Virus record (IMG/VR): IMGVR_UViG_3300046170_000502
Location: 96,001-160,000 of that record
Strand: one strand, 5' to 3'
Length of the DNA: 64,000 bases
DNA from: a virus
The stretch's first letter is position 1. Each line of letters opens with the position of its first letter. The notes under the pieces are model-generated. The model searched no databases, was not told where the DNA came from, and saw nothing but the letters and a program-made list of their open reading frames with translations. The translations under genes and the position numbers were made by a program. Positions 1 through 64,000 of this stretch are shown in pieces.

Positions 1-1
1 C

Positions 2-1027
2 GTCATATTATTAATAACAATGGGCGCGGAACCAGATAAGGGCGGAATTAACCCTAGGAATATGGAGGCAATGCAGAGTTTATTTAAAAACGAAAGTGTT
101 GGTAGGGTCTTAGTTAGCGACTACACCACCAAAGCTTCTTTTGTAATTCCCGATATCAGCAAGGTTGTTGGCCCGAGTAAATACGAGGTTATTAATAACG
201 ATATAAAGGAGGGTTTACAGAATGTTATAGTTGGCGATGAAAGGTATAGCAATACGCAAGTTAAGGCTAAAATTTTCCTAGAAAGACTAGAGGAATCTCG
301 AAACGCTTTTATTTACGATTTCCTTCAACCTCAAGTTAAGATGGTTTGCCAGAATTTAGGATTCAGGAAGTACCCAAAAGTTAAATTTGAACAGACTGAT
401 ATAAAGGACGAGGTTCAACTACAGAGAGTTGCTACCAGACTTATGGAGTTAGGTATACTGACCCCAGGACAAGGTATGGATGTTCTAGAAAAAGGTCATT
501 ATCCTAAGCCCGAAGAAATGAAGCAAGCTCAAGAGGATTATATCAATGAGAGGAAGTCTGGTATGTATAACCCCATTGTTGGTGGCGTTCCAATGGTTTC
601 CAGCGAAGAAGTTCGGGGTGGCGAAGAGGGGAGCGAGATTAAAAAAGAAGTGGGTAGACCAACAGGTTCTTCAGGTATACCTCAAGAGTCAAATAGTTCT
701 GAGTTAAATTTATTTTCTAGAGAGAATTTACAGAATATTATTTACTCAACAGAGTCTTTAAGGCAGAGTGGTTATTCAGAGATGAGGAATAAATTGAAGA
801 AAAAAAGGCTTAAAAGGGCAGAGAAGAATATGATAGATGAGTTGTGTCAGTCGGTTATTATATCCGAGCCCAGGGAGGATTGGGAAGAAAAGCTTTTTGC
901 GTGCATAAGAGATCCAGATCATATAGAGTCACTTAACTCAAAAAGCGAGATTAGGGAGTTGTCTGCTCAGCATGAGTTAGATTTGTACTCAGCAGCGCTT
1001 TTGTATTATAGTAAGAAGGGGGATTAA
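2..1027 (+). CDS. Probable portal protein, C-terminal part (5'-truncated by window edge)
   Basis: Frame is open from base 2 (VILLITMGAEPDKGG...), so the ATG at 20 is internal. The helical C-terminus with a charged tail resembles large-phage portal proteins by recognition only. Confidence 0.5.
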   Translation, partial: VILLITMGAEPDKGGINPRNMEAMQSLFKNESVGRVLVSDYTTKASFVIPDISKVVGPSKYEVINNDIKEGLQNVIVGDERYSNTQVKAKIFLERLEESRNAFIYDFLQPQVKMVCQNLGFRKYPKVKFEQTDIKDEVQLQRVATRLMELGILTPGQGMDVLEKGHYPKPEEMKQAQEDYINERKSGMYNPIVGGVPMVSSEEVRGGEEGSEIKKEVGRPTGSSGIPQESNSSELNLFSRENLQNIIYSTESLRQSGYSEMRNKLKKKRLKRAEKNMIDELCQSVIISEPREDWEEKLFACIRDPDHIESLNSKSEIRELSAQHELDLYSAALLYYSKKGD

Positions 1028-1030
1028 GGG

Positions 1031-1510
1031 GTGGGAGCTTTCGAAACTTTCGTAAATGCTAATTTAGGCATCAGGAAGCCTTTAATTAGTGACTCCGGAC
1101 CACCTTCTGGTAGCGCTAAGGCGGCAGGGGTTGTAGGTTCTCATTATATAGACATAGATACTAATGATATATATGAAAAGACAGGAGAGAATAATACTCA
1201 AGACTGGGCTAAAGTTAGGAAGTTAGGACAAAGTTTAAACGATGCCATACAGGCCCAGAGAACTTTCTCAACTTCGTTAATCATACCAACTGGAGTAGAC
1301 ACTTTATCTTATGATTATTCTAATATAGGCGACTCTTCCAGTTATTCGAGTCCGCCGCAGGTAATGGTTGGCATGAGAGTGAACGAAGAGTCAGACTTCT
1401 TTTATATTCATTCCACATTTAATGTATCCTCAACTGGTTTTAATGTGGCATTTTCTGATAAAATTTTAGAAACAGGTAACTATTTAGATATTTCCATTCA
1501 TAAAGATTAA
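1031..1510 (+). CDS. Virion-associated protein with C-terminal H-type-lectin/gp53-like beta-sandwich
   Basis: GTG start. The C-terminal ~75 aa (1280-1507: IIPTGVD...SSPPQVMV...VSSTGFNVAFSD) resemble domains in ORFs 7396, 11387 and 17323. Confidence 0.5.
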   Translation: MGAFETFVNANLGIRKPLISDSGPPSGSAKAAGVVGSHYIDIDTNDIYEKTGENNTQDWAKVRKLGQSLNDAIQAQRTFSTSLIIPTGVDTLSYDYSNIGDSSSYSSPPQVMVGMRVNEESDFFYIHSTFNVSSTGFNVAFSDKILETGNYLDISIHKD

Positions 1511-1531
1511 TATTTGTGTAAAGTAGCTTAT

Positions 1532-2608
1532 ATGAATATTGTCTTAACCGCTTCATTTAAGAATGGGATTTTTTGCAATGGACTGCAACAGAATATCGTA
1601 TTCTTAGCTGAATTACTAAAAAAACTCGGGCATAACCCAATGATTTGCGTAGATCATGGTATTGATGAATGTATTGACCCCCCTTCAGGTATACTTATAC
1701 TTGAGAAAATGGAAATCTTGGAATACTCTAATGATCTAGATTTCATTCTTCAATGCGGGTGGAGCTTAGATAGCGAGATTATTGATTACATAAAAAGCAG
1801 AAAGCCTGCATGTAGGAATGTTCACGTTTTGTACGGAAACTCTTTACTAGCGGACGTAGAAAGGTGCTCCTGGGATACTCATGTAGCAATCGCTCCATAT
1901 CTAGTTGACCAGGTTTGGATCTCCCCTCATTATGGGTTTTCTTTTAATTATTTTAAGGCGTATTATAAAACAGAAAATGTTTTTGAATTGCCGTATATAT
2001 GGTCTCCTAAATATTTAAATATACACGAGAAGGCTTGGAACAATCAAGGCTTTTCGTGCTTTTATGAGCCGGGCAGCGAGAAGAATATAGCAATTCTTGA
2101 GCCCAATTTAAATATAACCAAGCACTGCCTTCCTTCGATCATGATTGCGGATAAAACTTTTAGAGATTTTGGTGATTGCATTGATATGGTTAGCGTTTAC
2201 TGTTCTACTAAATTAATGAATAAAAAATATTTCAAAACATTAATGTGGAATCTTGATATAACGAAGGCTGGCAAAATAGAGTTCGCACAAAGGTCTAAAA
2301 TTAGTAAAATTTTCGCAAGAGATTGCAATGTTGTTGTTTCGCATCAATTGTTGAACGCCTTAAATTATACATATTTAGAATCTTTGTATTTAGGTATACC
2401 TTTGGTTCATAATTCAGAATTTATAAAAGATGCTGGATATTATTATTCAGATTATGATATAAATGGTGGCTCTAAGGCATTGCATAATGCATTAAGTAAT
2501 CACGATTATAACTTAGAGGAGTATAGAACTAAATCAGAGAAAATTTTAACTAAGTATTCTCCCGAAAACTTATCCGTAATAGATAGGTACAAAAAGCTTT
2601 TATCGTGA
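1532..2608 (+). CDS. DUF2827-like protein (GT-B glycosyltransferase-like)
   Basis: Motifs NGLQQNIVFL, LPYIWSP, ILEPNLNITK, SHQLLNALNY, LVHNSEFIKDAGYYY. ATG at 1532 preferred (11 nt after GTGTA; aligns with the paralog start). Confidence 0.7.
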   Translation: MNIVLTASFKNGIFCNGLQQNIVFLAELLKKLGHNPMICVDHGIDECIDPPSGILILEKMEILEYSNDLDFILQCGWSLDSEIIDYIKSRKPACRNVHVLYGNSLLADVERCSWDTHVAIAPYLVDQVWISPHYGFSFNYFKAYYKTENVFELPYIWSPKYLNIHEKAWNNQGFSCFYEPGSEKNIAILEPNLNITKHCLPSIMIADKTFRDFGDCIDMVSVYCSTKLMNKKYFKTLMWNLDITKAGKIEFAQRSKISKIFARDCNVVVSHQLLNALNYTYLESLYLGIPLVHNSEFIKDAGYYYSDYDINGGSKALHNALSNHDYNLEEYRTKSEKILTKYSPENLSVIDRYKKLLS

Positions 2609-3705
2609 AAATAGGTATAACTTTAGATATGTCCATATCTTTCTGGGCAAATGGGATGCAGCAAAATATTGTTTTTCTCTATAGTGTGTTAGAGAGGGCT
2701 GGATTCTCCTGTTTTTACATAACCAATAAGCAACCTTCTTCTGCGCTAAATAAGAGGCATAAAGGGTTATTGCTTGATGATGTGATGAGGGATGATAGCG
2801 AAAGTTTTGATGTTCTACTTATCGCTGGATTTAATTTGCTTCCAGATATGTATGAGCGGTTGAAATCTAGGAATTCTGGTATGAAAATTATATTTGTGCA
2901 TTTTGGGAATAAACTGATGGATGATATCCATTACGCAATATCTTTCCCCGAGACAAGAAAGGAACCTATAGCAAAAACAAAATATATCGATGCTGTATGG
3001 GTATACCCTCATCACAATTTTTCTAAAAGCTATTTATCTTCTTACTACGAAATAGACAATATCGTTGAGGTCCCTTATATATGGGATTCATTCTTTTTGG
3101 AGGATAAGGTTAAGGTGATAAAATCGAAGGGATTTAATCCATTTTTTCAAAAAAAAGACCAATACTCAGCTTGCGTTTTCGAGCCAAATATATCTCACAT
3201 TAAGAATTGCATAATTCCCATTAATATATGCGAGACTTTTGATAAACTCTTTCCCGGTGAACTTAAATCTGTGAATATATTTTCGTGCGAGCATTTAAGG
3301 AAGAGGCCCTTTTTTAATAAATTAATGAAGAATATGAGGATTGTAAATAAGGATAATTTTTGTTTTTTTAATAATAAATGGGGATTCGCTGATGCTGTTA
3401 GTAAGTTTGGAGAAATAATAATAACACATCAATCTTATAGCGAGTTGAATTATTTATATTTCGAATCATTATATTTAGGTTTACCGCTAGTTCACAATTC
3501 TTCTATGATACAAGAGTATGGATATTATTATCCTGAATTTGAGGTTGATTTTGGGGCAAAACAGTTAAAGGTTATTTTAGAAAGTCACGAAAAATGCATA
3601 GATAAATATAAAGAAGATTCCAAGAAGCTTTTCAAGGAATATAGTCCGTACAATCAATTAATTATAGATAAATATAGATTTTCAATTAATGACTTATTTA
3701 AATAA
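2605..3705 (+). CDS. DUF2827-like protein, tandem paralog
   Basis: GTG start overlapping the upstream stop. Motifs WANGMQQNIVFL, VPYIWDS, FEPNISHIKN, THQSYSELNYLY, LVHNSSMIQEYGYYY. Confidence 0.7.
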   Translation: MKIGITLDMSISFWANGMQQNIVFLYSVLERAGFSCFYITNKQPSSALNKRHKGLLLDDVMRDDSESFDVLLIAGFNLLPDMYERLKSRNSGMKIIFVHFGNKLMDDIHYAISFPETRKEPIAKTKYIDAVWVYPHHNFSKSYLSSYYEIDNIVEVPYIWDSFFLEDKVKVIKSKGFNPFFQKKDQYSACVFEPNISHIKNCIIPINICETFDKLFPGELKSVNIFSCEHLRKRPFFNKLMKNMRIVNKDNFCFFNNKWGFADAVSKFGEIIITHQSYSELNYLYFESLYLGLPLVHNSSMIQEYGYYYPEFEVDFGAKQLKVILESHEKCIDKYKEDSKKLFKEYSPYNQLIIDKYRFSINDLFK

Positions 3706-4423
3706 AATATCAAAGTGTTTTTATATAAATTTAAGACGAAGACCCGATAGGTTATCTCACATAAATCAATCTTTGACTTTTTTAGCCGAAAGGTTTAATG
3801 CTGTAGACTCAGAAGAGATTACGGTAACCGAGGAGGTTAGGGAGCTATTTCCAGAAACCTTTAAGAAAAGGAGTAAGGCTGAAATTTGCTGCGCAATAAG
3901 TCACTACAGGCTATGGAGGAAGTTGATTCAGGATAAAGATTCTAGAAATTACTTGATCATGGAGGATGATACTTGTTTTAAGGTGAAGGAATTTAATAAA
4001 ATATGGAATGAGGTTTTTTCGAAGAAAATGCCGCTTGATTATTCTTTGATTTTTCTAGGGGGTTGTCAACCTTGGAATGAGCCTCATTACAAGGAGGTGT
4101 TAAGGCCTTATAATTCTTTTTATAATAGGGTTAAGGAGAATGATTATTTTTCCAAAGGGGATAATTTTTGGCACATGAATGCAAATTCATACATCATAAG
4201 CAAGCAGGCTGCTAGTTTGTTGTGTCAATGGGTTGAGCAGAATGGTATGGACTGCGGTGTGGATCATTTTATGATTAAATTCTTTAATGGAAATAAAATT
4301 TTTAAAGCACCTCAATCGATATACCATTTAAATCCTCTTGTTACCTACCAGATTCACGAAGAGGGGGGCTGCACTGAGATCGATAGTAATTCTGATATTA
4401 GAAGTAGTCGAGTAACTTTTTAA
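3689..4423 (+). CDS. Glycosyltransferase family 25-like
   Basis: YINLRRRPDR, RFNAVD, EICCAISHYRLW, LIMEDD and YIISKQAA are typical GT25 motifs. Confidence 0.8.
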   Translation: MTYLNKISKCFYINLRRRPDRLSHINQSLTFLAERFNAVDSEEITVTEEVRELFPETFKKRSKAEICCAISHYRLWRKLIQDKDSRNYLIMEDDTCFKVKEFNKIWNEVFSKKMPLDYSLIFLGGCQPWNEPHYKEVLRPYNSFYNRVKENDYFSKGDNFWHMNANSYIISKQAASLLCQWVEQNGMDCGVDHFMIKFFNGNKIFKAPQSIYHLNPLVTYQIHEEGGCTEIDSNSDIRSSRVTF

Positions 4424-4432
4424 TATTCAATA

Positions 4433-7357
4433 ATGAGCGCAGATAAAGTACCAAAACAAGGGGCTGATGGACTGGCGGATATCAAGGGGCTATTGAGACC
4501 TAGGAGGACCAAGCTCACAAAAAAAAGATACGGTGGGCATAATGATGGTGGTTATGTTTTGATTGAGGAAGTTTTTAATCAAGCGGAAGTTGTTTATTCT
4601 TACGGCATAGATGATTCGGAGGATTCGGATTGTTTTGATTTAGCGTGTTCTGATTTGAATAAAAAAGTGTTCATGTTCGATGGCACAATTAATAATTACG
4701 AAACAAAGCGGGCGAATATGTTTTTTAAGAAAGAAAACGTTACTGAAGATAATTTCGAATCACACCTACTCTTGCAAAATAATATCGAGAAAGATAATAT
4801 GATCCTTAAGATGGACATAGAGGGCTGCGAATATCCTGTTATAGAGAAAAATATTAATTTAATTTCTAAATGCTTTAGCATGGTTTGCGTGGAATTTCAT
4901 GGATTAAATAACCCAGAATTTTATAGATATAAAGATAAGGGGTTCGTAATAAGGTTATTGCTTGAGAATTTTGATATTTTCCATATGCACGCAAATAACT
5001 GGGTCGAAAGAAAACATTTGATTCCAAATGTTATTGAGATATCTTTTGTAAGGAAGGGTTTTTGCTTAGAAGAGCTAGATGGCCCTTACCCAGTCAAGGG
5101 GTTAGATTTTCCTAATTGCGTCGGTAGAGAAGATTATAAACTAGATTGGTGGATCGAGTCTCAGTTTGATTTTCCAAATATAAAGGACATAAAACCTGCG
5201 CAAATCACAAAAAAAATACACTTATCCTGGAGGGATAAAAATGTATTAAACGGAGACTATCAATTAATTAATAAGGGGGCAAGGAAATTGCAATTATTGA
5301 ATCCTGACTGGGATGTGGTTGTATATGATGACGAAGACATTAACGGGCTACTTAGGGACACTATAGGAAAAGAAAACTGGGACTTAATTAAGGATAAGAA
5401 GATTACCGAAAAAACAGATCTCTGGAGGTTAATAAAAACTTACAAGGAGGGTGGAATGTATATTGATATTGATCGATATATAGATACTCCAATATCTGAA
5501 ATTATGAATACAAGCACTTCAATGGTTTTACCAACTTTTCAGGATGTTGATTTTTCACAAGACTTTATATTGACTTGCCCCAAGAACCCTATAATTGGTA
5601 GAGCTATAGTTAATAATTTAAATTATAGAAAGAAGGGTAAGTCTTTGTTTTTTATGGCCGTACAGTCTTATATGCATTCTGTTAGTGAAGTTTTAACTGG
5701 AAGTAAGATTGACAGAGGGGATAATGAGGAGTACTTCAATAAAGTTAGAAGTGGGATCCAAAACTGCGAATATCTCGAGACCTACAAGGAGACTGGCCCA
5801 AGCGATCATATATTATATAGAAACTTGAATAATAATTTTGATATGAATATATTTGAGAAAGATAAGGCTGATTTTTATAACGAAGAAAATGTTGTTCATT
5901 GGAATGCTGATACTAGAAAAAAACACGAATCGATTAAATTGCAATCTAGTCTTGAGTATGATATCAAGAAATATTATTCTAATTTAGGCGAGAATTTTAT
6001 TTTTGAAGGAGGAGATAATTCTGTTGAGAATGAAGAACAATCTAAAAGATTAATTAAATTATGCGAAGAATATAATTGCAAAAATATTATGGAAATCGGA
6101 TTTAATGCAGGTCATTCTGCGGATTTGTTTTTAAGTATGAATAATGATATTAAATTAACTAGCTTTGATATTGGCGTTCATAAGTATGTTGATTATGGTA
6201 AGAAGTTTATAGATAATAAATATCCAGGCAGACATAACTTAATATTGGGTGATAGCGCAAGAACAGTAAAGGAATTTTATAAAGAAAATCCAGGTATTAA
6301 ATTTGATTTAATTTTTATTGATGGAGATCATAGTGAAATCGGAGCAATTTCAGATTTATTTAATTGCCAAAAATTAGCTGACAATAAAACGGTAGTTGTT
6401 ATGGATGACACACGCAATAATCATCCAATGCATTCTTGGAATATTAATGTGAATCGCGCTTGGAGAAAATGTATCTCAGCTGGAATGATAGATGTTATAG
6501 ATTCCGAGGATTATGATAAATCTGATTCTTGCCCAAGGGGCCAGAGCTGGGGAAATTATATTATAGAGAAAGATGAAAATCTGTTGGTTGCCGTTGAGCA
6601 ATTTAAAAAAATGAAGTATCATTGGGGAGATTTGGTTGACGATGATAGCTTGAAGTTTATTAGCGATCAACTAGAGCAGCCCCAGTTAAGTAATAGGAGT
6701 TTTGATTGTTATTATCCTGGAGGTAAAATTGCAGTGGTTAGTTTATATACTGATGAAATAGCTGACTTCGCACACTACTCAGAAAAAAATATTCGACAAT
6801 ATTGCAAAAAACACAATTATACTTTTTATGTTTATCGTGATAAAATAGAAAAGAATTCTAGCCCAAATTGGTCAAAAGCAGGTTCGATATTGAATCATAT
6901 CAGTGATCATGAATATATTGTATGGATTGATTCTGATGCATTGATATTTGATAAAAATAAAAAATTTGAAACTATTATAGGTAAGTGCGCTAAAAATAAA
7001 TATATAATTGCATGCGAGGATATTGGTAAGAATTCAATGCTAAATTCGGGTGTTTTGATATTCAAGTCAGATAGTTATACTGAAAATTTAATAAAAAAAT
7101 GGAGAGACTTTGATGGCAATAAATCATCTCTTTACGCAAGCGGTGGGGATCAAGAAATTTTATGCAGAATCTTAAAGGCTAGTGATGGTTTTGGTTTTAA
7201 TAGGAAGGTGTTTCCTATGAGTGAATTTAATACAGATCCACGAATGATTGATGATGAAACTTTTATTGTTCATTTTATGGCATACCCTTCTCATTTGAAA
7301 AAAATTTTTATAAGGTATTTTGTTTCCAAAACAATTGATGACAGTGTATTAAGTTAA
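4433..7357 (+). CDS. Four-domain fusion: FkbM/Methyltransf_22-like + GT32 (DXD) + class I SAM methyltransferase + GT34-like
   Basis: GGHNDGGY/VYSYGI/LKMDIEGCEY; KKIHLSW/DLWRL/GGMYIDID; MEIGFNAGHSA/DLIFIDGDH; NWSKA/WIDSDA/NSGVLIFK/GDQEIL. Confidence 0.75.
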   Translation: MSADKVPKQGADGLADIKGLLRPRRTKLTKKRYGGHNDGGYVLIEEVFNQAEVVYSYGIDDSEDSDCFDLACSDLNKKVFMFDGTINNYETKRANMFFKKENVTEDNFESHLLLQNNIEKDNMILKMDIEGCEYPVIEKNINLISKCFSMVCVEFHGLNNPEFYRYKDKGFVIRLLLENFDIFHMHANNWVERKHLIPNVIEISFVRKGFCLEELDGPYPVKGLDFPNCVGREDYKLDWWIESQFDFPNIKDIKPAQITKKIHLSWRDKNVLNGDYQLINKGARKLQLLNPDWDVVVYDDEDINGLLRDTIGKENWDLIKDKKITEKTDLWRLIKTYKEGGMYIDIDRYIDTPISEIMNTSTSMVLPTFQDVDFSQDFILTCPKNPIIGRAIVNNLNYRKKGKSLFFMAVQSYMHSVSEVLTGSKIDRGDNEEYFNKVRSGIQNCEYLETYKETGPSDHILYRNLNNNFDMNIFEKDKADFYNEENVVHWNADTRKKHESIKLQSSLEYDIKKYYSNLGENFIFEGGDNSVENEEQSKRLIKLCEEYNCKNIMEIGFNAGHSADLFLSMNNDIKLTSFDIGVHKYVDYGKKFIDNKYPGRHNLILGDSARTVKEFYKENPGIKFDLIFIDGDHSEIGAISDLFNCQKLADNKTVVVMDDTRNNHPMHSWNINVNRAWRKCISAGMIDVIDSEDYDKSDSCPRGQSWGNYIIEKDENLLVAVEQFKKMKYHWGDLVDDDSLKFISDQLEQPQLSNRSFDCYYPGGKIAVVSLYTDEIADFAHYSEKNIRQYCKKHNYTFYVYRDKIEKNSSPNWSKAGSILNHISDHEYIVWIDSDALIFDKNKKFETIIGKCAKNKYIIACEDIGKNSMLNSGVLIFKSDSYTENLIKKWRDFDGNKSSLYASGGDQEILCRILKASDGFGFNRKVFPMSEFNTDPRMIDDETFIVHFMAYPSHLKKIFIRYFVSKTIDDSVLS

Positions 7358-7358
7358 T

Positions 7359-7391
7359 ATGAGAAGCTTCCAGACAAAAAACAAAGGTTAA
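7359..7391 (+). other. Mini-ORF MRSFQTKNKG* directly upstream of tail fibre 1
   Basis: ATG lies 10 nt after a GTGTA motif. The peptide resembles the N-terminus of fibre 3 (MKDFKTKNG). Translation is not demonstrated. Confidence 0.25.
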
Positions 7392-7395
7392 TATT

Positions 7396-10300
7396 ATGGC
7401 AAAAAATAAAGTATATTTAATAAAAAGTGGAGAAAACTCTTTTGTAGAAGAAACTGAGGGTGTTTTAGGTATTAGCGGTGGGAAGTTTGGTTTCGGGACA
7501 ACTAGCCCAGAGGCCGATGTACATATCAGCGGAAATACTCAAATAGATGGAGATCTCTCAGTTAAGGGAAATTTCTCAACAGTTAATCAAACAACCGTAC
7601 AAATTGACGATAAGAATATTGAATTGGGGTTTGTCGATTCGCCAACCAATTTAACTGCAGACGGTGGAGGCATCACTCTAAAAGGAGCTACCGATAAGAC
7701 TATAATTTGGCAAAATTCAAACTCGGCTTGGAATTTCAGCGATAGCATACATATTGATTCAGAGAAAAGTATTTCAACAAAAGAAATAAAAGGTGTGAAT
7801 TTCTCAGGATTAAACTTGTTGGATGAAAGTGGTAGTGGAGTTTTTATAAAAAGCGGAAGAATTGGGGTTTTGAATGATTCCCCAGCTTATGATTTAGATG
7901 TCTCTGGAAGTGGTAATTTTTCCGAAGGTCTTTATGTAGATGGAAATGCTGTTGTTACCGGTGAGGCTGGGAAGTGGAGAGACGGGGTGAGCGCTGGAGA
8001 TATCACTTATACAGGAGGTAAAGTTGGTATAAGTAATGATTCCCCAGCTTATGATTTAGATGTCTCTGGAAGTGGTAATTTTTCCGCAGGTCTTTATGTA
8101 GATGGAAATGCTGTTGTTACCGGTGAGGCTGGAAAGTGGAGAAGTAATAGTAATATTGGCGAAATAATTTATACAGGAGGTAACGTTGGTATAAGTAATG
8201 ATTCCCCAGCTTATGATTTAGATGTCTCTGGAAGTGGTAATTTTTCCGCAGGTCTTTATGTAGATGGAAATGCTGTTGTTACTGGTGAGGGTGGAAAGTG
8301 GAGAGACGGAGTGAGCGCTGGAGATATCACTTATACAGGAGGTAACGTTGGTATAAGTAATGATTCCCCAGCTTATGATTTAGATGTCTCTGGAAGTGCT
8401 AATTTTTCCGCAGGTCTTTATGTAGATGGAAATGCTGTTGTTACTGGTGAGGGTGGAAAGTGGAGAGACGGAGTGAGCGCTGGAGATATCACTTATACAG
8501 GAGGTAACGTTGGCATCGGAACAGATAACCCAATTAGAGATTTTTACGTAGATGGAGACGCTCGTATCGATGGGGATCTAGAGGTTAACTCTCAATTTAA
8601 AGTCGGTCAATATGGGGCCATTGGAGATTCGCAACCTATCGCTCACGGAGATATCATGAAGTGGGATTCCACAAATTCAAAATGGTCAGTAGGTTCAAAT
8701 ATTCCTGGTGGACTAGTAACGGGAGAGGTTCCCTTAGGGTTTATTCAAGCTTTGCCTAGCGGCAGTTCAATTTACTCAATATCATTTGTTGAAGAATACG
8801 GAGCTATACCAAGTATTTCTACAGATTTACAGATAGAAGGAGAGGGAGGTATTATTCCTTATGTATTATCAGGAGTTTCCGAAAGTGGTTATAATTTAGT
8901 TTTTTCGAGGGAAATCCCTAATAATAATTATAGAGTTCATACGACATTTGGTGGCAGGCCAGTTTACTGGAATACGGGATCCAGCGCCAGCGTTAATTAT
9001 GAGGATGGGGATGTAAATATACTTCGGGATTTAACTGTTAGTGGTAATTTAACTGTGGATGGCACTCAGTTGATCGTTAATACTGAAACAATCAAACTTG
9101 AAGATCATAACATTGAAATCGCTTCAAACGCTACTTATGATTCGATTTCCGACGCTGGAATTTCTTGGGGGACGGATCCACTTGGGGGCGTTTCCCCTGT
9201 TTCTTTAACCTATACTTATGGACAAGGTTTTTCTTTCGGTGGCGGTAGTGTAGGTATTGGTACTACGAATCCTTCATCTAGATTAACAGTAAATCCTGGT
9301 AGTGTTACTAATGCTGGAACTTGGTCAGATTCTGCTTTAGCGATAACTAATCCAACAAATATTGGCTCTTATTCCCAAATTTCTTTTGGTTATACTGTCG
9401 GAACAATAAATGCAGCTGCTTATTTGGGGTTCGTGTCTACGAATCAAGGCTCTAATGGTTATGGAGATCTAGTATTTGGCACTCGCTCCGTAAATACAGA
9501 CACTGCGCCTACTGAGAGAATGCGCATAAATTCTAACGGCAACGTAGGTATTGGTACTACGAATCCTGATGCTCCACTTACCATATCAAGAACGCATACC
9601 AATGGTTCACCTGGTATAGATAATTTTATTACCTTAGATGCCACCGAAAAGTCGGGCCAAAATTTAGAGGCTGGTGATGGGGTGGGTATACTCTTTAAAG
9701 TTCCTGTCGAGTCACAATCAAGTAGTGTCGGAGCAAGAATCGCAGCTGTTCGTGAGGGCGGAACTGAGAATGCTACAAGCACAGAGTTAGTATTTCAAGT
9801 TTCTCAACAAGATGAAACACTTGATGAAGCAATGCGCATTGATCGCGACGGCAACGTAGGTATTGGTACTACGAATCCTGAGAGCGTGCTACAGGTTCAA
9901 GGGAAACAAGAATACGCTAATTCAGCAAGTGATTTAGCCACGTCTGTTACAAAAAGTGCTTTGCGAGTTCGCGGAAGTAATAACTCGAGTGACTCTCTCT
10001 GGATGGGAGTTGAGAATGTAAACGCGAATCCATATATACAAGGCTCAAATGGAAGCGGTAGTAATGCAAAAAATATTTCAATTAATCCGTTTGGCGGCAA
10101 CGTAGGTATTGGTACTACGAATCCTGGTGCTAAATTAGATATATCAAGTTCATCTACAAATATTGATATTTTAAGCACTGATGGTGATTTTGTAAATATT
10201 AGAAACCAAAATTCTACAACCAACAACTTCTCTTCAATAGGGTTTTTTGATAGTAGTAATGAATTAACGAGTAGGATTGCTTCTATTAGAGGAACTTCCA

Positions 10301-11373
10301 ACGGGCGTGGTTCTCTAGCGTTTATAAACGGACAAACATCGGATGGTTTAAAGGTAGAAATGATGCGTATCACCTCCGACGGCAACGTAGGTATTGGTAC
10401 TACGAGTCCTGGTGCGAAGTTGGATATAGCTGTTTCCTCAGGTGACGCCGCCTTATTAGTAAGAAATGCTACACAAACATTAAGGTTTGATCAAAATAGT
10501 ATAAGAACAAGCACTAGTAATGATTTAGGTATATTTACTAGTGGAAATTCAGGTCAAATATATTTAAAACAAAGTAATGGTAATGTAGGTATTGGTACTA
10601 CGAATCCTAGTGCGAAACTAACTCTCCCAGCAAGCGAATCTATTTCGTTTGATGACAGTTCTGGAAATAGTAAATGCGAAATTAATTCAGGTGCAGCAGG
10701 AACTCTACAACTACAAGGAGATTTGGACTTAAGATTTAAAACAACTGTTGAAGCAATGCGTATCAACTCCAACGGCAACGTAGGTATTGGTACTACGAAT
10801 CCTAGTGCGGGTCGGTTAGATGTGTGGCAAACAGAGAGTACCTCGGATTCGTGTATTAAAACTGTAAGACCTGGGACTGCAGAGAGAACACATTTAGCTT
10901 TTTATAACGCTAACGGTATTGTCGGCACTATAGAGGCAGGTGGTACTACTACATCATACAATACTAGCTCAGACTACAGATTAAAAGAAAATGTTGTCGA
11001 AGTTGATAATGCAATAGAAAGAGTTAATAAGCTTAAACCTTGTAGGTTTAATTTTATAGCAGATCCAGAAAAAATTGTTGATGGATTCTTGGCTCATGAA
11101 GTTCAAGAAGTTGTACCAGAAGCTATTTCCGGAGAAAAGGATGCCGTTAGAGAAGAAGAGTGCGAAATTGCGCCAGCAGAATTAGATGATGATGGTAATG
11201 TTGTTACTGAAGCCGAAATGGGAACGAAAGAAGTGCCTGAATATCAAGGTATAGACCAAAGTAAACTTGTACCTCTTTTGACCAAAGCAATCCAAGAACA
11301 ACAGAAACTAATTGAATCTCAACAATCAAAAATCAACGACTTGGTATCTCGCGTTGAATATCTAGAATCTTAA
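7396..11373 (+). CDS. Long tail fibre 1 with GNVGIGTTNP modules and C-terminal peptidase-S74 chaperone
   Basis: 54-aa tandem repeats, a lectin-like domain, 7 DNA-conserved GNVGIGTT motifs, and C-terminal SDYRLKEN...GFLAHEV...IDQSKLVPLLTKAIQEQQ. Confidence 0.85.
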   Translation: MAKNKVYLIKSGENSFVEETEGVLGISGGKFGFGTTSPEADVHISGNTQIDGDLSVKGNFSTVNQTTVQIDDKNIELGFVDSPTNLTADGGGITLKGATDKTIIWQNSNSAWNFSDSIHIDSEKSISTKEIKGVNFSGLNLLDESGSGVFIKSGRIGVLNDSPAYDLDVSGSGNFSEGLYVDGNAVVTGEAGKWRDGVSAGDITYTGGKVGISNDSPAYDLDVSGSGNFSAGLYVDGNAVVTGEAGKWRSNSNIGEIIYTGGNVGISNDSPAYDLDVSGSGNFSAGLYVDGNAVVTGEGGKWRDGVSAGDITYTGGNVGISNDSPAYDLDVSGSANFSAGLYVDGNAVVTGEGGKWRDGVSAGDITYTGGNVGIGTDNPIRDFYVDGDARIDGDLEVNSQFKVGQYGAIGDSQPIAHGDIMKWDSTNSKWSVGSNIPGGLVTGEVPLGFIQALPSGSSIYSISFVEEYGAIPSISTDLQIEGEGGIIPYVLSGVSESGYNLVFSREIPNNNYRVHTTFGGRPVYWNTGSSASVNYEDGDVNILRDLTVSGNLTVDGTQLIVNTETIKLEDHNIEIASNATYDSISDAGISWGTDPLGGVSPVSLTYTYGQGFSFGGGSVGIGTTNPSSRLTVNPGSVTNAGTWSDSALAITNPTNIGSYSQISFGYTVGTINAAAYLGFVSTNQGSNGYGDLVFGTRSVNTDTAPTERMRINSNGNVGIGTTNPDAPLTISRTHTNGSPGIDNFITLDATEKSGQNLEAGDGVGILFKVPVESQSSSVGARIAAVREGGTENATSTELVFQVSQQDETLDEAMRIDRDGNVGIGTTNPESVLQVQGKQEYANSASDLATSVTKSALRVRGSNNSSDSLWMGVENVNANPYIQGSNGSGSNAKNISINPFGGNVGIGTTNPGAKLDISSSSTNIDILSTDGDFVNIRNQNSTTNNFSSIGFFDSSNELTSRIASIRGTSNGRGSLAFINGQTSDGLKVEMMRITSDGNVGIGTTSPGAKLDIAVSSGDAALLVRNATQTLRFDQNSIRTSTSNDLGIFTSGNSGQIYLKQSNGNVGIGTTNPSAKLTLPASESISFDDSSGNSKCEINSGAAGTLQLQGDLDLRFKTTVEAMRINSNGNVGIGTTNPSAGRLDVWQTESTSDSCIKTVRPGTAERTHLAFYNANGIVGTIEAGGTTTSYNTSSDYRLKENVVEVDNAIERVNKLKPCRFNFIADPEKIVDGFLAHEVQEVVPEAISGEKDAVREEECEIAPAELDDDGNVVTEAEMGTKEVPEYQGIDQSKLVPLLTKAIQEQQKLIESQQSKINDLVSRVEYLES
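7873..8511 (+). repeat. 162-bp (54-aa) in-frame tandem repeat, ~4 copies
   Basis: AATGATTCCCCAGCTTATGATTTAGATG recurs at 7873, 8035, 8197 and 8359. Confidence 0.95.
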
Positions 11374-11386
11374 TAGAAAGAATAAA

Positions 11387-13850
11387 ATGAAAGACCTAAA
11401 CTCCGAGAACGCATTTTTTGAAAATGTTTCAACCGATAATTTAAATTTCAATAGTGTAAATAACGACACTCCTCAATCAGTTAATGATGTTCTCGCTTGG
11501 AACGGATCAAGTTGGGAAGTTAAGGCCGCCTCAGACCTTGGTGTCGGAGGAGGGGGTGGAGGAGGCTCTACGCCTTCTTCTTTTGTGTCGAATATTCCAG
11601 CTGGAGTTGAGAGTCATGCAATAACATATGGGCCTTTCAGCTCCACTCCAAAAATAGCTTCAAGTTTGGAAATAAATGGGGATGGAGAAATTATTCCATA
11701 TACTATGTCTGGAGTTTCAGCGACGGGATATCACGCAATATTTTCTGACGCAACTCCAAATGCAAACTATAATATTCATACCGTTTTCGGAGGGGAATCC
11801 GCAGGATCTAGTGGGGGAGGCCTAAGCTACAACGAAGTTGTTGTAACTGTATCAGGTGCAAAGTTTTATATCGACGGAACTCAACAGTTACAACTTTCGC
11901 TTCAAAGGGGGCTTTCTTACAGATTTGACCAAAGCGATAGTACTAATTCTGGGCACCCTATCAAATTTAGCACTCTTAGTGACGGAACGCATAATACACC
12001 TGCAGGTAGTGAGTATACTGCCGGAATAGTTTATTCTGGTACTCCAGGCTCTGCTGGAGCTTATACAGAAGTAACTTTAAGCCAGAGTTCTCCTAACTTG
12101 TATTATTACTGCGAAAATCATCCTGGAATGGGGGGCAGTGCCCTTGGCGAAATAATTCTTAAGGCTAATGGCAACGTAGGTATTGGTACTACGAATCCTG
12201 CTGGTACATTAGAATTAAATAGCAGCAGTACTGATACTAACTTTTATATGGGCGGTACTCCAAGTGCTGGCTCAAGAGAGGCTTGGAGGTTTCAAGCTGA
12301 AGGAGATATTTTACATATAGGTCAATCTAAAAGTAGTTATGCTAAATATATGACTTTTTTCGGTAGTAAGGTAGGTATTGGTGCTACGAATCCTTCTCAC
12401 GATTTAACTCTTGGATCAGGAACTTCCGCTGGAACTGCTTCAACAAGGTTAAAAATATACAGAGGCGCAGATGATCCAGGACAAAATCTTGAAATGGGGT
12501 ATGATCATATCACCGTTACGCGAGATGCAAATACATTAGCAAATCCACAATCGACTTTTTCAATCAAACAAAAAGGTAGTGATGGTGAAAGAACAGCAAT
12601 ACATATCAACACCAACGGCAATGTAGGTATTGGTACTGTGAATCCTGGAAATATTTTAAATATCTATGATAGTGCAGCAGGTTCCGCGGGAACATCTGCT
12701 AGCCCTGATTGGTCTGACTCATTATTCCTTCAAAGAAATATTCCAAGCAATTATCAAGGAACAAGAATATTATTTGCGCATGGTAAGGCATCTATCGGTG
12801 GATTTAGGGAAGATAATACTGAGGACGGTGCGCATCATTTGGCATTTTACACGGGTGGAAATATTAGCGGGATTAACGAAGCAATGCGTATTACAAACAC
12901 TGGCGACGTATTGGTGGGGGCGACGAGTATAAATTCAGGATTAGGTGGAGTAGCTCAGTTTGAAGCTTCAAATCCAACCAATGGCGGTATAATTATTAAT
13001 ACTCAGAACTCTAATTTGAATAATTATTGCCGCTTGATGTTTACCGTAGCTAATACTGTAGGTAATGAAGGTTTAATCCGATATAACAGTAACGATTACC
13101 ACATGTCTTTTTGGACTAAAGCTCAAGAAAGAGTCCGTATCAAACAAGATGGCAACGTAGGTATTGGTACTACGAGTCCTAATACATCATTTCATGTAAG
13201 TTCTCAAGTAGGTAATGGTGATGGTACAGTGTTTGTAGAAAATACCTTGGCAACTTATGGAATGGGGTTAAAGGTCAAGGGCGGTGGAAATGTTGACAAT
13301 GAAAGGTTTGCATTAAAAGTTCAAAATGCTGCTGGGGATGATATTCTTTTCGCTCAATCAAAAACAGGCAATGTCGGCATTGGTACTACGGATCCTAGGT
13401 TCATATAAATTATATGTAAATGGTAGTGTTTTTGCCAGTTCATATTACCCTACTTCTGACGACCGCGTCAAACACAACGAACAACCTATCGTTGGCGCAC
13501 TTGAAACACTCTCTAAAATTACACCCAAGAAGTACATCAAAACAACCGAAATGTACGATGTCGATCATGACTTTAAACTTGATTCTGACGGCAATCCGAT
13601 TGATGAGAATGGTGAATCAGTTGAACATCGCATCGAAGCAGGTGTAATCGCGCAACAAGTATTAACCGTTGATGAATTAGCATTTGCGGTTACCCCAGAA
13701 GGTGTAGACGAAGATGAAAATGCTACCAGACCACACGGCCTCGATTACAATAGTTTATTTACTTATGCAATCGCCGCAATTCAAGAACAACAGAAACTAA
13801 TCGAAGACTTGAGGGGCGAAGTAGAGGTTTTAAAAAAACAAATAAATTAA
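11387..13850 (+). CDS. Tail fibre 2 (lectin-like + cupredoxin-like + GNVGIGT modules + S74 chaperone), interrupted by a 1-nt frameshift near 13398
   Basis: ORF 11387-13408 ends GTTDPRFI*. Removing one G at 13398-13399 gives TTDPSSYKLYVNGSVFASS, matching fibre 3 and running into the S74 domain of ORF 13326-13850. Confidence 0.8.
13414..13777 (+). repeat. 364-bp direct repeat, copy 1 (S74 chaperone cassette)
   Basis: Identical by eye to 15547-15910 (offset 2133). Alternative-frame ORFs 13420-13647 and 15553-15780 translate identically. Confidence 0.9.
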
Positions 13851-13856
13851 AAACAA

Positions 13857-15974
13857 ATGAAAGATTTTAAAACAAAAAACGGGTTCTTCACAGGTAATGT
13901 AGGGGTTGGTACTACGAGTCCAATATCACCATTAACAGTACAGGGCCAAAACGACACTACATTCGATAATATTGGTAATGTAACTTTTCTCGGAACAGAC
14001 GCTTACAATTCAAATGCTGGTGCTGGTATTATTTTTGGAGGTAGATACAATTCAGGCAATGATGTAACCACCTTTGGTCAAATATCGAGTATAAAAGAAA
14101 ACAATACCGATGGAGACTATAAAGCAACTTTAACCTTTGGAACTCGTGACGGTTCGACTTCAACAATGGAAAAAATGCGCATCAACTCCAGCGGCAACGT
14201 AGGTATTGGTACTACGAATCCTACATCTCCAAACTCAGTTAATAAATGTTTACACATATATGATGCTGACCATTGTTCACTTGCCCTGAGTGACGCAACT
14301 AATACTTGGGAAATTGTTTCAAATAGCGCTTTTACAATTAGAGAAGGTGTGGATACTAGGCTTAGCATAGACACATCTGGCAACGTAGGTATTGGTACTA
14401 CGAATCCTGTAAGTAAATTTGAAATTTATGGAACTGGAGACTTACTTAGATTATATTCTACTAATGCTGGAGCTGGTGGAGCTCAAATAGATTTAATCCA
14501 TGATTCAAGTTCTCCAGCAGATAATGATTCTGCTGGTTTAATTAATTTTCTAGGTAGAGATGCAGATTCCAATTTAACAACTTGGGCCTCAGTGAGAGGA
14601 ATTGTTAGAGATTTAAATAGTAAGGGCGGAGATATTACTTTCCTTAATAGATTAGGCAGTAATTTTGAAGAAAATATGCGTATCACCTCCAGCGGCAACG
14701 TAGGTATTGGTACTACGAATCCTGGTGCAACTCTCCATGTTAAGGCAAGTGATGATTCTACGAATGCATTGGCTTTCTGGGTAGTAAATAAGGCTCACAA
14801 TAATTCAATTATTTCTGCATATGAAAATGGTGATGTGTCACTTGGTACATTGACCTACAAAGATACATCAGGCAACGTAGGTATTGGTACTACGAGTCCT
14901 ATTGCTAGATTAAATATAGCAAATACAATAGCAGATTCTAATGTTTTCACTATATCGAGGGCGGAAAATGCTACTGTCTCCTTGTTGAGTATTTTTCAAG
15001 ATAGTAGTTGGGATATAGGGGGAGGTCAAGGAAGCGGCATCGCTCACATTAATACAAATAATAGAAATTTAGCAATAACGACATCCAGTGACCAAAGTCT
15101 TGATGGGGGAATATTTATTAACGAATCTGGCAACGTAGGTATTGGTACTACGAGTCCTGGTGCTAGATTAGACATATTAGGCCCCAACTCTACAGGTACT
15201 TTCTTTTCGGCGATGAATGCAGGCGCAGGTGGTACCGAGTTTAAAAGAGTTAATTCGAACTCTTATCCCTACAATCACTTCCTTTTTTACAATGGCCGCG
15301 TAGGTATTGGTACTACGAATCCTGGTTACAACCTTGATGTGCAACAATCTGATGGTAGTTGGGCTTCAAGAATATACAATACTGGTTCCAGTGGTGATGC
15401 CGCAGGTTTGCTTGTTAGGACAGATGCTACTGCTAGCGATAACGCATCAGCTTTCGGTATTTTTACCGATGGTGCATATAAGTTTCTTGTAAAAAGCACC
15501 GGCAACGTAGGTATTAGTACTACGGATACTAGCTCTTATAAATTACATGTAAATGGTAGTGTTTTTGCCAGTTCATATTACCCTACTTCTGACGACCGCG
15601 TCAAACACAACGAACAACCTATCGTTGGCGCACTTGAAACACTCTCTAAAATTACACCCAAGAAGTACATCAAAACAACCGAAATGTACGATGTCGATCA
15701 TGACTTTAAACTTGATTCTGACGGCAATCCGATTGATGAGAATGGTGAATCAGTTGAACATCGCATCGAAGCAGGTGTAATCGCGCAACAAGTATTAACC
15801 GTTGATGAATTAGCATTTGCGGTTACCCCAGAAGGTGTAGACGAAGATGAAAATGCTACCAGACCACACGGCCTCGATTACAATAGTTTATTTACTTATG
15901 CAATCGCCGCGATCCAAGAACAACAGAAACTAATCGAAGATCTTAAAGCTCGAATCGAAACTTTAGAATCTTAG
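13857..15974 (+). CDS. Tail fibre 3 with 8 GNVGIGT-delimited modules and S74 chaperone
   Basis: The motif begins at residue 13. C-terminal SDDRVKHNE...GVIAQQV...LDYNSLFTYAIAAIQEQQ. Confidence 0.85.
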   Translation: MKDFKTKNGFFTGNVGVGTTSPISPLTVQGQNDTTFDNIGNVTFLGTDAYNSNAGAGIIFGGRYNSGNDVTTFGQISSIKENNTDGDYKATLTFGTRDGSTSTMEKMRINSSGNVGIGTTNPTSPNSVNKCLHIYDADHCSLALSDATNTWEIVSNSAFTIREGVDTRLSIDTSGNVGIGTTNPVSKFEIYGTGDLLRLYSTNAGAGGAQIDLIHDSSSPADNDSAGLINFLGRDADSNLTTWASVRGIVRDLNSKGGDITFLNRLGSNFEENMRITSSGNVGIGTTNPGATLHVKASDDSTNALAFWVVNKAHNNSIISAYENGDVSLGTLTYKDTSGNVGIGTTSPIARLNIANTIADSNVFTISRAENATVSLLSIFQDSSWDIGGGQGSGIAHINTNNRNLAITTSSDQSLDGGIFINESGNVGIGTTSPGARLDILGPNSTGTFFSAMNAGAGGTEFKRVNSNSYPYNHFLFYNGRVGIGTTNPGYNLDVQQSDGSWASRIYNTGSSGDAAGLLVRTDATASDNASAFGIFTDGAYKFLVKSTGNVGISTTDTSSYKLHVNGSVFASSYYPTSDDRVKHNEQPIVGALETLSKITPKKYIKTTEMYDVDHDFKLDSDGNPIDENGESVEHRIEAGVIAQQVLTVDELAFAVTPEGVDEDENATRPHGLDYNSLFTYAIAAIQEQQKLIEDLKARIETLES
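15547..15910 (+). repeat. 364-bp direct repeat, copy 2
   Basis: Matches 13414-13777. Confidence 0.9.
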
Positions 15975-17191
15975 AAGTCGCTTAATGCAACTCTTTTCCA
16001 TAAGTCGCCACTCACGCAAATATACATATAATCATTATCATATGTAATTTCTCCTTTTGATCCTATTGAATTACTATTTTCTGGAGTATTATAATTTTGA
16101 AAATTTAATTTATTAAAACTTCCTGATACATTTGATATTGTATTATTTTCTGGCTTATAAAAACTATATAAGTCTCCACTAGTGGTAGTTAAATTATTTT
16201 CGAGCTTTGTTATTTTGTCTCCAGCTTTCCATTTTTTTTCAGTAGAGTCCCATTGTATAGAATTATTTTCTTGACTTGGGTTTACTCCCCCTATTGATCC
16301 AGAGATATTTATTCCTGAAGCATTAATTCCAGAGGGAAAAGTTATTTCGCCCTGCTCTGTAGAAGAAATACTTGTGTTTCCAATGTATAACGAATTGTTA
16401 GATAGGTATAAATGCCTTATTTTATATTCCGCAGAGCCAATATCATATGTTGAGTTTGTATCTGGTATAATGTGTGCGTCCAGGTTGCCATCGAGGTAGT
16501 TGGCTACATCTGTGTCGCTGTAAGTTGTTAAGTTTGCGCTTAAATTTTGCACGAATCCTGAGATTTGACTTATATCCCCTGTGGCGAGATCAACTTTTCC
16601 TGAGATTGTATTAAATCGTGAGTCATCAGAAACCTCTTCGTTGATAAGAACCTGAATGGCCCCTGAGATTTGACTTATATCCCCTGTGGCGAGATCAACT
16701 TTTCCTGAGATTGTATTAAATCGTGAGTCATCAGAAACCTCTTCGTTGATAAGAACCTGAATGGCCCCTGAGATTTGACTTATATCCCCTGTGGCGAGAT
16801 CAACTTTTCCTGAGATTGTATTAAATCGTGAGTCATCAGAAACCTCTTCGTTGATAAGAACCTGAATGGCCCCTGAGATTTGACTTATATCCCCTGTGGC
16901 GAGATCAACTTTTCCTGAGATTGTATTAAATCGTGAGTCATCAGAAACCTCTTCGTTGATAAGAACCTGAATGGCCCCTGAGATTTGACTTATATCCCCT
17001 GTGGCGAGATCAACTTTTCCTGACAGTGAGTTTATTTCTGACGAGTAGTTGATGCCCCCTTGAGTAATGTTAGTTACATAGCTTTCTGTAGCGACTGGTT
17101 GCCCACTTATCGTTATTTGCCCGGTTATTGAAACCTCGTTAGCTTCTAAGGAGTTAAAGATACCACTATCTGTTTTGAAAATCGCTGACAT
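15971..17191 (-). CDS. Fibre-like virion protein with 35-aa coiled-coil repeats
   Basis: Unit SGKVDLATGDISQISGAIQVLINEEVSDDSRFNTI. YDIGSAEYKIRHLYLS and C-terminal GSKGEITYDNDYMYICVSGDLWKRVALSDF are fibre-type motifs. Confidence 0.7.
   Translation of the reverse strand: MSAIFKTDSGIFNSLEANEVSITGQITISGQPVATESYVTNITQGGINYSSEINSLSGKVDLATGDISQISGAIQVLINEEVSDDSRFNTISGKVDLATGDISQISGAIQVLINEEVSDDSRFNTISGKVDLATGDISQISGAIQVLINEEVSDDSRFNTISGKVDLATGDISQISGAIQVLINEEVSDDSRFNTISGKVDLATGDISQISGFVQNLSANLTTYSDTDVANYLDGNLDAHIIPDTNSTYDIGSAEYKIRHLYLSNNSLYIGNTSISSTEQGEITFPSGINASGINISGSIGGVNPSQENNSIQWDSTEKKWKAGDKITKLENNLTTTSGDLYSFYKPENNTISNVSGSFNKLNFQNYNTPENSNSIGSKGEITYDNDYMYICVSGDLWKRVALSDF
16557..17023 (-). repeat. 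Perfect 105-bp tandem repeat, ~4.4 copies
   Basis: CCTGAGATTTGACTTATATCCCC recurs at 16557, 16662, 16767, 16872 and 16977. Confidence 0.95.
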
Positions 17192-17322
17192 ATATTTATA
17201 TACACTTGTTTATTTTTTTATTAAAAAAAAATCTTGTAAAAAATCGCAGAATCCCTGTGTAGGACTGCGGTTTAGCTTAAAATGCAATTTCCCAAAAATA
17301 GACAATCAATGTATATATTTAT

Positions 17323-19083
17323 ATGGCAAAAATATTCAGAACAGAAGAATTGTCATTTAATAGCGATAATATTCGCATTAAATCGAGTGCAGAAGGAGCG
17401 TTTGAAATTACAAATGCTGGCGGAAGCACATTAATGAGTAGGGCAACTATCGAGAGTGATGTTTCCAGTCTACAGGCTGTAGATACCCAGAATCTCGGTA
17501 ACCTACAAACAGATCTTTCGAGCTTGAGTGCTCGAAATGATATTGAGGAAAACTCAACAGACACAGAGGTTTCTAGCTTAGCAGCTAAAGACTCTGATCT
17601 CGATACAGATATCTCTAGCCTTGTTGCTAAGGATAGCGGAGTCGATACAGATATCTCTAGTCTTCATGCTCAGCGCGTTTCTGACGAAGATGCTAACGAT
17701 TCAGAAATCTCTAGTCTTCAAGCTCAACGCGAAAGCGATGAGAGTACTAAGAACACAGAAGTTTCCAGTCTTCAAGCTCAGCGCGAAAGCGATGAGAGTA
17801 CTAAGGACACAGAAGTTTCCAGTCTTCAAGCTCAACGCGAAAGCGATGAGAGCACTAAAGATACAGAGGTTTCTAGCTTAACAGCTAAAGACGCTGATCT
17901 CGATACAGATATCTCTAGCCTTGTTGCTAAGGATAGCGGAGTCGATACAGACATCTCTAGTCTTCATGCTCAGCGCGTTTCTGACGAAGATACTAACGAT
18001 TCAGAAATCTCTAGTCTTCAAGCTCAACGCGAAAGCGATGAGAGTACTAAGGACACAGAAGTTTCCAGTCTTCAAGCTCAGCGCGAAAGCGATGAGAGTA
18101 CTAAGGACACAGAAGTTTCCAGTCTTCAAGCTCAGCGCGAAAGTGATGAGAGCACTAAAGATACAGAGGTTTCTAGCTTAACAGCTAAAGACGCTGATCT
18201 CGATACAGATATCTCTAGCCTTGTTGCTAAGGATAGCGGAGTCGATACAGACATCTCTAGTCTTCATGCTCAGCGCGTTTCTGACGAAGATACTAACGAT
18301 TCAGAAATCTCTAGTCTTCAAGCTCAACGTGAAAGCGATGAGAGTACTAAGGACACAGAAGTTTCCAGTCTTCAAGCTCAGCGCGAAAGTGATGAGAGCA
18401 CTAAAGATACAGAGGTTTCTAGCTTAACAGCTAAAGACGCTGATCTCGATACAGATATCTCTAGCCTTGTTGCTAAGGATAGCGGAGTCGATACAGACAT
18501 CTCTAGTCTTCATGCTCAGCGCGTTTCTGACGAAGATACTAACGATTCAGAAATCTCTAGTCTTCAAGCTCAGCGCGAAAGCGATGAGAGTACTAAGGAC
18601 ACAGAAGTTTCCAGTCTTCAAGCTCAGCGCGAAAGTGATGAGAGCACTAAAGATACAGAAGTTTCCAGTCTTCAAGCTCAGCGCGAAAGCGATGAGAGTA
18701 CTAAGGACACAGAAGTTTCCAGTCTTCAAGCTCAACGCGAAAGCGATGAGAGCACTAAAGATACAGAGGTTTCTAGCTTAACAGCTAAAGACACTGATCT
18801 CGATACAGATATCTCTAGTTTAGCAGTTGTTGCTTCTGAGAATGATGTAAGAGTTATCACAGTATCTCTTAATGAAGGAGACACCTCTAAGGCAGTAACA
18901 TTCCCAAGCGCATTCCCGAATGGATCGGATGTTTCTGCTATCGGAATGATTAAAGCCGGAACTAATGACGCTATCGTTGCATGTCAACTTAGCGAAATTA
19001 GCGTAACTTCTGCAACATTCCAGTTCTCTGATGATATTCCAGCTGGTGGGGCATACTCATTGGTTGTAATGGCTTCTGCGTAA
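17323..19083 (+). CDS. Coiled-coil stalk fibre protein with C-terminal H-type-lectin-like head
   Basis: 14-aa and 18-aa SSL-anchored repeats, followed by VSLNEGDTSKAVTFPSAFP...ISVTSATFQFSD (18862-19080). Confidence 0.7.
   Translation: MAKIFRTEELSFNSDNIRIKSSAEGAFEITNAGGSTLMSRATIESDVSSLQAVDTQNLGNLQTDLSSLSARNDIEENSTDTEVSSLAAKDSDLDTDISSLVAKDSGVDTDISSLHAQRVSDEDANDSEISSLQAQRESDESTKNTEVSSLQAQRESDESTKDTEVSSLQAQRESDESTKDTEVSSLTAKDADLDTDISSLVAKDSGVDTDISSLHAQRVSDEDTNDSEISSLQAQRESDESTKDTEVSSLQAQRESDESTKDTEVSSLQAQRESDESTKDTEVSSLTAKDADLDTDISSLVAKDSGVDTDISSLHAQRVSDEDTNDSEISSLQAQRESDESTKDTEVSSLQAQRESDESTKDTEVSSLTAKDADLDTDISSLVAKDSGVDTDISSLHAQRVSDEDTNDSEISSLQAQRESDESTKDTEVSSLQAQRESDESTKDTEVSSLQAQRESDESTKDTEVSSLQAQRESDESTKDTEVSSLTAKDTDLDTDISSLAVVASENDVRVITVSLNEGDTSKAVTFPSAFPNGSDVSAIGMIKAGTNDAIVACQLSEISVTSATFQFSDDIPAGGAYSLVVMASA
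17560..18822 (+). repeat. Hierarchical coding repeat (42-bp and 54-bp units; higher-order units of 300, 300, 246 and 354 bp)
   Basis: Higher-order unit starts at 17560, 17860, 18160, 18406 and 18760. Confidence 0.95.
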
Positions 19084-19106
19084 TCGAGCAAGATTTATTT
19101 ATCTTG

Positions 19107-19132
19107 GGCGACCCTTCGGGGTCGCCTTTTTT
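19107..19132 (+). terminator. Rho-independent terminator
   Basis: GGCGACCC-TTCG-GGGTCGCC perfect 8-bp stem with a UUCG loop, then T6, 24 nt after the stop of 17323-19083. Confidence 0.9.
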
Positions 19133-19146
19133 GTGTATTTATATAT

Positions 19147-19755
19147 ATGCGAGAAAATAAAGGTGAAGTTTCTAAGAGTGTAAATGAAGAAAAATCAAAA
19201 CATATAATTGATAAGAAATTTTCAAAATTAAGGCACAAAGCTCTTTATATAGATTTAGAATATCAAGAAGTCTCGGATATTTTTAAGCAGGCTCAAAAGA
19301 ATTTTATATCATCAATGTTTCAATATTGCTCTGAAAGAAAAATAAGGCCGCCTCTAGATGACCCTGGAGGTGGAGATAAAAAAAAGAATTCAAAAAATAA
19401 AGACGAAGGTATAAAAGATTTATATAGAGAAATAGTTAAGATGACCCACCCTGATAAAACAGCAAATTTATCAGAAGAAGAAATCGAATCTAGGACCGAA
19501 CTTTACAATGAAGCCGTTAAGGGAAAGCAGGAGGGTGATTTTTGGACTATATTTAAAACTGCATTAGAATTAGATATACCAATTAATAATATATCTTTTG
19601 AGTATATAGAAAGGATAGAAAAAACGATATTTAAATTAGAGGGTAAAATAAATAAAATAAAAGATGATTTGATGTATAAGTGGTATTTTGCGGAAGAAGA
19701 TGTTCAACTAGATATCTTTGATAAAATAACTGCTAATCAAGAAAAATACGAATAA
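19147..19755 (+). CDS. J-domain (DnaJ-like) protein
   Basis: IKDLYREIVKMTHPDK...TELYNEA contains the HPD motif in J-domain helix II/III context, flanked by coiled coils. Confidence 0.65.
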   Translation: MRENKGEVSKSVNEEKSKHIIDKKFSKLRHKALYIDLEYQEVSDIFKQAQKNFISSMFQYCSERKIRPPLDDPGGGDKKKNSKNKDEGIKDLYREIVKMTHPDKTANLSEEEIESRTELYNEAVKGKQEGDFWTIFKTALELDIPINNISFEYIERIEKTIFKLEGKINKIKDDLMYKWYFAEEDVQLDIFDKITANQEKYE

Positions 19756-19771
19756 TTTTATATAATATATT

Positions 19772-19963
19772 ATGAAAGTTGAATTTTACAACGTAAAGAA
19801 AAAAACAAAAGTTCAGGTAGACAGAGATAGGGTTAGTAAGCATGCGTACGAGAAAGCTTCCAAGATGGGTTCTTTAGTTATAAGATACGCTCTTAAGGCT
19901 GTCGATGAGGATGGCACCAAGCTTAGTAAGTTTTGCAGCAAAGCCGATTACGATAGTATTTAA
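19772..19963 (+). CDS. Small basic beta-rich protein (DUF5679-like without Zn ligands), possibly DNA-binding
   Basis: 63 aa, Lys-rich, pattern FYNVKKKTKV...RYALKAVDEDGTKLSKF. Family call is tentative. Confidence 0.45.
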   Translation: MKVEFYNVKKKTKVQVDRDRVSKHAYEKASKMGSLVIRYALKAVDEDGTKLSKFCSKADYDSI

Positions 19964-22549
19964 CTATTCGGATATCACGAATGTGGCTGGATTTGACGTG
20001 GAGCTATTTGCAGCTCTATTTAATTTATCTAAATTAAAGACGTAATCTGCGTTGGGGTTAACTAATCCATTTTGGTCGCAAACTGTAAATTTATTGTTAA
20101 CGTCAAAAGAATTGTTTAATTGTGTTCCGTTGGCGTATGACTGGTATGTGTATGACGTACCTCCGTTAGGAGCCGTACCCCCTTCTGATACATTCTCAAA
20201 CGTAATATTACTTGGGTTTATTGAGGTGGTACCTATTGGTGCTAAACCTGCGCCCAAACTATTTGGTGAGGCTATAACAGTTCTTGAGGTAAAACCTTCG
20301 AGAGTGTATGTGGGGTTGCTTGATATTGAAGTAGTTTCTATATTTGCTAAATTAAAAGCTGACACCTGCCAATCAAACGTTCCTTTTGAGTCTGCATCGG
20401 ATACCGTTAAGGTGTAAGCATTACTAGTTTTTCCAGAACCAGAAGCTGTTTGAGTGAGCTGGGAGGGGTTTATTTGGGAAGCGTCTACATTTAGTGTTGG
20501 TGAATTCAGCATTAGTTGACTTGTTGTTAAATTGAAATTATCACTGGTTGGAGATGTTGATGTTTTTATCTTTAAAGCTAGGTTATTTATATTTATTGTC
20601 AAAGGCGTGTTTGCTATATTTACAGTTTTATAAGATTCTAGGACTGCGCCGTTCGAGTCTCTGGTAGCTGTTATTCTTAGATTGCTTTGGCCGCCATCTC
20701 CATCTACATTATATCCTCCAGAAAGGTAATCCACGCTTTTATTTGTTTCAAATAAGGATGGGTTACTTATTGTTATTTGATTGTTTGGTGATGTGTAGCT
20801 TATTAGGTCATGATTTATTACTATATTTTCTACGCTAGCTGATTCCGTAGACTTTATAGCTTGTTGGTTGGCTGGGTACGTTACTGGGCCAAAGCTTATA
20901 GATGGAACTGTAGAGTTATGAATTTCCGCTTTATCAGCCGTTTCAACTGGATCACTAATCGTTCCAAAATTGTTTATAGCCTTAAAGGTTGCACTTTGGT
21001 TCCCGTCTCTAGCTGAAGAGCCAAGCGGCCCAAATACATCAATTGGTACTGAGAATTCGAAGTTACCATTAGGTAGTGAGCTTTTCGAATAGTTTGAAGA
21101 AAATGAGGATTGACTTCCATCGCTAACTCCTAGGTTTTCGACCGATATAGATATATCATTTATAGAAACTCCGTTTCCGTTTATTTCTATTTTTGAATTA
21201 ACTACATCTCCAGCCTTAATTTGAGATGAACCTATAATATGAGGTGCGGAGGAAGAACTTGCTAGTGAATCTAATTGTGTTGAAACTATTACTGGGCCAT
21301 TGGCGATTTTAACTTTTACTTTTTTTGTGTCAGTGGCTCCATTACCGGTTCTTACTGCGTAAATTTCTATGTTATCATTATTGTTATATATCCCGTTGAC
21401 ATAATCGACAGTTTTCGTTGCCTCAAAATCAATTTGATTTATCATTGATATCTGTGGGTCTAATATTTCATAACTAACGAAATCTATTCCGTCTACCCAG
21501 TTGGATATTGAGTTTGAGAAGGTGGTTGATTCTCCTTCCCTTAAGCCATCTGACCTGCCGTTGTAAGATGATGGGTCTGATGCGGAGATTGTCGGATAAA
21601 CTTGATCTAAGTCTCTGGTTCCACTATTATGACCAAAGTCAGAAGACTCTTTTAGGTCTCCTGTGCTACCAAATGAATCTACCGCTTGAACCGCTACAGA
21701 TAAGGAGCCCTGTCTGTTCGAAATATCAACTGGTATTGTAGCTCTATATAAACCATCTACGCTTTGTAATGAATAGTTTGCATAATTCACTTCTTCAGCC
21801 AAGCCAAAATCATGAACTTTAATTAAATCGACATCATTTCTATCAAAATCTACATAAATATTGATAGAGTCCCCTTGTTTTAAATGGCTTGAACCTAAGG
21901 TCTCCCCGGGTTTGGCTGTTGCATTTTGAATTTCATCTATTAATACGTTAACTGGAGTTGGCCCTCCTCCTAACTCTAATAGGGGTAATACGGAGGTTCT
22001 CCCGTTAGCTGAGCCAGTTATCCCTGTTAGACCTTCTGCGTTTAAGTTGTCGATGAAGCCCATAAATCTTCTAGTATCTGTACCTAGCTGAGATATGTTA
22101 GATTCGGGTATTTTTTGACCATTGATATAAGCTTCGCCCATGTACGTTTCATTTGGTCCGTCCCATTTGAAATAAACCTTTAGGTCTTCTGCTGTAGCTA
22201 CAGTAACTCCGGATAGAAAAGTGTTTGGATCTGGGGTGTTATAGAATGTTTTTTGAGTAACTCCGATATTATCTTCGATATCCGAGAAAAAGCAAAACTC
22301 AGATGCCCCAGATTGGATTTGTGATACTGATGTTCCTAATCTCGAGACATCGACCCCGTCAAGAGTTAAACCGCTTACGAAATTACCACTAATAAATTCA
22401 ACACTATCAGAAGTTCTCACATTCTGATTCATTGAGAATTCTACGTCTCCAATATATAAATTATCAAAAACACCCGTAGCCCAAGCCTTGTTTACTCTAC
22501 CTACGCTACCTTCTCCGCTATTTCGTGGTACTAAATTTCTGGTTGCCAT
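19964..22549 (-). CDS. Large beta-rich virion structural protein
   Basis: 861 aa, S/T/N/G-rich Ig-like composition. The N-terminus MATRNLVPRNSGEGSVG...W is fibre-like. GTGTA motif 9 nt upstream. Confidence 0.6.
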   Translation of the reverse strand: MATRNLVPRNSGEGSVGRVNKAWATGVFDNLYIGDVEFSMNQNVRTSDSVEFISGNFVSGLTLDGVDVSRLGTSVSQIQSGASEFCFFSDIEDNIGVTQKTFYNTPDPNTFLSGVTVATAEDLKVYFKWDGPNETYMGEAYINGQKIPESNISQLGTDTRRFMGFIDNLNAEGLTGITGSANGRTSVLPLLELGGGPTPVNVLIDEIQNATAKPGETLGSSHLKQGDSINIYVDFDRNDVDLIKVHDFGLAEEVNYANYSLQSVDGLYRATIPVDISNRQGSLSVAVQAVDSFGSTGDLKESSDFGHNSGTRDLDQVYPTISASDPSSYNGRSDGLREGESTTFSNSISNWVDGIDFVSYEILDPQISMINQIDFEATKTVDYVNGIYNNNDNIEIYAVRTGNGATDTKKVKVKIANGPVIVSTQLDSLASSSSAPHIIGSSQIKAGDVVNSKIEINGNGVSINDISISVENLGVSDGSQSSFSSNYSKSSLPNGNFEFSVPIDVFGPLGSSARDGNQSATFKAINNFGTISDPVETADKAEIHNSTVPSISFGPVTYPANQQAIKSTESASVENIVINHDLISYTSPNNQITISNPSLFETNKSVDYLSGGYNVDGDGGQSNLRITATRDSNGAVLESYKTVNIANTPLTININNLALKIKTSTSPTSDNFNLTTSQLMLNSPTLNVDASQINPSQLTQTASGSGKTSNAYTLTVSDADSKGTFDWQVSAFNLANIETTSISSNPTYTLEGFTSRTVIASPNSLGAGLAPIGTTSINPSNITFENVSEGGTAPNGGTSYTYQSYANGTQLNNSFDVNNKFTVCDQNGLVNPNADYVFNLDKLNRAANSSTSNPATFVISE

Positions 22550-22572
22550 TATGTTTATTACACTTTATATTT

Positions 22573-22977
22573 CTAAATTGATATATCATCCGTAAATGCC
22601 TCTGGGCCTGTATTATATCTCCAATGATTAGATCTTAGTTCTAGATCATTCTCATTCCTTAGTATCCACATTGTGTCTGATATGTGCTTAGCGTTTGAGG
22701 GTGTCAAGTCTCCATTTTCATCTTCCTCAAAAGCTTCACTTAATGTATATCTAGATTCGGCAAAATTGTTTTCTATGTTTTGTAAAAAAGAAAGGTCTCC
22801 TGTTAGATATTCTATAAAGTTTAGGCCGCTAACAAATAAACCGGAAGTCGCTTGTACTTGAGCAACTTCAAGTTTTCCATCATCTAGTTTTAATTGGGGT
22901 TGTAGGGGGTTTTGTCCTATTATATAATTATTTGGACCTACTCTTTTGAGGGGTTTTTGAACTTCGAAGAATTGCAT
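22573..22977 (-). CDS. Hypothetical protein
   Basis: 134-aa ORF co-oriented and tightly packed with its neighbours. Confidence 0.6.
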   Translation of the reverse strand: MQFFEVQKPLKRVGPNNYIIGQNPLQPQLKLDDGKLEVAQVQATSGLFVSGLNFIEYLTGDLSFLQNIENNFAESRYTLSEAFEEDENGDLTPSNAKHISDTMWILRNENDLELRSNHWRYNTGPEAFTDDISI

Positions 22978-22982
22978 AATAT

Positions 22983-23927
22983 TTAATAAATTACGTCGGA
23001 GGTTCCGGTCTCTTTGTATGTAACTGTATACTTAACGGTATATCCTGATATTGTGTGCGGTCTCTTTACGAAAACTTTTTTAGCTTCATCGCTGTTAATT
23101 TGAACTGATGTATCTGGGTATAAATACATTATGTTATTATTTTCTGGATCATCTGTTCTATTTATATCGTAGGTCTCATCTATAGTGTGAAATTGTATAG
23201 GGTACGGAGATTCATTAAATATCAACACACTTTCTGCTAGGCCCATATCATATAATTCCGAAAAATCTTTAAGTTCGTAGGAGTTTATGGGGCTAGCTTT
23301 ATCGTTTTCCTGACGTAATCCATAAGCAGTATCCGTATGAAATACACCTTCAGAATGCTGCGGTCTAGAGGGGTCTGTATCCTCTGCGTGGATGAAATAA
23401 TTTGGATGCCCTGTCTCCGGTGTGCTTGGGTTGGTTCTCGCATTTGAGAAATGAGTATTATAGATATCATCCATAACGAATCTATCAATACCATAAGTAT
23501 CCCCAGAGTACGCGCCATGTCTATCGCTATCAGGTATGTTCTCTAGTAAAATGAAGTCCTCTTCAATTTTTTGATTAACCGTCTTCGTTAGCAATTTCCA
23601 TTCCTGGGTGTCTATTCTGTCGATATTTACTATCGCTCCGGTTTGACTTGCAATGCCAGAAGAAATTTCGGAAAGTAATCCTGATACCACATCCCCACCT
23701 AAGCCAACATTAATGGAACCTGATAGGCCTGATATTAGGTCTGACAGGTTCCCTATGTCTACGCTACCACTAGCTAAACCTAGATTTCCACCACCACCAC
23801 CACCAGCTGGTTCCCACCTACTTTCTCCGCTATTCCAGTTGTAACTAAAGACTGGCTGGGGAGACAGGTGGTCTAATTTTGTAATATCCGTATATAACGG
23901 ATTGTTTTTGAATCCTGAATTCGACAT
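22983..23927 (-). CDS. Hypothetical (probably structural) protein
   Basis: 314-aa ORF with a Gly-rich linker. GTGTA motif 12 nt upstream. Confidence 0.6.
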   Translation of the reverse strand: MSNSGFKNNPLYTDITKLDHLSPQPVFSYNWNSGESRWEPAGGGGGGNLGLASGSVDIGNLSDLISGLSGSINVGLGGDVVSGLLSEISSGIASQTGAIVNIDRIDTQEWKLLTKTVNQKIEEDFILLENIPDSDRHGAYSGDTYGIDRFVMDDIYNTHFSNARTNPSTPETGHPNYFIHAEDTDPSRPQHSEGVFHTDTAYGLRQENDKASPINSYELKDFSELYDMGLAESVLIFNESPYPIQFHTIDETYDINRTDDPENNNIMYLYPDTSVQINSDEAKKVFVKRPHTISGYTVKYTVTYKETGTSDVIY

Positions 23928-23950
23928 TTCAGGAGTTATTACACTTTTTT

Positions 23951-24295
23951 TTAGCCCCTATCTAGAGGATGCTTTAAACCTCTTCTTTTTTTACTATATT
24001 CCTTGAAGTATTTCTTCCTTAAGGGGTCGTAGCCAAGCTTATCCTCTCTTTTCTGGCTCATTTCCTTACTTTGGTCTATTATATCTCCGTATGTACCTTT
24101 TTGGTTTCCTGTTTTACTTATAAAACTATTATTGTCAAAAGGGTCTACCTTTGAATCTATATTTGCTTGCGGACTATGAAAAACCCTTTTCCATTGGACC
24201 CCTTTTTCGTCTACGTAAATATGTTCTTCATTCATGGTTTGAATGATATCTATAGTTTTTTCTGTCTCAGGGTGCTCGTATGTATACAAAGGCAT
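23951..24295 (-). CDS. FmdB-like small protein lacking the usual Cys ligands
   Basis: MPLYTYEHPETEKTIDIIQTMNE matches the MPxYxY..C..C..FE..Q.M pattern without the cysteines. Confidence 0.55.
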   Translation of the reverse strand: MPLYTYEHPETEKTIDIIQTMNEEHIYVDEKGVQWKRVFHSPQANIDSKVDPFDNNSFISKTGNQKGTYGDIIDQSKEMSQKREDKLGYDPLRKKYFKEYSKKRRGLKHPLDRG

Positions 24296-25350
24296 TATTC
24301 TAATATTTTTTCTAATGTATTTTTATATGTAAATTTTTCTTTCAATTTTATTCCTTCTTTATTATCTATCTTACATAGTTTTTCAGCTTTTTCCATAGCT
24401 GATATTAAATCATTTTCATTAAATGTATATATACTACCTTGATTGAAGTTAGATCCTTCATGAAAAAAAATGTTATCATAAACTTTTTCCTCGCCATTAG
24501 GCTCAACGAGTATGCAGTTTTCTTTGTTAGCCCAATCTTTATGGGAGGTGGAGTTTAAAACTATACTCCACTTTCCTAGACAGGTTGCGTTAAAAGAAGG
24601 GAGGTTCCAACCTTCGGCTCCGCTCATACCTCCTAAGTCGATATCTATTGAGTTTATAAAGTCATTAACTTGGCTGTTATGAGGCAGGAAAGGTAGGAAA
24701 TTAATATTCCCATATCTAGCGCCTCCTAGAAGATTGTTGATAAGGGATTCCATTTGCTCTTTCTTGAAAAAGGGGTTATTAATGCAACAGGTTAGTTGGT
24801 AGTTGTAATTATTTCCGTATTTCTTAATCCAGGTTTTTATTATTTTTTCAGTATGCTTTCTTTTTTCGAATTTACCCATTAAGCCGAAATGGATCTTATC
24901 GGGCATGTAGGATTTGTTTGTCTTATGAAAGTAGTTATCAAAGCCCAAAGGGGCGAAACTTGATCCTCTGAAACTGGATTGAGCATAGGAACTGCTAAAT
25001 ACAACTTTGTCTTGCATTTTAGCCAGGTTTATTTCGCTTTCAGTTGGTTGATTTAATTCGTAGAAGGTATAAAGAATTTGCTTTGAGGATATCCTATTTT
25101 CACAGCCGTTCAAGTGCCACATTTGGAGTGTTGTCGAATTTCTTTCTATTTTTTTATATCTATCATCTATAGATTCTTTAATCCATGATAAGAAGTCTTT
25201 ATCCTTATTATCGAAAGAGCTTAAATCAACTTTTCCTATAGGGAAGAAAGCTAGATCTAAATCTAATTTATACATTTCTTTTAGTAGGTTGATCGAAACA
25301 TTACCGAATGATAATGAATTTATTGGGCCTTTGTATATTATATTTTTCAT
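24295..25350 (-). CDS. Glycosyltransferase, GT-B/GT4-like
   Basis: PLGFD, FGLMGKFEKRK and AEGWNLPSFNATCLGK (EGW/FxLP motif). Confidence 0.75.
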   Translation of the reverse strand: MKNIIYKGPINSLSFGNVSINLLKEMYKLDLDLAFFPIGKVDLSSFDNKDKDFLSWIKESIDDRYKKIERNSTTLQMWHLNGCENRISSKQILYTFYELNQPTESEINLAKMQDKVVFSSSYAQSSFRGSSFAPLGFDNYFHKTNKSYMPDKIHFGLMGKFEKRKHTEKIIKTWIKKYGNNYNYQLTCCINNPFFKKEQMESLINNLLGGARYGNINFLPFLPHNSQVNDFINSIDIDLGGMSGAEGWNLPSFNATCLGKWSIVLNSTSHKDWANKENCILVEPNGEEKVYDNIFFHEGSNFNQGSIYTFNENDLISAMEKAEKLCKIDNKEGIKLKEKFTYKNTLEKILE

Positions 25351-25352
25351 AT

Positions 25353-25736
25353 TTAGAATGGTATGTCCGCGAACTCGTCTTCTTGGATTATTTTATCGGC
25401 CACTTCTTCGGCTTTTGTTTGTTGTTTATCCTCTTTGTGTTTATCTAAAAATGTAACTATATCCCCAACACAGTATATTTTATTCCTCTTTTCTCCGGAT
25501 TGAGATGTCCATGATGATTGTTGTAGTCTACCCTCTATTAAAACTTTTCTACCTTTCGATAGAAATCTATTGCAATTTTCTGCAACTTTGTTCCATGTTT
25601 CGATATCCATAAAGACCGTCGAGCCACTAACTATATTTGTGATACCTATGGAGAATTCACATACATTTTTGCCACTTTTTGTTTTTTTGAATATTGGGTC
25701 TTTGGTCAAGTACCCTAATCCTATAAATTTATTCAA
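25353..25736 (-). CDS. ssb: Single-stranded DNA-binding protein
   Basis: MNKFIGLGYLTKDP, FMDIETW, KGRKVLIEGRL and C-terminal DEFADIPF. Confidence 0.9.
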   Translation of the reverse strand: MNKFIGLGYLTKDPIFKKTKSGKNVCEFSIGITNIVSGSTVFMDIETWNKVAENCNRFLSKGRKVLIEGRLQQSSWTSQSGEKRNKIYCVGDIVTFLDKHKEDKQQTKAEEVADKIIQEDEFADIPF

Positions 25737-25737
25737 G

Positions 25738-26340
25738 TTATGATCCTCCTTCTATTTCTTCGTTTAACTCGTCTTGTATGTAATTTACCACTGAGTTATG
25801 TATGTTTATACAACCTTGTATACTAAGGTTCATCTTTGATCCGATATCTTTCCATGGCATAACTTTATTCCTCTGTCCTATAATATACCTCATGTTGAAT
25901 ATTTTTTCAACCCTTTTATCTGGGTGCTTCGAGATTAATGACAGAACCTTGTTAAATAGATCCCTCTTTATATTTGATTCTATTGAGTTTTCGTGAGGAT
26001 CGTTATTTTCTGGCATGTTTTCTATATTTTCTGCATGAAATGCTGGCCTACGCTTATTCTTGTTGTAGCTATTGAGGCACATCCACTTGGTTTCATTTCC
26101 GAGATAAGTGCTGAATTTCGCACCTTTAGTTTTGTCGAATTTTAATGCTGCGCTGTAGATTTTATATTCTTTATCTTTTATCAATTCACCATAGTTTGCG
26201 AATTGATTATCAGGGCTAGAGTAGCTATTGACCATATCTAGGTATATGCCACTGTGCCTGTCTATTAACATAGATAAGCTTTTTTCAGTATTAACATCTG
26301 CTTGAATGTTTTCTATTAAGTTCTCGTCTGATATTTCCAT
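25738..26340 (-). CDS. Sigma-70-family RNA polymerase sigma factor-like protein
   Basis: Region-2-like AALKFDKTKGAKFSTYL and region-4-like HTH IFNMRY...MPWKDIGSKMNLSIQGCINIH. Confidence 0.7.
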   Translation of the reverse strand: MEISDENLIENIQADVNTEKSLSMLIDRHSGIYLDMVNSYSSPDNQFANYGELIKDKEYKIYSAALKFDKTKGAKFSTYLGNETKWMCLNSYNKNKRRPAFHAENIENMPENNDPHENSIESNIKRDLFNKVLSLISKHPDKRVEKIFNMRYIIGQRNKVMPWKDIGSKMNLSIQGCINIHNSVVNYIQDELNEEIEGGS

Positions 26341-26891
26341 TAGTTTATAATTGTTTTTAAAATTTCTCTAACCGCCGATTCTTGGTTTTTGCGGATGTTA
26401 TCCCTAAAGTCCTCCCATGTGATTTTATGTCTTGATTTTGCGCGCAGAATCGGATCATTTTTTGTCTCGTCTTCGTTAGGTGGAGAGATTCCTTTTCTTG
26501 TTATATGTATTGACTCACCCCCTATATCATGAACCCAGTTTATCTCATTCGGGAACCTAACGTCAGTTATAAAAACTAACTTTCCTGATTTTACTTCGCT
26601 TTTTACGCTATCGTTGATTTTATCAATCCAGCAATTTTCATCAAGCTTTCTTCTTATATGAGTTCCGTAGGTCACCAAGAAAGGTCTAATTAAAGCTTTC
26701 TCTTCTGAGTTTTCGGTAAACGCTGAAATATTTACATTCCTAATTAGAAAAGGGTCACATTCATGTTTTAAGCAGTCAGCGAAGGCGTACCTTTTGTGCT
26801 TTATGCCCATTTGCTTAAGCATAGGTTTTGATATTTCATAAAACGAATCTTTTCCGCTTCTTGCTAATCCAGATATTCCTACAACTTTCAT
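26340..26891 (-). CDS. Deoxynucleoside monophosphate kinase-like
   Basis: P-loop GISGLARSGKDS, YAFADCLK and FITDVRFPNE. Confidence 0.75.
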   Translation of the reverse strand: MKVVGISGLARSGKDSFYEISKPMLKQMGIKHKRYAFADCLKHECDPFLIRNVNISAFTENSEEKALIRPFLVTYGTHIRRKLDENCWIDKINDSVKSEVKSGKLVFITDVRFPNEINWVHDIGGESIHITRKGISPPNEDETKNDPILRAKSRHKITWEDFRDNIRKNQESAVREILKTIIN

Positions 26892-26892
26892 G

Positions 26893-27189
26893 CTATGCTC
26901 CGAAGATGTATCTCACATCGTTGGACAACTCGTAGAGTCCCGCGTTGGCTAACATCATTGATACTGAATGATAGGATATTAGTTCATCGTATTCTTCTTC
27001 CATCGCATCTGGTTTTAACTCATGAGATATCATAACGGATGATAACTCTAAGCTTTTCCCCTTGCGAAGTAACATTTCTTTGAGCGCCTCGGTGCAGGCC
27101 TCTTGCTCGTCGTAGGCTTCAATTATGACCGACCAACTAGAACATCTTATCATAAAGTATTTATTTTCACTTAGGTCTATAAATTTCAT
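26893..27189 (-). CDS. Hypothetical protein (start revised to ATG 27189)
   Basis: The track's TTG at 27225 is the -35 box of a promoter. The ATG at 27189 lies 7 nt after the -10 box. Confidence 0.6.
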   Translation of the reverse strand: MKFIDLSENKYFMIRCSSWSVIIEAYDEQEACTEALKEMLLRKGKSLELSSVMISHELKPDAMEEEYDELISYHSVSMMLANAGLYELSNDVRYIFGA

Positions 27190-27196
27190 TGTTACT

Positions 27197-27225
27197 ACTT
27201 TACCACATAAAAGATTATTTGTCAA
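27197..27225 (-). promoter_or_regulatory. Sigma-70-type promoter, extended -10
   Basis: TTGACA-17 nt-TAAAGT, with TGn immediately upstream of the -10. Confidence 0.75.
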
Positions 27226-27330
27226 TATTTTTATATATTATATATATTATTTTAAAATATATCATTATTCCTATACTATTAACATCGTTCAATTTTTTGA
27301 ATGTCCCACGTTCATTTTTTTGAATTTAAC

Positions 27331-27359
27331 TTGACTAAAAAACATTTTTACTGTATGAT
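27331..27359 (+). promoter_or_regulatory. Sigma-70-type promoter
   Basis: TTGACT-17 nt-TATGAT, 8 nt before ATG 27368. Confidence 0.75.
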
Positions 27360-27367
27360 AATTGCAT

Positions 27368-27679
27368 ATGAAGAAATTTATACAAGTTCCAGTAGAAATT
27401 CAAAACGACGTAATAGATGGTAAACTAATAGGAAACGACTTATTAATTTATAACTACCTAGTAATTAAAGCTGGACACGGAAAGCCGATTTACTATTCAA
27501 ACGAGAAGATAGGGGAAGACTTAGGTGGAATGTCCTACGGGAAGATATCTGCAAGCTTAAATAGACTAATGAAAGCTAAACATATAAAAAGAAGAAAAAC
27601 TTGCAATAAAACAGAAACACAGCTAAGGACAGTAATAAGGGATTCTAATAACATTTTAATAAGAGGGCAGAAGAAATGA
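27368..27679 (+). CDS. Winged-helix DNA-binding protein (replication-initiator N-terminal/HTH-like)
   Basis: LLIYNYL...YYSNEKIGEDLGGMSYGKISASLNRLMKAKHIKR. Confidence 0.55.
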   Translation: MKKFIQVPVEIQNDVIDGKLIGNDLLIYNYLVIKAGHGKPIYYSNEKIGEDLGGMSYGKISASLNRLMKAKHIKRRKTCNKTETQLRTVIRDSNNILIRGQKK

Positions 27680-28389
27680 AAACAGCTTTATGTTTTAGTG
27701 GTAAATTAGGCAAATGGGAGCTAACTAAAAAATCAATTCTTGAAAAAATAATAAAGCCCTTAAAACCTGATATATTTCTTAGTACATGGAAAAATGAAAA
27801 TTTTAAAGAATTTATCAGCTTCTATAAACCCAAAAAAATAGAAATATTAAATTTCGAAGACTGTAAAAAAGATATTTTCGGAAAAAACTGCAACCAGAAA
27901 CTAGGCTTAAGACCTATGTGTTATGGCATGTCCAGGAGCTTCAGCCTAATCTCAAGAAAATATAAGGATTACGATCTAATAATTAGATTAAGACCGGACC
28001 TAGAGATCATCGATTCACTTAAGAGGCATGAGATAAAAACCAATAAATACATAAAACTACCATTTTACGAAAGCCATTCGATATACAATCATGAAAAAGA
28101 GCTATCTAAGGGCATGTCATTTAGTTTCGTTTTTGAAAAATCAATATTACCCAATCAAATCAATGACCAGATAGCTTTGGGCCCACCTCAATTAATGAAG
28201 CAGTACATGAATTGCTTTAATTTAATCGACCACGCAGTGGAGTTCCTAAAGAATAACGGCTACCCAAGTTACATGTCAGAGGTTCCAGAGAGTGTATTAA
28301 CTATGTGCTTAAAGCTTAACAACATTCATTACGCAAGGTTGTCGGGCACTTCTGACTTCGGTAACCTAAAGGTAAAACTAACTAAATGA
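27676..28389 (+). CDS. Glycan-modification protein (MKxAxCxSG family)
   Basis: MKTALCFSG, DIFLSTW, YDLIIRLRPDL and INDQIALG form a pattern common in polysaccharide loci. Confidence 0.55.
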   Translation: MKTALCFSGKLGKWELTKKSILEKIIKPLKPDIFLSTWKNENFKEFISFYKPKKIEILNFEDCKKDIFGKNCNQKLGLRPMCYGMSRSFSLISRKYKDYDLIIRLRPDLEIIDSLKRHEIKTNKYIKLPFYESHSIYNHEKELSKGMSFSFVFEKSILPNQINDQIALGPPQLMKQYMNCFNLIDHAVEFLKNNGYPSYMSEVPESVLTMCLKLNNIHYARLSGTSDFGNLKVKLTK

Positions 28390-29762
28390 TTAAGCTTATA
28401 ATATTCGACCTGGATGGTGTTTTAGTTGAATCAAGAAACCTTCACTACATTTGCCTAAATAAAGCCTTGGAAGAAATTGACCCAAGCTTTTCAATAAACA
28501 AAGAAGAGCATCTCTGCAAATACGACGCTCTAACCACAACACAAAAACTCAATAAACTAACAAAAGAAAAAGGTCTCCCCAGAAACCTCCACGATAAAGT
28601 CTGGAGGATCAAGCAAGAAAAAACAATTGATCAAATCAATTCTTACGACAAGGATCAAAGGATAATATCTATCTTAAAAAAACTAAAACAAAAGGGTTAT
28701 AAGTTAGCGTGCGCAACAAACTCTATCAGGGAAACTTCTAAATTAATTTTAATTAAAAAAGGTTTCTTCGACTATATAGATTTACTATATTCTAACGAGG
28801 ACGTAAACAACCCAAAGCCTAGCGCAGAGGTCTATATGAGGTGTATGATAAAGCTCGGCGTAAACCCTGACGAGTCAATCATAATTGAAGATTCGCACAT
28901 AGGCCGTAAGGCGGCAATCAGGAGTGGAGCTCACTTATGCGCAGTAAAGGATTCGAGTGACTTGACTTTTGATAAAATTAATAATACTATAGTTGATGCA
29001 GATAAAAAAACGCAAATTTCACCAAAATGGCAAGGAGGTAAAATGAATGTTCTGATACCGATGGCAGGTGCCGGTTCAAGGTTTGAGCGGGCAGGGTATA
29101 CCTTTCCGAAGCCTCTTATAGATATAAACGGTAAACCTATGATACAAAGGGTTGTCGAGAATTTAAATATTGACGCAAGGCATATATTTATAGTTCAAAA
29201 GCACCACTATGAAAAATATTCATTAAAACATACATTGAATCTAATATCACCGAATTGCGAGATAGTTCAAGTGGAAGGAGTAACCGAAGGGGCAGCCTGC
29301 ACGACACTACTAGCAAAAAAGTTTATAAACAATGAAGAACCCTTAGTGCTAGCAAACTCTGATCAATACGTAGACTGGGACAGTAATCAATTCATGTATT
29401 CATGCATGGCTGACAACATAGACGGATCGATACTAACCTTCAATTCAACTCACCCAAAGTGGAGTTACGCCAAGTTAAATAACGAGGGGCTCGTCATTGA
29501 AGTCGCAGAGAAAAAACCGATTAGTAATAATGCTACAGTAGGAATATACTTCTGGAAGAGGGGCCTAGATTACGTACGTTGCGCGGAATCTATGATAGAA
29601 AAAGATATAAGAGTTAATAATGAATTCTACGTTTGCCCTACTTACAATGAGGCATTACTTATTGGAGGGAGAATAAAAACTTTCCATATTGAAAAAATGT
29701 GGGGACTCGGAACCCCAGAAGATCTTGAGGCATTTCTTAAGCATGATCCTTGTAGCTCATAG
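28386..29762 (+). CDS. HAD-family phosphatase fused to nucleotidyltransferase/GT-A domain
   Basis: FDLDGVL, KPSAEVY, IIEDS; then LIPMAGAGSRF, PKPLIDING, EKKPIS, NNEFYVCPTYN and GLGTPEDL. Confidence 0.85.
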   Translation: MIKLIIFDLDGVLVESRNLHYICLNKALEEIDPSFSINKEEHLCKYDALTTTQKLNKLTKEKGLPRNLHDKVWRIKQEKTIDQINSYDKDQRIISILKKLKQKGYKLACATNSIRETSKLILIKKGFFDYIDLLYSNEDVNNPKPSAEVYMRCMIKLGVNPDESIIIEDSHIGRKAAIRSGAHLCAVKDSSDLTFDKINNTIVDADKKTQISPKWQGGKMNVLIPMAGAGSRFERAGYTFPKPLIDINGKPMIQRVVENLNIDARHIFIVQKHHYEKYSLKHTLNLISPNCEIVQVEGVTEGAACTTLLAKKFINNEEPLVLANSDQYVDWDSNQFMYSCMADNIDGSILTFNSTHPKWSYAKLNNEGLVIEVAEKKPISNNATVGIYFWKRGLDYVRCAESMIEKDIRVNNEFYVCPTYNEALLIGGRIKTFHIEKMWGLGTPEDLEAFLKHDPCSS

Positions 29763-30165
29763 GGGAAATATCAACGGGCCAAACCCGGAAAAAGAAAACT
29801 CAATAGAGTATATAGAAAGTGCAATCAAGCAAGGTTTTGATGTCGAAATAGACCTATGGGCCAAAGAGAAGCTTTGGCTGGGTCACGACAAGCCCCAGTA
29901 TGAGTGCCCAACAGAATTTCTAATAAAAAACAGCAACAAACTCTGGATTCATTGTAAAAATCTAGAAGCTATGGATATACTCGCCGAATTTAGAACATTG
30001 AACTTCTTCTGGCACGAGTCTGATGATTTCACATTAACTTCGAAAAAATTCATATGGACATATCCGGGCAAAATGGTTTGCAATAAAAGCGTACTAGTAG
30101 TAGAGGATGCTAGGCAATACTCGGGGCAGATATGTTTTGGATTATGCTCTGATTATTTAAGGTGA
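29743..30165 (+). CDS. Glycerophosphodiester phosphodiesterase-like protein
   Basis: MILVAHRGN...ENS...GFDVEIDLW...LGHD...WIHCKN. ATG at 29743 preferred. Confidence 0.75.
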   Translation: MILVAHRGNINGPNPEKENSIEYIESAIKQGFDVEIDLWAKEKLWLGHDKPQYECPTEFLIKNSNKLWIHCKNLEAMDILAEFRTLNFFWHESDDFTLTSKKFIWTYPGKMVCNKSVLVVEDARQYSGQICFGLCSDYLR

Positions 30166-31043
30166 AATACTGGAACCCGCACAACCTAAAAGATGAATAC
30201 GGAAATCCAGTTGATTACGTACCCAATTTTACAAATCTCCAACTAACACTCCAAAATAACCTTCTAAAAAAATTTGAAGAGCTTGAAAATAAAATATCAA
30301 TAATCATCCAAGGTCCACTAAATAAAAGGTCAATTAATACGATACCTCGTTATTTAAATTGCGGCGAAGTTGTACTAAGCTACTGGGATCAGGACGACAA
30401 AAAACTTCTAGAAAAGGTAAGCGGAAAAGTGAAATTAGTTGAAAATAAAATAAAAGACGTATCCCCCTTTCTATTTAAAACAAGAAATAAAAATCCATTC
30501 GCATACCAATACTTCACCACATTAAATGGATTAAAGTCCGCGAGCTCAAATCTAGCAATTAAAACTAGATCCGACGAATCATACCCCGACTTAAATCCTT
30601 TCATAAAAAATATGAAAGATAATATGAATTTCAAAAATAAAGATGGATCTTACAATTGGTTTAAGTTAACATGTTGTAATATATATTTCAGAAAAGATAA
30701 AGAATTTAAATTCCACCCATCAGATCACCTTATAGGCGGAAATAGATCTAGATTAATAAATACATTCGAAAAATGTTTACACAAATGTAAATTCGGCCAA
30801 ACTAAATACACAACACCAGAACAGCTAATAGGAACAAGCGCCATTGAGACCTATTTTGACCCACTGTTGAAGAAAAACGATATAGCTAACCCAACAATTT
30901 CATCAAGCCTAATGAAGAAGCATTTCTCAATAGTTAGGATAAAAGATCTACCAAAATGCACTTGGACATCGAGCTACAGGCAATACCACGAACTAAAAGG
31001 GGAAGAGGACTGGTGTCACAGTATTAACGAAATAGATAGTTGA
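30162..31043 (+). CDS. WavE-like lipopolysaccharide synthesis protein
   Basis: ISIIIQGP, VVLSYW, YQYFTTLNGL, AIKTRSDE and FHPSDHLIGG. Confidence 0.6.
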   Translation: MKYWNPHNLKDEYGNPVDYVPNFTNLQLTLQNNLLKKFEELENKISIIIQGPLNKRSINTIPRYLNCGEVVLSYWDQDDKKLLEKVSGKVKLVENKIKDVSPFLFKTRNKNPFAYQYFTTLNGLKSASSNLAIKTRSDESYPDLNPFIKNMKDNMNFKNKDGSYNWFKLTCCNIYFRKDKEFKFHPSDHLIGGNRSRLINTFEKCLHKCKFGQTKYTTPEQLIGTSAIETYFDPLLKKNDIANPTISSSLMKKHFSIVRIKDLPKCTWTSSYRQYHELKGEEDWCHSINEIDS

Positions 31044-31088
31044 GAAAATTGTAAAAACTCATAATATCATTATATTATTTAAACTATT

Positions 31089-31661
31089 ATGAGCATATCA
31101 CTATACAAACCAAACAGCAAAAACGCGGGTTGCGCGTTTAAATTTTCAATCGGTCAAAACAAAAAAAAAGAACCAACTCTTTACGTTAGCGCGATCCAGC
31201 AGTATAGCTGGGATGATACTAAAAAAATCGGAAGCTTCTCCGGTAATGGGGACGATCCAGATAAAAAAATTAGCTTAAAGTTTTCAGAATTCGAGGTGGG
31301 AGGTATGATTAGTTCCTTCAAAAATAGGAATGAGTATTCATCATTTCACTCTTACGACACAAACAAAACCTCAATAAAATATACCCCCTGGGATAAAAAA
31401 TCAAAAGTAAAGAGGGGGGACAAAGAAGAGTGGATAACCCTACCAGCATTCGGTATCACTTTTGTTAGAAATGGAAATCAAACATTCAGAATACCGCTTG
31501 AGCCGGGTGAGGTGGAGAACCTAATTACCTTCTTTAAATTCTTTTTAAGTACCTTGTACTCATATAGAAGGGAACAGGAAGCGATCTCTCTTGAAGAATA
31601 CAGGTCAAAAAACAACACAACTCAAGGCTCTAATAATCAAGAAGATGATGCCCCTTTTTAA
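31089..31661 (+). CDS. Putative ssDNA-binding protein (Whirly/PC4-like architecture) with SSB-type acidic tail
   Basis: Two beta-meander+helix halves (...ISLKFSEFEVGGMI; ...FRIPLEPGEVENLI) and a C-terminal EDDAPF. Confidence 0.4.
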   Translation: MSISLYKPNSKNAGCAFKFSIGQNKKKEPTLYVSAIQQYSWDDTKKIGSFSGNGDDPDKKISLKFSEFEVGGMISSFKNRNEYSSFHSYDTNKTSIKYTPWDKKSKVKRGDKEEWITLPAFGITFVRNGNQTFRIPLEPGEVENLITFFKFFLSTLYSYRREQEAISLEEYRSKNNTTQGSNNQEDDAPF

Positions 31662-33571
31662 TGAAAAAGAAAAAGGTATTAATCCACAGCAACCACTGTA
31701 AGGCTCTTACTGGTTTTGGTAAGCATACTAAAAATATACTTATATACTTACAGAAAACAGGTAAGTACGAATTAGTTGAACTCTCGAATGGGGTAAAACA
31801 GGGTGACCCTTCACTTAAAAAACTCCCATGGACTTGCGAGGGCTCTCTACCAAATGATCCAAATTTACTAAAAAAGTTAAATAAAGATCCTAAGTTAGCG
31901 AGGAATGTGAGCTACGGCTCCGAAATGGTTGATAAAATAATAGAACGAGAAAAACCTGATGTCTATATAGGGATAGAGGATATTTGGGCTTTTTCGGGAT
32001 ACCCCGAAAAAAGTTGGTGGAATAAAATTAACTGCATGATATGGACCACGCTTGACAGTCTACCCATCCTACCGGACGCAGTAAAAGCTGCACCGAATAT
32101 AAAAAATTACTACACCTGGGCTTCGTTCGCACAAAAATCTCTAAATGAAATGGGTCAAAACCATGTAAAAACATTAAGAGGTAGCCTTGACGCTTCTAAT
32201 TTTTTCAAAATTGAAAAACAGCAAAGATCTCAAATTAGAGAAAAGCTTGGTATTAAGAAAGATGACTTTATCATAGGTTTTGTTTTTAGAAATCAGTTAA
32301 GAAAAAGCGTACCGAATTTACTTGAAGGTTTTAAATTATTCTTAAACAAAAACCCGTCATGTAATGGGAAATTATTACTCCACACGCACTGGAATGAAGG
32401 TTGGGATATACCTAGGTTACTAAAAGAAAAAGATATCGACCCATCAAGAATATTAACAACGTATTTCTGCAAAAAGTGCGGGGAATATGAAATCAAAAAC
32501 TTTACAGGTGAGAATATTAATTGTCAACTCTGCGGCTCTGAAAAATCTCAAACCACAACCAACACGAAGTCGGGAGTCTCAGAAGAGCAGCTAAATGAAA
32601 TTTACAATATCATGGATGTATACTGCCACCCATTCACAAGTGGCGGGCAAGAAATTCCGATACAAGAAGCTAAATTAACTGAATTAATAACCCTTGTGAC
32701 AAACTATAGTTGCGGAGAAGACTGTTGCGTAGAGGAGGCTAACAGTCTGCCCTTAAGCTGGAGCGAATATAGAGAGCCTGGAACCCAATTCATCAAAGCA
32801 AGCACAAGCCCTGACAGCATATGCAATCAGTTATCAAAGGTCCTATCTATGACTGACAAAAAAAGAAAAACGATGGGCAAAAACGCAAGAAAGTTTGTCT
32901 TAGAAAACTACAGCATAGAAGTTATTGGAAAAAAACTTGAATCAATTATAGATGAAATGCCAGAAGTTTGCTGGGATTTTGATTTCAAAATAGAGGAGAG
33001 AGACCCTAATTATAAACCCAACAACAGTTTAAGTGACCCAGATTGGATCCTGGACCTTTACAAAAATATCTTAAAGATTGAAACTAATAATCTAGAAGAT
33101 GGACACAAACATTGGATGAATCGGTTACAGACAGATCTAACAAGAGATGATGTTCTTAAATATTTTCGAGAGGTTGCAAAAAAAGAGAATAAAGAAAACA
33201 AAAAAACAGAACTAGCGGACTTACTAGATCAGGACGACGAGGGTAAGAGGCTTTTGATTGTTATGCCTGAAAGAATAGGTGATATTTATTTATCAACCTC
33301 CCTTCTACCCAACATTAAAAAGCAGTATCCAGAATATAATATATACTATGCAACAAGACCCCAGTATTTTGAAATTCTAGATGGAAATAATTACATACAT
33401 AAATGTATACCCTATCAAGACTCTCTCGCAAACCTCCCCGTTATGGAAGGGCAATGGGAGAATAAAGGTTATTTTGAAATAGTTTTTATACCATTCCTAG
33501 GGACACAGAGAGTGATCAATTTCCCTCATAACACGAAAGATAGAATACAATTTGATTTATGCACCTACTAG
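31661..33571 (+). CDS. Glycosyltransferase GT4-like with additional C-terminal GT9-like segment
   Basis: TGFGKH, GFVFRNQLRKSVPNLLEGF, HPFTSGGQEIPIQEAK; C-terminal IVMPERIGDIYLSTSLL. Confidence 0.75.
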   Translation: MKKKKVLIHSNHCKALTGFGKHTKNILIYLQKTGKYELVELSNGVKQGDPSLKKLPWTCEGSLPNDPNLLKKLNKDPKLARNVSYGSEMVDKIIEREKPDVYIGIEDIWAFSGYPEKSWWNKINCMIWTTLDSLPILPDAVKAAPNIKNYYTWASFAQKSLNEMGQNHVKTLRGSLDASNFFKIEKQQRSQIREKLGIKKDDFIIGFVFRNQLRKSVPNLLEGFKLFLNKNPSCNGKLLLHTHWNEGWDIPRLLKEKDIDPSRILTTYFCKKCGEYEIKNFTGENINCQLCGSEKSQTTTNTKSGVSEEQLNEIYNIMDVYCHPFTSGGQEIPIQEAKLTELITLVTNYSCGEDCCVEEANSLPLSWSEYREPGTQFIKASTSPDSICNQLSKVLSMTDKKRKTMGKNARKFVLENYSIEVIGKKLESIIDEMPEVCWDFDFKIEERDPNYKPNNSLSDPDWILDLYKNILKIETNNLEDGHKHWMNRLQTDLTRDDVLKYFREVAKKENKENKKTELADLLDQDDEGKRLLIVMPERIGDIYLSTSLLPNIKKQYPEYNIYYATRPQYFEILDGNNYIHKCIPYQDSLANLPVMEGQWENKGYFEIVFIPFLGTQRVINFPHNTKDRIQFDLCTY

Positions 33572-34746
33572 AACAATATGCCCTATCCTGTGGCGTAAAG
33601 ATAGATAAACCCTTCATAGAAACTTCTTATTTTCCAGTAGTTCCTGAAAAATATATAACACTGCATGCGAGCGAAAGGATTCAATCAAAAACATACGACT
33701 ATTATAATGACGCAATAGCATTAATCAGACCTTTTTTATTAAAAGAGGGTATACAAATAGTTCAAATAGGATCAAATAAAGAGTCCTGTATATCCAACTG
33801 CATACAACACCAAGGTAACACAACTATAAAGCAAGCTGCATATATAATCAAAAACTCGCTACTTCATTTAGGCACTGATTCATTCTCAACCCATGTCGCT
33901 TCGGGGTTTGGTAAAAAAATAGTAAGCCTTTATAGCACATTATATAAAGAATGTTGCGGTCCATACTGGGGCAACCCGAGTGAACAAGTCCTCCTTGAAC
34001 CTGACAGGAAAAACAAAAAAGCCTCCTTCTCTGACGTGGAGTACCCAAAATCAATAAATACCATAATGCCTGAAAAAATTGCTTGCGCAGTTCTAGACTT
34101 ACTAAAAATAGAACACAACTTATATAATATAGAAACATTTCACATAGGCGAATCTTATCATTCTGGATCATTAGCCGTTATACCCAACCACGTAATGCCT
34201 GATAATTTCGCACCAAACCAACCAGCAAATATACTTGGCCACGAGCATTTTGACGAACACAATATAACGAAATGGGCGTACAGCAGAAAAGTTAATATCT
34301 TCTTGAACAAACCGATGCATATCAATTATCTTAGAAGCGTAAAACAAAACATCAACCAAATTAATTACTTCGCAACACCAGACGATAACGAGTCATTTTT
34401 TAAAGCGGTATCCAAATTAGGCATTCGAGTAAAGATAATATCTAAAGATGAAAATACAATAAATGATTTAAAATTAAAATTCTTCGACTGGGATGTAAAT
34501 CTTGTAACAAAAAAAACTAAAAAAGATATTGACAATTACGAAAAAATATGCAATAATACTCGTTATAAAAGTTCTCAAATCATCGCGTCAGAAAAAAAAC
34601 TTTACGCAAGTAAAGCTGCTTGGAAAAATAATATCAATGGAAACCATGATAAAATCATTGACTGCGAAGAGTTCTGGGAAGATATTTCAAACCTAAAACT
34701 TTATAACGATAAAAACCATGGTAAAAACAAAGACAGCAGAAAATAA
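33559..34746 (+). CDS. GT9 (heptosyltransferase-like) family protein
   Basis: YITLHAS, IVQIG, QAAYIIKNSLLHLGTDSFSTHVASGFGKKIVSLY. Confidence 0.7.
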   Translation: MHLLEQYALSCGVKIDKPFIETSYFPVVPEKYITLHASERIQSKTYDYYNDAIALIRPFLLKEGIQIVQIGSNKESCISNCIQHQGNTTIKQAAYIIKNSLLHLGTDSFSTHVASGFGKKIVSLYSTLYKECCGPYWGNPSEQVLLEPDRKNKKASFSDVEYPKSINTIMPEKIACAVLDLLKIEHNLYNIETFHIGESYHSGSLAVIPNHVMPDNFAPNQPANILGHEHFDEHNITKWAYSRKVNIFLNKPMHINYLRSVKQNINQINYFATPDDNESFFKAVSKLGIRVKIISKDENTINDLKLKFFDWDVNLVTKKTKKDIDNYEKICNNTRYKSSQIIASEKKLYASKAAWKNNINGNHDKIIDCEEFWEDISNLKLYNDKNHGKNKDSRK

Positions 34747-35532
34747 CTCAGAAGATTCTCAGCCAAGCGACTTGGCTTACATCAAAAATTACAAAGACGG
34801 TCCTGGCAAATTTATTAGAAATGAATTTGGATTACTTGATAATGTAGATTATGAATTTGCTGAAGACGGATCTGTTAACTGGAGGTCAATGATAAAAGAT
34901 GAACATCTCTTTCCTAATAAATCGTGGTTCGATCTAAGAAAGAAAGATGTACCTAGATCTATCGATGGACTAAAGGATCATCAGCTCTTGATTAAATTAA
35001 GCGGAATTAAAGAGCTTGCGAAATTAAGAGGATTTACAGATGTTTATTATGATGTACCGTCAAGTGTGAAATGAACCATGTAGCTATTTTATGCCGAATG
35101 AAATTCTCACCAAACTATGAAACCTTTGGCCAATCGGTCATATTCCAAGATATGGCGAATGCAACACTAGACAATACAAGCAGCTTCGCTACAAAATTCC
35201 TCGAAACGATAGCTTGCAATCGAGCTTTTGTAAGATGCGTAAGAAACTTCTTGAATGTTCACATCGTAGGAGACGATGAGATTGATAAATCAAACAGTAT
35301 AAACAAAAATATCGGATCTTCTATATCTCCATCTCTTACTCCTCATTCTATGGTAGAGAATTTAGTTAGAGAAAAATTAAATTGTTCAAACTTTGATGAA
35401 TTTAAAGTCGTATTAAGGGATTGGTGGAAAGCGGGAAAGTATCAAAATGATAATGCTAAAGACTGGAGTGATTTTGGCGACATCTCTCCCACTGATTCTA
35501 GAATCTTAATGAAAGTTATAAATTCAGGTTGA
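34718..35532 (+). CDS. Putative ssDNA annealing/recombination protein, split by a frameshift near 35055 (track ORFs 34718-35074 and 35071-35532)
   Basis: The halves join as ...LRGFTDVYYD-x-TVKCEMNHVAILCRM. LLIKLSGIKELA and ETIACNRAFVRCVRNFLNV resemble Rad52/Sak-like proteins. Confidence 0.5.
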
Positions 35533-36148
35533 TATTTTATTTTGCAATTCTTTAATTTGTTCCTTCATATCATTAATAATACATTGCTGTTCCTTTATCG
35601 CACCAACTAAAATTGGAACCATTTTTTCATACTTAACAGCTAGGTATCCATTTTTTCTTTCTTCAACTATTTGGGGAGCAATTTTTTGAACCTGTTGAGC
35701 TATTAACCCTATATCGCGACCACTATATACCTCCTGATTATCATTCCAATCAAACTCCACACCATCAACCAATTCAAGCTTTTCCAGGCAGCCTGAAATA
35801 GGAGTTATGTTGTTTTTTAATCTTTCGTCTGATGAAAGAAATGCCACAACATCTCCATCACAAAAAGTTCCATTTATGCAACCGATAAAAAAAGCATTAT
35901 CAAATAATACCTGCCCCACATCACCAATTACGTGTGTATTATATTTTAGATCAATCCTATTGCTTGCTCCATTAATAACTGTACATCTTCTAGAGTTAGA
36001 AATAGTATTATTTGAGCCCTGAATAATTATATTGTTAGGTTCAAAACCTTCTTGGTCATTAAAAGTAGAGACAGTTGGTGCATCATAAGTTGAGTCATCT
36101 ATAATAAAATGACGGTGGGCTCGGAATGGATACTTGTGGAGTTGACAT
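35524..36148 (-). CDS. Peptidase-S74 chaperone-domain protein; probable ATG at 36148 is out of frame by 1 nt
   Basis: SDERLKNN...GVEFDW...DIGLIAQQV...AVKYEKMVPILVGAIKEQQ. The frame is open upstream of 35919 to ~36156. The ATG 9 nt after GTGTA joins it if one A is removed (MSLHKYPFRAHRHFIIDD). Confidence 0.7.
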
Positions 36149-36168
36149 AATTTTATTTACACATTATA

Positions 36169-38699
36169 TTAATCGATGTAATACCATCGTGAGTTAGAAT
36201 TGCTGTAAAACCAGTTTGTATTCCCGCTCTTACCATAACCAAATGAATCTGCACTAAACCAGCACCAACCATTTATACTTACTATGTTATTGTTATTATC
36301 TTGATCCTTAGCTTGTAATGGTGAATAAAAATTAATCCAAAAGTTAGGGAATTGTCGGTCCTGTGTATTAGAGACTGTGTAGCCCCCATATGCCACCATT
36401 AGTGGTTGTGCCTCCAAGATTAACATAATAAACACCCCCAAGATCTCGCCTTATTGGAAACCTTCCGTCCTCAAAATCGATTCCATTTGCGGAAACAAGA
36501 CAGGTTTGCGCAATCCATGTATTTGCTATCCATCCTGGAGTTCCATTAGCATGCGCAGCCTTAGGCCACGAGTTTCTTGATATCGTTTCCCACATATGGT
36601 ATGATTGAACAGTGCCGCCCTCGGTAGAGGCGCTGCTGCCTGGAATGGGGGGTGCCGAGCCTTGGCTCGTCCTGGATGTTCTCCTAAATAAAAGATTAAC
36701 AGGTGCTCCCTGATTGTCATACATATTTGTATTACTAGAAAGAGATGACCAATTCGCGCTAGACCAATAAACTAAATCTCCAGCATCGTATTTTTTTTCA
36801 AAATTATATTCTTCACCAAAGCCAAAAAATGCACCGCCAATTAGATACGCCCAATCAGATACCACATATAAACCACGTAGACCATAATAATACCTATTGA
36901 CTGGATCAAAAGTAATTATATTATTATCTCCACATATAATGGCCTGATTAACGCCTGCTGGTCTATCATTTAAGCCGCCCCCCTATCGAATTATTTTGCC
37001 CCACCCAGCAAAACATTAGCTCCATGAAAATATTGATCTCCATTTGTTGTAATTTTGTTGTCGTAGCCCCCTAAAATAGAAGAATAGCTATTATTTCTTA
37101 TTTCTAAGTTGTACCCCCCCCCAATAATAGAAAACCCTCCAGATATCTTAGACTCCGCTCCCCCAATTATTGCCGAAGCTACTGATCTATATTCAGTGCC
37201 CCCCTCTAAAAAACTGGCAGATACTTCGTTATTAAAGCCACCTCCTAAAAATTTACCAAATGTTACATCGTTATCCGCCCAAGTTGCAAAGTCGGTAGGG
37301 CTTATTGCTTGTCCCTTTTAAATTAATTGACCCATCAAAGCTTGCGCCAGACAAAAACGATTTTACCAGTTAATGAATCGAAGCTTATTTTTGAATTTGC
37401 TCCTGCTCCTATTTCCGTTCCGTCTAATTTCTTCAATGGGCCACCCATATCAAAATAAATATTATTGTAATTATCCCTGGCAAGCAAAAATCCAGCCGTA
37501 GAATAAGGTGCTTTTTGGCGGATATCTACACTCCTTACAACAAATCATCAATACCAGGCAAATTATCCTTGTATATGTATACCGCCATGTTATTATATAT
37601 AGGTGTAACCGAAAAAGAAACCGTTCCATTATCACTTCTCCATCCAGTAAAAAAACTCGCATCATACGTGGGTTGATTCCTTCCGTTCATGCCTAATTGA
37701 AAGGTCCATGAGGTACCTCTTGGATTATCAACCTCTATAGTAACCGCATAAGTAGTACCCGCTACAAGCGGAACAGAATCCTGAATTAGCCCAGTGAAAT
37801 ATGGGAATGCATTAACAAAATCCGAAAACCTAGCTTCTCCAAAAGCGAAGTTAACGTATGCACCCTTCCAATTTGAATTACCATTATTAAAATCTCCATT
37901 TAAAACCAAATTGTAAAAATTCAGAAATAACTGACTACCTATCTGTGTATGATGAACTGATAATCCACTAGCAAACCCATCTGACAGTATAAAACCAGAT
38001 TGACCGGATTTCCCCATCACCAAACCTCTAGTAACAAAAGCGTCTTCAGTAAGTAATAAATTAGTAGCTATACTCTCAAAACTTGCACCAATCTTTTCCA
38101 ATATGTTGTATTTCAATGTTCCAACTGAAGTTGTGTAAGACTCTTGATAGCACTACCCGATTGAGTTCCATTAGAATTACCTGAAGATGTGTGAGACTGT
38201 ATGCAAATATAAAAATCATCACTAGAAGCTGGATCCTGAACGAGGTCGGCTCTTACAGGTCTACTAATGTCATTATCGGCATATTCAGCAACATAAGATT
38301 GGCTAACCTCCCAGGGACCCTTAAAACCAACCCCTGGACCAGGATTCCCGACTTTACCATCTATAACCCTAGTAACAACCGCGCCTTTTATTTAAATCCG
38401 AAAATGCGCTTTTTGCGTAAATTATAAAACCATCTCCGTCACTAATACTTTTTATAGCATTATCAAAACCTTGTATATTTAATTGAAGCTTAACCTCAGA
38501 AGAGCTTCCGCTTTTTGAAAAAGAATTTGATACATAATAAAAACGACCAGAACCTATCGCAGTAGAACTTGCTTCAGTATTTACAGATGCTATAGGGGTC
38601 CAATTATTACTCAAGTTTCCGATACTTACCTCAGATCCATCGTCTTTTAATATAAATGCTTTTATTCTTATGTCATCCACCAAACCAATCGAAGTATTT
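36169..38699 (-). pseudogene. Multiply frameshifted C-terminal continuation of the giant tail protein
   Basis: Fragments join by single-base shifts: TYK/FRNTSIG; SDL/IKGAVVTRVIDGKVGNPGPGVGFKGPW; TTYW/EKIGASFESIATNLLL; IGGG-N repeats; NGGIW/GGYTVSN. At least 8 shifts, many at G/C or A/T runs. Confidence 0.7.
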
Positions 38700-41600
38700 C
38701 TAAACTTTATATGTAAATACTATGTTTTGATTTGTTGTATAAATATACTCAGAAATTCCATCTTGATTATCATCTCTTTCTACATAATTGAAATAACCAG
38801 GAGAAGCGTTTATATCAATAAAATCATAATCATCACCAGATGACTGTTTTATATTTCCCCGTAAAACTAATTCTCCGTTATCAAAACCTAAGCTATTATT
38901 TCCACCTTGAAAGGCGAATGAGCCGTCCCCGCTTAGCAAAAATCCCTGCTGGTTAACATTGTGATCTATCCCAATGAAACCGGCAGTTCTTACCGCCCCC
39001 TGGTTACCAGCGCTTTGAGTAACTTGTATATCATGACCATCTATAGTTCCTGCTGTAATTTTATCGGCCTTAAGATCGCTTATTTTAGCATCAACAATTG
39101 CAGCGTTAGCAATATTAGCTGTACCTATTAAGGCGTTAGCGAATGAGTGATAAACTGGAGTAGCAACACCAAGGTCAGCCCTCGCAACTATAAAGTCTCC
39201 ATCATCAAAACCATTTACAGGATTTTGACCTTGAGATCCCGCTGGATGACTTTCTGAAAAATCGTAATTAGTAGCTCCTTTGTCCCACCATATATATCCA
39301 CTTGGCTTGGTCGCATCAGTTTGACCTAAATCAATTCTGTATTTCTGCCCAGTAAAATATAAGTCATGAGAAATCCATTTAATTTGATCACTTGTCCCAA
39401 CTTGAGAAAAAGGGTTATTAGGAACAAGGGATATGGTGTTTGCAAATTTTTCAGTCATTCTAACTTCAAAATCAGATATATCAGTAGCGCTAGCCTGCCC
39501 AAGATTTAATCTTAAGCCTTTAATATATAATAGATTATTTTCTGGTTGCAGATCAGCTTGACCAGTAAACGGACCTTTATTACCTGCAAAATCTACAGGC
39601 CTAACCCAAAAGTATCTAGTATCATTTGTTTTGCCGAAATAAGAAGTTTCAACTTCTATTCCATTTGCTTGTACATTAAATATTTTTGTAGCATTGGTTA
39701 TACCTGAAGCAGGATCTTGCTTCTCAATTGGTATTGCCCCAAAACCCTCAATATAATTTGGAATGTCGCCCTCTATTCTTCGGTAACCACTATTATTTGA
39801 AAAATCCAGAGGTTTATTGAGATCGGCTTCGTCTTTTAGAAATGTATTTACACTACCAAGCTCAAGCTTATCATCTGCATCCGAGTTACCCATCCACACT
39901 TCGTAGTGGCTAAGATCATTCGGAACCTGATCAAGACTTCCTATTTCTGAATTCGGATGAAGCCAATTTAAAAAATAGTTCTCAAATGCAGTATCTCCAC
40001 TAAAGTTTATAACTGGACCCGGTATATCATCTTTAGATGTCCTAAATACTGGCCCTGTAGGACCATTAGGATTTTGATTATTAAAAGTTTTCGGCCAGAC
40101 AATAACTTTTTGTAAATCTTCTGTATTATTTAATACTCTATATAAATCCCCACTACCGAAATCATCAAAAGGTAATATCTTATAAAAATAACCTGTAGGC
40201 TGATCTATTCCATCTACTCTTTGAATCGGAGGTTCATCTACTATTTGAGTTACATTATCTCCAAAAGATGCGTCTGCTGCGCCTAAAGTAACCTTAACTA
40301 AAGTGGAATCTAAATTCTCAAAACTAGGGAAAGAGTCGTATGGTCTTCCATCTGATCCTGTAATTTCAAAATTCTCCTGACTAGATCTATATAAATGAAC
40401 TTTTGTTGTTTTTTCTTGGGTAGAGAATGCATAATTAAAATTAAACTTAACCTTAGTAACCTCACCGGTAGTATCAACCTGAAAACCATTTGACAAAATA
40501 CTTGGCTCTTGATTAATTCCTATTATTTTCTCACTATTTAATACATTTCCATCTTTATCTATTATGCCAACTTCAATACCTACACTCCTCTTTCCGCTCT
40601 CTGGGATGCCTATATGACCAAAAACAAAATCATCATAACTATCATCACGCAGCCACACGGGAATCCATTGAGATTCCTGAAAAGTTGAGTTAACATATTC
40701 GCCGGAACCAATATATGCATCCAAGGGCCCGCCGCTAGGGTTGTCCTCCAAGGCGTAATATAATGAATTATTATGGTAAACGATGTCATTTTGATTATAT
40801 CCAGAAGGGTAAATATCGTCTCCACCCGCATCAATATTTGTCCAAAAACCTTCTCCCTGAACAGGAGTCGTTGAAACATTCGTGATCAACCCACTCCATA
40901 TATCATTATCGTATAAAACTAAACTACCACGAGTATAAGTTTTATCGGCTGACCAATTATATGCATCTAACTTATAAGCTGGAAACAACAAGCTAAACCA
41001 TTCGCTATTATCCGGTGTCTGTTTAGTCCAATTATTAACGTCCATAGAAGGACTAAATCCATTAAAATCCCAATGCGATAAGGGAGCCTTCTTCCATCCA
41101 TCAGAAGTATATACTTCAATAAAATGATAATCTGGCTCTATATCACACAACGAATGAGAACCATCATCCACCTTATCAGATTCGTGCAGGGCGATTTTAC
41201 CCCAATTCCCATCTGAAACATTAACGTAAAGAAAATTTGAATCACATTCTACATCTCCATTATTTCCCGCGCTCCTGGTTACTGGAATAAGCGGGATTCT
41301 GCCCCAATTATCATAATCGAAACAGTAATACAAATAATCATTAACAACATTTCTATCTCCTGGATTTCCTGGAGACGAATGATCAAAAGAATTGGCTCCT
41401 ACAGAAATATCCACATTTACTTTATATATAGAGCACGGAACTTCGTCAAATAATGAGAGAACTCTCCACCTCGTCCTATCTGTTCCAGGAATAAAACTTT
41501 GATTTGCGTCTTGATCCCTCAAACACAAGTAAAAAGTCTGATAATGTAAGACTATATCACCAGCTATATACCTTGCTCTCGAAGAATAAGAAAATATCTG

Positions 41601-43562
41601 CTCATCGGAACTTATTACAAAATCGCCCACAAAGTAATTTACGCGGGAATCAAAAACCCCCTTAACATTGCTAGATTTCGGACCAAATGACCCCTCTAAA
41701 TGAGCATAGGGTTTTTCTACCTTATAGATATTACCTTTGTATTGAAATTGATTATTAAAATTGTTCCAGTAATAAGTCTCTGAAGCACTCCATTCTTCAT
41801 AATGAGGCCTTGGGTTATTATCAATCAGGGATGAAGAAAACATCGTATCAACATTGAGCTTGTATATATGTTTATTAAAATCTGCTACAAAATCACCAGA
41901 ATTATAATATCCATTTGCATCAAATATCTGAAAATTAGAAGCAAATCCCCCTGTTCCATAAATCTCATTATTCACCTCTCTTGTGTATTCGTACGAATCA
42001 ATTAATTTGGTAGTGGGAAGATCAAAAATCACAGTTCTATTCCCATCAGTATCTACGGATGATATCCTAGAGTTTTCTCCCTGCGTTATTCCTGTAAGGA
42101 AATCTTTCGTGTGAGAATCAAATAAAGATCCGCTTATACCTAGTATAGAAGGGGTGTCAGAAGTAGAGAGAGCAAATCTATATTGTTCTAAATCAACCAA
42201 ATTATTATCTTGATCTAGTATATTCCAATCAAAAATTAAATCATCCTTCCTTTCTCTAAATCTTAAGTTAGATATTTTAACCTCTGAAGTCAAACCTTTT
42301 AGATCTCCAGACTTCGTTAAACCATCATCGCTTAAATTTAAAATATCAGAAGCTCCGTAGCCATCGTGAGCTTGAAGTGCGTAATAATAAGATAAGCCCC
42401 ATGTCTGAGTATCTGAATATTGATTATTTGTTATATTGAAACTCGAATAATCATAAAGAACTTTATCCTCCCTTATGAATTCCCAATAATCACCATTATC
42501 GGGGGGTCTATTTTTGTTGCTAGAGTGAGGCTGAATGCACTTAAAAATACCCGTTTGAGGAGGTGTATTGTAAGTTACCATATCCCCAGACTGGTAGTTG
42601 CCGAACCCAAAATTCCACTGATTAGCTAAAAGCACATCTCTAAAATAATCTATATTTGCCTGAAGATTTTTATAGTCAACGAGTTCCACAGAAGACGGTA
42701 TTCCCAACTTTTTGATAGAGACTTTATTAAAATCGCTATCATTAGAAAACCAAGAAAAAGAAACGTCCGAGCCTCTCAAGCTGTAATTAAAACCCTCTAT
42801 ATTTGACTCGTAATTCACGCCAGTCAGCACACCGGTCGCAGTTCTACCGAAAGAATCATGAGATACTATTCTTAGGCCAAACGTACGATCTAAATTTAAA
42901 TCATCAAAAACTGACTCGTTCAAACTTAAAGAAAATTCCCTATAGTTAGATAGCGCCTCACTAGGAGCTTCAGCTGAAATAGAATTTTGCAAGCCTGGGC
43001 TAGCATCTAATACTGATGCGGGAATAACAACAGCTCCTGTTCCATTTTCTATGGTTATATCAAATTTCTCAAACAAACCATCCTTCAATAACTCGGAATC
43101 AATAGACTCTCCCTGATTCGCGTGGCCAACGGGAGGAATCAACTCCCATGAAATTTGAGCGTTTTTATTTATAAATTCAGACTTAACCTCTAGCTTATCA
43201 CCTTCAAACTGAGGGGAGTGGACATTAGCAGAACCAACATCTGTTCTAACCGGAAGATTAGTGACCCTTAAGTTATTAAAAGTGAAAGTATTGTCGAATT
43301 TCGGAGGGCTTATATTGATTCCGGTTTCAACAAAAGCTGACCTAACACCTATGTCGCTTATAGCGTATACCCTAACATCAAAAAACCCATACCTCCCTTC
43401 TAATGAAACTGATTTCTGAATTGCCTCCCCCTCGAAGTCGGCTAAATCTCTACCTACCCCTAAGTTATACTGAAAAGAATAGTTGTCAGACGACCCTACA
43501 ACCTCGTAATGAGCATCAAGATCATTTACATTAAATTGAATTCCTAGAGCAGTAGATAACAT
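38700..43562 (-). CDS. Giant tail tip/fibre protein (Fn3-like, CBM5/12-like repeats, gpJ C-terminal-like segment)
   Basis: Y-x-x-G-D-x-V...Y-x-C/A...W repeats at 40730-42620. IGTANIANAAIVDAKISDLKADKITAGTIDG near 39035-39135. Confidence 0.7.
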   Translation of the reverse strand: MLSTALGIQFNVNDLDAHYEVVGSSDNYSFQYNLGVGRDLADFEGEAIQKSVSLEGRYGFFDVRVYAISDIGVRSAFVETGINISPPKFDNTFTFNNLRVTNLPVRTDVGSANVHSPQFEGDKLEVKSEFINKNAQISWELIPPVGHANQGESIDSELLKDGLFEKFDITIENGTGAVVIPASVLDASPGLQNSISAEAPSEALSNYREFSLSLNESVFDDLNLDRTFGLRIVSHDSFGRTATGVLTGVNYESNIEGFNYSLRGSDVSFSWFSNDSDFNKVSIKKLGIPSSVELVDYKNLQANIDYFRDVLLANQWNFGFGNYQSGDMVTYNTPPQTGIFKCIQPHSSNKNRPPDNGDYWEFIREDKVLYDYSSFNITNNQYSDTQTWGLSYYYALQAHDGYGASDILNLSDDGLTKSGDLKGLTSEVKISNLRFRERKDDLIFDWNILDQDNNLVDLEQYRFALSTSDTPSILGISGSLFDSHTKDFLTGITQGENSRISSVDTDGNRTVIFDLPTTKLIDSYEYTREVNNEIYGTGGFASNFQIFDANGYYNSGDFVADFNKHIYKLNVDTMFSSSLIDNNPRPHYEEWSASETYYWNNFNNQFQYKGNIYKVEKPYAHLEGSFGPKSSNVKGVFDSRVNYFVGDFVISSDEQIFSYSSRARYIAGDIVLHYQTFYLCLRDQDANQSFIPGTDRTRWRVLSLFDEVPCSIYKVNVDISVGANSFDHSSPGNPGDRNVVNDYLYYCFDYDNWGRIPLIPVTRSAGNNGDVECDSNFLYVNVSDGNWGKIALHESDKVDDGSHSLCDIEPDYHFIEVYTSDGWKKAPLSHWDFNGFSPSMDVNNWTKQTPDNSEWFSLLFPAYKLDAYNWSADKTYTRGSLVLYDNDIWSGLITNVSTTPVQGEGFWTNIDAGGDDIYPSGYNQNDIVYHNNSLYYALEDNPSGGPLDAYIGSGEYVNSTFQESQWIPVWLRDDSYDDFVFGHIGIPESGKRSVGIEVGIIDKDGNVLNSEKIIGINQEPSILSNGFQVDTTGEVTKVKFNFNYAFSTQEKTTKVHLYRSSQENFEITGSDGRPYDSFPSFENLDSTLVKVTLGAADASFGDNVTQIVDEPPIQRVDGIDQPTGYFYKILPFDDFGSGDLYRVLNNTEDLQKVIVWPKTFNNQNPNGPTGPVFRTSKDDIPGPVINFSGDTAFENYFLNWLHPNSEIGSLDQVPNDLSHYEVWMGNSDADDKLELGSVNTFLKDEADLNKPLDFSNNSGYRRIEGDIPNYIEGFGAIPIEKQDPASGITNATKIFNVQANGIEVETSYFGKTNDTRYFWVRPVDFAGNKGPFTGQADLQPENNLLYIKGLRLNLGQASATDISDFEVRMTEKFANTISLVPNNPFSQVGTSDQIKWISHDLYFTGQKYRIDLGQTDATKPSGYIWWDKGATNYDFSESHPAGSQGQNPVNGFDDGDFIVARADLGVATPVYHSFANALIGTANIANAAIVDAKISDLKADKITAGTIDGHDIQVTQSAGNQGAVRTAGFIGIDHNVNQQGFLLSGDGSFAFQGGNNSLGFDNGELVLRGNIKQSSGDDYDFIDINASPGYFNYVERDDNQDGISEYIYTTNQNIVFTYKV

Positions 43563-43573
43563 AATATATATTA

Positions 43574-46500
43574 TTATACAGTTAAATCAAATAATAACAA
43601 CCCATCCGGAGCATCAGGTAATGACATATCCGCTTGAGGCGGAATTGGCAGCGCAGGAGAGCGGGGAGGTCCTTTTTGCTCTACAGCTAGAAACTTCGAA
43701 GGGTTATATTCTAATGCAGTAACTTCGTATTTATTTTCAGATAATTCTTTCACAGAAATAGTTCTAAATAATTGAGACTCAAGCTTCCTGAAAACTTTAG
43801 ACTCGGGGGGCAATTCTATATTAACAAATCCATATTCAGTGATACCAATCATTAAACCAATCAAGGACGCACTAGATTCTAGTTCTATCACATTAGTATC
43901 AACCTTACTAAAATACCACTCACTATTAATCAGATTATCGAATTGCTGGTTGGCAGATGCCACCGCTGAAATATCAATTATTTGTGTTAAATCTAAATTT
44001 ATACCATGCCCACCGCTTAGTTCCACTCTGACTGCCGACTCCCCTTGAACACTCTGGTTTTCATCAACGCTGTACATTGCAGATATATCAGATTTTACAG
44101 CTCTTGGGTTTTCCAAATCAGAGGAAGATGGGGGGTTATTAGAAGATGCCTCCATATAATTCGCTACATCCCCTGTTTCACTAAACATCAAGAAGAAGCC
44201 GTTGGAGTCCTTGCCTGATATAAATAACCTTTGATCTTTCCCTAATATATAATAATCACCAACACTTAAATTCGTTCCGCTATCATATACATAAAACCCA
44301 ACAATATTATCTCTAGAAGAATTGTCGTATATTACGTATACCCACTTTTTAATAGTGTTTATATACCAAAAAGTATTCTTATAATTATCATTAGTCCAAA
44401 CCCATCCTATACCTGTTGATTCAACTTCTGATTCACTTCCTCCTATATACATCCAGAAACCATCTTGACTGCCTATAACTCTATTCTTTAATCTCCCTAT
44501 GTATAGCCACAGCCCCGATTGGTATATAAAAATCCAGTCTGCCCCTGAGTTATAATAACGACCTAAGAAGTCGGACTTATACGAATTAGCTGCAGACAGA
44601 GGCTCTGTTGAGTTAGAGCCAATCGACTCTGCAGTAGAACTAGATATTTGCTCCAGCTCCCCTGTTACTGATACCAACCCTCTTATTGAATACGCTGCTC
44701 CTAAATTAATTTGATCTAAAAAATCCTTTAACATATCAGCATCAGAGCTGATTAAATAATGCCGCCCCCCAACATTCCCAAACATATCCAAGCCAATATT
44801 AAATATATTCACAACCAACCCGCCAGAAGTCTTCGATATTTGAAAAGTGTGCCGTGTGGAATTGGTTACAAAATAATTCGACGAACCATCATTTGTTTTA
44901 TTTATGCCGCCGGGAAGCTTCCCATCAGAAGTAAAAGAAACCTTCTGTCCATCGGAAAAACCGTGGTTATATATTTTTATTAAATTATCAGAGACAGAAA
45001 CCTCCATTTGTATTTTTATTTTTAAATCCTCTATAATCGTCTTTTGCCCTTGTGGTCCAAAATTCCTAACCGTAGGGTCACTAGAGACCCTACCCTCAAA
45101 CCTAAGAATCTGAGAAGTTCTCAAAGACTCTATTTCCTGATCTTGGTCCTCTTCGCTCTCCTCGACCCTAGCTCTTTGCTCGATCATCTCTAGAGACTCA
45201 TTCGTTCTAGCTAAGGAAATAACTATTTCAACTTTATCTATACCAGGAGAAGATAGATGGGATTTATCTATAAGAATATAGGGTTCAAAATATTCTTGAT
45301 ATTGCTGGGTGAACGACCCAGAACTCTGTGAGACTAAAATCTTATTTCTGTATAATTGAATATCCAAGATTCTACCACTCTTATCTGAAGAGGTTCTAAC
45401 TTCGTCTGAAATTTCAATGATTGAACCAGCAGTTAAATACGAAGCCTCTTGCCCTGCGTTAAATTTTACTGTTTCTGTTTCTAGTTGAGATGTCATCAAA
45501 ATCCACCTTGCTAGCCTCCTCGCCTGACTTTCTGAAGTTATACCAAACCCCATAGTTTCGTTTTCTATGTATCCTAAGGATATCATAGAACTCTCATCTT
45601 CTTCGTAGACGATGTCAGGCTTAAAGGATTTGTCCTTATTATTAAACCTAACCAAACAAGCCGTTGCTTTTTTATTCTTATGGACGCCTGCGTATGAAAA
45701 ATCTCCTCCCAATATATTAGAATTATTAAAAAGCTGAACGGGAATCTTATCTCTATCGTATGTAGCCCCGACCTTACCAGAAGAATAAGCTATCATACCC
45801 CTAAATATAGAAGCCATGGAGTTTATTATTTCCAATGCCTCGGATCGCTCTGTTAAATATAAATTAGCTGTAAACCTAGGTTCAACTATAGGATAATTTA
45901 TTTGAGTAGCGCACGCTGCAATCAGTTTAATTCCGTTACTTTCGAAATTAGCGGAGTCATCCCTCAAATCTGGCCCTTTTACTGTAATTTTCCTTGTTGA
46001 GGTATTAGAATAAACTATAACTCTCTCGTAAACCTTAATTTCGCCCTCCCTATTTATGGATTTCCTAGTAAGAGTATCTTGTTGATCTGAATCTAACCCC
46101 TGCCCTTGACCAAAATTATGTTGATGAACAAAAATAGCTATTTTTTTACCAGCGAAAGATGTACCGCTACCAAATTCTTTTGTAAATACTGATGCGCTTA
46201 CAGCGCTATCATCAACATTAATTTCAAAATTCGATCGTCTTCCTCTAGAGGAGATGTAAATTTTGCAACCCCTAGGTTCTGAGGTTTGAGTTTCTACAGG
46301 AAAATCTGTCTCAATTAATTGATCGCAGTACTTACCTACTTTATAAAGCTGCCACCTATCAATTGAATATTCTTCGAGTCCGTATTTACCAATTCCGTAC
46401 CTAGGATTATGAAGCATATCAAAAAACACCCAAGCAGGATTATCGCTCCAAACTTTATTTGACTCAGAAATTTCATTAACAGATTGTGCCAAATCTGTCT

Positions 46501-48286
46501 GACCTTTAAATAACCCATCCCACGGTCCATCATAAGTCTTTGATTCAGGGTTATAATTCGAAGGAATTAGTATTTTTTTTAATTTTACGTGATAAGTCCT
46601 ATTTGGAGAACTAGAAAAGTTTTTTGAATCAATATTTACTCCAACCATTGAACTGTGGGGGTAAGTTAACTTCTGATTTATGATTTCAGAAAAACTTGCC
46701 AATTGAAGAACTTTTCTTTTGTTTAATCCCCCAGTATCACCGTCTTTCGCAGAGGGGTCATACTCGCAACTTAATTTTATAACTTTGAAAGTTACTCCCG
46801 AAGAAACCTCGCTAGATCCATTATCTGGGTTATAGTGTATATTAACATCAAACTGATAAGGGGCGGTCGCTATTCCAATCAGTTTAAAATGAGATTCGCC
46901 ATTCGAACTACTCACTAAAGATAGCCCGCTTTTGGATTTTTCTTGCTCTTTAATAAATTTCTGTCTTTGCATAGTATGATAGAAGCCTCTTGCTATAAAA
47001 CCGCCGACATTCCCCTCCTGCCAATTACCGTTTTCCTGATCCCATCTTTCTAAATCTTCTTCTTTTTCTAAATCGAAATTTCTCAAAGACACCCCTTCCG
47101 AGTCTAAAACAATACTTCTGGGATCATCGAGCACATTAAACTCTCCATCGTGCCTATTCATTAAAATAATAAACCTAACATCATTATGAGAAGTGCTTCC
47201 GTCACTTTGGTTTATTTGTAGTTCTGTCTTAAATGAAATCCTAACTTGGTCAACTTCCTTATTTGCCACAAAATGAGAAAACACTTTTGCAGATTGACTT
47301 ATCGCCTCTGAATGAGATACATAATTAGCCTTCGGTTTATCCTTGTTATTATTTTCGTACGGCCCAGGGCCATATAGCAGAGTGTTGTATTCAAGATAAG
47401 AAGAAACACTACTAGATATTATTTTGTCATCAAATGCACTTCCCGCCTTAAATTGGCACTTCCCCTCTTCCGAGTCTTCAGACTCGTTAAGTATATAATT
47501 AAAGGTTCCTTCTTGCCCATTTGAGCTTGGGGTGTTTTTCACCTGAACATCATTTAAATATATACCTTCCCTTATGTCGCCCCCAGATATTGGCCCCCCA
47601 TATTTATTAACAAAACCCTCTATAGGACCTTCGCACAATAAATCAACAAATCCCATATTCGAAAAAGATTCTAATGTTAAATCGTTTGAACTATTTCGAA
47701 TCCTCTTTGCTGAACTATCGTGAGATATGGTAGCACCACCAATTCTCAATCTACCATAACCTAATGGAACAGCAATTCCTTGAGCTTGTCTAGTTTGCGA
47801 CCCAGACATCAAAAAAGACTTCGTCGTAGTCGGGGTACCTCTCTTTGGTGGTTTTGGTGGCTTAAATAAAACATTCATTCCGATTTGAGCTACAGCCCCC
47901 CAAACCATCGCAGACGCAACGGCGCCTATAGTAGCTGCGCTTATACCAAATAAACTACCACCAGTGATTAAACCACCGACAAAACTCGCTACGACACCCC
48001 CGTACGCTCCAGAAACAATATGAATTTCTTCATTTTTATATTTTATTTCAGTTTCTAATTCATTTACTGAACTATCCTCAACATCTTTTTCGCTTGATAT
48101 ATATTTCGGATCCTTCTTTAGAAAAATATAATGTTCGCCATCAATGGCTTTTTTTTGTATATAGTCTATAAAGCCTTCGCTGTTGGCCTCTAACGCCTGA
48201 ATAATCTCGATAGGAGTTTTCGCAGCGATTCTCCACTTCCTACCAAAGCGTTTTCCCAATTTACCATGTAAATATACCGTTTTCAT
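43574..48286 (-). CDS. Fused tail assembly protein I-like + host-specificity J-like protein
   Basis: N-terminal MKTVYLHGKLGKRFG...EIIQALE (gpI-like), VPLGYGR.IG, DLLCEGPIEG, YPHSSMV, WSDNPAWVFFDML...RYG, YCDQ, EPRFTAN, VRFNN and SQARRLARW. Confidence 0.8.
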   Translation of the reverse strand: MKTVYLHGKLGKRFGRKWRIAAKTPIEIIQALEANSEGFIDYIQKKAIDGEHYIFLKKDPKYISSEKDVEDSSVNELETEIKYKNEEIHIVSGAYGGVVASFVGGLITGGSLFGISAATIGAVASAMVWGAVAQIGMNVLFKPPKPPKRGTPTTTKSFLMSGSQTRQAQGIAVPLGYGRLRIGGATISHDSSAKRIRNSSNDLTLESFSNMGFVDLLCEGPIEGFVNKYGGPISGGDIREGIYLNDVQVKNTPSSNGQEGTFNYILNESEDSEEGKCQFKAGSAFDDKIISSSVSSYLEYNTLLYGPGPYENNNKDKPKANYVSHSEAISQSAKVFSHFVANKEVDQVRISFKTELQINQSDGSTSHNDVRFIILMNRHDGEFNVLDDPRSIVLDSEGVSLRNFDLEKEEDLERWDQENGNWQEGNVGGFIARGFYHTMQRQKFIKEQEKSKSGLSLVSSSNGESHFKLIGIATAPYQFDVNIHYNPDNGSSEVSSGVTFKVIKLSCEYDPSAKDGDTGGLNKRKVLQLASFSEIINQKLTYPHSSMVGVNIDSKNFSSSPNRTYHVKLKKILIPSNYNPESKTYDGPWDGLFKGQTDLAQSVNEISESNKVWSDNPAWVFFDMLHNPRYGIGKYGLEEYSIDRWQLYKVGKYCDQLIETDFPVETQTSEPRGCKIYISSRGRRSNFEINVDDSAVSASVFTKEFGSGTSFAGKKIAIFVHQHNFGQGQGLDSDQQDTLTRKSINREGEIKVYERVIVYSNTSTRKITVKGPDLRDDSANFESNGIKLIAACATQINYPIVEPRFTANLYLTERSEALEIINSMASIFRGMIAYSSGKVGATYDRDKIPVQLFNNSNILGGDFSYAGVHKNKKATACLVRFNNKDKSFKPDIVYEEDESSMISLGYIENETMGFGITSESQARRLARWILMTSQLETETVKFNAGQEASYLTAGSIIEISDEVRTSSDKSGRILDIQLYRNKILVSQSSGSFTQQYQEYFEPYILIDKSHLSSPGIDKVEIVISLARTNESLEMIEQRARVEESEEDQDQEIESLRTSQILRFEGRVSSDPTVRNFGPQGQKTIIEDLKIKIQMEVSVSDNLIKIYNHGFSDGQKVSFTSDGKLPGGINKTNDGSSNYFVTNSTRHTFQISKTSGGLVVNIFNIGLDMFGNVGGRHYLISSDADMLKDFLDQINLGAAYSIRGLVSVTGELEQISSSTAESIGSNSTEPLSAANSYKSDFLGRYYNSGADWIFIYQSGLWLYIGRLKNRVIGSQDGFWMYIGGSESEVESTGIGWVWTNDNYKNTFWYINTIKKWVYVIYDNSSRDNIVGFYVYDSGTNLSVGDYYILGKDQRLFISGKDSNGFFLMFSETGDVANYMEASSNNPPSSSDLENPRAVKSDISAMYSVDENQSVQGESAVRVELSGGHGINLDLTQIIDISAVASANQQFDNLINSEWYFSKVDTNVIELESSASLIGLMIGITEYGFVNIELPPESKVFRKLESQLFRTISVKELSENKYEVTALEYNPSKFLAVEQKGPPRSPALPIPPQADMSLPDAPDGLLLFDLTV

Positions 48287-48309
48287 TTATACCCTTAAAC
48301 CTTATATTT

Positions 48310-48642
48310 TTATACACTTATACTTCGATATAGGTAAAAATCATCGTCAGTTAAACTATATATTAAAAAAGGTATACATAATTCATCAGAACTTTTTATA
48401 TCACAAGAAGACGGCCTGGAGCCTCCATTCCAATGGCTATGAAAAATATACTCAACTACATTATCTACTAAATTCATTGGATTAATTGCGAAAAAATATT
48501 TTTTATCAGGATGAATATTTTCGCAAGATTTGAATAAAAAACTATTATTATGCTTTACTATTATACCACAACTCTCTTCTTCTTCAAACTTAAGCGCATA
48601 ATTTTTGCATTGCAATAAAACTTCTTTAGGAATGTTATTCAA
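48310..48642 (-). CDS. JAB/MPN-domain tail assembly protein K-like (no NlpC/P60 domain)
   Basis: EESCGII...IFHSH...PSSCD (JAMM motif). The probable TTG start at 48642 overlaps the gpL-like stop. Confidence 0.7.
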   Translation of the reverse strand: MNNIPKEVLLQCKNYALKFEEEESCGIIVKHNNSFLFKSCENIHPDKKYFFAINPMNLVDNVVEYIFHSHWNGGSRPSSCDIKSSDELCIPFLIYSLTDDDFYLYRSISV

Positions 48643-49687
48643 CTGGGAATTTTTCCGTTCCAGGGAATCCTCCAAACGGAAGGCCTAAGGATGCTCCAGA
48701 TTTATTGAAACTTGATAAAGAATCATCTCTGTCGCTAAATCTCTTTCCGCATGAAGATAAAGTCTTCCTGCATTGATCTTTGATCCAGTGCTCTGAGTCA
48801 AAGAAAGGGTGCCTAGCTGCCGACCCGATATGATCCTTTTTGCATATAAAAACTTGTGGTATTTTCTTGTAAGGGTCAGAAGAACTTTTGCCTATAATTT
48901 TAACTAATTCACCTCTTGTATATGAAGCCAGTTCATTCTTGGTCCCGCCAAGCCCATACTTATTCCATTCTGGAATATCTTTTATACCATCTGGGTATTT
49001 TGAACTATCACTAAAAGTTAAGGCTTCACCAGAAGAAGACTCTATAGCCAACCCTCTATAGTTGCAACCAATATTACATCTATAAACCCATCCGCAAGAA
49101 CCCGAAAGAACCACTCTAGCAGGAACCGGAGAGTTTTCTAATTCGAGGACTGACACCAGCTCAAATTGTATATATTGCTTATTTTCGTTACTTTTTTTAT
49201 TTATATAATATACATCGTCAGGTAAATGAGATTCTGAATCTGCTTGTCCAAAAGGGTTACTTCCTTCTTGATTTTCGTTTCTATTTTGAAAATTTTCATC
49301 ATCCAAAAACCTCGCATATGTCCTTTTTCTAGTTACCTTGCAATTAGAAAAGTCTTTATTAGAATGCACTATTCTAGAAAACAAGCCGTGAGGATTTGCA
49401 ATTGTAAAAGTTGGCCTAGACAAGGTTCCGTCCGCCTTTTGCTCAAACCCCTCCATATTAACAGGTAAAGGTTGATAAGATTTTCCTTGCCAAATTATAG
49501 GGTTCGTGCCGTTTATCATTGGGCAAAACCTATAAACAGTATCCGCTCCAATATTCACTCCGTACAAATCCTCAATCATTTCAAAATTAATCTGCAAATT
49601 ACTAAAATCTATTTCATATAAATCTATCAAAGCATCAGGAGTCAGTGATAAAAGTTGTTTATTTAAATTTGATTGAGACTTACCCAT
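48635..49687 (-). CDS. Minor tail protein L-like
   Basis: IDLYEIDF, WQGKSYQP.P, EGFEQKADG.LSRP, KVTRKRT.ARFLD, FELVS.LE, Cys motifs CGWVYRCNIGC and DQCRKTLSSCGKRF, and PFGGFPG. Confidence 0.85.
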   Translation of the reverse strand: MGKSQSNLNKQLLSLTPDALIDLYEIDFSNLQINFEMIEDLYGVNIGADTVYRFCPMINGTNPIIWQGKSYQPLPVNMEGFEQKADGTLSRPTFTIANPHGLFSRIVHSNKDFSNCKVTRKRTYARFLDDENFQNRNENQEGSNPFGQADSESHLPDDVYYINKKSNENKQYIQFELVSVLELENSPVPARVVLSGSCGWVYRCNIGCNYRGLAIESSSGEALTFSDSSKYPDGIKDIPEWNKYGLGGTKNELASYTRGELVKIIGKSSSDPYKKIPQVFICKKDHIGSAARHPFFDSEHWIKDQCRKTLSSCGKRFSDRDDSLSSFNKSGASLGLPFGGFPGTEKFPVE

Positions 49688-49693
49688 AATATA

Positions 49694-51889
49694 TTATACT
49701 ACAAAAATTTTAATTATCGAAGAAGAAGTGATATTTATACCTGTATGTTTAATTATAACTCCCCCAGTATACTCTCCAGATTTAGACGGACTCAACCCTA
49801 AGGAAGATATTGAGTGTCCACTACCAGGGCTAGAAACTACATCAACATAAACCTCAGACTTCGGCTGTATAATAGTTTTGCCATTATTTTCAAAAAGTTT
49901 AGTAACAACAAAATAATCACAATCAACAAAGGATGAATTTGCGGTTTTAATTTGCCCCTTATTGTTTTGAAAGTAAAAATTGGATGCGCCAGAACCATCT
50001 GGAGTAAACTCGCCGTTAACAATTTTCATAGCTATAAATGAATGACCGCCGTCCGGCCCATCTGAATATGTTTTTGAAATTTTTACAAGTTTACCATTTA
50101 GACCAAAAGGCATTCCTGAAGTTGGTAGGTAAAAGATATAACCGCTTCTATCAATATCCTTCGACAAAACCGACCCATGAATCAAGTTAAAACTCCTTCC
50201 TCCATCACTCACTGCTCCCATTGAATTTATAGAGACAACTTGATCTCCTACATTTTTAATATACAATCTCTTTTTTAATTTTTCATCTGCATAAATGGTT
50301 GAACCCACGTTTTCTTCGGACATTACAAATGGACTCGTTAAAAACACCTCGCCAGGCTGAAGAGGTGCGGGGGCAGATTGATTATCGTATTGCTGGGCGG
50401 AGTAATTAAAAGCGCATTGCTGAAACCTTGCTGTTATACTGTGATTATTCTTGTACGTATAAGTATGTTGCCACTCTTGGCATGTAAAATTTTGAAGCGT
50501 CTCATAAGGAGCAGGAGGAGTAAACAAAAAGGGAATACAACCATAATGCTGCTCAAGAAAATGTAATATAGCGTAAGCCTCAGAATCGTCTCTATTGTCA
50601 AACTTAAGGTCAAGCTCTAACAAACTTTCATTTATGCCGTCTTTATAGACTTGGGTATACCCACCAATCAAAGACAAATCCAACACTCTTGGTTTTTGAG
50701 AAACACTTAAACCAATAGACGGTTTCCAGAAAAATTCCCTAGACCAATAATCTTTATTAATATCCTTAAAATGCCCATCCAATCTTGTCCATATTTGATT
50801 TTTTTGAACAGGTTTTAAATTATTATTTTGTTTTTTGCAATAATAGTATCTATGATTTTCTGAATTAAAAACAACATCATTTCTCTCGTAGTACTCGCTT
50901 GAGCTGTATTCATCAGCCTTGTTTGTTAATAAGCTTTCAGATTTTTGTAATAAAGAAGTATCAAGACTCCTTAACTTTACGGTTATATTATTACTGTTCT
51001 CAAAAGATAAATCGTGACTAAATTCACTGCAATAAAAATTTTTCGTCTGAACCTCTAGGGAGTCATAAGGATGGAAAGTCGCACTTCCATCCCATCTAAA
51101 ACCGGAAATACCCTGAGAGTACAATAAATTCTGAGAAGGTTTATCCTTCTCTTTTTGACCTTGATGATTCTCTAAAAAGTGGATGATTGCATTCGCTTCC
51201 CTATTTGTTCTATTTTCAAACTTCAAATCAACTTCAAAATTTAACGAGTTTACCGTTTTTGGTTGCTTGATTGAATATCCATTTCCATAATCATAACTAT
51301 AATTATTACAAGTAAAATTCGCAGTCGATCCATAATCCGCGTCAAAGAAAAATTTATCAGCAGTCCAAAGATTATCGTTTTCACTTGGTGCAACATTTAT
51401 TTCAGATAAAGTTAATTGATTTGCTCCTGAAATTTCCAACGAATTTATACCATCAGATTCAATACCAACAACAGTAATAAGAGCACCAGTTAAAAGATAA
51501 GAATTATTTATAGAATTAACAACATCAGTTTCTATATTTAATATTTTATATTTTCCATCATTATTTTTTAGAGAACCACTTAAAGAAATTAATTGGCCAA
51601 CCTGAAAATCAGAACCAACAGAATATGGATCATTAAATCCATCAACTATATAATGACCGCGACCTTCCGATGTGTACGGACCATCTGGCACAAGAGATAA
51701 TCGATTGGAGTCCTGTATATTTGATCCTCCACCAAAAACCATATCCTCTCGCGCATAATAAAAAAGCCCATCACCAGTGCTGTATACAAAATCAAATTTT
51801 TTATAACTCACACCGGTTTCAAATATACCGCTATAATTTGATATATGAGATAATTGCTCAGAGGCTAAGGCTGAATACAAATCTGACAT
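49694..51889 (-). CDS. Minor tail protein M-like (two gpM-type domains plus extra domains)
   Basis: Two repeats of G.GY...GIN...DLKF.NR...EA.AI.HFLE.H.G (~51000-51360 and ~50420-50740), with a C-terminal Ig-like segment (RLYIKNVGD). Confidence 0.7.
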   Translation of the reverse strand: MSDLYSALASEQLSHISNYSGIFETGVSYKKFDFVYSTGDGLFYYAREDMVFGGGSNIQDSNRLSLVPDGPYTSEGRGHYIVDGFNDPYSVGSDFQVGQLISLSGSLKNNDGKYKILNIETDVVNSINNSYLLTGALITVVGIESDGINSLEISGANQLTLSEINVAPSENDNLWTADKFFFDADYGSTANFTCNNYSYDYGNGYSIKQPKTVNSLNFEVDLKFENRTNREANAIIHFLENHQGQKEKDKPSQNLLYSQGISGFRWDGSATFHPYDSLEVQTKNFYCSEFSHDLSFENSNNITVKLRSLDTSLLQKSESLLTNKADEYSSSEYYERNDVVFNSENHRYYYCKKQNNNLKPVQKNQIWTRLDGHFKDINKDYWSREFFWKPSIGLSVSQKPRVLDLSLIGGYTQVYKDGINESLLELDLKFDNRDDSEAYAILHFLEQHYGCIPFLFTPPAPYETLQNFTCQEWQHTYTYKNNHSITARFQQCAFNYSAQQYDNQSAPAPLQPGEVFLTSPFVMSEENVGSTIYADEKLKKRLYIKNVGDQVVSINSMGAVSDGGRSFNLIHGSVLSKDIDRSGYIFYLPTSGMPFGLNGKLVKISKTYSDGPDGGHSFIAMKIVNGEFTPDGSGASNFYFQNNKGQIKTANSSFVDCDYFVVTKLFENNGKTIIQPKSEVYVDVVSSPGSGHSISSLGLSPSKSGEYTGGVIIKHTGINITSSSIIKIFVV

Positions 51890-52806
51890 TATTTAATAAT
51901 TTCCTTTATTGTTATAGAGCCAATTGATTGTTGCCCTTCTGACACTGAATAAGATTGTTGCTGAATTCTTCCAGATGTCTTAAAGCGAGCTATCTTGTTT
52001 CCATTTATATCCTTTAAAAAAGCTTCTATTTCTGATTTATTTTTATCTCCTATGTAACTAGTTGTTTGTTGATCTCCATATGCATTCAAATCAGGAATAA
52101 TACCATTTGAATCGATACTCATTTCAGATTCAATACTTTCAATAGAAACTCTACTTGGAACAACTCCATCTGCATCTGTGCTCACCAAGGTGTTTTCTGA
52201 TGATCTTATTCTATTATGAACTTTCCTATTAACGACTATATTATACTTTAGGGATGTTATTTCAAATTGCGATTGAGTTGCAGAATCCGCAGAAGCTCCG
52301 TTCGCTTCCATCAACCCAAAAGATTTTAATCCGTGCGCAAAATCAGCACTCAAACGGGTAAACCTTCCCGGCCCTGCTCGATTTATCGTTCCATATATAT
52401 CATAACTCGCATTCGCTTCAATTACCCTAAATGGTTCAAGCGAAAACCCAAATGACTTTAAATACATATTATCAAAAGAATATCTTCCAACAATATTTCT
52501 ATTTATAGGAGCCTCACTCATTCCATCTTTTATATCGAACAATCGATTAATATTATTAGGAACACCAGATTCAGCAAATGTTTCAGCAGATATTAAAAAT
52601 TTTATATCTAATTGTCCTTGAATATTTCCTTGCGGAGCGAAGTCTATAAATTCTGTTTTCGCACCAGCTATTGCCGCATCATAATCCCCATAAACTCTTT
52701 CGGCACTCAAGGTTGGGGTAATAGATAAATCGGCAGATTGAACAAGTAGATCTTTTCCTGCTAAAGAAATTTTACCATCCTCAAATCTTAAAAATGGCTT
52801 GCTCAT
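51889..52806 (-). CDS. Tail-region protein, possibly tail-tube fold
   Basis: Lies between tape measure and gpM-like genes. Beta-rich, with layout similar to 52803-53684. Confidence 0.45.
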   Translation of the reverse strand: MSKPFLRFEDGKISLAGKDLLVQSADLSITPTLSAERVYGDYDAAIAGAKTEFIDFAPQGNIQGQLDIKFLISAETFAESGVPNNINRLFDIKDGMSEAPINRNIVGRYSFDNMYLKSFGFSLEPFRVIEANASYDIYGTINRAGPGRFTRLSADFAHGLKSFGLMEANGASADSATQSQFEITSLKYNIVVNRKVHNRIRSSENTLVSTDADGVVPSRVSIESIESEMSIDSNGIIPDLNAYGDQQTTSYIGDKNKSEIEAFLKDINGNKIARFKTSGRIQQQSYSVSEGQQSIGSITIKEIIK

Positions 52807-53684
52807 GATGTTGGATTATGCAAGGTCTCATAACCTTTGTATGTTAACGATATGCTCATCTCTCCCTCGATGGATGAATTTATACTTTCACTAATCAATC
52901 GCATATTATGGCCAGTAAATGCATTTATTATGCTTTCATTATCCTGAGCGTCCCTTATTTCAATTACAACATTACTTTTTGGCGCAGCTTGTATTCTATC
53001 TTTTATTTCCCTAATTTCATATTCATCCGCAATCATCGTAAAATTAATATCAGTTTCTATAGGATATTGAGTATCTATTTGAACTGGGCTTAAATTAGGA
53101 TAATCAACAATTCCATCGCTCCAATCTTGACTTGTTCCTTTGGGAATAGCGTATAGCGATTGTAAATTTAAACTACGACTATAAGAGAAATCACTTATTG
53201 CGTCTACGCTAAAATCACTAACTAATATTTTTATACTCGACTGATCTGGGTATCTTATTTCAGGGTGAGCTTTCGTCTCAGGTTGAATCGAAACTCCACT
53301 ACCTAAATTACCATAAACCGTAAAATCCATCTCGATATCAGGAACGTCCCCAATAGAACATACAACAGAATATCTGGTCACTCTTGCCTGAGTAAAGCCA
53401 AAACCTTTTGTTCCGCTTTCATATAATATCGCTCCGTCAATTTCCTCTTCATCGAATTTATATTTTCCTATCGAATTCAATTCAAGTAGAGGATCGGAGC
53501 TAACCATTTTCCTCGATAAAGAGAAACTTCCTTCAAGTGGGGCATTTATTAATGCATCAATAAAGCCAACCCCAGCCACACGGATGGGCTTTTCGCTTAT
53601 TCCGTAACTGCCATCAACATTTTGAACCCCAGATAAAGAGTATCCATTGACAATCACATTCTGTTCGTAATTTGAATAACTCAT
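52803..53684 (-). CDS. Tail-region protein, possibly tail-tube fold
   Basis: LSGVQNVDGSYGISEKPI...LEGSFSLSRKMV. Directly follows the tape measure gene. Confidence 0.45.
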   Translation of the reverse strand: MSYSNYEQNVIVNGYSLSGVQNVDGSYGISEKPIRVAGVGFIDALINAPLEGSFSLSRKMVSSDPLLELNSIGKYKFDEEEIDGAILYESGTKGFGFTQARVTRYSVVCSIGDVPDIEMDFTVYGNLGSGVSIQPETKAHPEIRYPDQSSIKILVSDFSVDAISDFSYSRSLNLQSLYAIPKGTSQDWSDGIVDYPNLSPVQIDTQYPIETDINFTMIADEYEIREIKDRIQAAPKSNVVIEIRDAQDNESIINAFTGHNMRLISESINSSIEGEMSISLTYKGYETLHNPTS

Positions 53685-53686
53685 GA

Positions 53687-55189
53687 TTAATCACTTAGTA
53701 ATCCCCCTGGGCGCTGCTCCTCAACAATTACAGAAACAACTTGTTGCTTTATTTTTTCCGCAAGCATGGTTGAGCTCTGCTCAGAGTCTGACTTTTCTAC
53801 TGGATCCCGGTTTGATCCTGATGAGTTTGTTTTTGATGACCCTTTCTTACCCGCTTCTAAATTGATGGAAATATTTATATTATTAGTGCTTCCTCCCGAA
53901 ATCCCTGACTCCGAAGAAGTGTTTATTGGAGATACCGACCCTCCATCATTAAATTTACCTGCATTAATTCTGTCAAGCGTCGGCTTACCGAGTTGACGAG
54001 CACTACTTGCGCGAATTACATATTCTCCCTCGCTGAGCATCGCTGGAATTTGATCGATGCCAGATTTTCCTGCGATGTGGCCACCGCTGGCGTATTTGCG
54101 AATTGAGCCGCCATAATAATTAGGCTTCCATGGCCCAAGTCGCGAATCTATATTAAATATTTTATCCATCGCACCAGGATTAAATCCACCACCACCACCT
54201 GCAATGTCGGAAACTAAGTCACTACCTTGCGCTATAGAACCCCAGCCCGCACTTGGAGCTTTTAAGACGGTTCCTGTGCCAGTTGGCTTTGCAGAAAACA
54301 GACCCTTGCCACTACCCCCCCCACCAATACCATAACTTATTCCTGCACTTAAAGCGGTACCAAGTAATTGTTTCCAAAATGCCTTTTTCTTTGCCTTTTT
54401 TGCAGCTGCAGCCTGTCGAGCTCTTTCCTCTTCTGCAAGCACGCCAAGCAGAGATTCTCTATCTTCCCCGAGCCCAACGTTACCAGATTGACTATAAAAG
54501 AACCCGCTCATCGCTCGACTTTGGTGTGCTCGACCAGATTCGTAACCTCGTCCACCACCGAAGTTTGAAGCTAGGGCTGAGCCTGGAGCTGCGCCACCAT
54601 TCGAATATCCGGGAATTTTTCCTCCAGCATTCAAACTATGCATAAAAGCTCCACCATATTTGTTTACGGCGCCTCGACCCATCACGTATTCTCCGTCGGT
54701 TACCATAGCAGGCACTCCTCCACCTCGACTGTAATTGCGAATAGACCCTCCTGTAGATTTTCCTGGCATTGGAATTGCTCCTACTATTTGATTGGCCGCA
54801 GCAGTAAGATATGCATTTTGTATAGCTTGCAGAAAATTCATAGCTACCCCTTGAAGAACATCGCCTAGATTTTCTGCTTGATTAATTGCGGCTCGCATAC
54901 CAGAAACTAATCCGTTTCTAAAATTTGTAGCAACAATTCCACCAAGCTGATGATCAAGTTCGGCAGCGCTTTCTCTCATTTTATTTTGCTCGCCGGCGAA
55001 TCCATATTGAAATGCTTGAGGTCCAGTTTTTTGACTTAGTAAAGATTGCTCTGTTTGTTGTTCTGATAAAGCTTTGTTTTTTGCGAGCCTTTCTATTTCT
55101 TTGTAATCCCCCTTAAGTTTAGTCAATTGAGCTTTTTGAAATGCTAGAGTTAACGTAGTTCTTTCTTCTAAATTTGCTTTTTTCCCCAA
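53687..55189 (-). CDS. Tape measure protein, C-terminal portion (after +1 frameshift)
   Basis: VPAMVTDGEYVM and IPAMLSEGEYVIRASSA are typical TMP C-terminal motifs. Overlaps the upstream ORF at a G4A6 run. Confidence 0.75.
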   Translation of the reverse strand: MGKKANLEERTTLTLAFQKAQLTKLKGDYKEIERLAKNKALSEQQTEQSLLSQKTGPQAFQYGFAGEQNKMRESAAELDHQLGGIVATNFRNGLVSGMRAAINQAENLGDVLQGVAMNFLQAIQNAYLTAAANQIVGAIPMPGKSTGGSIRNYSRGGGVPAMVTDGEYVMGRGAVNKYGGAFMHSLNAGGKIPGYSNGGAAPGSALASNFGGGRGYESGRAHQSRAMSGFFYSQSGNVGLGEDRESLLGVLAEEERARQAAAAKKAKKKAFWKQLLGTALSAGISYGIGGGGSGKGLFSAKPTGTGTVLKAPSAGWGSIAQGSDLVSDIAGGGGGFNPGAMDKIFNIDSRLGPWKPNYYGGSIRKYASGGHIAGKSGIDQIPAMLSEGEYVIRASSARQLGKPTLDRINAGKFNDGGSVSPINTSSESGISGGSTNNINISINLEAGKKGSSKTNSSGSNRDPVEKSDSEQSSTMLAEKIKQQVVSVIVEEQRPGGLLSD

Positions 55190-58100
55190 CGATTTCTAAT
55201 ATTTTTCTTCTTTCCTTTAAATTAGTTTTTGAGAATTTTTCTCCGCTTAAATCATTTGTATCTTTCAAGTAATCCTTAAAAGATTGTTGATAATCTGTAC
55301 TCATTAAAGTTTTTAAAACGTCTCCAGCTATTCCTTGCTCTGCTTTTATATTAGATTTTTTCCTCTCCTTCTCTGCATTTTCTATTGCGTTAAGGTATGC
55401 AGCGTTAAATTTTTCCTCCTTAGTCATAAAATCCGCCCTAACTTTCATCATAGATGCGTATTGATTATTCATCTCCGCTTGAGATGAAGTTGCTCTTTTT
55501 ATTTGTTTATTAAATTTATTTTGAGAATCTAATGATATTTTTTGACTATTTATTTGAAGAATTGTTGCTTCGTTTTGTTTAGATTGAGCAACGAAAGATT
55601 CATCCATTTTTTGAACCAATAATTTAGTAACCTTATCTAAATTTTCTAAACCTTGTTCCCCTTCTAACATACCTGCAATCTTCTGCGCAAATTGTCCATA
55701 AGTTTGCATGCTTTTAGATTCTTCAGAAAAACTGATAGATCCGTTTTCGCCCTTCATTAAATCAGGAAACATATCTACAGTTGAAGACATGGAATCTAGA
55801 AGATTAAAAATAATCTCTCTTTGGGTCCCGCCTGTATTTTTTACATCAACATTATATTTACTTAAATCTGCCTGAGCACTTTGCACTCTGTTTCTTAGCG
55901 CTTCATCTAAATCTCTCCCCCCTCCATATATTATTTGAGATTCATCTATTTTTTTCTGGCCGCTGGGTAAAGTTTTTGAAATTTGTCTAAATTCTTCAAA
56001 TGAAGCTGGAACGCTTGGCAAAGTTTGGGAGAGAACATCTTTTACGGTTTTATTGAGCATTGGATTTGTCTTCTTAACTATGGATTGCTGATTCGTAATT
56101 TCGCCAGTGGCTACATTTAAAACATCAGTTTTTTTCTCAAGTAAATTAGAGTTATCACCGAGAAACTTTCCCGCTGTCATCCCTCCTGCACCTCCTGGCC
56201 CAGAAAGCTCATTAACCATATCACCCAATGGCAAAAACGAAGCAAAAGATTTAGCTCTTTGCTCAGACTCTTCTTGTATGGTATTTGTTGACTGTTCCAG
56301 GCTTGACACCAATCCTCCCAATGCTCCAACTGCGGCACCTATTGCTGTTCCGAATCCAGGAAACATCATACCTATACCTGCGCCAGTTGCTGCCCCAGTT
56401 AACGCGCCAGACATCAGGCTGCCTCCTGAGCCAGGTTTTTCTGCCCCAGGAATAAATCCCGCAAGCATTGGTAAGCCCATCATTAAACCCATGCCACCCA
56501 TACCTGAACCCATACCTTTAACGCTTTGGGTTAATTTAGTTCTCAAAGTTCTATTAGCTTGAGTAACCCTTTGAACGGCTGATTCATTTGCTTTGTATTT
56601 TTGCCCAAGACTAGTAACTATTTGCGCTAATTTTTCCTGACCTTTCCTACCTTTTGGTAATTGCTTGAGTTCTTGCTTTAATTCTTTGTTTAATTTAAGC
56701 ATTAACCTATTTCTCTCTTTTCTATTGCCTGCAGAGCTTTCTATATCTGAGGTTTGGAAATAATCTTGAGCATAATTAGGAACAAATCCATTCGCACCAA
56801 ATACATCGCGCAATCCATTTGGTTCGTCTTGTGTGTTGGTTACGCCGAGACCAATTGGGTTACTTTTATTCATTAATGCTGGATGAGAACCGACACGAAT
56901 TTGAGAGACAGGAACGCCAGCTTCTTTTTCTCTACCTATTGCATCTGATAATGGATTGGCGAAGTTGGGAATAAACCCCGAGGCGTAACCCTTCGGTTTA
57001 AGTTTGTTTTGTTGTTGAGATTTATTAAACTTAGCTTGCTTAAGTACTTTTTTTCTAAAAGAAGCTTTATTTCCTGAACTTCGGTCATCGCTTTTGTAAT
57101 CAGCTAATGTCATACCATCAGGAAAACCATCAAAAGCTTTTGACAATAACCCTAAATCCCCACCTCGAACATCGAAGTCTCCCTCATCCTTACCTCTCTT
57201 TGACGCAGAATAATCTAAAGCAGAATTAACTGCAGCTTCAAATAAAGCCCCTACCGCAGCTTTCCATGCTCCCTTTGCTCCGCCAGCAGTGTCGGACTGC
57301 ATAGTTTTCCAGATCTTATCTCGACTAACTGGACCTCTCTCTAGAACTTTGGAGATTTTTGAAGCATACTTACTTCCTGTCGACTTGAAGTCACCCTCAA
57401 CCATTTTGCTTAAAGATGGGTCGGTTTGAGCGTCAGGCCTTAAGGAATAGACTGGCCACGTAAGATCGCTGTAGCTAGCAAAAGGTTTGCCGCTATAGCC
57501 TTCAGGGGGAACAAGCATTGCGGCTAAAGACTTTTTTGGGCTCTTTAGGGCTTGGCTTTCTTTATAAGACTTTACAAGCGCTGCCGGAGATAAATTTTGA
57601 AGTTTATTTGTTTCTGCGTATTGACGAAGAGCGTTGTATGCTCCCGTGGCCTTAGTATTACTCGAGGAAGTGCCAGTTCTTATTTCTGCGAATTTTTTAA
57701 AAGCTCCGACATCCATATAAGTATTTGGAACATCTTTTACTCTCGCATAGTTCGGTATATATCCCCCTGCCGCATATGGATCGAATCCATGAACATCCCC
57801 AAATGCTTGTTGATAATTTTTTCCAGCTTTGCTTGAATGAGGAGGCATAATTGCAGGCTGCTTAAATCCTGCGAAATTTTTAACAGTCTCCGCGCTGTTA
57901 TATATTACCGAGCCTTCGCCAGGCATTTTCATACTACGAATACTTCCTGCAGCATATCCACCCTGTGCTGCTTGAGTTCGTTCGGGATTTGCGAAATTTG
58001 GAATATGCCCACCAGCTCTTCCTCTTCTTGGTGCAAGATTCGAGCCATACCCCTGTTTATATAAAGTGCTTGCAGCCTGCTTACTTATCGAATTAAGAGC

Positions 58101-59633
58101 ATTAGCTTCTAAAACTTGAGCCTTCAGCAAGCTTAAGATGATTTTTTCTTTCTCTGTTCGGCTTATATCTGTCCTAAGCATCTCTTTACTCAAGGCGGAG
58201 CTCTGACTGAATAAGTTAACGAGAGACGTTTGAATAGATTTTTGCTTTTGAGCCTCACTTGTGACGCCAATCAAAGATTTTAGACTTTCATGTGCATACT
58301 GAGCGGCTTTCACTAACAATTTGCCAAAAACAGCGACCATCATAACCAAACCGGGTCCAGTTATAATATTTCCCAATCCTTTCAAGAACCCTTGTGCAAA
58401 TGTACTTCCAGCACCTTCTCCGCTACCAAGCAAACCTCCAAGTCCTTCTGCCGCACTTTTTACAATATTTAAAACTTTCTCCATGCCAGGGGCAAGCATG
58501 ATTTCCCCAATTTGTGAGCTTACCTGTTTTAGTGCTAGACCCGTCTCAGTCGCCATGGCGGACATTGTATTTCTTAATTGCTCATTTTTCTGTATCGCTT
58601 CATCAGTTGCTCCGGCAGAAATTTGCGTTGCACTCGCGAGAATACCGTTTTGTTTTGCGGCATCACTAAGCACAGCCTTTAATACATTAATCTGAAAAAC
58701 GCCCCCGACTGTTTGTGCGATTTGTGCTTGCTGAGCTGCAGTTAATGTATCAAAAGTATTAGCAAGATCAGTTAGTATTCTTTTTGCACCAATAGTGTTT
58801 CCTTCTAAATCTCGAACAGCGATGCCCAAATCTTCCAATTGATTTAAAGTGTCAGTTCTTCCAATTCTAGTGAAAATTGTCTTGAAGGAGTTTCCGATAA
58901 CCTTACCACCTCGAGCGGTTTTCTGTTGAGCTGCAGTAACTAAACCAACTAATTCATTAATATCAACTCCAGCGCTTTTTGCCGCTTGACCAGTCCTAGA
59001 AATAGCGTCCGCAAAATCTTCTGCGCTAACGGCAAACTTAACATCTACTGCCGCAAACTTACTTACTAGTTGAGTAGTATCTTTTATTTGATCGCCATAC
59101 GTATTCATTGCAGCAGTTAAAGCTTTTACTGCTGCTGCAGAATCCATGCCCGTTAACCTTGTTAATATCAAAGCGTCTTTCGTCCGCTTAAGAGACTCCT
59201 CAACACTCAAACCTTGTCTAGCATATTCTGTTGCTGCATCAGCAGCAATTTTAAATGCAGCACCAGTTTCCTTTGCGACTTTAAATAAGCCGTCGCCAAA
59301 TTTATCTAAATTTTGAGCGCTTAAACCCATAACAACGTTAATGTCCGCAAGAGATTTTTCAACTTCAACCATGTTTTTGACCATGACTTTGAAAGCGTCA
59401 GACACGCCGTTAATGATTGCCATACTTGCCCCGAAAGCAATGATACGAGCATTCGCAGCTTCCATTGATTTTGAGAACTCATCAGCTCCGCGTTTCATAT
59501 TCCCAAGCGGTTGAGTTGCTCCCTTATCATCCACTGTGATTTTAATGGGAGTTTTCCTTATTCTGGTTACAGCCGCTTGAACAGCCGCCTCAAGAGGAGC
59601 TGTATTACCGTTTACATTTAGATTTATAGCCAT
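55119..59633 (-). CDS. Tail tape measure protein, N-terminal 1,504 aa
   Basis: TP901-like core (VEKSLADINVV, AATEYARQG, AQQKTARGGKVIGNSFKTIF), long helical repeats and IPNF modules. Confidence 0.9.
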   Translation of the reverse strand: MAINLNVNGNTAPLEAAVQAAVTRIRKTPIKITVDDKGATQPLGNMKRGADEFSKSMEAANARIIAFGASMAIINGVSDAFKVMVKNMVEVEKSLADINVVMGLSAQNLDKFGDGLFKVAKETGAAFKIAADAATEYARQGLSVEESLKRTKDALILTRLTGMDSAAAVKALTAAMNTYGDQIKDTTQLVSKFAAVDVKFAVSAEDFADAISRTGQAAKSAGVDINELVGLVTAAQQKTARGGKVIGNSFKTIFTRIGRTDTLNQLEDLGIAVRDLEGNTIGAKRILTDLANTFDTLTAAQQAQIAQTVGGVFQINVLKAVLSDAAKQNGILASATQISAGATDEAIQKNEQLRNTMSAMATETGLALKQVSSQIGEIMLAPGMEKVLNIVKSAAEGLGGLLGSGEGAGSTFAQGFLKGLGNIITGPGLVMMVAVFGKLLVKAAQYAHESLKSLIGVTSEAQKQKSIQTSLVNLFSQSSALSKEMLRTDISRTEKEKIILSLLKAQVLEANALNSISKQAASTLYKQGYGSNLAPRRGRAGGHIPNFANPERTQAAQGGYAAGSIRSMKMPGEGSVIYNSAETVKNFAGFKQPAIMPPHSSKAGKNYQQAFGDVHGFDPYAAGGYIPNYARVKDVPNTYMDVGAFKKFAEIRTGTSSSNTKATGAYNALRQYAETNKLQNLSPAALVKSYKESQALKSPKKSLAAMLVPPEGYSGKPFASYSDLTWPVYSLRPDAQTDPSLSKMVEGDFKSTGSKYASKISKVLERGPVSRDKIWKTMQSDTAGGAKGAWKAAVGALFEAAVNSALDYSASKRGKDEGDFDVRGGDLGLLSKAFDGFPDGMTLADYKSDDRSSGNKASFRKKVLKQAKFNKSQQQNKLKPKGYASGFIPNFANPLSDAIGREKEAGVPVSQIRVGSHPALMNKSNPIGLGVTNTQDEPNGLRDVFGANGFVPNYAQDYFQTSDIESSAGNRKERNRLMLKLNKELKQELKQLPKGRKGQEKLAQIVTSLGQKYKANESAVQRVTQANRTLRTKLTQSVKGMGSGMGGMGLMMGLPMLAGFIPGAEKPGSGGSLMSGALTGAATGAGIGMMFPGFGTAIGAAVGALGGLVSSLEQSTNTIQEESEQRAKSFASFLPLGDMVNELSGPGGAGGMTAGKFLGDNSNLLEKKTDVLNVATGEITNQQSIVKKTNPMLNKTVKDVLSQTLPSVPASFEEFRQISKTLPSGQKKIDESQIIYGGGRDLDEALRNRVQSAQADLSKYNVDVKNTGGTQREIIFNLLDSMSSTVDMFPDLMKGENGSISFSEESKSMQTYGQFAQKIAGMLEGEQGLENLDKVTKLLVQKMDESFVAQSKQNEATILQINSQKISLDSQNKFNKQIKRATSSQAEMNNQYASMMKVRADFMTKEEKFNAAYLNAIENAEKERKKSNIKAEQGIAGDVLKTLMSTDYQQSFKDYLKDTNDLSGEKFSKTNLKERRKILEIVGEKSKFRRKNYVNSSISKSSID

Positions 59634-59670
59634 ATTACCTTATTCCTTGTAAGGTATTAATACACTAAAT

Positions 59671-60657
59671 TTATCCTACTCCATGTAATTTCATCAAATC
59701 TTCCATATTTAAAGTCCCGCCTTTCTTTTTTGCTTCCTCGTGAAGGTCTACGCCTCGTTGCGGTTTCTCCACACCAAGAAATTCGTAATCTTCATCTTTC
59801 GCCCCAACAATTGTTCCCGCATCTCCCTCGGACAACTTATTTTTAGCTTTATCCCTCTCCTCTTTTGAGCTACTACCAAACTCTAACAATTTCGCGGGAT
59901 CTCTTTTTATATTATCTGGTATATTTTCATTAGTATCAAATATATTTTTAAATATTCTAGTATATACAATCAATCTTATTTGATTATATGTTAAATTACA
60001 AAATGGTTTTCCATAAAACTGCATACTATCTTCAGCAAAACTAAGATATGGATTATAAAAATCTTCTAATATAGTATATTGTATATTTTCTTCATTAAAA
60101 CTTTGGAATATTTCATTATACAATATAATTATTTTCTTAATGTCTTGATTCTCAAGTTCGTCAAAACCTTGTTCATCAAATATCTTTCGATTTAATTGTT
60201 CATCCTCAAAAAAAGAGTTAATCATATAAAAATCATTTAATCTATCTTTTGCATATTTCTCGCAGGTATTCCCAATAAGAGAATTTTTTAAATTTCGTTT
60301 GGTGACCAGTTCAGCTTCTTCTTTTTCGATAAGTTTTTCTTGTTTTTCTATTTGAGTCTTTAGCACCATTTTGCCTTTTGTCTTCTTGAGGTTTTCAACA
60401 TAAAAGGTTTTTTCTTCTATAAATTTCTCATCCTCCTCGGTCCACTGTTCTTCGTCTCTCAAAAAAGATAACATATCCTGTTCAGTGGGAACTCCGCGAC
60501 TTAGCGCTGAATCGAAGTATCTTTCCTCGATTTCCTCAAGCTCCACTTGATCGTGTGGAGTTAAATGTTTAATGTAAACCAATTTATCGTTAAAAAGGGC
60601 GGTTGAATACCCTCTAACGACATCTCTAAAAATTCTTCTGCGTTTTGTCGCTTCCAC
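59671..60657 (-). CDS. Hypothetical protein, possible tail assembly chaperone
   Basis: GTG start. Helical and acidic, immediately upstream of the TMP. Function inferred from synteny only. Confidence 0.5.
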   Translation of the reverse strand: MEATKRRRIFRDVVRGYSTALFNDKLVYIKHLTPHDQVELEEIEERYFDSALSRGVPTEQDMLSFLRDEEQWTEEDEKFIEEKTFYVENLKKTKGKMVLKTQIEKQEKLIEKEEAELVTKRNLKNSLIGNTCEKYAKDRLNDFYMINSFFEDEQLNRKIFDEQGFDELENQDIKKIIILYNEIFQSFNEENIQYTILEDFYNPYLSFAEDSMQFYGKPFCNLTYNQIRLIVYTRIFKNIFDTNENIPDNIKRDPAKLLEFGSSSKEERDKAKNKLSEGDAGTIVGAKDEDYEFLGVEKPQRGVDLHEEAKKKGGTLNMEDLMKLHGVG

Positions 60658-60660
60658 GCA

Positions 60661-61470
60661 TTATACTTTTCCCTCTTCGATATCTTGATCTAATTTCTCC
60701 ATATCTATATGGGATACCGTCCCAGAACTATAATACCAAAAACTATATAAGGCTGCGATCTTACCCCCAACCAAGTCGTACAATTCATTTCCATCTTCTT
60801 CCATCTCGTAATATACTTGTAGTTTTTGGTCAAAATCCCTTCCCTCAAATAAAAGGCTCATTTCATCATCTTGATCTTTTTGTATATAAGTAAGATTCAA
60901 GATATACCATTGAATAACTTTATTCTCAGCTCTTACATCTGCAGTATGATTAAATAAATTAGAATATGATGTTTCAACATTAATAATATCTTTTCTTAAT
61001 ACCGCAATCCTTCCAGCGATTTCATTCATGCGCTCTTTATTCTTTTCGCTTTTTACGTTCTTTATTTGTAATTTTTCATTCTCTTGGGACAATTCTCCGT
61101 ACTCAACATACATTTTAGTTAAAGCTTTCGCGTCCTCTTCGGCAAGAAGACCTCCGGTATCGCTATATTTTTTTGCAAGCATTGCTTTAGTCAGAATTCC
61201 CCTCTTTATACAGTTACTCATTTCGACACTAAACTCTAATTCGGCTTCTTCAATTTGCCTCCGGGTTGGTTGCTTCATTACAAGCCTATATGGAATTTTT
61301 TCTACAACGTCCTTAGTGACAGAAATTTCTTCCTCCTGATCAGTCTCTTCGTTTTTAATTTTTTTCGTTTCTGTCTGTTTGACTTTTTGCTCTTTCTCGA
61401 AAGCAAAACTATAAATTTCTCGCATTTTCTTACGAGTATCATTCATTGTTTCCATTGTTGCCTCTGCCAT
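60661..61470 (-). CDS. Hypothetical protein, possible tail assembly chaperone
   Basis: KQPTRRQIEEAE... helical protein two genes upstream of the TMP. Function inferred from synteny only. Confidence 0.5.
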   Translation of the reverse strand: MAEATMETMNDTRKKMREIYSFAFEKEQKVKQTETKKIKNEETDQEEEISVTKDVVEKIPYRLVMKQPTRRQIEEAELEFSVEMSNCIKRGILTKAMLAKKYSDTGGLLAEEDAKALTKMYVEYGELSQENEKLQIKNVKSEKNKERMNEIAGRIAVLRKDIINVETSYSNLFNHTADVRAENKVIQWYILNLTYIQKDQDDEMSLLFEGRDFDQKLQVYYEMEEDGNELYDLVGGKIAALYSFWYYSSGTVSHIDMEKLDQDIEEGKV

Positions 61471-61479
61471 AATATATTT

Positions 61480-61767
61480 TTAGTTAAATGTGAATTCTAT
61501 AGTATAATTATCTAATTCCAACTCAATATTTCTAATTGTTTCATTACCAATATCCAGAGTTCTTTTTCTTAAATGCTGAAGCTTACGTTCGTCAAAATAA
61601 TCAGCTTGTTCCACTATAGGGACACAGCCTTCCGGTAAATTAATTCTTAATTTATCAAAATTAATTTGATGCTCTTTATGTAAATCCTCAAGCATAACAA
61701 GAAACCCTTTAAAAAGGGAAACCGTATTCCTGTGATAACATTTTTTAAAAATGTCTTCTGCGTTCAT
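61480..61767 (-). CDS. Hypothetical protein
   Basis: 95-aa ORF with an AAGGG SD-like site and a GTGTA motif 21 nt upstream. Confidence 0.65.
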   Translation of the reverse strand: MNAEDIFKKCYHRNTVSLFKGFLVMLEDLHKEHQINFDKLRINLPEGCVPIVEQADYFDERKLQHLRKRTLDIGNETIRNIELELDNYTIEFTFN

Positions 61768-61822
61768 ATCCTTATACCTACAAATCTATACACAAAAAAA
61801 TATCTTTAGTGTAAAATCTTTT

Positions 61823-62287
61823 ATGCCAGAATTTTTATCGCCATCAGACAGAGCTTCAATAGCCTCGAACCTACTTGACCTTCACGATACTTTTGGAAGA
61901 GATATAATTGTTTACAAAGAAGCGAAGAAAGTTGTAATTAGTACAGATCCGTCCTACAATCATTTATACGGAAACTCTGGGCCTTCAACTCCAAGTGTGC
62001 AAAATGTTCCAGTAAGGAAGGTTTTTAAAGCAAGAATTAGATACGACACAGACAGAAGTCTGGAGTATTTCGGGGAAACTGACGCGCAAGTAAAAGTGGC
62101 AAGAACAGACCCAAGTAGCACGGTTAGAATAAAGTTAAAAATAGAGGATTACAACTATATAAAAGAAGCAAAAAGAATAGAGCTTGATGGAAGAATGTTT
62201 CATGTAGAATCTGATCCGCGAGCGCACGGACTATTTGATGTAGTACAATTTTATACTTTATTCTTAAAACCAATAGAAGCGAAATGA
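61823..62287 (+). CDS. Probable head-closure/neck protein (start revised to ATG 61823)
   Basis: MPEFLSPSD...HDTFGRDIIVYKE...RIELDGRMFHV has a head-closure-like beta pattern. GTGTA lies 9 nt upstream. Confidence 0.5.
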   Translation: MPEFLSPSDRASIASNLLDLHDTFGRDIIVYKEAKKVVISTDPSYNHLYGNSGPSTPSVQNVPVRKVFKARIRYDTDRSLEYFGETDAQVKVARTDPSSTVRIKLKIEDYNYIKEAKRIELDGRMFHVESDPRAHGLFDVVQFYTLFLKPIEAK

Positions 62288-62910
62288 GTAAAATTTTAAA
62301 CAGAGGAGTGAAAGTCGATCTAATCAGGCAATTAAAAAATAATAAATCATTAAATCAGCAAGTCAGAATTGCAATAGAGGGGCAATTCAAGCAAAAAAAA
62401 GATAAGCTTATGGATGAATTTCAAAAACACCCAGTCACAAGAGAACTAAAAGCTGGATCGCAATCTTCCAATATAACGAATTCTCTTTCTGGAGGAAACC
62501 TATTTGGATTTATTGGTTTCGAAGAAGGAGGTGACCCCGTTTCCGCTATCGAGTTAGCCTTAAATAAAACAGCAATCTTAATAAAGCAAAGAAAATTTGG
62601 ATCATTCGGGCTTGTATGGACCTATCTAGTGACCTCACCGTCAATGAAAGATTTATACTCTGCGACGCCATTACCTTGGGCAAGAGGTTCTAGTTGGCTA
62701 AGGGAGCTAGAAGGCAGAGGAATCCCTAACTTAGGTCAGTATATGTTCAAAAGATCAAGCTCGTCAAGTAGATCTGGAGCCGGAATTCAAAATACAAAAA
62801 AGAGCAGAGGGGGAAGGCTAAAAATCCCTTATGTTAAAGAGCTTTTAATGAAATTCGAAAACGATTTAAATTCAATAGACGCATCAAGAGTTTCTCGCTC
62901 TAATTTTTAA
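62284..62910 (+). CDS. Hypothetical neck/tail-completion protein
   Basis: Translationally coupled between head-closure-like and terminator-like genes. Function is from synteny. Confidence 0.45.
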   Translation: MSKILNRGVKVDLIRQLKNNKSLNQQVRIAIEGQFKQKKDKLMDEFQKHPVTRELKAGSQSSNITNSLSGGNLFGFIGFEEGGDPVSAIELALNKTAILIKQRKFGSFGLVWTYLVTSPSMKDLYSATPLPWARGSSWLRELEGRGIPNLGQYMFKRSSSSSRSGAGIQNTKKSRGGRLKIPYVKELLMKFENDLNSIDASRVSRSNF

Positions 62911-62911
62911 T

Positions 62912-63760
62912 ATGAAACCTCAATTCCAACACGAACTAACGACAAGCTTTATGCTTTGGGCTGATAATTTTATAACAAACAAAGGGGAAGCCTTTCAAAA
63001 TCATACTGCGCCCTTATACCCAATGGGAACAGATGATAGGTTGGGGGATGGTTTTGTAGCTTATAGCAGCCCTCACAAGCAATGGGTTTTTGACGAAAGC
63101 GTTAATGGAGCTCAAATTCCAAGCGGAATATATAATAATGGTAATTTCATAAACAGGGGCGACGACGGATTAATATTAGATTTCGACAATGGAAGAGTTA
63201 TGCTCGACGCATCCTTCGGAGAGAATAATCCATCATTAAGTGGAACTTATTCAGTTAAAGAATTTAATTTTTACATAACAAATCAAACAGAAGAGCAATT
63301 AATTATAGAAAATAAATTTGACTCCAACGATAGATTCAAACAAGAACTTTCTGGAATCGCTCCCTACAACCAAGTCGTTCCAGCAGTTTTTGTTAACCCC
63401 GAGCTTGTGGAAAATCAACCCTTTGCCTTTGGGGGTGAAGACAAAACTACGACTAATATTAGATGCGTGATCTTCGCAGAGAGCACTTATCAGCTTGATG
63501 GAGCTCTTTCTTTATTCTCGGACTCAAGAAACGAAGTTTTTTCTAAATTAAGCTTCGAAGATTACCCGATAAATGAATATGGAGATGTCTCAGGATTTAA
63601 TTATAAAGACCTAGCTATTTCTAAAAAAACTAACCTTTTCCATATTGAAGAAGCTAGGGTATCTAAGCTTAGCGACAGAGTCAGTAAAAACATTGACGCT
63701 TCACTTTTTATTGGCTTTGCTGATTTCGAGGTTACAAATTTAAGATTTCCTCGTGTGTAA
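62912..63760 (+). CDS. Probable tail terminator/completion protein
   Basis: C-terminal VPAVFV...PFAFGG.DKTTTNIRCVIFAE...LDGALSLF pattern. Precedes a tube-like gene. Confidence 0.45.
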   Translation: MKPQFQHELTTSFMLWADNFITNKGEAFQNHTAPLYPMGTDDRLGDGFVAYSSPHKQWVFDESVNGAQIPSGIYNNGNFINRGDDGLILDFDNGRVMLDASFGENNPSLSGTYSVKEFNFYITNQTEEQLIIENKFDSNDRFKQELSGIAPYNQVVPAVFVNPELVENQPFAFGGEDKTTTNIRCVIFAESTYQLDGALSLFSDSRNEVFSKLSFEDYPINEYGDVSGFNYKDLAISKKTNLFHIEEARVSKLSDRVSKNIDASLFIGFADFEVTNLRFPRV

Positions 63761-63826
63761 ATTTCCCTTTATTTAATAATAAATGTAAAATAAGTCAGTA
63801 ACTTAAATTCAAACTATTTTTATACC

Positions 63827-64000
63827 ATGGCAAGATCAAGAGTAATTTATCAAAGTGAGGCTTTATACGCCGGAACAGTTGACGCTACAGGCAACCATTT
63901 TTCTGTATCAGGAAACGCGGATGCAGGTTTTTCTGGAGTGGCGACGCAAGCCGATGCAGATGCAGTAATCGCAAATGCGGGTGGAGGAGAAATTCGCACA
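63827..64000 (+). CDS. Probable major tail (tube) protein, 3'-truncated
   Basis: ATG at 63827 opens MARSRVIYQSEALYAGTVDATG... to the window end. Not in the supplied track. Confidence 0.5.
   Translation, partial: MARSRVIYQSEALYAGTVDATGNHFSVSGNADAGFSGVATQADADAVIANAGGGEIRT

Follow-up and report, generated by a model that had tools for sequence, protein, structure and literature searches.

This locus raises the question of why one short coding repeat is held identical, silent positions included, throughout three tail-fibre genes. The DNA analysed, referred to as the window, is a stretch of 64,000 nt from the viral record of an uncultured marine phage. In the earlier note the repeat was proposed to be a homologous recombination anchor for fibre modules, and this proposal is supported here: breakpoints lie at the repeat, module order is not fixed, and codon bias is excluded. 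The whole explanation, in which a frozen tract serves as portable homology for in-frame module exchange in the fibres, was assigned a probability of roughly 0.78.

Repeat copies and fibre genes

The window was scanned for the 18-nt core GTAGGTATTGGTACTACG with up to two mismatches allowed. Twenty copies were found, 15 of them exact, spanning positions 9250-15524 and all on the + strand, and no matches were obtained in 100 dinucleotide shuffles. The full 30-mer, GGCAACGTAGGTATTGGTACTACGAATCCT, encodes the peptide GNVGIGTTNP; it is exact in eight of the 20 copies and carries a single mismatch (AAT to AGT) in four others. These counts reproduce those given previously, and the peptide-related site at 8503 that had been offered as an internal control is present as GGTAACGTTGGCATCGGAACA.

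The reading frame is kept in all 20 copies (hereafter anchors), which are hosted by three genes on the + strand. Fibre gene F1 (7396-11373, 1325 aa) has 162-nt tandem repeats at its N-terminal end, an S74 chaperone part at its C-terminal end, and seven anchors. Anchor 1 (9244-9273) starts with GGTAGT and retains an exact core, anchors 2 (9538-9567), 3 (9850-9879), 4 (10096-10125), and 7 (10774-10803) are exact, anchor 5 (10381-10410) has AGT, and anchor 6 (10579-10608) starts with GGTAAT. Fibre gene F2 (11387-13408, 673 aa) contains anchors 8 (12170-12199, exact), 9 (12365-12394, variant SKVGIGATNP), 10 (12617-12646, variant GTVNP), 11 (13151-13180, AGT), and 12 (13367-13396, variant with GTCGGC and GAT), together with one decayed copy, and its stop lies right behind the last anchor. 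The S74 chaperone part belonging to F2 (13398-13850, + strand) is out of frame with F2 because of a single additional base following CCT at ~13397, directly 3' of anchor 12. Fibre gene F3 (13857-15974, 705 aa) carries eight anchors and likewise ends in an S74 chaperone part. These are anchors 13 (13893-13922, variant GNVGVGTTSP), 14 (14193-14222), 15 (14379-14408), and 16 (14694-14723), the last three being exact, followed by 17 (14871-14900) and 18 (15129-15158), both with AGT, 19 (15294-15323, GGCCGC start), and 20 (15501-15530, variant GNVGISTTDT), the final anchor ahead of the S74 part.

Within genes, repeat-to-repeat spacing in the window ranges from 165 to 534 nt and every value is divisible by 3. 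The periods had been reported as multiples of 3 between 165 and 315 bp; the divisibility holds, but the upper limit was wrong, as the 534-nt period from 12623 to 13157 had been overlooked. This period contains the decayed 21st copy (12902-12931, + strand), with the peptide GDVLVGATSI. The modules between the repeats were confirmed by both blastp and blastn to be mutually unrelated except for similarity at their edges.

Fibre family and predicted structure

Peptidase_S74 (PF13884) was matched by F1 (E 4.1e-10), F3 (E 2.5e-5), and the ORF at 13326-13850 behind F2 (E 1.3e-6). The tail-fibre families phrog_9942 and phrog_18345 were matched with E values of 4e-76 to 1e-39, the best for F1 being phrog_9942 (E 4e-76), and cyanophage and pelagiphage fibres share 24-30% amino acid identity with the window fibres. 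By using phmmer, F3 was matched to Bdellovibrio MAT fibre tips (8OND, 8OJN, and 8OML; E 4e-6 to 4e-3) in alignments centred on the repeat motif. The motif V-G-x-G/N-x-x-x-P-x-x-x-L, taken as the criterion for a MAT-type shaft, is met by these matches. With the S74 domain present and annotated tail fibres matched, the window fibres are predicted to be of the trimeric tail-fibre type with an S74 intramolecular chaperone. In MAT fibre crystal structures, trimeric beta-helix subdomains are delimited by capping loops built from the motif (PMC10769870). A monomer model of such an intertwined trimer would not be expected to fold, and the structural reading is therefore drawn from sequence. On the basis of the matches to these solved fibres, G-N-V-G-I-G-T-T-N/S-P followed by x-x-x-L is the putative loop that bounds the beta-helix subdomains in the window.

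Codon usage within the repeat

Codon usage in the repeat was compared with that of the window, a synonymous-site check that the earlier note had suggested. The Thr codon ACG makes up 10% of window Thr codons and 19/19 in the repeat, and the Gly codon GGC rises from 17% to 16/19. Per-codon binomial P values ranged from 1e-5 to 1e-20; only the ninth codon, AAT, came near the codon-usage prediction (P ~0.01). Codon bias does not account for the invariance of the repeat. Across 178 unique units from 20 loci, same-residue pairs shared their codon at frequencies of 0.73-1.00 at codons 0 and +2 to +9 (expected 0.31-0.39), compared with 0.27 at the conserved Leu at +13 (expected 0.27). The repeat had been described as an invariant 30 bp; the invariance stands, but the frozen tract is only ~24-27 nt long, and codon 2 (AAC/AAT) varies freely.

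The DNA is not dictated by the peptide, because other phage lineages encode the same peptide with free codons, in 17-31 copies per locus in the largest. Free-codon loci include L115 (31 copies), L228 (17 copies), L026 (9 copies), and L051, where 17 peptide copies have 15 DNA versions. Two further loci, L086 and L046, each have their own differing, partly frozen DNA version. Freezing of this particular tract is confined to one lineage. The 24-mer did not occur in bacterial and archaeal genomes beyond one Parcubacteria MAG contig, which was rejected as a chance codon coincidence, as its 17 motif copies use free codons.

Several of the frozen codons are in the minority within the window, and selection on translation could be invoked on this ground, with uncommon codons (GGC, AAC, GTA, and ACG) slowing the ribosome at subdomain boundaries and so aiding folding. 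Pausing would conserve rarity rather than exact identity, however, lineages of equal fibre architecture use free codons, and breakpoints at the tract would be left unexplained; this reading is hardly credible. Alternatively, the tract could be frozen as the recognition site of a dedicated nuclease or site-specific recombinase, given that ~24 nt are near-perfectly conserved in >170 unique units. The loci that are frozen differently (L086 and L046) and the lineages that are not frozen at all speak against such a site, as do the exclusively direct orientation of the copies and the absence of any recombinase or nuclease family among the scanned fibre-adjacent ORFs. A dedicated enzyme is accordingly very improbable.

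Junctions and module movement in relatives

Relatives were drawn from IMG/VR and from marine metagenome contigs, all of which are assemblies. In order to locate junctions, pairs of anchors from different contigs were selected in which one 60-nt flank was ≥ 90% identical, and the opposite flank was compared. When the left flank was shared, the right flank was at background identity (20-49%) in 42/44 pairs; in the reverse test, the left flank was unrelated in 48/51. A partly overlapping metagenome set gave 24/25 and 19/20. Within module interiors, identity remained ≥ 90% from the first to the last 60 nt in 21/27 pairs, and only 1/27 was unrelated. Base by base, at 17 window boundaries identity is 82-100% on one side of the 30-mer and only 20-47% on the other. 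No crossover position could be assigned inside the 30-mer, as edge variants were not clearly linked to either flank.

Individual anchors bound recognisable shared segments. Anchors 3 and 5 are the left and right boundaries of a 564-nt tract with 97.5% identity to L001 (at anchor 5, left 100% and right 33%), and anchors 14 and 15 enclose a module also present in L005 (right 100% and left 43% at the former, left 100% and right 42% at the latter). Anchor 6 is the left boundary of a module common to L002, L267, and L276, anchor 16 that of a module common to L001, L004, and L148, and one-sided junction sharing with L002 and L005 was seen at anchor 7.

Module order is permuted between L009 (A,B) and L226 (B,A), and rotated between L009 (X,Y,Z) and L149 (Z,X,Y). 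A single cassette differs between L160 and L172, whose flanks are 96-99% identical around one module of 202 or 238 nt between two anchors. Modules also appear in other genes, as L277 has window F3 and F2 modules side by side within a single gene and L280 combines window modules of F1 with those of F2. The 153 modules of 20 loci fall into 129 families, the majority singletons, and 29 left-flank families have more than one right partner (maximum five). At third codon positions, shared modules reach an identity of 0.93, whereas the backbone genes on those contigs reach only 0.50, which shows that the modules moved recently. As judged from these alignments, breakpoints are located at the tract, single modules have spread laterally and recently, and module order has been permuted with replacement of single cassettes. 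The comparison with related phages that had been proposed thus found shared modules rearranged and placed in other genes, and a fixed order, which would have refuted the anchor reading, was not found.

Given that every relative is an assembly, the mosaic could instead be an artefact in which short-read assemblers misjoin modules of co-occurring strains at the repeat. Many relatives' contigs terminate inside the fibre array, and the closest record, G001 (40% shared 31-mers), begins at window position 18692, just beyond the fibres. However, the exact tract is ≤ 30 nt, and the usual final k-mers of such metagenome assemblies are longer than the tract. Junction combinations present in at least two contigs numbered 34, and neither the frozen codons nor the 93% versus 50% third-position identity would be explained. 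Assembly errors at the repeats are not fully excludable, though contigs from four samples (L164, L177/L223, L200, and L220) share arrays of 4-8 kb, containing as many as 12 anchors, at 99.9-100% identity, and an artefact is quite improbable as the overall explanation.

The fibre region had no megablast match among cultured phage records, and exact-protein look-ups with F3 and the neighbouring ORF also returned none. With the neighbouring ORF (15971-17191) as query, only distant partial matches were obtained.

Proposed mechanism

In the proposed mechanism, a clade of marine myovirus-like phages would hold ~24-27 nt of loop-motif DNA identical, and this tract would act as portable homology through which general homologous recombination could join any two modules in frame. 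Exchange would take place between fibre paralogues within a genome as well as between co-infecting relatives. Subdomain cassettes may in this way be swapped, gained, lost, and reordered, and the resulting shafts would form a combinatorial pool. Through repeated exchange with heteroduplex conversion, the tract would stay uniform across the common gene pool, and mutated copies would leave exchange and then decay. The evidence base consists of assembled sequences, and recombination events were not directly observed. A point against the mechanism is that 24-30 nt is about the shortest homology with which RecA-type recombination works efficiently.

The mosaic could also be real without being an adaptation. 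Under passive concerted evolution, the motif is merely the sole alignable DNA and its uniformity a neutral by-product. Lineages that freeze differing sequences or none imply that no specific sequence is required, codon 2 and the edge positions drift, and decayed copies are present, all of which suits this explanation. It must nevertheless account for one tract kept across genomes with silent-site-saturated backbones, which needs clade-wide homogenising exchange, and for the great size and heavy mixing of the module pool (153 modules in 129 families). These counterpoints show intensity of exchange, not selection, and the two explanations differ on adaptation alone. The data cannot separate a selected anchor from a homogenisation by-product at a conserved peptide, and passive evolution is regarded as unlikely without being set aside. 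For the preferred explanation, portable homology for in-frame exchange, selection for evolvability is inferred to favour the arrangement, and swaps are inferred to alter host-surface binding. A stronger version, in which the tract would be the operating site of a phage cassette-exchange system (RAD52-like annealer and/or UvsX-like recombinase) tuned to ~25 nt of homology and maintained by second-order selection, is tentative and rather unlikely, though worth keeping in view.

Candidate enzymes

The enzymes are inferred to be a UvsX-like recombinase, which is encoded in relatives and of which no homologue was found in the window, and/or a candidate RAD52-like annealing protein (34718-35532, + strand). 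The gene for the latter is split by a 2-nt indel into ORFs 34718-35074 and 35071-35532, so that the criterion of an intact gene is not met in the window; homologues are intact in G001-G004, and relatives are 261-276 aa long. Its product had no sequence match in Pfam, PHROG, or PDB. An earlier model from four sequences (pLDDT 50) was too poor for use, and a model of an intact relative reached pLDDT 71.6. With this model the best Foldseek matches were human RAD52 and yeast Mgm101 (E 5e-3 to 6e-2, TM 0.25-0.45), and VIA-align against RAD52 gave Z 6.2-6.5 over 123-128 residues, under the value of ~8 where chance arrangements fade. The Atlas gave a Sak lead for the product (0.86). The modelled fold carries a weak RAD52-like signal, and this protein, put forward in the earlier note as a possible exchange helper, remains a lead whose role is not established.

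Comparison with known systems

The locus had been called CRISPR-like. The likeness of layout is genuine, with identical short direct repeats alternating with unique segments, but a CRISPR array was rejected: repeats and "spacers" here form one continuous reading frame within ORFs, periods are non-uniform (window, 165-534 nt; clade, 138-834 nt), and the scanned ORFs included no cas family. An invertase shufflon of the Min/Cin type was also rejected, in agreement with the earlier claim that no invertase is involved, as all 20 copies are direct on one strand and copies in relatives show no inverted arrangement either. A diversity-generating retroelement with a template/variable repeat pair was not supported, as none of the modules is nearly duplicated elsewhere in the window.

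The principle itself is already known from T-even adhesins. There, the exchanges that produce chimeric adhesins lie in or near the gp37 His boxes and the gp38 glycine-rich motifs (Tetart et al. 1996, 1998, cited by Trojet et al. 2011, PMC3157838), short conserved motifs situated between hypervariable segments. Two T-even-type features are shared by the window fibres, where motifs flank variable segments and junctions fall in or beside motifs. Unlike the T-even case, the anchor here is one sequence in up to 20 copies per genome across three paralogous genes, silent sites are frozen across genomes ~70% identical in backbone, the cassette is an entire shaft subdomain (45-168 aa) rather than a small-adhesin loop, and cassette order and number vary. 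What is new is that the anchor is iterated, that its silent sites are frozen between diverged genomes, and that single-subdomain cassettes form a pool.

The MAT fibres of Bdellovibrio bacteriovorus (Caulton et al. 2024, PMC10769870) also have motif-anchored similarity and an S74 end; their mosaicism is described mainly at tip domains and at the protein level, and neither a frozen anchor at the DNA level nor cassette exchange is reported there. Short conserved stretches mark exchange boundaries in receptor-binding proteins (RBPs) of Klebsiella phages (bioRxiv 10.64898/2026.05.12.724579), and recent mosaicism is concentrated in fibres in phage RBP domain shuffling (Smug et al. 2023, PMC10684548). 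Those hotspots differ in being protein-level and ~30 aa long; each protein has a single one, mostly within its first 100 residues, and they show neither iteration in an array nor silent-site freezing. In Borrelia vlsE, short direct repeats flank the cassette exchanged in antigenic variation, and variable coding cassettes between short invariant direct repeats are recombined or converted in a comparable manner. In contrast to vlsE, there is no silent archive or single expression site here; every cassette belongs to an expressed gene, and the phage population itself serves as the archive.

Significance for fibre evolution

The host range of marine phages is largely fibre-determined, and diversification in uncultured phages is mostly inferred at the protein level. 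This locus supplies a DNA-level rule (~25 identical bases per subdomain boundary), a countable cassette pool, and an internal contrast, in that sister lineages share the fibre architecture without frozen anchors; the effect of joint identity on the speed of fibre evolution is therefore directly testable. The anchors also suggest natural, structurally tolerated splice points for engineered chimeric fibres in laboratory phage-host systems. If a cassette-exchange system were confirmed, it would amount to a combinatorial shaft library for an abundant marine phage clade, with a logic like that of bacterial antigenic-variation cassettes, and the annealer would belong to an abundant, unannotated RAD52-like family. 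Assemblies of such phages break at the fibre genes because of the repeated identical anchors.

Fibre ends

The S74 end is the sole long duplicate in the window. Its AIQEQQKLIE stretch was considered as a second anchor and rejected, being homogenised in the window yet subject to ordinary silent variation clade-wide. A segment of ~360 nt at 13416-13775 (+ strand), which begins ~20 nt past an anchor, is identical to positions 15549-15908 in F3, and this identity between fibre ends is a recent copy or conversion.

Repeat array and fibre genes

The core GTAGGTATTGGTACTACG was found in 20 copies at ≤ 2 mismatches (15 exact), all on the + strand and all within 9250-15524, and shuffled sequence gave no core matches. 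A recount of the full 30-mer agreed with the 8 exact copies and 4 with one mismatch reported in the earlier note. Every anchor copy, encoding the peptide G-N-V-G-I-G-T-T-N/S-P, lies in frame in one of three adjacent + strand genes, F1 (7396-11373), F2 (11387-13408), or F3 (13857-15974), which encode tail fibres with C-terminal S74 (Peptidase_S74) chaperone domains. A decayed 21st copy was located at 12902-12931. As had been suggested, the 18 segments between anchors (45-168 aa) are mutually unrelated, except at their edges.

Given that a ~360-nt tract at 13416-13775 is identical to 15549-15908 and starts ~20 nt past an anchor, we infer that the ends of F2 and F3 were recently exchanged. At the end of F2 (13367-13420), directly after its last anchor, an extra base was observed (CCT AGG TTC versus CCT GGT TCA in relatives), which creates the F2 stop at 13408 and shifts the S74 chaperone part behind it into another frame. 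Genuine truncation, imprecise joining, and sequencing or assembly error are all possible causes. The related locus L216 has the same F2-end module (93% identical), followed by another module in frame.

The N-terminal part of F1 (8000-8556) contains three 162-nt tandem copies with 96-99% identity plus a diverged fourth, encoding a related motif (GGNVGISNDSP) in codons that differ from those of the anchor. Copy number in the counterpart of this region is unequal between two related loci, L162 and L190, that are otherwise 99.9% identical. A C-terminal helix motif, AIQEQQKLIE, has near-identical spelling in the three window fibres (11287-11316, 13776-13805, and 15909-15938); because its silent sites vary across the clade, this motif was judged to be homogenised only within the genome.

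Codon usage within the anchor

Codon bias was rejected as an explanation of the anchor's invariance, as the anchor is frozen on codons that the phage does not favour: in the window, ACG makes up 10% of Thr codons yet 19/19 in the repeat, and GGC makes up 17% of Gly codons yet 16/19 in the repeat. Twenty related loci yielded 178 unique units, among which same-residue pairs were then compared. The same codon was shared by a fraction of 0.73-1.00 of pairs at codons 0 and +2 to +9 (expected 0.31-0.39). At an equally conserved Leu four codons downstream, sharing was 0.27 against an expected 0.27, and codon +1 (Asn) showed free codon choice; the frozen tract was therefore delimited to ~24-27 nt.

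A peptide-level pattern search recovered the motif in > 120 viral contigs. Four loci of other lineages (L051, L115, L026, and L228) contain it 9-31 times each, with almost every copy spelled differently. L228 (VMHB01000007.1) is a contig from a Parcubacteria-binned MAG on which a fibre-like protein carries 17 motif copies with free codons; the bin may have taken in phage or prophage DNA here, or the contig may encode a cellular fibre of the mosaic adhesive trimer (MAT) type known from Bdellovibrio. Two loci of further phage lineages, L086 (IMGVR_UViG_3300008262_004617) and L046 (IMGVR_UViG_3300045789_000662), have their own partly frozen spellings of the same peptide, GGTAATGTTGGTATAGGTACAACA and GGCAACGTCGGTATCGGGACGACG, respectively, which suggests that freezing arose more than once and implies that no particular sequence is required. 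With rare codons in use here and spellings elsewhere either free or different, the peptide accounts for the freeze no better than codon bias does.

Module exchange at the anchor

Exact copies of the 30-mer occurred in 11 contigs from IMG/VR and 25 from metagenomes; the core occurred in 108 contigs. When these contigs were compared with the window, single modules were 91-97% identical, with adjacent modules lacking any match, and at 17 boundaries compared base by base the 30-mer separated 82-100% identity on one side from 20-47% on the other. For a junction test covering 472 junctions, pairs from different contigs were selected that shared a 60-nt flank at ≥ 90% identity. Where the left 60 nt were shared, the right flanks were at background identity in 42/44 pairs, and the reverse held in 48/51; a partly overlapping metagenome set gave 24/25 and 19/20. 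Module interiors kept ≥ 90% identity from start to end in 21 of 27 pairs, and one of the 27 was unrelated. Among nine window HSPs at ≥ 90% identity, 15 of the 18 ends fell within 26 nt of an anchor, for which, with anchor zones occupying ~19% of the region, our own arithmetic gives a binomial P of ~1e-8. The proposal that anchors let in-frame fibre modules shuffle was thus supported, with breakpoints falling at the repeat.

Neither order nor gene is fixed in relatives. Modules A,B of L009 occur as B,A in L226, and its modules X,Y,Z as Z,X,Y in L149. Between L160 and L172, a single module differs (202 vs 238 nt) between two anchors with flanks 96-99% identical, while L148 and L225 are 98-99% identical as far as an anchor and divergent thereafter. 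Counterparts of window F3 and F2 modules adjoin in one gene of L277, and those of F1 and F2 are mixed in L280. More than one right partner was found for 29 left-flank families (maximum five), and 153 modules from 20 loci formed 129 families, 109 of them seen once; the cassette pool is large.

Backbone genes on the same contigs were 64-76% identical to those of the window and 50% at third codon positions, and shared modules were 93% identical at third positions. These sequence comparisons show module exchange to be recent and lateral. Shared modules differed to a similar extent at all three codon positions (identity 0.94, 0.95, and 0.93), unlike backbone genes (0.78, 0.86, and 0.50), and the module proteins therefore change at roughly the silent-site rate.

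An assembly artefact is unlikely but not wholly excluded, since the relatives are metagenome assemblies throughout and many contigs stop inside the array. Against it, identical arrays recur in four samples, 34 junction types occur in at least two contigs, and misassembly can produce neither the codon freeze nor the difference in third-position identity.

Mechanism and candidate enzymes

General homologous recombination, acting on short stretches of shared homology, is favoured over a site-specific system, given that anchor copies are all direct repeats in the window and its relatives, that the frozen sequence differs by lineage, and that no template/variable repeat pair was found among window modules. 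The absence of invertase geometry agrees with this and with the earlier note, which proposed exchange without an invertase. Recurrent exchange would by itself keep the tract uniform throughout the gene pool. Where in the tract the crossover falls was sought and was not resolved, and the data do not decide whether selection favours the frozen-anchor arrangement.

The enzymes are inferred only, as candidates. A UvsX-like recombinase is encoded by relatives and was not found in the window. The gene at 34718-35532, put forward as an annealing protein that could mediate exchange, is interrupted in the window: relative to G001, a 99%-identical record, a 2-nt indel splits it inside a ~20-nt cluster of substitutions. 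Four relatives encode the intact protein (261-276 aa). Its family comprises ~1900 unannotated metagenomic proteins, including some from Tara samples, and no sequence match was found in Pfam, PHROG, or PDB. A model of an intact relative (pLDDT 71.6) gave human RAD52 and yeast Mgm101 as top Foldseek hits with weak scores, and VIA-align returned RAD52 at Z 6.2-6.5. A RAD52-like annealing function, resting on this predicted structure, is a lead and not an identification.

Tolerance of in-frame swaps and comparison with known systems

F3 matched the Bdellovibrio MAT fibre tips 8OND, 8OJN, and 8OML (E 4e-6 to 4e-3), with alignments centred on the motif. In MAT structures the motif makes up structurally identical capping loops at the limits of trimeric beta-helix subdomains (PMC10769870). 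By this sequence similarity, each module is probably a shaft subdomain complete in itself, with the anchor probably encoding the standard joint between subdomains, which would explain why in-frame swaps are tolerated.

Recombination within or near conserved motifs is established for T-even adhesin genes (PMC3157838, citing Tetart et al. 1996, 1998), and short hotspots (bioRxiv 10.64898/2026.05.12.724579) and ongoing shuffling (PMC10684548) have been described for receptor-binding proteins. The anchor motif string was not found in the literature searched. What is new at this locus, in contrast to those systems, is the repetition of a single anchor, up to 20 times per genome, in three paralogous genes, the freezing of its silent sites across genomes with backbones that have reached silent-site saturation, and its service to a large pool of putatively single-subdomain cassettes. 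The label "CRISPR-like" given to the array holds for its layout and for nothing beyond.

Phage identity and neighbouring genes

The window, which has a tail sheath gene at 19964-22549, derives from an uncultured marine myovirus-like phage whose closest cultured relatives share only 28-32% aa identity. Directly upstream of the fibres, a 974-aa protein (4433-7357) contains two methyltransferase and two glycosyltransferase domains, and more sugar-handling genes lie at 27676-34746 (HAD plus nucleotidyltransferase, WavE-like, GT9-like, and glycosyltransferase). These may target virion parts or the host surface for glycosylation; their purpose is unknown.

A stand-alone 131-aa ORF at 35524-35919 (-) consists of an S74 chaperone domain only (Pfam E 1.8e-16; phrog_8215, baseplate wedge initiator, E 1.4e-32). 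Upstream of it, a stretch of about 2.7 kb (36169-38683, -) holds only short ORFs, for which no family matches were found, and this stretch sits downstream of a 1620-aa gene (38700-43562). Together, the ORF and the short-ORF stretch may be the remains of a fourth fibre gene, or of a baseplate gene, that has broken up.
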